22,981 nt of DNA from a virus (Duplodnaviria > Heunggongvirae > Uroviricota > Caudoviricetes): IMG/VR virus record IMGVR_UViG_3300047480_000504. The stretch is one strand, 5' to 3'. The position numbers were made by a program, and so were the translations under genes. Shown piece by piece: positions 1 to 22,981 of the stretch. Each line of letters opens with the position of its first letter. Positions within the stretch are counted from its first letter, which is position 1. A model generated the notes under the pieces. It saw only the letters and a list, made by a program, of their open reading frames with translations. It was not told the DNA's origin and did not search any database.

Positions 1-2
1 GT

Positions 3-1574
3 CCTCGGCGTGGCAACTCCGACGATAATGCAGCCGCCGGAGCGTATGTTGCTGTTCCTAAAGCTGGCATGCACGACTGGATTGGTTCCATGGACATTAA
101 CAGTCTGTATCCTTCCCTGATCCGTGCGTTGAATATGAGTCCCGAAACCATCATTGGACAAGTACGCCAGACTCGCACACTAGCTGGTATTGACGAGTTT
201 ATTGCAGAAGGCAAGGGCATCGCAGAATTCTGGGAAGGCAAGTTTGCTTGCTTTGAATACGAATCTGTAATGAATCGCGACATCGGGCAAACTGAGATCA
301 TTGACTGGACAGACGGTACAAGCACACAAATGAGTTCAGCACAAGTATATGACTATGTGTTCCACGGTGGTCAGCCATTGATGATCTCGGGCAATGGTAC
401 TATCTTCAAGTACGATACCAAGGGTGTTATTCCAGGCCTGCTCGAACGCTGGTATGCTGAACGTAAAGAGCTACAAAAGAAGGCCAAAGAAGCATACGGT
501 ACGGACATGTATGACTTCTGGGACAAGCGACAGCTGGTTAAGAAGATTAACTTGAACTCGGCTTATGGTGCGTTGTTGAACGCAGGTAGTCGATTCTTTG
601 ATCAACGACTAGGACAAAGTACTACACTGTGCGGACGTCTTGTTGCACGTCACATGGCAAGTCAAGTTAATGACTGCTTGACAGGCGAGTATGACCATAT
701 GGGCAAAGCCATTATCTATGGTGATACTGACTCTGTTTACTTCTCGGCTGTACCAGTATTCAAAGAACAAATTGAACGTGGTGATATTGATTGGACTGTA
801 GACAAGATCATTGAGCTATATGATGCTATTAGTGACCAAGTAAACGGTACATTCCCGGCGTTTATGAATCGTGCATTCAATGCTCCAGCGAGTCAAGGCG
901 AGATTATCAAAGCAGGTCGAGAAGTAGTTGCCTCTAAAGGCATTTACATGACCAAGAAGCGTTATGCTGTTCTTATTACAGATAAGGAAGGCAAGCGCAA
1001 AGATAAAGATGGATCCAAAGGTGAATTGAAGGCCATGGGTCTGGATATGAAGCGAGCCGATACTCCAGAGTTCATGCAACGTTTCTTGGAAGAAGCACTT
1101 ACTATGACGCTAGAAGGTGCAAGCATGGAAACAGTCATGGCTCGTGTTAAACAATTCCGTGAGGAGTTTAAGAGCCGGCCAGGCTGGGAAAAGGGCACAC
1201 CCAAGCGTGTTAATAATCTAACTAAGCATACAGATACTTACAAGAAAACAGGCAAGTGTGGAGTTGGACATGCAATGGCGGCTATTAACTGGAACCGTAT
1301 TAAAGAAGCGTATGGCGATAGACGTAGTATGGACATCACCGATGGACAGAAAGCTATTGTGTGTAAGCTAAAGAATAATCCGCTCCAAATCAATTCAATT
1401 GCTTATCCAATTGATGAGATGAACCTGCCAGACTGGTTCAAGGAGCTACCATTTGATCATGGTGCGATGGAAGAAAAGATCATCGACTCCAAGATCGATA
1501 ACCTTTTGGGTGTACTTAAATGGGACCTAAATCTAAGTAAGGATAGAGGATTTCTAGATGACTTGTTTTCCTAA
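3..1574 (+). CDS. polB: Family B DNA polymerase, T4 gp43/RB69-like (5'-truncated by window edge)
   Basis: The frame is open from base 3 (…AAGAYVAVPKAGMHDW). It has motif A SMDINSLYPS, motif B KKINLNSAYG, motif C YGDTDS and KKRYA. The C-terminus FLDDLFS resembles the T4-type clamp-binding tail. Confidence 0.97.
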   Translation, partial: PRRGNSDDNAAAGAYVAVPKAGMHDWIGSMDINSLYPSLIRALNMSPETIIGQVRQTRTLAGIDEFIAEGKGIAEFWEGKFACFEYESVMNRDIGQTEIIDWTDGTSTQMSSAQVYDYVFHGGQPLMISGNGTIFKYDTKGVIPGLLERWYAERKELQKKAKEAYGTDMYDFWDKRQLVKKINLNSAYGALLNAGSRFFDQRLGQSTTLCGRLVARHMASQVNDCLTGEYDHMGKAIIYGDTDSVYFSAVPVFKEQIERGDIDWTVDKIIELYDAISDQVNGTFPAFMNRAFNAPASQGEIIKAGREVVASKGIYMTKKRYAVLITDKEGKRKDKDGSKGELKAMGLDMKRADTPEFMQRFLEEALTMTLEGASMETVMARVKQFREEFKSRPGWEKGTPKRVNNLTKHTDTYKKTGKCGVGHAMAAINWNRIKEAYGDRRSMDITDGQKAIVCKLKNNPLQINSIAYPIDEMNLPDWFKELPFDHGAMEEKIIDSKIDNLLGVLKWDLNLSKDRGFLDDLFS

Positions 1575-1579
1575 ATCCC

Positions 1580-1608
1580 TTGACTTTAAAAACTTTTTAA
1601 ACTATAAT
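1580..1608 (+). promoter_or_regulatory. sigma70-type promoter for the clamp/transglycosylase operon
   Basis: TTGACT (1580-1585), 17-bp spacer, TATAAT (1603-1608). SD GGAGA at 1621-1625 precedes ATG 1635. Confidence 0.9.
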
Positions 1609-1634
1609 TGTAACATAACTGGAGAACCACAACA

Positions 1635-2354
1635 ATGCTAAAAGATATTGTGCTTGATGTAGCAAAAAACATCGCAAGTCTAGGAACCTTTGACGAGATC
1701 CTAGTTGAACAAGACGCTGATACTACTAAGTTTACAGCGTATCCCGAGGACTCTACTATTACTGTTCTTGCTAACAGCAAGGCCAAAGTAGATGAACTGC
1801 CAGATGCGTTTGGTATGCTTAACTTGGGCTTCCTAGTAGGTCTAAGCGGCTTGTATCGTTCTGAAGATAGCAAAGTAGCAACTGGCACAAACAACAAGAG
1901 TGAAATTGATCGCTTGGCGTTCAGCGGCGTTGATGGAAACAAAGACGAGTATCGTTTGACTCCTACTAACTTGATGAAGACCAAGAGCCGTTCATTCAAG
2001 GGCACTACATGGGATGTGGTTGTTAAGCCAGCCGCAAACAAGATTAGTGAACTTAGCCAACGTGCAGGCTTGTATGCTAGCATTGATCCTAACTTGGTAG
2101 CAAGTACCGACAATGGTAAGTTGATCTTTACATTTGGTGGTTCAGCTGGCGGTGGCCACAGCGGTAAGTTTGTGTTTGCAGATACTACACAGACACTAAA
2201 GCGTCCAGTGACACTTCCTATTCAAAGTCTGTTGCTTGCACTCAAGACAGCAAGTCAAGGTACTCCTGTCATTAGTATCTCAGAAAAGGTTGCCAAGATC
2301 GAATTCGACTCTGGCGTTATTGCATACGAATACCTGGTAATTGCACAGCAATGA
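1635..2354 (+). CDS. Putative DNA polymerase sliding clamp (gp45-like)
   Basis: 239 aa, clamp-like size, directly after polB whose tail looks like a clamp-binding peptide. Segments FGMLNL, FKGTTWDV, FTFG and DSGVIAYEY resemble the clamp-like family of large phages as I recall it. Confidence 0.7.
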   Translation: MLKDIVLDVAKNIASLGTFDEILVEQDADTTKFTAYPEDSTITVLANSKAKVDELPDAFGMLNLGFLVGLSGLYRSEDSKVATGTNNKSEIDRLAFSGVDGNKDEYRLTPTNLMKTKSRSFKGTTWDVVVKPAANKISELSQRAGLYASIDPNLVASTDNGKLIFTFGGSAGGGHSGKFVFADTTQTLKRPVTLPIQSLLLALKTASQGTPVISISEKVAKIEFDSGVIAYEYLVIAQQ

Positions 2355-3919
2355 GCATCGACTTAACTAAACGAGCAATGGAAGGCAATTATGCCTTCTA
2401 CTTGCCGGCTATTAGTGGATTCTACACTAAGACGCTTGGTAAGATTGCTAGCGACCCTGGTTTTGTGCCGCCAGGTCGTGCGCCAGCTAAGTTTGAAAAG
2501 GGCATCGAAGGCGTAAACTTTCTTGACCCCGAAAACTCTTACTATCATTATGGCGTAGCATTGTACTCAGCAGGACATGCTGATCGTAACTTAACTCGTT
2601 GTGACGATAAAGAGCCAATGATTCACAAACGTGATCGCAATAAGACTATTATTGTAGGTGACAGTTCTGGTTTCCAATTGGCAACTGGCGTTATTAAGAT
2701 GGATTGGAAGAACATTAAGGGTGCCGAAGGTGATAAGTTCCGTGAGGAAATCTTACGCTATCTTGAGCATACTTCAGATTGGTCTATGACACTTGACGTT
2801 CCTGCATTTGCCGCAGTGCCGCCGCTAAGTGCCAAAACTGGTTTGACCAAGTTTGAAGATACGCTAGACATTTCAGTACACAACCTTCATTACTTTATGA
2901 AGCATCGTGTGCCGGGTGCTACAAAGTTCTTAAACGTTATCTCTGGTAGTACACCTGATAACTCCAAGCTGTGGTACGATACTATCAAACACTTTAGTAA
3001 GCCCGAGTCTGTTAAGGAAATGGGTTATGCTGAAGATCGTACTCTAGAAGGTTGGGCGTTTGCTGGTATCAACATGAAGCACATGCCTAGTGTGCTGAAT
3101 CGCTTGCTAGACTTAATTGAAGATGATCTAATTGCTGATAAGGATTGGATTCACTTCTTGGGGATTGGACGACTAAAGTGGGCTTGCTACCTGACTTCAA
3201 TCAAGCGCCAACTGCAAAAGCATTACAATCCTAATATCAACATTAGCTTTGACGCGGCAAGTCCGTTTGTTGCGGCAGGTGGTTATGCATTGTCTTACAA
3301 TTACAACTACTTTACTCCTAACAAGCTAACGTACTCTATGAGTAAGAGTGTTGATAACAAGGCGTTGAAGAACTCTAAGTTGGAAATGCCGCACCAAGGT
3401 CCTATTATGGAACGATTGGTAGCCGGTGATATTTGTTATCTTGGTCCTAACGATCCAAATAAGAATGGTAAGGTTGGTAAAACATCGTGGGACACTTTGT
3501 CTTACTTGTTTATCATGGCCCATAATGTTTACAACCATATTCAAGCCGTGCAAGAAACCCTACGTCTTGCTGATATTGAGTATGCACGTAATCCAAACGT
3601 AGACTATCGTGATGCAACAGGATACGGTAAGAAGGCTCCTAACCTAAGTGAGTTTATTCCAAACGACATCCTGTACTTTAACAACTTTGTTGAAGTGTTG
3701 TTTGATCCAGCTACACCAATGGCAGACAAGCGTCAAATGATTTCGGACAATACAACGTTCTTGAATTCGATTAGTTTTGGTGGTGTCGAAGCCGCACGTA
3801 AGGCCAAGAGCAATGACATCTTTGATACCGCAGAAGAAGTACCTGATGATGACGATATGGCAAGTTTGGACAATGAAAAGTTAATGGACCTTGAAGGAGA
3901 CCTTGACAATGACAATTGA
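2351..3919 (+). CDS. TGT-fold guanine transglycosylase-like protein (DpdA-like)
   Basis: Four TGT-like motifs occur in order: GDSSGFQ (cf. DSGGYQ, catalytic Asp), MTLDVP (cf. MAFDEC), HFLGIG (cf. YLMGVG) and ISFDAASP (cf. MFDCVLP, second catalytic Asp), followed by MAHN. ATGA overlap with the clamp stop. Confidence 0.8.
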   Translation: MSIDLTKRAMEGNYAFYLPAISGFYTKTLGKIASDPGFVPPGRAPAKFEKGIEGVNFLDPENSYYHYGVALYSAGHADRNLTRCDDKEPMIHKRDRNKTIIVGDSSGFQLATGVIKMDWKNIKGAEGDKFREEILRYLEHTSDWSMTLDVPAFAAVPPLSAKTGLTKFEDTLDISVHNLHYFMKHRVPGATKFLNVISGSTPDNSKLWYDTIKHFSKPESVKEMGYAEDRTLEGWAFAGINMKHMPSVLNRLLDLIEDDLIADKDWIHFLGIGRLKWACYLTSIKRQLQKHYNPNINISFDAASPFVAAGGYALSYNYNYFTPNKLTYSMSKSVDNKALKNSKLEMPHQGPIMERLVAGDICYLGPNDPNKNGKVGKTSWDTLSYLFIMAHNVYNHIQAVQETLRLADIEYARNPNVDYRDATGYGKKAPNLSEFIPNDILYFNNFVEVLFDPATPMADKRQMISDNTTFLNSISFGGVEAARKAKSNDIFDTAEEVPDDDDMASLDNEKLMDLEGDLDNDN

Positions 3920-4427
3920 ACGTGTTGCGCCGGATTTCTTTACAGGAGTAGAAGTTGAAAACTCTCCTGCCAAAGGTATGCGGACCTTGTTTGTAGTTGG
4001 ACTTCAACCAGTTGACACAATCATTACTAATGTGTTACACTCTAATGCACAGCACGTTTATATTGGTGCTAATATGAGCTTACACAATTTAGCAAATGAT
4101 GATCACGATTCGTGGCGGGAATGGGATAGGATGATTGAAGGTGTGCTGGAATCTGGTGCAGTTGACTATGTTACAGTGGACTTTACTTCGGCCCAAGTTG
4201 AAGGCTTTTTAGAAAGTCTTGCAAGCGAAGATAATCGTGTAATCCCAATGATTTCGGTCAAACTACCCTATACGAAATTGCTTAACTACAATACAACAAT
4301 TAAAATCGACGATAAGGATTTTAATGCAACGAACCCCGGTGTATGGTGTCATTCTTTACATGACCTTATGGACAGAGAGACATTTACACCTTGGCATGCC
4401 TATGTAGGCGATAACCCTGTAAACTAA
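3909..4427 (+). CDS. Conserved-looking phage protein of unknown function (172 aa), coupled to the transglycosylase
   Basis: SD AAGGAG at 3894-3899 favours ATG 3909 over the TTG at 3891. Overlaps the TGT-like stop. Motifs FTGVEVE, TLFVVG, IKIDDKDF and GVWCH. Confidence 0.75.
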   Translation: MTIERVAPDFFTGVEVENSPAKGMRTLFVVGLQPVDTIITNVLHSNAQHVYIGANMSLHNLANDDHDSWREWDRMIEGVLESGAVDYVTVDFTSAQVEGFLESLASEDNRVIPMISVKLPYTKLLNYNTTIKIDDKDFNATNPGVWCHSLHDLMDRETFTPWHAYVGDNPVN

Positions 4428-4437
4428 GGAAACAAAA

Positions 4438-4635
4438 ATGAGCGATGATGAAGTTAAAGTTGGTAGCTTTAATAAGCCAACAAAGAAGCCAGTCCCAGGA
4501 CGTGCAGTAGCAGAAGGTGCAACGGCTCCAACTGTAGAAGAACTAAATGAAAAGTTAGACACAGTATTGAAGCATCTCCAAGCTATTGACTGGAAGATGT
4601 GGGTCTACTTAAAAGCCAACAACTACATTGACTAA
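4438..4635 (+). CDS. Small hypothetical protein (65 aa) with a short coiled-coil-like segment
   Basis: SD AAGGA upstream; fills the operon gap. Confidence 0.65.
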   Translation: MSDDEVKVGSFNKPTKKPVPGRAVAEGATAPTVEELNEKLDTVLKHLQAIDWKMWVYLKANNYID

Positions 4636-4643
4636 GGAGTAGC

Positions 4644-5015
4644 ATGTCACAAGACATGATTTGGGTTACCTTCCGCAAGGAAGGAGTGCATAGGTATCCT
4701 GCCGCAGGGCATGATCCTAAGCTGGCAAGTGGTGATGAGTATGATGTGAGTTTTTTACAATACCCACATCGACACATGTTCCACTTTAAAGTGTATCTCG
4801 AAGTGTTTCATGATGATCGAGATGTTGAGTTTATTCAGTTCAAGCGTTGGCTCGAAAACCTTTATAACAAGGGCACGTTAGAATTGGATTATAAGTCCTG
4901 TGAAATGATGGCAGATGACCTGTACAAGGAAATCTCCGCAAAGTATACAGATCGGAAAGTTTGGATTGAAGTTTCGGAGGATGGCGAAAATGGATGCCTC
5001 AAGCAATACGCTTAA
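4644..5015 (+). CDS. QueD-like T-fold protein, DpdL-like (candidate 7-carboxy-7-deazaguanine decarboxylase)
   Basis: 123 aa. LQYPHRHMFHF matches the LxxxHRHxF signature I recall for DpdL rather than QueD CxxxHGH. Also has DVEFIQFK, SCEMMA (cf. QueD T/SxE) and IEVSEDGENG. SD AAGGAG. Confidence 0.7.
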   Translation: MSQDMIWVTFRKEGVHRYPAAGHDPKLASGDEYDVSFLQYPHRHMFHFKVYLEVFHDDRDVEFIQFKRWLENLYNKGTLELDYKSCEMMADDLYKEISAKYTDRKVWIEVSEDGENGCLKQYA

Positions 5016-5481
5016 CAATCACGTTAAGTTTAACGATCGCGGCAATCGCGATAACCGTGGCCCACGTGAACAGCGTGGTTACAATAACAACAGCCAGTAC
5101 CAACCTCGTCGTGCTGGCTTAAACATCAACCACATCAAGTTTGACTTGCTGAAAATTAGCGAGTTGTATGATGGCGTGTTGAACGCAGACCTAGGGCACT
5201 TGCCACTAGATTTCTACAATCAGTACCTGACTGATTTGTGCAAGAGCGGTATGATCTTCTCATACTCTATTGATACACCAGAACTTCGTACACACGAAGC
5301 AAGCGGTGACCGTAGCTTTACATATACGGTTAATATCCAAAGCGGGCGCGATCGCGCAAGCAAGGCTCTTAAGATCCACGTTGGATTGTACAAGAGCGCA
5401 TGGTGCCAGGAAACTGTGCATAGTGCCGATGGCATGTGTTGCATGCCAAAACGCTTAGACCGCTTCACAGAGGAAGCGTAA
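4990..5481 (+). CDS. Hypothetical protein (about 163 aa) with an R/N-rich low-complexity N-terminus
   Basis: SD GGAGG at 4976-4980 with 9-nt spacing favours ATG 4990. TAATG coupling to the next gene. Confidence 0.65.
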   Translation: MDASSNTLNNHVKFNDRGNRDNRGPREQRGYNNNSQYQPRRAGLNINHIKFDLLKISELYDGVLNADLGHLPLDFYNQYLTDLCKSGMIFSYSIDTPELRTHEASGDRSFTYTVNIQSGRDRASKALKIHVGLYKSAWCQETVHSADGMCCMPKRLDRFTEEA

Positions 5482-6692
5482 TGCGTAAGCTCTTCTATAT
5501 GGGCCTTGAGCCCTATGAAGGGCGATACACTCTCCAACTCCAGCAATGGAACGAGAGTGTATTTCGCCGCCGTGGCATTGACTATGTTGTAGTGCCAGGA
5601 CAGACTATTGACAATACCAAAGCAATTAGTGTGGGACAAGTGTTAGACGCACATGGCCGAAGCTTCTTTGGTATGAGTCAAATGATGAACTTGGTTCAAA
5701 TGATGCGTAGTGGTGAAGTTACTGGCCAAGACGTTATCTACTTTGAAGACATGTTCCAACCTGGTATCGAATCCCTTCCATACATTATGGATCAGATTCC
5801 ACACCACCAACGTCCCCGTGTTTTTGTACGTTGCCTTGCACAAGCTATTGATCCCGATGACTTTGTTCATGTATGGGGCATGGGTAAGTGGATGAGCCTG
5901 TATGAAAAGATGGTCAATGAGTTTGCTACTGTATTGGCTACCAATGAAGAAATGGTTGCTCACATGCGTATCGCAGGATACGAAGCACCTATCTATAACA
6001 TCAGTGGTTTAGCATTTGGTAAAGATGAAGTACTTGCTCGTGTAAACAATCAAGTTAAGCCGTGGGCTGAACGTGCCGACAGAGTTGTATTTGCCGCAAG
6101 GTTTGACCAAGAGAAGCAACCTGACTTCTTTATGGACTTGATCGAAGCATGGCATCGTAATAACATGCCTTGGGTTGAGTTTGCGGTACTGAGTGGTGGT
6201 CCGTTGCGCAGTAACAATCCTAAATATCTTGAACGTGCGGCGCAGTTAGAAGAACGTGGCATGCTAAAGATCTACAAGGATTTACAAAAGAATCAGTACT
6301 ATAATATTGTCAATGACAGTAAGGTGCTGTTCAATTGTGCGTTGCAAGACTGGGTAAGCAACACTGTAAGTGAAGCAGACACATTAGGCTGTAATGTGCT
6401 GTATCCTGCGTATCGTAGCTTTCCAGAAACGTTTGCAAACGATCACACAAGAATGTATGTGCCGTGGAGCCAACAAGATGCGTTTGACAAATTGACAACA
6501 TTGTTAAAAGCTCCACATCCTGCTATGGGCAAGATTAGTGATTGGAACAATGGTACCATTGATCGCATTTGCGACATTATGGAAACTGCTGGCACAGTTG
6601 CAGAAGGTGGTATGAGTTGTAAGGCCGCTCAGTGGAATCGTGCAGGGAATCGATACCGCGATCATGTTGCAGGAGCAAAGTATAAACTATGA
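5481..6692 (+). CDS. GT-B fold glycosyltransferase (GT4-like)
   Basis: Start inferred from the TAATG overlap and SD GAGG. Has FAARFDQEKQP and QDWVSNTVSEADTLGCNVLYP (a D-X7-E version of the EX7E motif). Confidence 0.85.
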   Translation: MRKLFYMGLEPYEGRYTLQLQQWNESVFRRRGIDYVVVPGQTIDNTKAISVGQVLDAHGRSFFGMSQMMNLVQMMRSGEVTGQDVIYFEDMFQPGIESLPYIMDQIPHHQRPRVFVRCLAQAIDPDDFVHVWGMGKWMSLYEKMVNEFATVLATNEEMVAHMRIAGYEAPIYNISGLAFGKDEVLARVNNQVKPWAERADRVVFAARFDQEKQPDFFMDLIEAWHRNNMPWVEFAVLSGGPLRSNNPKYLERAAQLEERGMLKIYKDLQKNQYYNIVNDSKVLFNCALQDWVSNTVSEADTLGCNVLYPAYRSFPETFANDHTRMYVPWSQQDAFDKLTTLLKAPHPAMGKISDWNNGTIDRICDIMETAGTVAEGGMSCKAAQWNRAGNRYRDHVAGAKYKL

Positions 6693-7684
6693 CAGATAAA
6701 TGGGTCGCCATTACAGGTTGCAATGGTTACATTGGCGGGCAGACTGCATTACGATTTAAAGACCTTGGGTACAAAGTCCTGGGCGTAGATCGTAATGCTA
6801 CTGCTCCTTGGATTACCGAGCAACTAGATCAAGTTATTAAAGGAGACTTTAATAACGCAATGTTCATCAATTCTTTTATTGACAAGAACCCAGTCGCACT
6901 TATTCATATCGCAGGTACAAGTCTAGTGGGACCTAGTATGACAGACCCGGGTCCTTACTATGCTAACAATGTAGGCAACACTGCCAAGCTATTAGCATCT
7001 TTGGCTGAACGTGGCTGGCACAAGACTGTGGTGTTTTCGTCAAGTGCCGCAGTGTATGGCGAGCCTACTGTTAATACACTTACTGAATATAGTCCAACAC
7101 TTCCAATTAGTCCTTATGGGCAAAGCAAGTTGATGGCCGAACAAGTTCTGCGTGATTGTGCAAAAGGTTATGGTTTTAAAACAGTAGCCCTTCGTTATTT
7201 TAATGCATGTGGTGCCGACTCAAAGGTTCGTCATGGACAGTTAAAAGCCGCAACACATGTGATTGCTCGCATCATGGAGACTATTGTCAATAAAGGTGTG
7301 TTCACTTTAAACGGCACCGATTATCCTACAGCTGATGGTACTTGTGTTCGCGACTACTTGCACGTTGAGGATATTGCCGAAGCACATTATCTAGCTACCA
7401 AGTGGGGCGAAGGTGTTGATAAAGGTACTTCAATTGAATTGAATCTTGGCTCTGGTAAAGGTGTAAGCATTACAGAAGTTATCAATTCAGTTGAACGTAT
7501 CACTGGCCGTACTGTATTGGTACATAAAGGTCCTGCGCGAGCTGGTGATCCAGCCACATTAGTTGCCTATGCTGACAAAGCAAAGAAGACCATGGGATGG
7601 ACTCCTGCGAACAGTTCAATTGACAACATTGTAAAGACTGCATGGTCTTGGTATAACTCGGCCGAGTATAGGGGCAGAGCATGA
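6689..7684 (+). CDS. galE: NAD-dependent sugar-nucleotide epimerase, UDP-glucose 4-epimerase-like
   Basis: ITGCNGYIG Rossmann motif, SSSAAVYG, catalytic YGQSK, LRYFNACGA and DGTCVRDYLHVEDIA. Confidence 0.9.
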   Translation: MTDKWVAITGCNGYIGGQTALRFKDLGYKVLGVDRNATAPWITEQLDQVIKGDFNNAMFINSFIDKNPVALIHIAGTSLVGPSMTDPGPYYANNVGNTAKLLASLAERGWHKTVVFSSSAAVYGEPTVNTLTEYSPTLPISPYGQSKLMAEQVLRDCAKGYGFKTVALRYFNACGADSKVRHGQLKAATHVIARIMETIVNKGVFTLNGTDYPTADGTCVRDYLHVEDIAEAHYLATKWGEGVDKGTSIELNLGSGKGVSITEVINSVERITGRTVLVHKGPARAGDPATLVAYADKAKKTMGWTPANSSIDNIVKTAWSWYNSAEYRGRA

Positions 7685-8118
7685 AGATTGGATTTACTTG
7701 TTCTACATTTGACTTGCTACATGCGGGCCACGTGTCTATGCTACAAGAAGCTAAGACACAGTGCGACTATCTAATTTGCGGATTGCAAAACGATCCAACA
7801 TTAGATCGTCCTACTAAAAATAGACCTGTGCAAAGTATTGTTGAACGCCAAATGCAACTCAAAGGTAGTCGATACGTTGACGAAGTTTGGGTTTACAATA
7901 CTGAAAAGGATCTCGAAGACTTGCTATTGACTTTGCCAATTGATGTACGTATACTTGGAGTAGAGTACGAAGGCAAAGAGTTTACTGGTCGAGAAATTTG
8001 TCACAAGCGAGGCATTGATTTATACTTTAACGGTAGGGATCATAGTTTTAGCTCTAGCAACTTGCGTCGACGAGTATACGAAGCAGAAGCAAACAAGGAT
8101 AACAATGAAAATAAATGA
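7681..8118 (+). CDS. Cytidylyltransferase-like protein (TagD/glycerol-3-phosphate cytidylyltransferase family)
   Basis: TFDLLHAGH (HxGH), YVDEV and C-terminal RDHSFSSS. Confidence 0.88.
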   Translation: MKIGFTCSTFDLLHAGHVSMLQEAKTQCDYLICGLQNDPTLDRPTKNRPVQSIVERQMQLKGSRYVDEVWVYNTEKDLEDLLLTLPIDVRILGVEYEGKEFTGREICHKRGIDLYFNGRDHSFSSSNLRRRVYEAEANKDNNENK

Positions 8119-8533
8119 ACTAGAAAACAGCATCAACGATGCTTGGTTCAAGTCTGGTAGCTTTGAAACATTTAAGAAGCCAGCACAAGAAAAATATAAA
8201 GTTGCTCAACAAGCAGGAACTGTACAGACTTTAGAAGGTCCTGTACAGTACGAAGCTGGTCATTATATTATGACTGGTCCCAAAGGCGAGCAGTATCCTA
8301 TTACACCAGAAAAGTTTCGCAGTCTCAAAGATGACTTGGGTAATGGCATTGCTACTCCTAAGAAGATTATGAAGATTGCTAAACTTGCTGACCATGACGG
8401 TGTTATACATACATCGTGGGGCGACTTAAACTACACTGCTGGTAATGACTATATTGTACGTCATGGCGCAGGCGACTATGGTGCTGTAAAGAAAGATATC
8501 TTTGCACAAACATACGACACATCAAAGGCATAA
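8105..8533 (+). CDS. PGDYG-like protein with an internal duplication
   Basis: Two repeats, TLEG…YEAGHYIMTGPKGEQYP…KF and TSWGDLNYTAGNDYIVRHGAGDYG…IFAQTY. Start at ATG 8105 is inferred. Confidence 0.65.
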   Translation: MKINELENSINDAWFKSGSFETFKKPAQEKYKVAQQAGTVQTLEGPVQYEAGHYIMTGPKGEQYPITPEKFRSLKDDLGNGIATPKKIMKIAKLADHDGVIHTSWGDLNYTAGNDYIVRHGAGDYGAVKKDIFAQTYDTSKA

Positions 8534-8534
8534 T

Positions 8535-8699
8535 ATGCAAGTAAGAGTAAAAGAAAATCCAGAAGAGTTTGGTAAGTGCGGTTGCGGCCGCAGTCCCAAC
8601 GGCAAGTGTATTGGCTGGCACGGCTTGACTGAAGAACAGTATCAAGAAGCATTAAAGAAATACGAAGAACAATTATTTGATAACGGAGCAGGAATATGA
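8535..8699 (+). CDS. Small CDGSH/NEET-like Fe-S or zinc-binding protein (54 aa)
   Basis: CGCGRSPNGKCIGWH resembles the C-x-C-x2-S…C-D-G-S-H 3Cys-1His motif, one residue shorter. Confidence 0.6.
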   Translation: MQVRVKENPEEFGKCGCGRSPNGKCIGWHGLTEEQYQEALKKYEEQLFDNGAGI

Positions 8700-8776
8700 T
8701 TATTGATGTACCAGAGGACTGGGTACCTTTTATACCCGATGAACAAGCAATGGGACAATGGTCCCTACCACAATAA
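8696..8776 (+). CDS. Possible 26-aa microprotein (MIIDVPEDWVPFIPDEQAMGQWSLPQ), not in the ORF track
   Basis: ATGA overlap with the upstream stop, purine-rich GGAGCAGGA upstream, and it exactly fills the gap before glutaredoxin. Confidence 0.45.
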   Translation: MIIDVPEDWVPFIPDEQAMGQWSLPQ

Positions 8777-8785
8777 GGAATAAAA

Positions 8786-9031
8786 ATGGAAATCGTAGTT
8801 TATAGCAAGGATCACTGTCCTTATTGCGACCAAGCAAAAGCATGGTTAGGTAGTAAAGGGTTTGCCTTTACAGAACACAAAGTAGGCTATAATGGCTTTA
8901 CTCGTGAAAACTTATTAGAAGCAGTACCAACTGCCCGAACTGTTCCCCAAATTATTATTGATGGAAATCTTGTTGGCGGCTGGGACGACTTACGTAAGAG
9001 TGAGTTCTATGCCAACGCTAACAAGGGATAA
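8786..9031 (+). CDS. grx: Glutaredoxin (dithiol)
   Basis: CPYC active site, TVPQI and IDGNLVGGWDDL. Confidence 0.95.
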   Translation: MEIVVYSKDHCPYCDQAKAWLGSKGFAFTEHKVGYNGFTRENLLEAVPTARTVPQIIIDGNLVGGWDDLRKSEFYANANKG

Positions 9032-9290
9032 GTTCTATTCAGCAAAGACTGCCGCCATGGTGTATACATTAAAGGACATTAGGCGGTGGTTAATTGATAA
9101 CTGCAAGAATCGTTGGACAGCAACTGACTACAAAGGTGACCCGTTTAACTGGCGCAAATTGTCAAAGGTAGAATCAGCTAAACACTCACATGAGATGTTT
9201 GATATTACCATTATGGTTCACTTTAAAAAGCCAGAAGATTTAATGCTTTATTTGCTAACTTGGCCAAGTGAAGTCTTGCTTAATCCCTAA
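9009..9290 (+). CDS. Hypothetical protein (about 93 aa)
   Basis: The ORF fills the gap. Start at ATG 9009 (MPTLTR) is inferred to minimise overlap. Confidence 0.6.
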   Translation: MPTLTRDKFYSAKTAAMVYTLKDIRRWLIDNCKNRWTATDYKGDPFNWRKLSKVESAKHSHEMFDITIMVHFKKPEDLMLYLLTWPSEVLLNP

Positions 9291-9304
9291 ATAGATGTTA
9301 CAAT
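9276..9304 (+). promoter_or_regulatory. Putative folE promoter (sigma70-type with extended -10) overlapping a TAAATA late-type box
   Basis: TTGCTT (9276-9281), 17 bp, TACAAT (9299-9304) preceded by TGn. TAAATA at 9288-9293. Confidence 0.6.
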
Positions 9305-9346
9305 AAACAATATGACATCCACGTCATTAACTCGGAGAAAACAAAA

Positions 9347-10066
9347 TTGACAGAACTACATTATAAAGAAGAAGACGGCAAGCCACTTAGCCAGGTTATC
9401 CGCAGTCGCCTTAAACAGGATAACAAACGTTTCTGGGCAGGTGACAACATTAGCGAATACATTAGCGATGTTGAAAAGGATCAACTAATCAATGAAGCTA
9501 CAGTCGCGTTCGAACAAGTGCTCGACACTTTGCTCATTGATCGCGAAACAGATCCAAACTCTAAAGGTACTGCAAGACGACTTGCCAAGATGTACTACAA
9601 TGAAATCATGGCAGGACGATATGACCCAGCACCAGACGCAACAGCATTTCCAAACGACTCGGCGGACCGTTACGAAGGTATGTTGGTTGTTCGCAGTGAG
9701 CTTCGCAGTATGTGTAGCCATCATCACCAACCCGTTAGTGGCGTTGCTTATATTGGCATTATTGCCGCTGAGAAACTTATTGGACTCTCAAAGTACACAC
9801 GTATCGCCCAGTGGTGTGCAAGACGAGGTACTCTCCAGGAGGAACTTGCTAATGACATTGCTAGGGAAATCCAAAAAGCCACAGATGCAAAAGACGTAGG
9901 CGTTTATGTACAGGCTGTACATGGATGCTGTGAGAACCGGGGCATTATGGCACACTCTAGCTTGACACAGACTACAGTGCTCAAAGGTGCTTTCCAAAGT
10001 GATCAAAGCACAAAGAAAGAGTTTTTTGACAACATCAAACTCCAACAAGACTTTGCTCCACGATGA
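9347..10066 (+). CDS. folE: GTP cyclohydrolase I
   Basis: RSMCSHHH, GLSKYTRI, LQEEL and HGCCENRG zinc/active-site motifs. TTG start with SD GGAG at 9334-9337. Confidence 0.95.
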   Translation: MTELHYKEEDGKPLSQVIRSRLKQDNKRFWAGDNISEYISDVEKDQLINEATVAFEQVLDTLLIDRETDPNSKGTARRLAKMYYNEIMAGRYDPAPDATAFPNDSADRYEGMLVVRSELRSMCSHHHQPVSGVAYIGIIAAEKLIGLSKYTRIAQWCARRGTLQEELANDIAREIQKATDAKDVGVYVQAVHGCCENRGIMAHSSLTQTTVLKGAFQSDQSTKKEFFDNIKLQQDFAPR

Positions 10067-10743
10067 CCTACTGCCTAGTCCCAATGACTGTTGAGGAAAT
10101 TCAGCAACTTGTTGGGCCAACATTTGCTGACACATTTCACACTGAATTTGAAAAAGTTCTTGAACCATTGCGAAAGTATATTGATCAAGGTCGGCCTCTT
10201 AGCATGGGTAAAGAGCTATGGGAATATATAGTAACAGATAGTATTCCAGATTCAGAATGGTGCGGTGCTGGCAAAGGCATTGCTGATGTACGTATAGGTG
10301 AAAGTATTGCTGATGTAAAGAGTCTACAGCGTGGTAATACTACTACCACAGAAGCTAGTTTACATCAAAAGTTACTCAAGAAAGACAGTGCCGAATACTA
10401 CGCAACATTTGATATAGAATACCTTTGGAATCTCTTGGTTGGCGGCTGGTTGGAAAAAGTTAATTCAGTTGAACAGTATTACTTGTTGGCTATTATTAGA
10501 GACAAAAAAACTTTACAGTGCTCATTGATTGGTTTTCGAAAGCTAGATGTAAACCCAGTCTTTGACATTGACAAATGTACTCTTAGCAAGAAGGAAGCGT
10601 CAGTTACAGTAACCTCGTTAGCTGATCCCAAACTTGTTCAGATAAAATTATATCGAGGCAAAACAAGGATGGAAATTAAATTTAAAAAAGCAGTTTTTTC
10701 TAATCCCAAGTACAGCTTTCCTATATATAAAGGAATCAAATAA
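10063..10743 (+). CDS. Putative PD-(D/E)XK nuclease (restriction-endonuclease-like)
   Basis: ELWE helix followed by IADVRIGESIADVKSL (D…D-x-K). Lys-rich C-terminal half. ATGA overlap with folE. Confidence 0.5.
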   Translation: MTYCLVPMTVEEIQQLVGPTFADTFHTEFEKVLEPLRKYIDQGRPLSMGKELWEYIVTDSIPDSEWCGAGKGIADVRIGESIADVKSLQRGNTTTTEASLHQKLLKKDSAEYYATFDIEYLWNLLVGGWLEKVNSVEQYYLLAIIRDKKTLQCSLIGFRKLDVNPVFDIDKCTLSKKEASVTVTSLADPKLVQIKLYRGKTRMEIKFKKAVFSNPKYSFPIYKGIK

Positions 10744-11201
10744 TGGATAATAGCGATAAAGACAAATTAAAAGATGTGCTATCAAGTATAGATCCTGTTG
10801 AGTTTAAGTGGGACGAGTCTAACATGTCTGTTGGTGTTATTGCACAAGAGATTGGTGCCATTGGTGCTAGCGATACGTACATTATGAACGATACCAGTGC
10901 TATCGATCTTGGTAACATAACTATCGGACCAAGCAGTTGGGCCAATGGTAGTAGCATATCGTTCAGCAGTGGCGACACACTTAATGCAGGTACTACTCAG
11001 TATGGTAAAACAACTATCACCACTGCTAAGAGCACAATAGACATTGACGAGCTAGCTGACATGATGGAAACACTTAAAAAGCGTTTGCTTATCTTGGCAC
11101 CCAACTTTGAAATGCATGAAAAGTATCCTATGCTTAAAGAACTGTACGATGAGTACAAAGCAATGGAACGACTGTTAAGCGGACCCGATACTGATGAATA
11201 A
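10743..11201 (+). CDS. Hypothetical protein with an N-terminal peptidase S74 (tail-spike chaperone)-like fragment
   Basis: IDPVEFKW…VGVIAQEI, a Ser/Gly/Thr-rich linker and a helical C-terminus (KKRLLILAPNFE…LKELYDEYK). Confidence 0.6.
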   Translation: MDNSDKDKLKDVLSSIDPVEFKWDESNMSVGVIAQEIGAIGASDTYIMNDTSAIDLGNITIGPSSWANGSSISFSSGDTLNAGTTQYGKTTITTAKSTIDIDELADMMETLKKRLLILAPNFEMHEKYPMLKELYDEYKAMERLLSGPDTDE

Positions 11202-11694
11202 ACTATCACTTTCTTGGCATGATATTGAATGGCATGTGCAGACCATTGCTCGTAATATGCAACTAGATGGTTGGCGCCCAGACTTGATCATCGGAGTAGA
11301 CCGCGGCGGTCTTGCTGCCAGTATTATGCTTAGTCATTACCTTGCTGTACCACATACAACTGTTAAGGTGTCCTTGCGTGATACACCGGATTCCGAATCT
11401 CTGCTATGGGCACCAGATGACGTTATTGCAGGCAAGAAAATACTGTTAGTAGATGACATTAATGATCAAGGCTCAACGCAAGAATGGCTCAAAGCAGACT
11501 GGGCCTCCAGTGTGGCAGGAATAGAGGTTGACTTTATTGACAAATTCTGGCATAATAGTGTTCGTTGGGCAAGTCTTGTTGAAAACGAAAGTAGCAAAGA
11601 GTACAGTGATTATTATGGCACTGCTATCAACAAACTTGAACGTGATATTTGGATTGACTTTCCTTGGGAATCTTTTTGGAGTAGGGACACATGA
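11194..11694 (+). CDS. Type I phosphoribosyltransferase (Gpt/Hpt-like)
   Basis: IIGVDRGGL and the PRPP-binding loop ILLVDDINDQGST. C-terminal WIDFPWE. Confidence 0.9.
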   Translation: MNKLSLSWHDIEWHVQTIARNMQLDGWRPDLIIGVDRGGLAASIMLSHYLAVPHTTVKVSLRDTPDSESLLWAPDDVIAGKKILLVDDINDQGSTQEWLKADWASSVAGIEVDFIDKFWHNSVRWASLVENESSKEYSDYYGTAINKLERDIWIDFPWESFWSRDT

Positions 11695-12104
11695 AAATAG
11701 GATTTAGTTTAGGTCGTTGTATCCGTGACATTGTTAATGGAACAGTGGAACAGGATGATGTTGTTGTAATTGTCTCAGGTACTCGCTTTACTACTCAAGA
11801 ACAATTGGATGGTATTGTTGCCGAGTATATGTGGCGGGATAACTACTTGTTGGGACTAGACGAAGCCGCGTGTCATGGCGTAGCAAGTATCTTGTTTCGC
11901 GAAGGCAAAATTCACCAACCTCGTAACTTTGGCACATACCGTAGCCAAATGCCAGAGGATTGTGTGTGGGCTGACTTGTTGCCCACAGGAGGACACCAAG
12001 ATCCTATGGTACAAGAAGCATGGCAAGCCTATCGTAGCATGTTAGGTCTCACTGGCAATAAGCCAGAGAATAAAGAATATATCGAATCGAATTGGAAAAT
12101 CTAA
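11691..12104 (+). CDS. Hypothetical phage protein
   Basis: 137 aa, ATGA-coupled, SD-like AGGGA. Confidence 0.7.
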
Positions 12105-12105
12105 A

Positions 12106-12423
12106 ATGACATTTGTAGTCACTGAAAGCTGTATTAAATGCAAGTACACTGATTGTGTAGATGTGTGCCCTGTTGATTGCTTCAAAGAAGGTCCTAACTT
12201 TTTAGTTATCGACCCTGACAATTGCATCGACTGTGCAGTGTGCGTTCCAGAATGTCCAGTTGATGCTATTGTGCCCGGACACGAAGTTAAGGATGAGTTT
12301 TGGACTAATATCAATGCTCGACTTGCTGTTGGCTGGCCAGTTATCAACAAAAAGAAAAGTCCGTTGCCCGAGGCCGAAGAGTTCAAAGCAATTAAAGATA
12401 AACGTCATCTTTTAGAAGAATGA
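12106..12423 (+). CDS. fdxA: Ferredoxin, FdxA/Azotobacter FdI-like (7Fe type)
   Basis: [14 protein letters not shown] and [12 protein letters not shown], plus the C-terminal extension (WPVI…K.PLPEAE) typical of this family. Confidence 0.93.
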
Positions 12424-13163
12424 GTTTGATCAATCTAATCAAACTAGACAGCGTACCAAAACTAGTAGAAAAATATGCTGGAGTTGGTGCGTTGCCATTA
12501 GCACTGCCTAAGTTTGAGTTAGATGACACAGAAGCGTTCTGGCGTATATGGAACGATGAAGTAGTCCCTGTTGATCGTCAGCACATTGATCGTGGTGCGT
12601 TGGGTAAAGATGCTCCTGTTATGTCCTTTACCCAATGGGAAGGATTAGCATTGTATGAGGATACTACGCTACTATCTAAAGCCGCTTGGAATACTAAAAT
12701 ATCAGGTGCATTGGCCTCTACACAACCAAAGTTTCTAAAATCTATATTTGAACAGCTACCATTTTGTAGAATACGTTCGGTTAGACTATGGAGTGCTAAC
12801 CGTGAAGTAAGAGCACACTATGATGGGAACATGCCGCCTAGTTTAGATGGTCTGCTACGATTCCCTACTGAAATAAGAATTATGTTGGATGATCAAAATC
12901 CAACTGAAACGTTTTGGTTAACTCCAGTTGCCAAACACAATCCTCAAACGGAAGTTCCACAAGTGGATAAACACTATGTCAAACTTCCGATAGATACTAA
13001 TACATTTGCATGGAACAATGAAGATTTCTTGCACGGAGCAGATTTTGATCCACGGTATAGAAAAATACTTGTGGTCATTAAAGGTTGGGTTGATGTAGAT
13101 AGACTTGAGTCGCTACTCGATCAAAGCATAAACAAGTACCCAGAGTACATTATCAAAGGTTAA
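12420..13163 (+). CDS. Putative 2OG-Fe(II)/cupin-type oxygenase (aspartyl beta-hydroxylase-like)
   Basis: Facial-triad-like pattern AHYD … LHGAD … RKIL in a beta-rich C-terminal half. Confidence 0.55.
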
Positions 13164-13164
13164 C

Positions 13165-13956
13165 ATGACAAACATTATTATTCAAGGCAAGGGCATTGTT
13201 GGACAATCAACAGCATTATTTTTACGAGAGTTCTTACCAAATGCAAACGTTCAATTCAATGATCCATATAAGCAAGTAATCCTACCAACAGACGCTTGGT
13301 CAACTGCTGACTATGTTATTGTTTGTGTAAACACAGACTTAGACGAGTCATTGCCATTACCAGAAAACAATACAAAAAATGTCAATGATGCTATCAACGA
13401 AGCACTAGCAAACGGATTCAAAGGTACTGTGGTTGTTCGCAGTACACTAGGCATGAGTGCAATTAAAGATTACACTGAACAACTGGGCCAGCATTTGTTA
13501 GTATGGCCCGAATACATTAGAGAAGCCACATGGAGAGAAGATTCAGTAAATCCAAAGTTTATTGTACTCGGTGGTGAACCTGCAGAAGCCTTTGCAGACT
13601 TGCTAACAGAATACAAAGGACCAGCATTTATCACTGATCCAATGGAAGCGATGGTTGCTAAACTTTCTACCAATACCTTCTTGGCAATGAAAGTTATTTT
13701 TGCCAATCAAGTTGAGCAGTTATGCAAGGCCGTTGGAGCAGACTATAGCATTGTCCGTGTCATGCTAGAGAATGAAGGACGATTAGGATCAAGCCATTGG
13801 TCCGTTCCGGGCTTTGATGGTGTTCCTGGCTATTCGGGTAAATGCTTTCCCAAAGATGTACAAACGTTTGAAACTGCATTGGTCAAGTCTGGAATCCACG
13901 TGGACCTGATTCGTGCTATCACAGATCTAAATAACGAAATGAGAAACAATGGCTAA
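13165..13956 (+). CDS. UDP-glucose/GDP-mannose dehydrogenase family, short form lacking the C-terminal domain
   Basis: GKGIVG Rossmann motif, PEYIRE, KLSTNTFLAMKVIFAN and GYSGKCFPKD (catalytic Cys). Only 263 aa. Confidence 0.85.
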   Translation: MTNIIIQGKGIVGQSTALFLREFLPNANVQFNDPYKQVILPTDAWSTADYVIVCVNTDLDESLPLPENNTKNVNDAINEALANGFKGTVVVRSTLGMSAIKDYTEQLGQHLLVWPEYIREATWREDSVNPKFIVLGGEPAEAFADLLTEYKGPAFITDPMEAMVAKLSTNTFLAMKVIFANQVEQLCKAVGADYSIVRVMLENEGRLGSSHWSVPGFDGVPGYSGKCFPKDVQTFETALVKSGIHVDLIRAITDLNNEMRNNG

Positions 13957-14245
13957 AACTGATCCATGGCAACATGTTGTAAAAGCATTACAAAATATTA
14001 GAGGTTTGGACGCAGACCCCATTGACCCCCGTTGGGTTTTGTGTTATACTGATGGTATAAGAAATATTGCTATGGATCATGGACATGCCAATTTGGATGA
14101 TGTGCTCCAGGCATTTGAAGATTTCTGTAAAGGCTGTGGCTTTGTGTTTGATCACTTTGCAATAGTAGATGAGGATGGCATTCCCATTCATGGACTTAAC
14201 TCGATAGCTAAATTAGAAGGCGGCGATGAAGATCAAACTAGTTAG
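13949..14245 (+). CDS. Hypothetical protein (98 aa)
   Basis: Overlap-coupled ORF on the coding strand. Confidence 0.6.
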   Translation: MAKTDPWQHVVKALQNIRGLDADPIDPRWVLCYTDGIRNIAMDHGHANLDDVLQAFEDFCKGCGFVFDHFAIVDEDGIPIHGLNSIAKLEGGDEDQTS

Positions 14246-15080
14246 TGACTTGCACTTGGAGTTTAGTGATATCAACATCACTAACGATGACAAATGTGAC
14301 GTGCTTATCTTATCCGGCGACATTATGATCGCTCAGGACCTGCACGACCATATTGCCGCTGACTTTAGTCCGTACAGCAATGGTGCATTGGCTGACCTTA
14401 GCCGCAAGATGCAACGAGTTGCTCGCTTCCGTGACTTCTTAAAGCGTTGCAGTTTCCAATTCCCGCATACAGTTTATGTTGCTGGTAACCATGAATTTTA
14501 TCATGGCAAGTTTTTTGCTGGCATCGATTACTTGCGTGAAGAATGTGCAAGATTTCCTAATGTTTACTTCTTAGAACGTGACACTAAGGTAATCGACAAC
14601 GTAACGTTCATTGGTGCTACGCTGTGGACTGACATGAACAAAGGCGATCCTCTGACCATGCATGCCATTGAAGGCTTAATGAATGACTTCCGTATCATTC
14701 GAAATGACAAACGAGAATTTGCTCGTATGAGTGCTCGTGATGTTGTTGATCGTCATGCCCGTACATTGCAATACTTTAGAAGCGTACTTGCTGAACAGCA
14801 CGACAAGAAATTTGTTGTTGTTGGACATCACAGCCCGAGCTTTCAAAGTGTGCATGAAAGCTACAAAAATGAATACTTGATGAACGGTGGTTACCACAGT
14901 GACTTGAGTGAATTTATTCTTGACCATCCTCAGATCAAACTTTGGACACATGGTCACACACATCACCCGTTTGATTACATGATCGGCGAGACTCGAGTAG
15001 TATGTAACCCACGTGGTTACGAAAGCGATGGCTACAGTGAAGACAGTGGCTGGAATCCTAACATTGTATTAGAGGTATAA
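14226..15080 (+). CDS. Calcineurin-like metallophosphoesterase
   Basis: SDLH, GD, GNHE, HH and GHTH motifs in canonical order. Confidence 0.92.
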   Translation: MKIKLVSDLHLEFSDINITNDDKCDVLILSGDIMIAQDLHDHIAADFSPYSNGALADLSRKMQRVARFRDFLKRCSFQFPHTVYVAGNHEFYHGKFFAGIDYLREECARFPNVYFLERDTKVIDNVTFIGATLWTDMNKGDPLTMHAIEGLMNDFRIIRNDKREFARMSARDVVDRHARTLQYFRSVLAEQHDKKFVVVGHHSPSFQSVHESYKNEYLMNGGYHSDLSEFILDHPQIKLWTHGHTHHPFDYMIGETRVVCNPRGYESDGYSEDSGWNPNIVLEV

Positions 15081-15081
15081 C

Positions 15082-15609
15082 ATGGAACTGAAAACTTTTT
15101 TAGAAGCAATTAACTATAAGATTACCGAAGGCAGTGAATACTGCTGGGACATTTATGGTTATCACACACATCGATTGGAACAGCAAACCGAATCAGGAAA
15201 CTCAGTTTCCTGCGTGTTTGACACTACTAATCAAATGATTTACGAGTTGGAAGCATGGGACAACTCTAACGATCGTGTGTATCGTTGGATCCATCCCGAC
15301 TATGTAGAAGCATACAAGGCTGAGTGCGTTGATCGAAATGTTGTATTTGAAAATGCATACGATAACGTTGACTTTACAGACATCGAAGTAGAAGAAGATA
15401 TCCTGGAAAAGATTCGTGGTATCTCAAATGATGCCGAGTACGATACACGAATACAAGTGCCAATTGACTTTACTGATGATGAGTTGTTAAAGTACATGAA
15501 GATGGCACATGAGCGTGACATGACGTTTAACCAATTTGTCGAAGAAGCATTGCGACAAGCAATTGAACGTCACAAGTTGGAAGATGACACAGAGTATAGT
15601 GAGATCTAA
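15082..15609 (+). CDS. Conserved-looking phage protein with a possible C-terminal ribbon-helix-helix
   Basis: C-terminus IQVPIDFTDDELLKYMKMAHERDMTFNQFVEEALRQAI fits a strand-helix-helix pattern. Confidence 0.65.
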   Translation: MELKTFLEAINYKITEGSEYCWDIYGYHTHRLEQQTESGNSVSCVFDTTNQMIYELEAWDNSNDRVYRWIHPDYVEAYKAECVDRNVVFENAYDNVDFTDIEVEEDILEKIRGISNDAEYDTRIQVPIDFTDDELLKYMKMAHERDMTFNQFVEEALRQAIERHKLEDDTEYSEI

Positions 15610-15612
15610 TCC

Positions 15613-15828
15613 ATGAAGCCAATTGCCCCGCCAGAAACCCTATGTGTTTGGATTGTAGCTAGTATTAGTACAAGTGGTACAATGACGACACATAGCCCTT
15701 CAGCGGCGGTGTCGACTATCTTTCCCGGATACTATGTTAGCCTTGAAGATGCACAACAAGAACAAATGCTGTTGGCACTAAAAGGTACTAGAGCACATGT
15801 ATTTCAATTGGACTTTCCGAGACCATGA
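15613..15828 (+). CDS. Hypothetical protein (71 aa)
   Basis: Fills the gap; ATGA-coupled to the next ORF. Confidence 0.55.
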   Translation: MKPIAPPETLCVWIVASISTSGTMTTHSPSAAVSTIFPGYYVSLEDAQQEQMLLALKGTRAHVFQLDFPRP

Positions 15829-16016
15829 AGACAAGAGAACAAATTATTACCAGCATGTGCTACACATGGAGGCATGACTATGGTCTTCGCAAAGACGATA
15901 ATACCTCACTAAATGCAGGAATGACTGAATCACAAGCAAGACTAATGTGGCAACGGATGGCACAGCTTTTTGACAATGATATTGCACCGCATATGGAATT
16001 TAAAAATGGACAGTAA
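15825..16016 (+). CDS. Hypothetical protein (63 aa)
   Basis: Coupled ORF on the coding strand. Confidence 0.6.
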   Translation: MKTREQIITSMCYTWRHDYGLRKDDNTSLNAGMTESQARLMWQRMAQLFDNDIAPHMEFKNGQ

Positions 16017-16278
16017 ACTTTACGAAATTATGAACATCCTCTCAGAGGAATGTGCCGAGGTGGTACAGGCAGTAAGCAAGTGCAATCGCTTTGGTTTGGA
16101 TAACTTCAAGCCCGGTAAACCCCTAACTAATGCACAACACTTAGAAGGTGAAATTGGTGATTTACTTGCCATGGTAGATCTGTTAAAATTAAAGGGCGTT
16201 GTAACAGATGCAGGCCTCGAAGCCGCAAAGTTAGCCAAGATTGAAAAATTAAAGAAATGGTCAAATATCTATGAATGA
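16006..16278 (+). CDS. MazG-like NTP pyrophosphohydrolase (single domain)
   Basis: EECAEVVQAVSK…RFG…LEGEIGDLLAM (EExxE…ExxD). Start at ATG 16006 is inferred. Confidence 0.8.
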   Translation: MDSKLYEIMNILSEECAEVVQAVSKCNRFGLDNFKPGKPLTNAQHLEGEIGDLLAMVDLLKLKGVVTDAGLEAAKLAKIEKLKKWSNIYE

Positions 16279-17131
16279 ATTTAAAGTAAGCGAAGTGTTT
16301 TACTCTGCACAGGGCGAAGGACGTTTTATTGGCGTACCGAGTGTGTTTTTCCGTACATTTGGTTGCAACTTTAAATGCCCGGGCTTTGGATTACCTGCTG
16401 GCGAAAAGACCTCGGAGCCAGATGAGATTGGTAAGGTGGTACACTTATACAAGACATTCAATGACTTGCCATTAGCACAAACTGGATGTGACAGCTATGC
16501 AAGCTGGCATCCAGCGTTCAAGCATCTAAGTCCAACATACTCAGTTGAACAAAGTATTGATGCCATGCTAGACTTGACTCCCAACAATCATTGGATGCAG
16601 GCTAATGGTAATGATGTACATTTGGTTATCACAGGTGGTGAACCACTATTGGGGTGGCAAATGCTTTACCCAACATTGTTAAGCAATCCTCGCATGAAGG
16701 ATCTGCGTAACCTGACATTTGAAACTAACGGCACCCAGTACTTGCACAAAGAGTTCAAAGACTTCTTGTCTGACAACTATCACTTGCCAAAAGATAACAT
16801 TACATTTAGTGTAAGTCCTAAGTTAAGTGCTAGCGGAGAGAAGTGGGAAGATGCAGTTAAGCCAGAAGTTGTTGTTGAATATCAACAACGTGGTCATGTG
16901 TACCTGAAGTTTGTCATTGACAACATCCTCGACTTCAACGAAGTTGATCGCGCTGTTAAAGAATATCGTTCTGCTGGATTCTATGGACAAGTATATGTTA
17001 TGCCAGTTGGTGGCACTGACAAAGCATACTTTTCAAATACACGCCATATTGCCGACGAAGCACTGGCACGTGGCTATCGTTACAGCCCACGACTGCACGT
17101 TGATATTTGGTCAAACGGTTGGGGCAAGTAA
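16271..17131 (+). CDS. queE: 7-carboxy-7-deazaguanine synthase (radical SAM)
   Basis: SEVFYSAQGEG, VFFRTFGCNFKC…GCDS, VITGGEP, ETNGT, VSPKL and YSPRLH. Confidence 0.9.
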   Translation: MNEFKVSEVFYSAQGEGRFIGVPSVFFRTFGCNFKCPGFGLPAGEKTSEPDEIGKVVHLYKTFNDLPLAQTGCDSYASWHPAFKHLSPTYSVEQSIDAMLDLTPNNHWMQANGNDVHLVITGGEPLLGWQMLYPTLLSNPRMKDLRNLTFETNGTQYLHKEFKDFLSDNYHLPKDNITFSVSPKLSASGEKWEDAVKPEVVVEYQQRGHVYLKFVIDNILDFNEVDRAVKEYRSAGFYGQVYVMPVGGTDKAYFSNTRHIADEALARGYRYSPRLHVDIWSNGWGK

Positions 17132-17163
17132 TGTACGGAACAGGCTACACAGGAGGAAATCCA

Positions 17164-17508
17164 ATGAAAGCACAACAACCTGCACAGGGTATTAGCATTG
17201 AGAAAGACTTTGGTGATGCCAAAGTCTTTAATGTCGAATGTGATTGCACATCAGATGACCACTCAGCCAAGATGTGGATTGAAGTTCAACGTGATCGAGA
17301 CATTCCAGATGTTGAAGTTAGCTTTTATGTAACAACCTGGACTCCTGTGTGGTCTGATTGGAGCAAGCGTTTAAGTGCAGTATATGATATCTTGTTTAAA
17401 GGTGTACATAAGCAAGAGCATCATATGTTGCTTAACAAACAAAGCGCATTGAACTTTGCTGAGGCGATTAAAACCACAGTGGCCGAACTTGAAGCAGCCG
17501 ACAAATAA
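17164..17508 (+). CDS. Hypothetical phage protein (CDC…H motif)
   Basis: SD AGGAGG upstream of ATG 17164. An alternative TAATG-coupled start exists at 17131. Confidence 0.7.
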   Translation: MKAQQPAQGISIEKDFGDAKVFNVECDCTSDDHSAKMWIEVQRDRDIPDVEVSFYVTTWTPVWSDWSKRLSAVYDILFKGVHKQEHHMLLNKQSALNFAEAIKTTVAELEAADK

Positions 17509-17515
17509 GCATATC

Positions 17516-17707
17516 ATGACAACGTGGACACATACTTGTAAATCTAACGGGAAACTTATAACTATGCAATCCGAAGAAACTTGTAGCCTGTGCAAGACTA
17601 CATACAGTAACGAAGTTGATAAACGTATTAAACTTGTACCAGAACTACCACAGTATAGAGAAAAACAAATCCCTATGCTTTTTAAGGCATTTAAGAATAA
17701 ACAATGA
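17516..17707 (+). CDS. Small hypothetical protein (63 aa; HTC…CSLC possible zinc ligands)
   Basis: Start at ATG 17516 after the upstream stop; ATGA-coupled to the next gene. Confidence 0.5.
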   Translation: MTTWTHTCKSNGKLITMQSEETCSLCKTTYSNEVDKRIKLVPELPQYREKQIPMLFKAFKNKQ

Positions 17708-17895
17708 GTGATCATGCAAATTTAACAAACCCATGTGTTGGCATTTGTGTTTCTGATGAAACAGGAATGTGTATTGGGTGTCTCCGCACAGAAGATGAGC
17801 GAGCTAACTGGTATTTAGAATCAGACAAGTGGCGGGAAACGGTACTAGCCGAATTACCCAAGAGAGAAGAAGATGTATTTGGACGGGATATTTGA
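17704..17895 (+). CDS. DUF1289-like predicted Fe-S protein
   Basis: NPCVGIC…CIGCLRT…E…W pattern. Confidence 0.8.
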   Translation: MSDHANLTNPCVGICVSDETGMCIGCLRTEDERANWYLESDKWRETVLAELPKREEDVFGRDI

Positions 17896-17896
17896 A

Positions 17897-18217
17897 ATGT
17901 TTGAATTTATTAAAAAGATTTTTAAAAAGAAACCAACTGCAAAGTCAATGCGGAATAGTCCCGAACCTTGGGTCAATGTAGTACAGGCTCACCTGGCTCC
18001 TGATAATCCCAAACAAGGATACTTTGAACTTGAGTGGAATCCTGCCTTTGTTTATTTCTTACAACGAAACGGCTATCAAGGTGCTACTCCCGAAGAAATT
18101 GTGGACCATTGGTTCACCGACTTGTGCCGTAATGTTGGTATGGATGGTGATGCCGCTTCTTCATTCATTGCTGATGCTGGTCGTGTTCAAACGAACGATC
18201 GCACTCGCAATCAATAA
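17897..18217 (+). CDS. Conserved-looking phage protein
   Basis: EPWV…GYFELEWN…GY.G…IVDHWF..LCRN. Start at ATG 17897 is inferred. Confidence 0.7.
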   Translation: MFEFIKKIFKKKPTAKSMRNSPEPWVNVVQAHLAPDNPKQGYFELEWNPAFVYFLQRNGYQGATPEEIVDHWFTDLCRNVGMDGDAASSFIADAGRVQTNDRTRNQ

Positions 18218-18221
18218 GTCA

Positions 18222-18250
18222 TTGACATCTGTGTCACAACCTGCTACAAT
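18222..18250 (+). promoter_or_regulatory. sigma70-type promoter, likely producing a leaderless mRNA
   Basis: TTGACA (18222-18227), 17 bp, TACAAT (18245-18250). ATG lies 6 nt later with no SD. Confidence 0.85.
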
Positions 18251-18256
18251 ACACAC

Positions 18257-19240
18257 ATGAGTTACTTAATCGTTGATGCCGCTAATCTTTTCTTTCGCGC
18301 ACGGCACGTGATCCGATCTGGCGACCCAGAAGAACGTGTGGCCATGAGCTATCACATTATTCTGGCGTCGGTGCTACGCCAATGGCGCGATCGTCAGGGC
18401 AATCATGTTGTATTCTGCTTTGAGGGCCGAAGCTGGCGCAAGGACGTTTACAAGCCCTACAAGGCCAATCGTGCAGAAGGTCGTGCTAAACAAACTCCTA
18501 AAGAAGCAGAAGAAGAAAAACTGTTTTGGGAATCCTTTGACAAGTTTTACGAATACATTAGTACTAAGACTAACGTAACTGTTCTTAAGAATCCTGTATG
18601 CGAAGCTGACGATTTCATTGCACGTTGGATTCAGTTGCACAAAGACGATAACCATATTATTGTTTCCAGCGACACAGACTTTGAACAACTTATTGCTCCT
18701 AATGTGCAATTGTTCAATGGCATCACTGGCGTGCTTACTACGCACGAAGGTTACTTTGATGAAAAGGGTAAGCCAGTAAAAGACAAGAAAACAAAAGAAG
18801 TAAAGGCTGCACCCGAACCAGAATGGTTGCTGTTTGAAAAGTGCATGCGTGGTGATACATCCGATAATGTCTTTTCTGCGTTTCCTGGTGTGCGTACTAA
18901 AGGCACAAAGAACAAGGTAGGCTTACAAGAAGCATTTGCTGATCGCAATAACAAAGGCTTTATGTGGAACAATCTCATGCTTCAGCGTTGGACCGACCAC
19001 GAGGGCGTCGAACACTTGGTGCGTGACGATTATGAACGCAATCGTGCTATTATTGATCTAACTGCACAACCTGATCATATCAAAGCCGAGCTTGATGCTA
19101 CTATTGCTGAGGCTGTACAAAAAGAGCGTAATCCAAGCGTAGGCCCACACTTTATGAAGTTTTGTGGTAAGTACAATTTACAAAAGTCCTCAGATAATGC
19201 TCAACAACACACTGAATGGCTGGCGGCCAGCTATAACTAA
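18257..19240 (+). CDS. rnh: 5'-3' exonuclease / flap endonuclease (T4 RNase H-like)
   Basis: LIVDAANLFFR, FEG.SWRK.YK.YKANR, EADD, SSDTDF and GDTSDN motifs. Confidence 0.92.
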   Translation: MSYLIVDAANLFFRARHVIRSGDPEERVAMSYHIILASVLRQWRDRQGNHVVFCFEGRSWRKDVYKPYKANRAEGRAKQTPKEAEEEKLFWESFDKFYEYISTKTNVTVLKNPVCEADDFIARWIQLHKDDNHIIVSSDTDFEQLIAPNVQLFNGITGVLTTHEGYFDEKGKPVKDKKTKEVKAAPEPEWLLFEKCMRGDTSDNVFSAFPGVRTKGTKNKVGLQEAFADRNNKGFMWNNLMLQRWTDHEGVEHLVRDDYERNRAIIDLTAQPDHIKAELDATIAEAVQKERNPSVGPHFMKFCGKYNLQKSSDNAQQHTEWLAASYN

Positions 19241-19550
19241 AATAGGGATTATTACCCTACTGGCTTTCTGCATTGTATTTTTTACATGGCCAGTTAATGC
19301 AGAAGTCTTTAAGTTAGACTCGCAATGGACTTGTGGAAAAACTTCAGACATGGCAACTGAGCTTAAAGCTGCCGGAGAAGATGTTGTTATGGTTGGTAGT
19401 ATTGATGGTGTTGTTGTATTCACGCTTTGGGCTAATCCTAAAACTCGCACATTTACCGCAGTTGGAACCCCAACTAAAAATCCTGAAATGAGCTGTATTA
19501 TTATACACGGCGATAAACTGTCCATTTTAGCACCAAAAACTACGGTGTAG
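19197..19550 (+). CDS. Putative exported or membrane-anchored protein
   Basis: KIGIITLLAFCIVFFTWPVNA|EVF looks like a signal peptide, with two Cys in the mature part. The start codon is uncertain. Confidence 0.6.
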   Translation: MLNNTLNGWRPAITKIGIITLLAFCIVFFTWPVNAEVFKLDSQWTCGKTSDMATELKAAGEDVVMVGSIDGVVVFTLWANPKTRTFTAVGTPTKNPEMSCIIIHGDKLSILAPKTTV

Positions 19551-19576
19551 TTGGCTCATTAAACACATACTTTTGA

Positions 19577-19582
19577 TAAATA
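19577..19582 (+). promoter_or_regulatory. TAAATA late-type promoter box 5 nt before the endonuclease ATG
   Basis: GATAAATAAAAGTATG resembles the T4 late TATAAATA. The hexamer also occurs inside genes (e.g. 6221), so specificity is limited. Confidence 0.5.
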
Positions 19583-19587
19583 AAAGT

Positions 19588-20085
19588 ATGTTAAAAGCGT
19601 TCAAACCAACTTGGCTGTATCTAAAACAGCATAATAAAACGGGACTAAAATATTTTGGGAAAACTGTCAGAGACCCAAAAAATTATCACGGTTCCGGAGT
19701 CTATTGGAATAGTCACTTAAAAAAACACGGATATGATGTTACTACTATATGGCAACAGTTGTTTACAACAGAAGCAGAGTTAGTAGCATTTGCCTTAGAT
19801 TATTCTCAAAAAAATAATATTGTAGAATCTGTCGAGTACGCTAATTTAAAACCCGAAGATGGGTTAATGGGCGGAGATACTGGTATCACTGAACACGGTC
19901 GTAAAATTATAAGCGAAAAATCTAAGATTCATCGACATACAGAAGAAACAAAGCAAAAACTTAGAGAGGCAAGAGCACAACAAGCGTGTCCGAGAACTGG
20001 TAGAAAGCACTCGCTAGAGACTATAGAAAAAATTAAAGCCGCTAGAAAGTTGCAAAAAAATGTCAGAGGTATCATCAGTGTCTAG
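19588..20085 (+). mobile_element. Free-standing GIY-YIG-type (Seg-like) homing endonuclease with NUMOD3 repeats
   Basis: WLYLKQH…GLKYFGKT…YHGSG…W N-terminal module, then HTEETKQKLREAR and GRKHSLETIEKIK repeats. Looks AT-richer than its flanks. Confidence 0.8.
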
Positions 20086-20389
20086 ACCAAAGCCCAACAT
20101 CCTATTAACGTATACAAACCCAAGAACTTATAAGAGCGAAGAAGTACTTGCGGCTGATGCAATATACGCTGTTTTTTACAAAGACAAACCAATTAATCTT
20201 CGCACACTGAATAGCTTAATTAGCTATCCGGGACCAAAATACAAAAAGGTATCCTTCTCTAATCCAGGACATGCGTTTAACTTAGCTGACAAGTTAAACA
20301 AGCTATTCAAGGTAAATGACTTTTCAGTTGTTGAATTGAAGCAAGGCCGTAAAATCAATGAGCAAGGAACTTCCTACAAAGATAACTGA
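20078..20389 (+). CDS. Conserved-looking phage protein (SRPKP…YPGPKYKKVSFSNPGHA)
   Basis: GTG 20078 with SD GAGGT at 20066-20070 is preferred over ATG 20060. Confidence 0.75.
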   Translation: MSRPKPNILLTYTNPRTYKSEEVLAADAIYAVFYKDKPINLRTLNSLISYPGPKYKKVSFSNPGHAFNLADKLNKLFKVNDFSVVELKQGRKINEQGTSYKDN

Positions 20390-20741
20390 GTACTTGGCTC
20401 AGTACCCAATTCCGCACATTTGGGAAAATACCAAGGTAACAGAGTACACTGTTTTTAAAAACTACCAACCAGGTCGTCAAAAAGGTCTACGCTTGACCAC
20501 ATTTGGTTGGGAATTAATGAAGCCCCACTTTCGCCATTGGTCATATCAGTGTCCACCAGGATGGAGCCCAAAACCTGGACACTTGATTGGACTTGAGCAA
20601 CACTTAGATTGGCCTTACTATCATGGTGCCGGCTACTTTCGTATCTTTGGTGAACAGGATGCCATGGAAATCCGTCTAGTCAGTGACGATATTGTGCTGT
20701 GGCTAGACGGACTAAGCAGACGTGCGCAGGGAAAAGGTTAA
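20358..20741 (+). CDS. Conserved-looking phage protein (GLRLT…PYY)
   Basis: 127 aa; overlaps the upstream gene. Confidence 0.7.
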
Positions 20742-21445
20742 TCTCTAATCCAAACTGCACTAAAATAGTTTTTGACTCGTTGTGTCCATCCGCTATTTGG
20801 AATTACCGTAGTATTCCATGAGTTTGCAGGAGCATTAGAATTGTATCCTAATTTAGCCTGGATTGTATCACCTTGATTTAAATATGTTATAGTACTTGCG
20901 CTTGAGGTTGAGATTACGCCAGCGGCTTGACCGTTTAGTATTAACCCACGTAACTCAATGAAAGGCCCAGCGGCAAGTTGTTCGTTTGAATTTTTAAATA
21001 ATATAAGAGCGGCAGCCCCATAATAATTCTGTAATACAGATATTGATGACGGTGTAACTGAGCCGCCTGCCTCAACATGATAATAGCCAGACTTTGGTGC
21101 AGTGAATATCCCAGATTGATTATTGTACCCTCCAGTATTTTTTAAAACATTATTAAACACTAGATCTAAATAACTAATTGTCAAAGCTGGCGACGGAGTA
21201 GTCAAATACTGGCCAATGGTCTGATTTGCAATAAATGCTGGTCCCGGAGTGCCCGCTTTACCAGGTACTCCTTGTGGCCCGGTTTCTCCCTTGGGTCCTT
21301 GAATTCCCTGGACGCCTTTCGCTCCTTGAGGACCTTGTGGGCCGGTCTCACCTTTAGGGCCTGCTGGTCCTGCTTGACCCATTGGGCCTTGTTTTCCTGG
21401 CGGACCTTCTGGTGCATCTGGTATGTTGATTGTTACTTGTGGCAT
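20738..21445 (-). CDS. Collagen-like protein with a C-terminal gC1q/TNF-like domain (235 aa)
   Basis: AGGAGG-5nt-ATG on the minus strand. 19 Gly-X-Y triplets are followed by [28 protein letters not shown] … LNQGDTI … NYFS. Confidence 0.88.
21236..21406 (-). repeat. Collagen Gly-X-Y repeat (19 uninterrupted triplets)
   Basis: GPPGKQ…GTPGPA, with [10 protein letters not shown] occurring twice. Confidence 0.95.
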
Positions 21446-21555
21446 GTTAGCCTCCTTTATTGTTACTGTATTTACAAAAATTACTACTTTTTTATACTGT
21501 TGCAAAAATACAACACTTTTTTCATGAAATTTTGGTAAAAAGAGCCAAAAACAGG

Positions 21556-21584
21556 TTGACCTTTGGCTCAAACCACCATATAAT
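21556..21584 (+). promoter_or_regulatory. sigma70-type promoter for the ArfA-like ORF
   Basis: TTGACC, 17 bp, TATAAT (21579-21584), preceded by CAAAAACAGG. Confidence 0.85.
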
Positions 21585-21593
21585 AGTAACACT

Positions 21594-21758
21594 ATGAAAC
21601 GGACTACAATCACTTTGAAGCTAGAGCGTACTAAGCGTAGAGCTATTGAGCTGTACCATGCCGACAGCCCTTTCAAGGGCAAGGTAGAGGAAAGCAAAAA
21701 AGCCTACAAAAGACGCGAAAAGCATCAAAAACAGGTTGACAAGGATCTGGATCAATAG
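21594..21758 (+). CDS. ArfA-like small basic protein (54 aa), not in the ORF track
   Basis: [54 protein letters not shown]. It aligns by eye with ArfA [31 protein letters not shown]. Confidence 0.65.
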
Positions 21759-21764
21759 TATAAT
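21736..21764 (+). promoter_or_regulatory. Consensus sigma70 promoter
   Basis: TTGACA (21736-21741), 17 bp, TATAAT (21759-21764). CAAAAACAGGTTGAC is repeated from 21546-21560. Confidence 0.92.
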
Positions 21765-21822
21765 TTAAACATTGCGGAACGGTTCTGCAATAAACACTTA
21801 ACACACACTCAAAGGAAAATTT

Positions 21823-22092
21823 ATGTCTAAAGTTACCGCCCGAGCAGTTGAAGCCGCAGTTGAATCAGTTATCGCTGGTGAGACTTTTACTTTTGTCGGC
21901 TATGCCGTTGATAAAAAGGGTCGTGGCGCACTTCGCTACACTAATGACAAGCGCCGTACTCAAACGCTCGTTCGTGCAGGTTGTACCGATGTCAAGTTCG
22001 TAGAACTGCCTGCCCCGATGACTAAAGAAGCAATCCTTGCTAGCGAGTTCATCGCACAAGTTATGCCAGCACAAGAACAAGCTGTTGCATAA
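21823..22092 (+). CDS. Small hypothetical early-type phage protein (89 aa)
   Basis: SD AAAGGA, own consensus promoter, and R(Y/F)xND…L…G.TD…VELP.PMTKE pattern. Confidence 0.8.
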   Translation: MSKVTARAVEAAVESVIAGETFTFVGYAVDKKGRGALRYTNDKRRTQTLVRAGCTDVKFVELPAPMTKEAILASEFIAQVMPAQEQAVA

Positions 22093-22099
22093 AAACAAC

Positions 22100-22137
22100 A
22101 AGGCATTTAGTTGTTGACAATCGCAACTAAATGCCTT
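22100..22137. repeat. Perfect 14-bp inverted repeat with the -35 box in the 10-nt loop
   Basis: AAGGCATTTAGTTG-ttgacaatcg-CAACTAAATGCCTT. Confidence 0.95.
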
Positions 22138-22142
22138 ATAAT
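22114..22142 (+). promoter_or_regulatory. Consensus sigma70 promoter for the AAA ATPase
   Basis: TTGACA (22114-22119), 17 bp, TATAAT (22137-22142). Confidence 0.92.
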
Positions 22143-22180
22143 ACATACATGTTTAACAAACCCTAAGTAGGAGCCACCAA

Positions 22181-22981
22181 ATGGGAAAAAATACTGTCGA
22201 AACCCGCACCGTAAAAATTAGCGAGTGCAAACCTATCCTGCGCCGAGCTGTAGCCAAGCGCCGCCCAGTCTTTGTTTGGGGTCCTCCCGGCGTAGGCAAG
22301 TCAGACATGGTAAACCAAGTTGCCGCTGAATGGCCTAACTCTACCGTTGTAGATTTGCGTATGGCATTGATGGACCCTACTGACATTAAGGGTGTTCCTT
22401 ATTACAGTGCTGGCGACAACACTATGAAGTGGGCTACTCCTTCCGAACTGCCTACCGCAGAGTTTGCCGCACAACACGATGTGGTGTTCCTGTTCTTGGA
22501 CGAACTGAACTCTGCTCCTCCTGCTGTTCAGGCCGCGGCTTACCAGCTGATTCTAAACCGCAAAGTGGGCCAGTACACCTTGCCCGATAACGTGGTTATG
22601 ATTGCCGCAGGTAACCGAATGGGCGATAAAGGTGTTACGTACCGTATGCCTAGCCCACTGGCTAACCGCTTCATGCACTTGGAAATCCGTGTGGACTTTG
22701 AAGACTGGGAACAATGGGCTATCATGAACGAGATCCATCCGCACGTGGTGGGCTTCTTGAAGCAGTTCAAAGGCGACTTGTACAACTTTGATCCTACGCA
22801 ACACGATCGTGCTTTCTCTACTCCACGTACCTGGAGCTTTGTTAGCGATATGATTGATGACGACATGCCAGACTCTGCTAACACAGACATGGTGTCGGGC
22901 TTGGTTGGTGAAGGTATGGCGATTAAGTTTATGGCACACCGTAAGCACGCCGCAGACTTGCCTGACCCTGCAGATGTGTTG
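22181..22981 (+). CDS. MoxR-type AAA+ ATPase (3'-truncated; absent from the ORF track)
   Basis: SD TAGGAG then ATG 22181, open to the window end. Walker A WGPPGVGKS, Walker B FLFLDE, AAGNR, LANRF and TPRTW. Confidence 0.93.
   Translation, partial: MGKNTVETRTVKISECKPILRRAVAKRRPVFVWGPPGVGKSDMVNQVAAEWPNSTVVDLRMALMDPTDIKGVPYYSAGDNTMKWATPSELPTAEFAAQHDVVFLFLDELNSAPPAVQAAAYQLILNRKVGQYTLPDNVVMIAAGNRMGDKGVTYRMPSPLANRFMHLEIRVDFEDWEQWAIMNEIHPHVVGFLKQFKGDLYNFDPTQHDRAFSTPRTWSFVSDMIDDDMPDSANTDMVSGLVGEGMAIKFMAHRKHAADLPDPADVL

Follow-up and report, generated by a model that had tools for sequence, protein, structure and literature searches.

The window (the whole 22,981-nt stretch of DNA analysed here, from a large uncultured phage) reads best as the front part of a module for glycosylated 7-deazaguanine DNA modification, set within a replication block. 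We give this reading even chances. The identities and order of the genes are clear, and a dedicated glycosyltransferase (GT) is tightly and repeatedly linked to DpdL and TGT-like genes.

Organization of the Gene Cluster

The preliminary description reported a promoter followed by a tightly packed gene chain, and a coordinate check found every named gene and junction overlap in place.

1580-1608, + strand: candidate sigma-70-like promoter, TTGACT-17-TATAAT (consensus match only)
1635-2354, + strand: probable gp45-type sliding clamp, 239 aa (phrog_12062; no Pfam match)
2351-3919, + strand: DpdA-like TGT-fold enzyme, 522 aa, with an acidic C-terminal tail (AF2/Foldseek fold, motifs)
3909-4427, + strand: u172, acidic conserved protein between the TGT-like gene and DpdL
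4438-4635, + strand: small ORF, 65 aa (26 of 80 loci, mean identity 62%, near relatives only)
4644-5015, + strand: DpdL-type T-fold protein (QueD paralogue), 123 aa (LxxxHRHxF motif; phrog_17812)
about 4981-5481, + strand: u166, function unassigned (start at 4981 or 4990; near-clade only)
5481-6692, + strand: deazaguanine-module GT, retaining GT4-type GT-B, 403 aa (Foldseek, VIA, motif conservation)
6689-7684, + strand: UDP-glucose 4-epimerase GalE (TIGR01179, 307.4 bits, cut-off 262.3; PF01370, 1e-45)
7681-8118, + strand: cytidylyl/adenylyltransferase-like nucleotidyltransferase (PF01467, E 9e-12)
8105-8533, + strand: PGDYG-domain protein (PF14083; 17 of 80 loci)

Ten genes, all on the plus strand, run from 1635 to 8533. 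ATGA overlaps occur at 2351, 6689 and 7681 and a TAATG at 5481, as described, and the remaining junctions are gaps of 8-10 nt or short overlaps. The promoter-like site at 1580 agrees with the consensus in 11 of 12 positions, the best score within 1400-9400. It falls inside the 60 nt that separate the PolB stop (1574) from the clamp-like ATG (1635), which has GGAGA upstream. Promoter-like sites overall show no excess over chance (22 versus 15.9 +/- 4.6 expected), and the five terminator-like sites (5.6 +/- 2.5 expected) are every one weak. We infer that the chain is co-transcribed; co-transcription with the clamp is a weak pointer to a DNA substrate.

Assignment of the first gene as a sliding clamp is moderately supported by its relatives. 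The protein is 26% identical to EST35_0314 of the Pseudomonas jumbo phage PA5oct, its language-model (Atlas) feature neighbors include gp45-slide_C clusters, and its Phosso homologue carries a sliding clamp annotation. u166 occurs in 33 of 80 loci (mean identity 68%) and gave no family match in profile searches, including NCBIfam. u172 is more widespread: in the window's clade it always lies between the TGT-like gene and DpdL, being found in 73 of 80 loci of one set and nearly all 80 of another. None of its homologues carries a name, and Pfam, PDB and Atlas provided no lead; the Phosso genome labels its homologue "glycosylase" (annotation only).

Predicted Synthesis and Exchange of the Base

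Further genes of the putative pathway lie downstream, among them the folE and queE that had been noted.

9347-10066, + strand: GTP cyclohydrolase I (FolE), first step to 7-deazaguanine (PF01227, E 1e-39; NCBIfam FolE models)
11194-11694, + strand: Gpt-like purine phosphoribosyltransferase (PRTase; PF00156, E 1.5e-10; best match a xanthine PRTase model)
12106-12423, + strand: 7Fe-type ferredoxin (PF11953 and PF00037; 34 of 80 loci)
13165-13956, + strand: short nucleotide-sugar dehydrogenase-like protein, without the C-terminal domain (PF00984, E 4.5e-18)
16271-17131, + strand: divergent QueE (7-carboxy-7-deazaguanine synthase; identity to phage QueEs, QGEG...GCN N-terminal motif)

The T-fold protein had been called DpdL-like, and LQYPHRHMF at residues 38-46 fits the published signature LxxxHRHxF. 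This signature replaces the CxxxHGH of QueD; DpdL is the proposed CDG decarboxylase, an activity that is putative in the founding member too (Cui et al. 2023, PMC10516641). LxxxHRHxF is present in 103 of 104 distinct DpdL homologues, and canonical QueDs in the same alignment read C...HG(H/Y). The window DpdL is 54% identical to ACP17 DpdL and 31% to phiST DpdL.

The QueE candidate shares 46% identity with the protein annotated as QueE in BUCT-ZZ01 and 29% with PA5oct QueE. Five QueE models are its best NCBIfam matches (E 9e-13 to 9e-7), all far under their cut-offs, and Pfam Radical_SAM matches at E 0.026. The ferredoxin could possibly serve as its reductant. The related records G002 (86% complete) and G003 (complete), like PA5oct, contain QueD and lack QueC; this content is thus read from relatives rather than from the window's own genome. 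Homologues of the PRTase lie within the PA5oct and BUCT-ZZ01 modules, and the gene is conserved with the module.

For the TGT/DpdA-like protein, the modeled structure agrees with the original assignment, with a TIM-barrel TGT fold and both catalytic-type aspartates retained. The AF2 model (pLDDT 92.9) retrieved only TGT or ArcTGT structures among its top 50 Foldseek PDB matches (probability 1.0, E ~1e-6), with a TM of 0.46-0.52 depending on the target. Across 63 TGT-like sequences, down to 25% identity, D104, S105 and G107 (DSxGFQ), H268 and D301 never vary, and D149 is near-invariant; the window protein reads DSSGFQ at the DSGGFQ-type motif. These positions were mapped onto TGT catalytic residues by motif likeness and general knowledge, not by residue-level structural alignment. 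The protein is 53% identical to PA5oct EST35_0316, and hhalign scores against the DpdA-like proteins of ACP17 (97%), BUCT-ZZ01 (94%) and phiST (DpdA3, 75%) indicate that the families are related.

Sequence profiles place the family at the margin of the superfamily. PF01702 does not match the window protein and matches only 4 of the 63 relatives, with a best E of 0.0058, under Pfam's threshold, and the family profile found nothing among PDB sequences. The family alignment holds no invariant or near-invariant cysteine of the zinc-site CxCxxC...H. We count the missing zinc-site cysteines and the sub-threshold Pfam score against our best explanation.

The Glycosyltransferase and Its Linkage to the Module

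The gene at 5481 had been called a GT-B glycosyltransferase, and its model has the two-Rossmann-domain fold, of GT4 type. Foldseek matched it to glycogen synthase, MshA, WaaG, BshA and PimA in the PDB (E 4e-12 to 1e-9), and VIA aligned 305-340 residues with Z 21-23 and rmsd 3.2-3.9 (model pLDDT 73.5). An alignment of two subfamilies sharing about 22% identity retains 30 invariant positions, including the donor-site residues F204, R207, E211, K212, Q213, Q289 and E298. A profile match to the GT4 enzyme WlaC falls on the GRxxxEKG-like motif, and the Glu region may be equivalent to EX7E. The window protein scores 20.5 bits against PF00534 (cut-off 26.4); relatives at 72-77% identity carry precomputed PF00534 and PF13692 annotations, and BUCT-ZZ01 UTS52032 is 72% identical. 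The closest solved folds are the small-molecule GT4 enzymes BshA, MshA, tetrahydrobiopterin glucosyltransferase and SenB, none of them DNA enzymes, and the family is acidic (median pI 5.5; acceptor domain 5.2). Both the acidity and these fold neighbors count against a sugar on the DNA base.

GalE, above the NCBIfam cut-off, is as previously named. It follows the type I GT in 53 of 78 loci and the type II GT in 5 of 30, and its presence hints at UDP-galactose or UDP-GalNAc as the sugar donor. The nucleotidyltransferase (RfaE domain II and TagD models match below cut-offs; 33 of 80 loci), the PGDYG-domain protein (31.3 bits against a PF14083 cut-off of 27, in line with the first call) and the dehydrogenase-like protein (TIGR03026, 117 bits, below cut-off; 29 of 80 loci) are variable passengers, not core parts.

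The GT itself behaves differently from these passengers. Loci centered on the GT contain the TGT-like gene in 75 of 80 cases and DpdL in 77 of 80; conversely, DpdL-centered loci with enough flank contain the GT in 63 of 63 and the TGT-like gene in 58 of 58. Viral loci with enough flank place a GT-family gene in the DpdL module in all 124 cases, 121 downstream of DpdL and three upstream, and the GT is often translationally coupled to DpdL or to the TGT-like gene. The order PolB-clamp-TGT-like-u172-DpdL-GT is kept in well over a hundred loci, confirming the replication-block setting. Independent variation of the GT and the TGT-like gene would have counted against the original proposal; instead, the two are companions in every sufficiently flanked locus of the clade. 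No member of the GT family was seen away from a TGT-like or DpdL gene in the sampled loci, a result that is biased because the loci were chosen by similarity to module genes.

This association extends across distant hosts of the module. Six unrelated cultured lineages (PA5oct, ACP17, BUCT-ZZ01, Phosso, X1 and BCSR5), whose backbones are quite different, carry a GT-family member within or next to their deazaguanine genes. In ACP17 and X1, no further sugar genes occur near the module. In cellular bins, the TGT-like gene adjoins the GT in 12 of 13 matches; bacterial pairs adjoin nuclease and recombinase genes, and no DpdL or pterin enzyme lies near the cellular pairs. The GT is absent from six other cultured DpdL phages, phiST among them. 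Its absence from half of the cultured DpdL lineages is an observation we count against our best explanation. This presence and absence is also what an optional decorating step would produce; phiST has DpdL and DpdA3, no GT and plain dDG DNA.

Proposed Pathway and Alternatives

In the pathway we favor, GTP would be converted to 7-carboxy-7-deazaguanine by FolE, the divergent QueE and a QueD from another part of the genome. Without QueC, the DpdL-type T-fold enzyme would then yield a dDG-type 7-deazaguanine, as happens in phiST. The large TGT-fold enzyme would swap guanine in phage DNA for this deazaguanine, and the Gpt-like PRTase would probably recycle the released guanine to GTP. The dedicated retaining GT4-type GT, translationally coupled to GalE here and accompanied by other sugar-nucleotide enzymes, would add a sugar to the deazaguanine, so that virion DNA would carry a sugar-bearing G replacement that blunts restriction. 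A point against this pathway is that 7-deazaguanine has no hydroxyl; the sugar would need an N- or C-glycosidic bond, a CDG ester or a different DpdL product. We know of no phage carrying this GT for which the chemistry is known.

The DNA could instead contain plain dDG as in phiST, with the GT, GalE, nucleotidyltransferase and dehydrogenase working instead on proteins, of the virion or otherwise, on polymers of the host envelope or on a different nucleic acid. We consider this unlikely. It would account for the variability of the cytidylyltransferase, PGDYG and dehydrogenase genes (33, 17 and 29 of 80 loci), the first of which is also common to unrelated Vibrio phages, for the full dDG that phiST attains without any GT, and for the common action of GT4 enzymes on glycans and small molecules. 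It does not readily explain why the GT family sits inside deazaguanine genes in the six unrelated cultured lineages and in every sampled locus, or why the ACP17 and X1 modules have no other sugar genes nearby. As for other nucleic-acid targets, neither of the GT-bearing records G002 (86% complete) and G003 (complete) has a ThyA-like hydroxymethylase (PF00303), which makes hmC and hmU unlikely acceptors; PA5oct and G005 do have PF00303.

A quite unlikely alternative has the GT acting on a free pterin or deazapurine intermediate, with the sugar serving as a transient handle, a shield from host enzymes or part of a separate metabolite, and the inserted base left unglycosylated. The acidic acceptor domain and the fold match to UDP-glucose:tetrahydrobiopterin glucosyltransferase (Z 22, rmsd 3.5, 310 residues) are consistent with such a role, although that match is tied with others at Z 21-23; because the neighbors tie within one Z unit, the fold does not identify the acceptor. 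The GT also adjoins a T-fold protein, whose fold binds pterins and purines (PMC10516641). Against this, the module contains no evident enzyme for removing a sugar, and the cellular GT pairs with a TGT-like gene without DpdL or a pterin enzyme, which ties the GT to the base-exchange step.

Very unlikely, in our view, is a pre-replicative route in which the Gpt-like PRTase makes a deazaguanine nucleotide that is reduced, phosphorylated and incorporated by PolB, leaving the TGT-like enzyme to act elsewhere, for example on tRNA. Toyocamycin biosynthesis, in which preformed deazapurine bases are ribosylated with PRPP, offers a precedent; the window, PA5oct and BUCT-ZZ01 all keep a PRTase alongside the module, and the module adjoins the polymerase. 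However, the PRTase is missing from many TGT-like loci and from ACP17 and X1, and guanine salvage accounts for it equally well. Furthermore, Cui et al. 2023 (PMC10516641) detected a DpdA-family transglycosylase in each virus with 7-deazaguanine DNA and favor post-replicative insertion.

Comparison with Known Systems

Among the closest known systems is that of Cellulophaga phage phiST, whose DNA contains plain dDG and which encodes DpdL and DpdA3 (Cui, Hutinet et al., NAR 2023, PMC10516641). Both systems combine FolE, QueD and QueE, lack QueC, and include a QueD paralogue with LxxxHRHxF and a divergent TGT-superfamily enzyme that adjoins DpdL, with the genes beside replication genes. They differ in that no glycosyltransferase occurs anywhere in the phiST record and in that DpdA3 has 259 aa versus 522 aa for the window enzyme, with remote likeness only (hhalign 75%). 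The GT, GalE, PRTase, ferredoxin and u172 are thus what the window has beyond phiST.

Iyer et al. 2021 (PMC7824862) pointed out the deazaguanine system of PA5oct (Wroclawvirus). PA5oct DNA, whose chemistry is unsolved, reportedly withstands G-containing restriction enzymes (PMC12191111), which we count in favor of our reading. Its block is syntenic with the window: PolB, clamp-like, TGT-like, GT family member, DpdL (53% identical to the window DpdL), PRTase, QueE, RNase H and AAA ATPase. In PA5oct, however, the GT (EST35_0317, 353 aa, type II) precedes DpdL, and the block lacks u172, GalE and FolE. Published accounts of PA5oct mention QueE and a PTPS but leave out the GT. ACP17 DpdA and DpdL expressed in E. 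coli without further genes gave no dDG (PMC10516641). An absent GT step would fit both this lack of product and the unsolved modified G of PA5oct.

As an optional anti-restriction layer, the proposed step resembles that of the T4 alpha- and beta-GTs, which glucosylate hmC in DNA: in both cases a phage GT-B would transfer a UDP-sugar to a non-canonical base. The T4 acceptor is hmC made at the nucleotide level, whereas here it would be a purine analogue from base exchange; a T4-type dCMP hydroxymethylase-type gene is absent from the window's relatives G002 (86% complete) and G003 (complete). The window GT has no detectable sequence relation to the T4 GTs, and the "DNA alpha-GT" of cyanophage S-TIM5 ranks only 28 among its viral fold matches. 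Eukaryotic tRNA contains mannosyl-Q and galactosyl-Q, and the GT-B enzyme QTMAN mannosylates queuosine in tRNA. There too, a glycosyltransferase adds a hexose to a 7-deazaguanine derivative already in nucleic acid, but the acceptor is the cyclopentenediol hydroxyl in tRNA; no such side chain is predicted here, and the substrate would be DNA. Bacterial Dpd systems likewise combine TGT-family insertion (DpdA, preQ0) with later tailoring (DpdC, giving ADG). Their tailoring enzyme is of the amidohydrolase type, whereas here it would be a glycosyltransferase acting on a QueC-independent base, and no DpdB or DpdD-K genes were seen.

Implications

To our knowledge, no phage 7-deazaguanine DNA base carries a sugar, and every DNA base that does is a pyrimidine (hmC and hmU derivatives and base J); in the literature searched, we found no paper describing a sugar-bearing 7-deazaguanine in DNA. 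If true, a deazaguanine bearing a sugar would represent a chemically new class of DNA modification. A bolder version, which we regard as somewhat unlikely, would make it the first sugar-bearing purine known from any DNA: a glycosyl-7-deazaguanine, N- or C-linked or a carboxy ester. The GT4 enzyme would glycosylate the free base, and the enlarged TGT-fold enzyme would then insert the glyco-base into duplex DNA. GT subfamilies and accessory genes would vary the sugar by phage, and bacteria would mark their own DNA with the TGT-like and GT pair, carried in defence or mobile islands.

A sugar-bearing base would matter for the specificity of restriction and of type IV defences, for base-calling when such phages are sequenced by nanopore, and for candidates for phage therapy, PA5oct among them. 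It can be tested in culture with the six cultured phages that carry the gene set. The module family is also very common in environmental large phages, with more than 8000 GT and more than 6000 u172 homologues recovered in searches.

Organization of the window

The window corresponds to the replication block of a large PA5oct-like phage, since its gene order of PolB, clamp-like, TGT-like, DpdL, PRTase, QueE, RNase H, and ATPase genes is shared with the Pseudomonas jumbo phage PA5oct. Every large ORF between 3 and ~20700 lies on the + strand, and the nearest records are uncultured viral sequences of up to 285–365 kb.

Principal features of the window
Window start, +: family B DNA polymerase (PolB; PF00136, assigned with Pfam), internal part
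2351–3919, +: TGT-like base-exchange candidate, 522 aa
3909–4427, +: u172
4438–4635, +: u65
4644–5015, +: DpdL, a T-fold QueD paralogue
4981–5481, +: u166
5481–6692, +: glycosyltransferase (GT), 403 aa
6689–7684, +: GalE
7681–8118, +: nucleotidyltransferase (CTase)
8105–8533, +: PGDYG protein
9347–10066, +: FolE, assigned by profile matches
11194–11694, +: Gpt-like PRTase
16271–17131, +: divergent QueE
18257–19240, +: RNase H
22181 onward: AAA ATPase

The preliminary description placed a promoter at 1580 ahead of a tightly packed chain of genes, and its genes, junctions, and promoter-like site were all confirmed. ATGA overlaps occur at 2351, 6689, and 7681 and TAATG at 5481, with the remaining junctions being 8–10 nt gaps or short overlaps. 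The site at 1580 (TTGACT-17-TATAAT, 11/12) is the top match in 1400–9400 and occupies the sole true intergenic gap, the one that follows PolB, with GGAGA preceding the ATG at 1635. Promoter-like sites as a class show no excess over chance, so this site is regarded as a candidate only; terminator-like matches are weak and at chance level. Expression of the chain as one transcript is plausible.

Several other features of the block were recorded. PolB ends in GFLDDLFS (1536–1574), which we take to resemble the clamp-binding tails of T4-type polymerases. An ORF 3′ of RNase H (19573–20085) resembles NUMOD3-motif homing endonucleases and is missing in all 160 related loci compared. The sole large minus-strand ORF (20738–21697) encodes collagen triple-helix repeats and a weakly C1q-like C-terminus, possibly as part of a fibre or decoration protein.

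A divergent TGT-like protein and a probable DpdL-type pathway

No match to the TGT-like protein came from searches of Pfam, NCBIfam, PHROGs, or PDB sequences; only fold search and profile–profile comparison recognized it. The best 50 PDB matches to its AlphaFold model (pLDDT 92.9) are all tRNA-guanine transglycosylases. Profile–profile comparison of the family, which comprises >2000 close homologues and 733 clusters at 50% identity, gave the DpdA-like proteins of ACP17 (97%) and BUCT-ZZ01 (94%) and, weakly, phiST DpdA3 (75%), which is half the size of the window protein. Across 63 aligned members, reaching down to 25% identity, the conserved positions are D104, S105, and G107 (DSxGFQ), D149 in LDxP, H268/L270/G271, and D301 in SxDxSSP; the TGT zinc-site cysteines are not conserved. 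We take D104 to be the DSGGFQ aspartate, D149 the substrate-binding aspartate, H268/L270/G271 the LMGVG strand, and D301 the nucleophile aspartate. The protein is a divergent member of the TGT superfamily. Its C-terminus forms a long acidic tail, EEVPDDDD...DLDNDN (3830–3919).

The TGT-like gene also varies in an allelic manner. In loci with a PolB sharing ≥70% identity with the window PolB, TGT-like proteins are either 87–99% or 40–41% identical, with nothing between, and the distant allele accounts for 9 of 24 (the contrast is seen in L007, L014, L015, L026, L027, L030, L046, L075, and L141 vs L008–L013 and L017–L023). FolE in those loci is 30–35% or 80–100% identical, independent of the TGT-like allele. 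From these sequences, the pattern looks like cassette-style exchange within the module.

DpdL is defined by LxxxHRHxF in place of the CxxxHGH of QueD (Cui et al. 2023, PMC10516641). The window protein carries LQYPHRHMF, shares 54% identity with ACP17 DpdL and 31% with phiST DpdL, and can be aligned with canonical QueDs through common His and Glu residues. Among distinct homologues from the fetched loci, 103/104 keep the signature. In Vibrio phage Bakedbeans, the DpdL match falls within the last third of gp176 (L174:6212–7363), whose annotated length is 383 aa; this ORF may represent a fusion or a misannotation.

For the precursor pathway, the divergent QueE at 16271–17131 shares 46% identity with an annotated phage QueE and has QueE models as its best NCBIfam matches, albeit below the model cut-offs; an alternative candidate at 10063–10743 was rejected as an ORF without radical-SAM features. 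Pathway completeness was judged from related records. The related whole records each hold one canonical QueD and no QueC, apart from a weak partial match in one record. By gene content, this is the QueC-less DpdL-type route, the one giving dDG (7-deazaguanine in DNA) in phiST. We consider it highly probable that the window encodes a deazaguanine DNA-modification module.

Linkage of the glycosyltransferase to the module

The window GT matches Pfam GT1 families under threshold, and relatives at 72–77% identity, among the top-scoring matches listed, carry PF00534 and PF13692. With a pLDDT of 73.5, its model resembles retaining GT4 enzymes (Foldseek E 4e-12; VIA Z 21–23). The family comprises two subfamilies with ~22% identity between them: type I (~400 aa), which includes the window protein, and type II (~350–370 aa). 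Common to both are 30 invariant residues, including the N-terminal LE...RYT and the C-terminal R207, E211-K212-Q213, and E298, with the C-terminal set read as a putative nucleotide-sugar site. Given this invariance across both types, the enzyme looks active.

Linkage was assessed in locus samples drawn by similarity to the module genes themselves. Of 80 loci retrieved through the GT, 75 also had TGT-like, 77 DpdL, 73 u172, and 65 FolE. Nearly all of the 80 loci fetched with the TGT-like profile read PolB–clamp–TGT-like–u172–DpdL followed by an ORF of 330–430 aa. By iterative search, the ORF after DpdL is a GT family member in 121/124 loci; in the remaining three the GT lies immediately upstream. 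Loci centred on DpdL gave the same picture where their flanks were long enough (GT in 63/63, TGT-like in 58/58). We saw no phage GT family member apart from the DpdL pathway in loci so sampled, and because of this sampling its absence from other contexts is not proven. The strongest evidence is the placement of the GT family inside the deazaguanine genes of phages with different backbones.

Arrangement of module genes around the GT family in individual phages
PA5oct: TGT-like, GT, DpdL
ACP17: DpdA-like, GT, DpdL, QueE
BUCT-ZZ01 (T4-like cyanophage): QueE, PRTase, QueD, FolE, second GT, DpdA-like, DpdL, GT (72% identical to that of the window)
Phosso: clamp, u172-like, DpdL, GT, FolE
Xanthomonas phage X1: GT, TGT, DpdL, QueE
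BCSR5: GT within the module

The second GT of BUCT-ZZ01 (UTS52035, L002:7022–8365) is an unrelated GT1_4-type protein of 447 aa directly 5′ of the DpdA-like gene, and suggests two sugar steps in that phage. The whole records of the DpdL phages phiST, RHph_I1_18, Bakedbeans, Ahp1, D479, and MA9V-3 hold no GT family member, making the GT an optional extra of the DpdL pathway. In phiST, which has no GT, the DNA contains plain dDG.

The GT family was also found in 13 records of the genome collection, 10 of which plainly represent this phage module, assigned to MAGs by binning. The TGT-like and GT pair occurs without DpdL in a Pelagibacterium chromosome (L269:6080–9032), an Azospirillum scaffold (L267:7950–10685), and a Rhizobiaceae MAG (L266:7977–10545), which ties the GT to the base-exchange enzyme and not to DpdL. 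Neighbourhoods were read for the first two: the Pelagibacterium pair adjoins a resolvase, a patatin-like protein, and an OLD-family AAA_15+TOPRIM nuclease, and the Azospirillum pair an integrase-like gene, an AAA_15/21 ATPase, and DUF6734. The pair suggests a cellular use and may belong to a defence or mobile island.

Independent variation of the GT and the TGT-like gene had been named as grounds for abandoning the proposed link; upon examination, the GT accompanies the module genes. We judge it likely that the GT contributes functionally to the module. The implied ten-gene functional unit was rejected, since CTase, PGDYG, u65, and u166 are restricted to near relatives.

Possible role of the glycosyltransferase

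In the simplest interpretation, the GT would add its sugar to the deazaguanine. Hydroxymethylated pyrimidines were weighed as another acceptor; a ThyA-like hydroxymethylase was found neither in the complete relative G003 nor in G002 (86% complete), which makes hmC or hmU unlikely, and this target was rejected. A specific likeness to T4 alpha-GT, suspected from the N-terminal motif, was likewise discarded: no T4 enzyme is among the best 50 solved-structure matches, and a cyanophage "DNA alpha-GT" ranks 28 among viral models. The closest solved folds, tied within ~1 Z unit, are small-molecule GT4 enzymes, including tetrahydrobiopterin glucosyltransferase, and members of the family are acidic, with a median pI of 5.5 (5.2 for the acceptor domain). 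Together, acidity and fold neighbours lean slightly, if weakly, toward sugar addition on the free base before insertion. The sugar would then be placed on the free base, and the unusually large TGT-like enzyme would insert the glycosylated base. A complex prediction for GT and DpdL scored 0.00, which was counted neither for nor against binding.

7-Deazaguanine has no hydroxyl, so a sugar would have to be attached through an N- or C-glycosidic bond or esterified to CDG (7-carboxy-7-deazaguanine), unless the DpdL product differs in these phages. ACP17 DpdA and DpdL gave no dDG in E. coli, and further enzymes were suggested as needed (Cui et al. 2023, PMC10516641); the ACP17 GT, accession ASD50404, sits between these two genes. 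PA5oct has been catalogued as having a deazaguanine synthesis and incorporation system (Iyer et al. 2021, PMC7824862), and our literature search found no description of glycosylated 7-deazaguanine in DNA, nor mention of the module GT. We regard the prospect that the phage DNA carries a sugar-bearing deazaguanine as evenly balanced, and the GT family is present in six phages already in culture.

Accessory genes

GalE, which scores above the curated cut-off, lies 3′ of the GT in 53/78 type I loci vs 5/30 type II loci, a hint that the type I donor could be UDP-galactose or UDP-GalNAc. Like the genes confined to near relatives, a short sugar dehydrogenase was found there only, and all five (nucleotidyltransferase, PGDYG, dehydrogenase, u65, u166) are treated as passengers or local tailoring. 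In the 263-aa nucleotide-sugar dehydrogenase-like ORF (13165–13956), the NAD-binding and central domains are present and the C-terminal UDP-binding domain is missing, which may reflect truncation or a naturally short form. For u172, no lead came from Pfam, from profile searching of the PDB, or from the protein Atlas.

The Gpt-like PRTase accompanies the module not only in the window but also in PA5oct and BUCT-ZZ01, and is proposed to return the guanine freed by base exchange to GTP; alternatively, in a pre-replicative route, it would make a deazaguanine nucleotide. Within the module lie a DUF3470-type 4Fe-4S ferredoxin (12106–12423; in 34/80 loci) and a glutaredoxin (8786–9031), which may be electron donors for the radical-SAM enzyme QueE.
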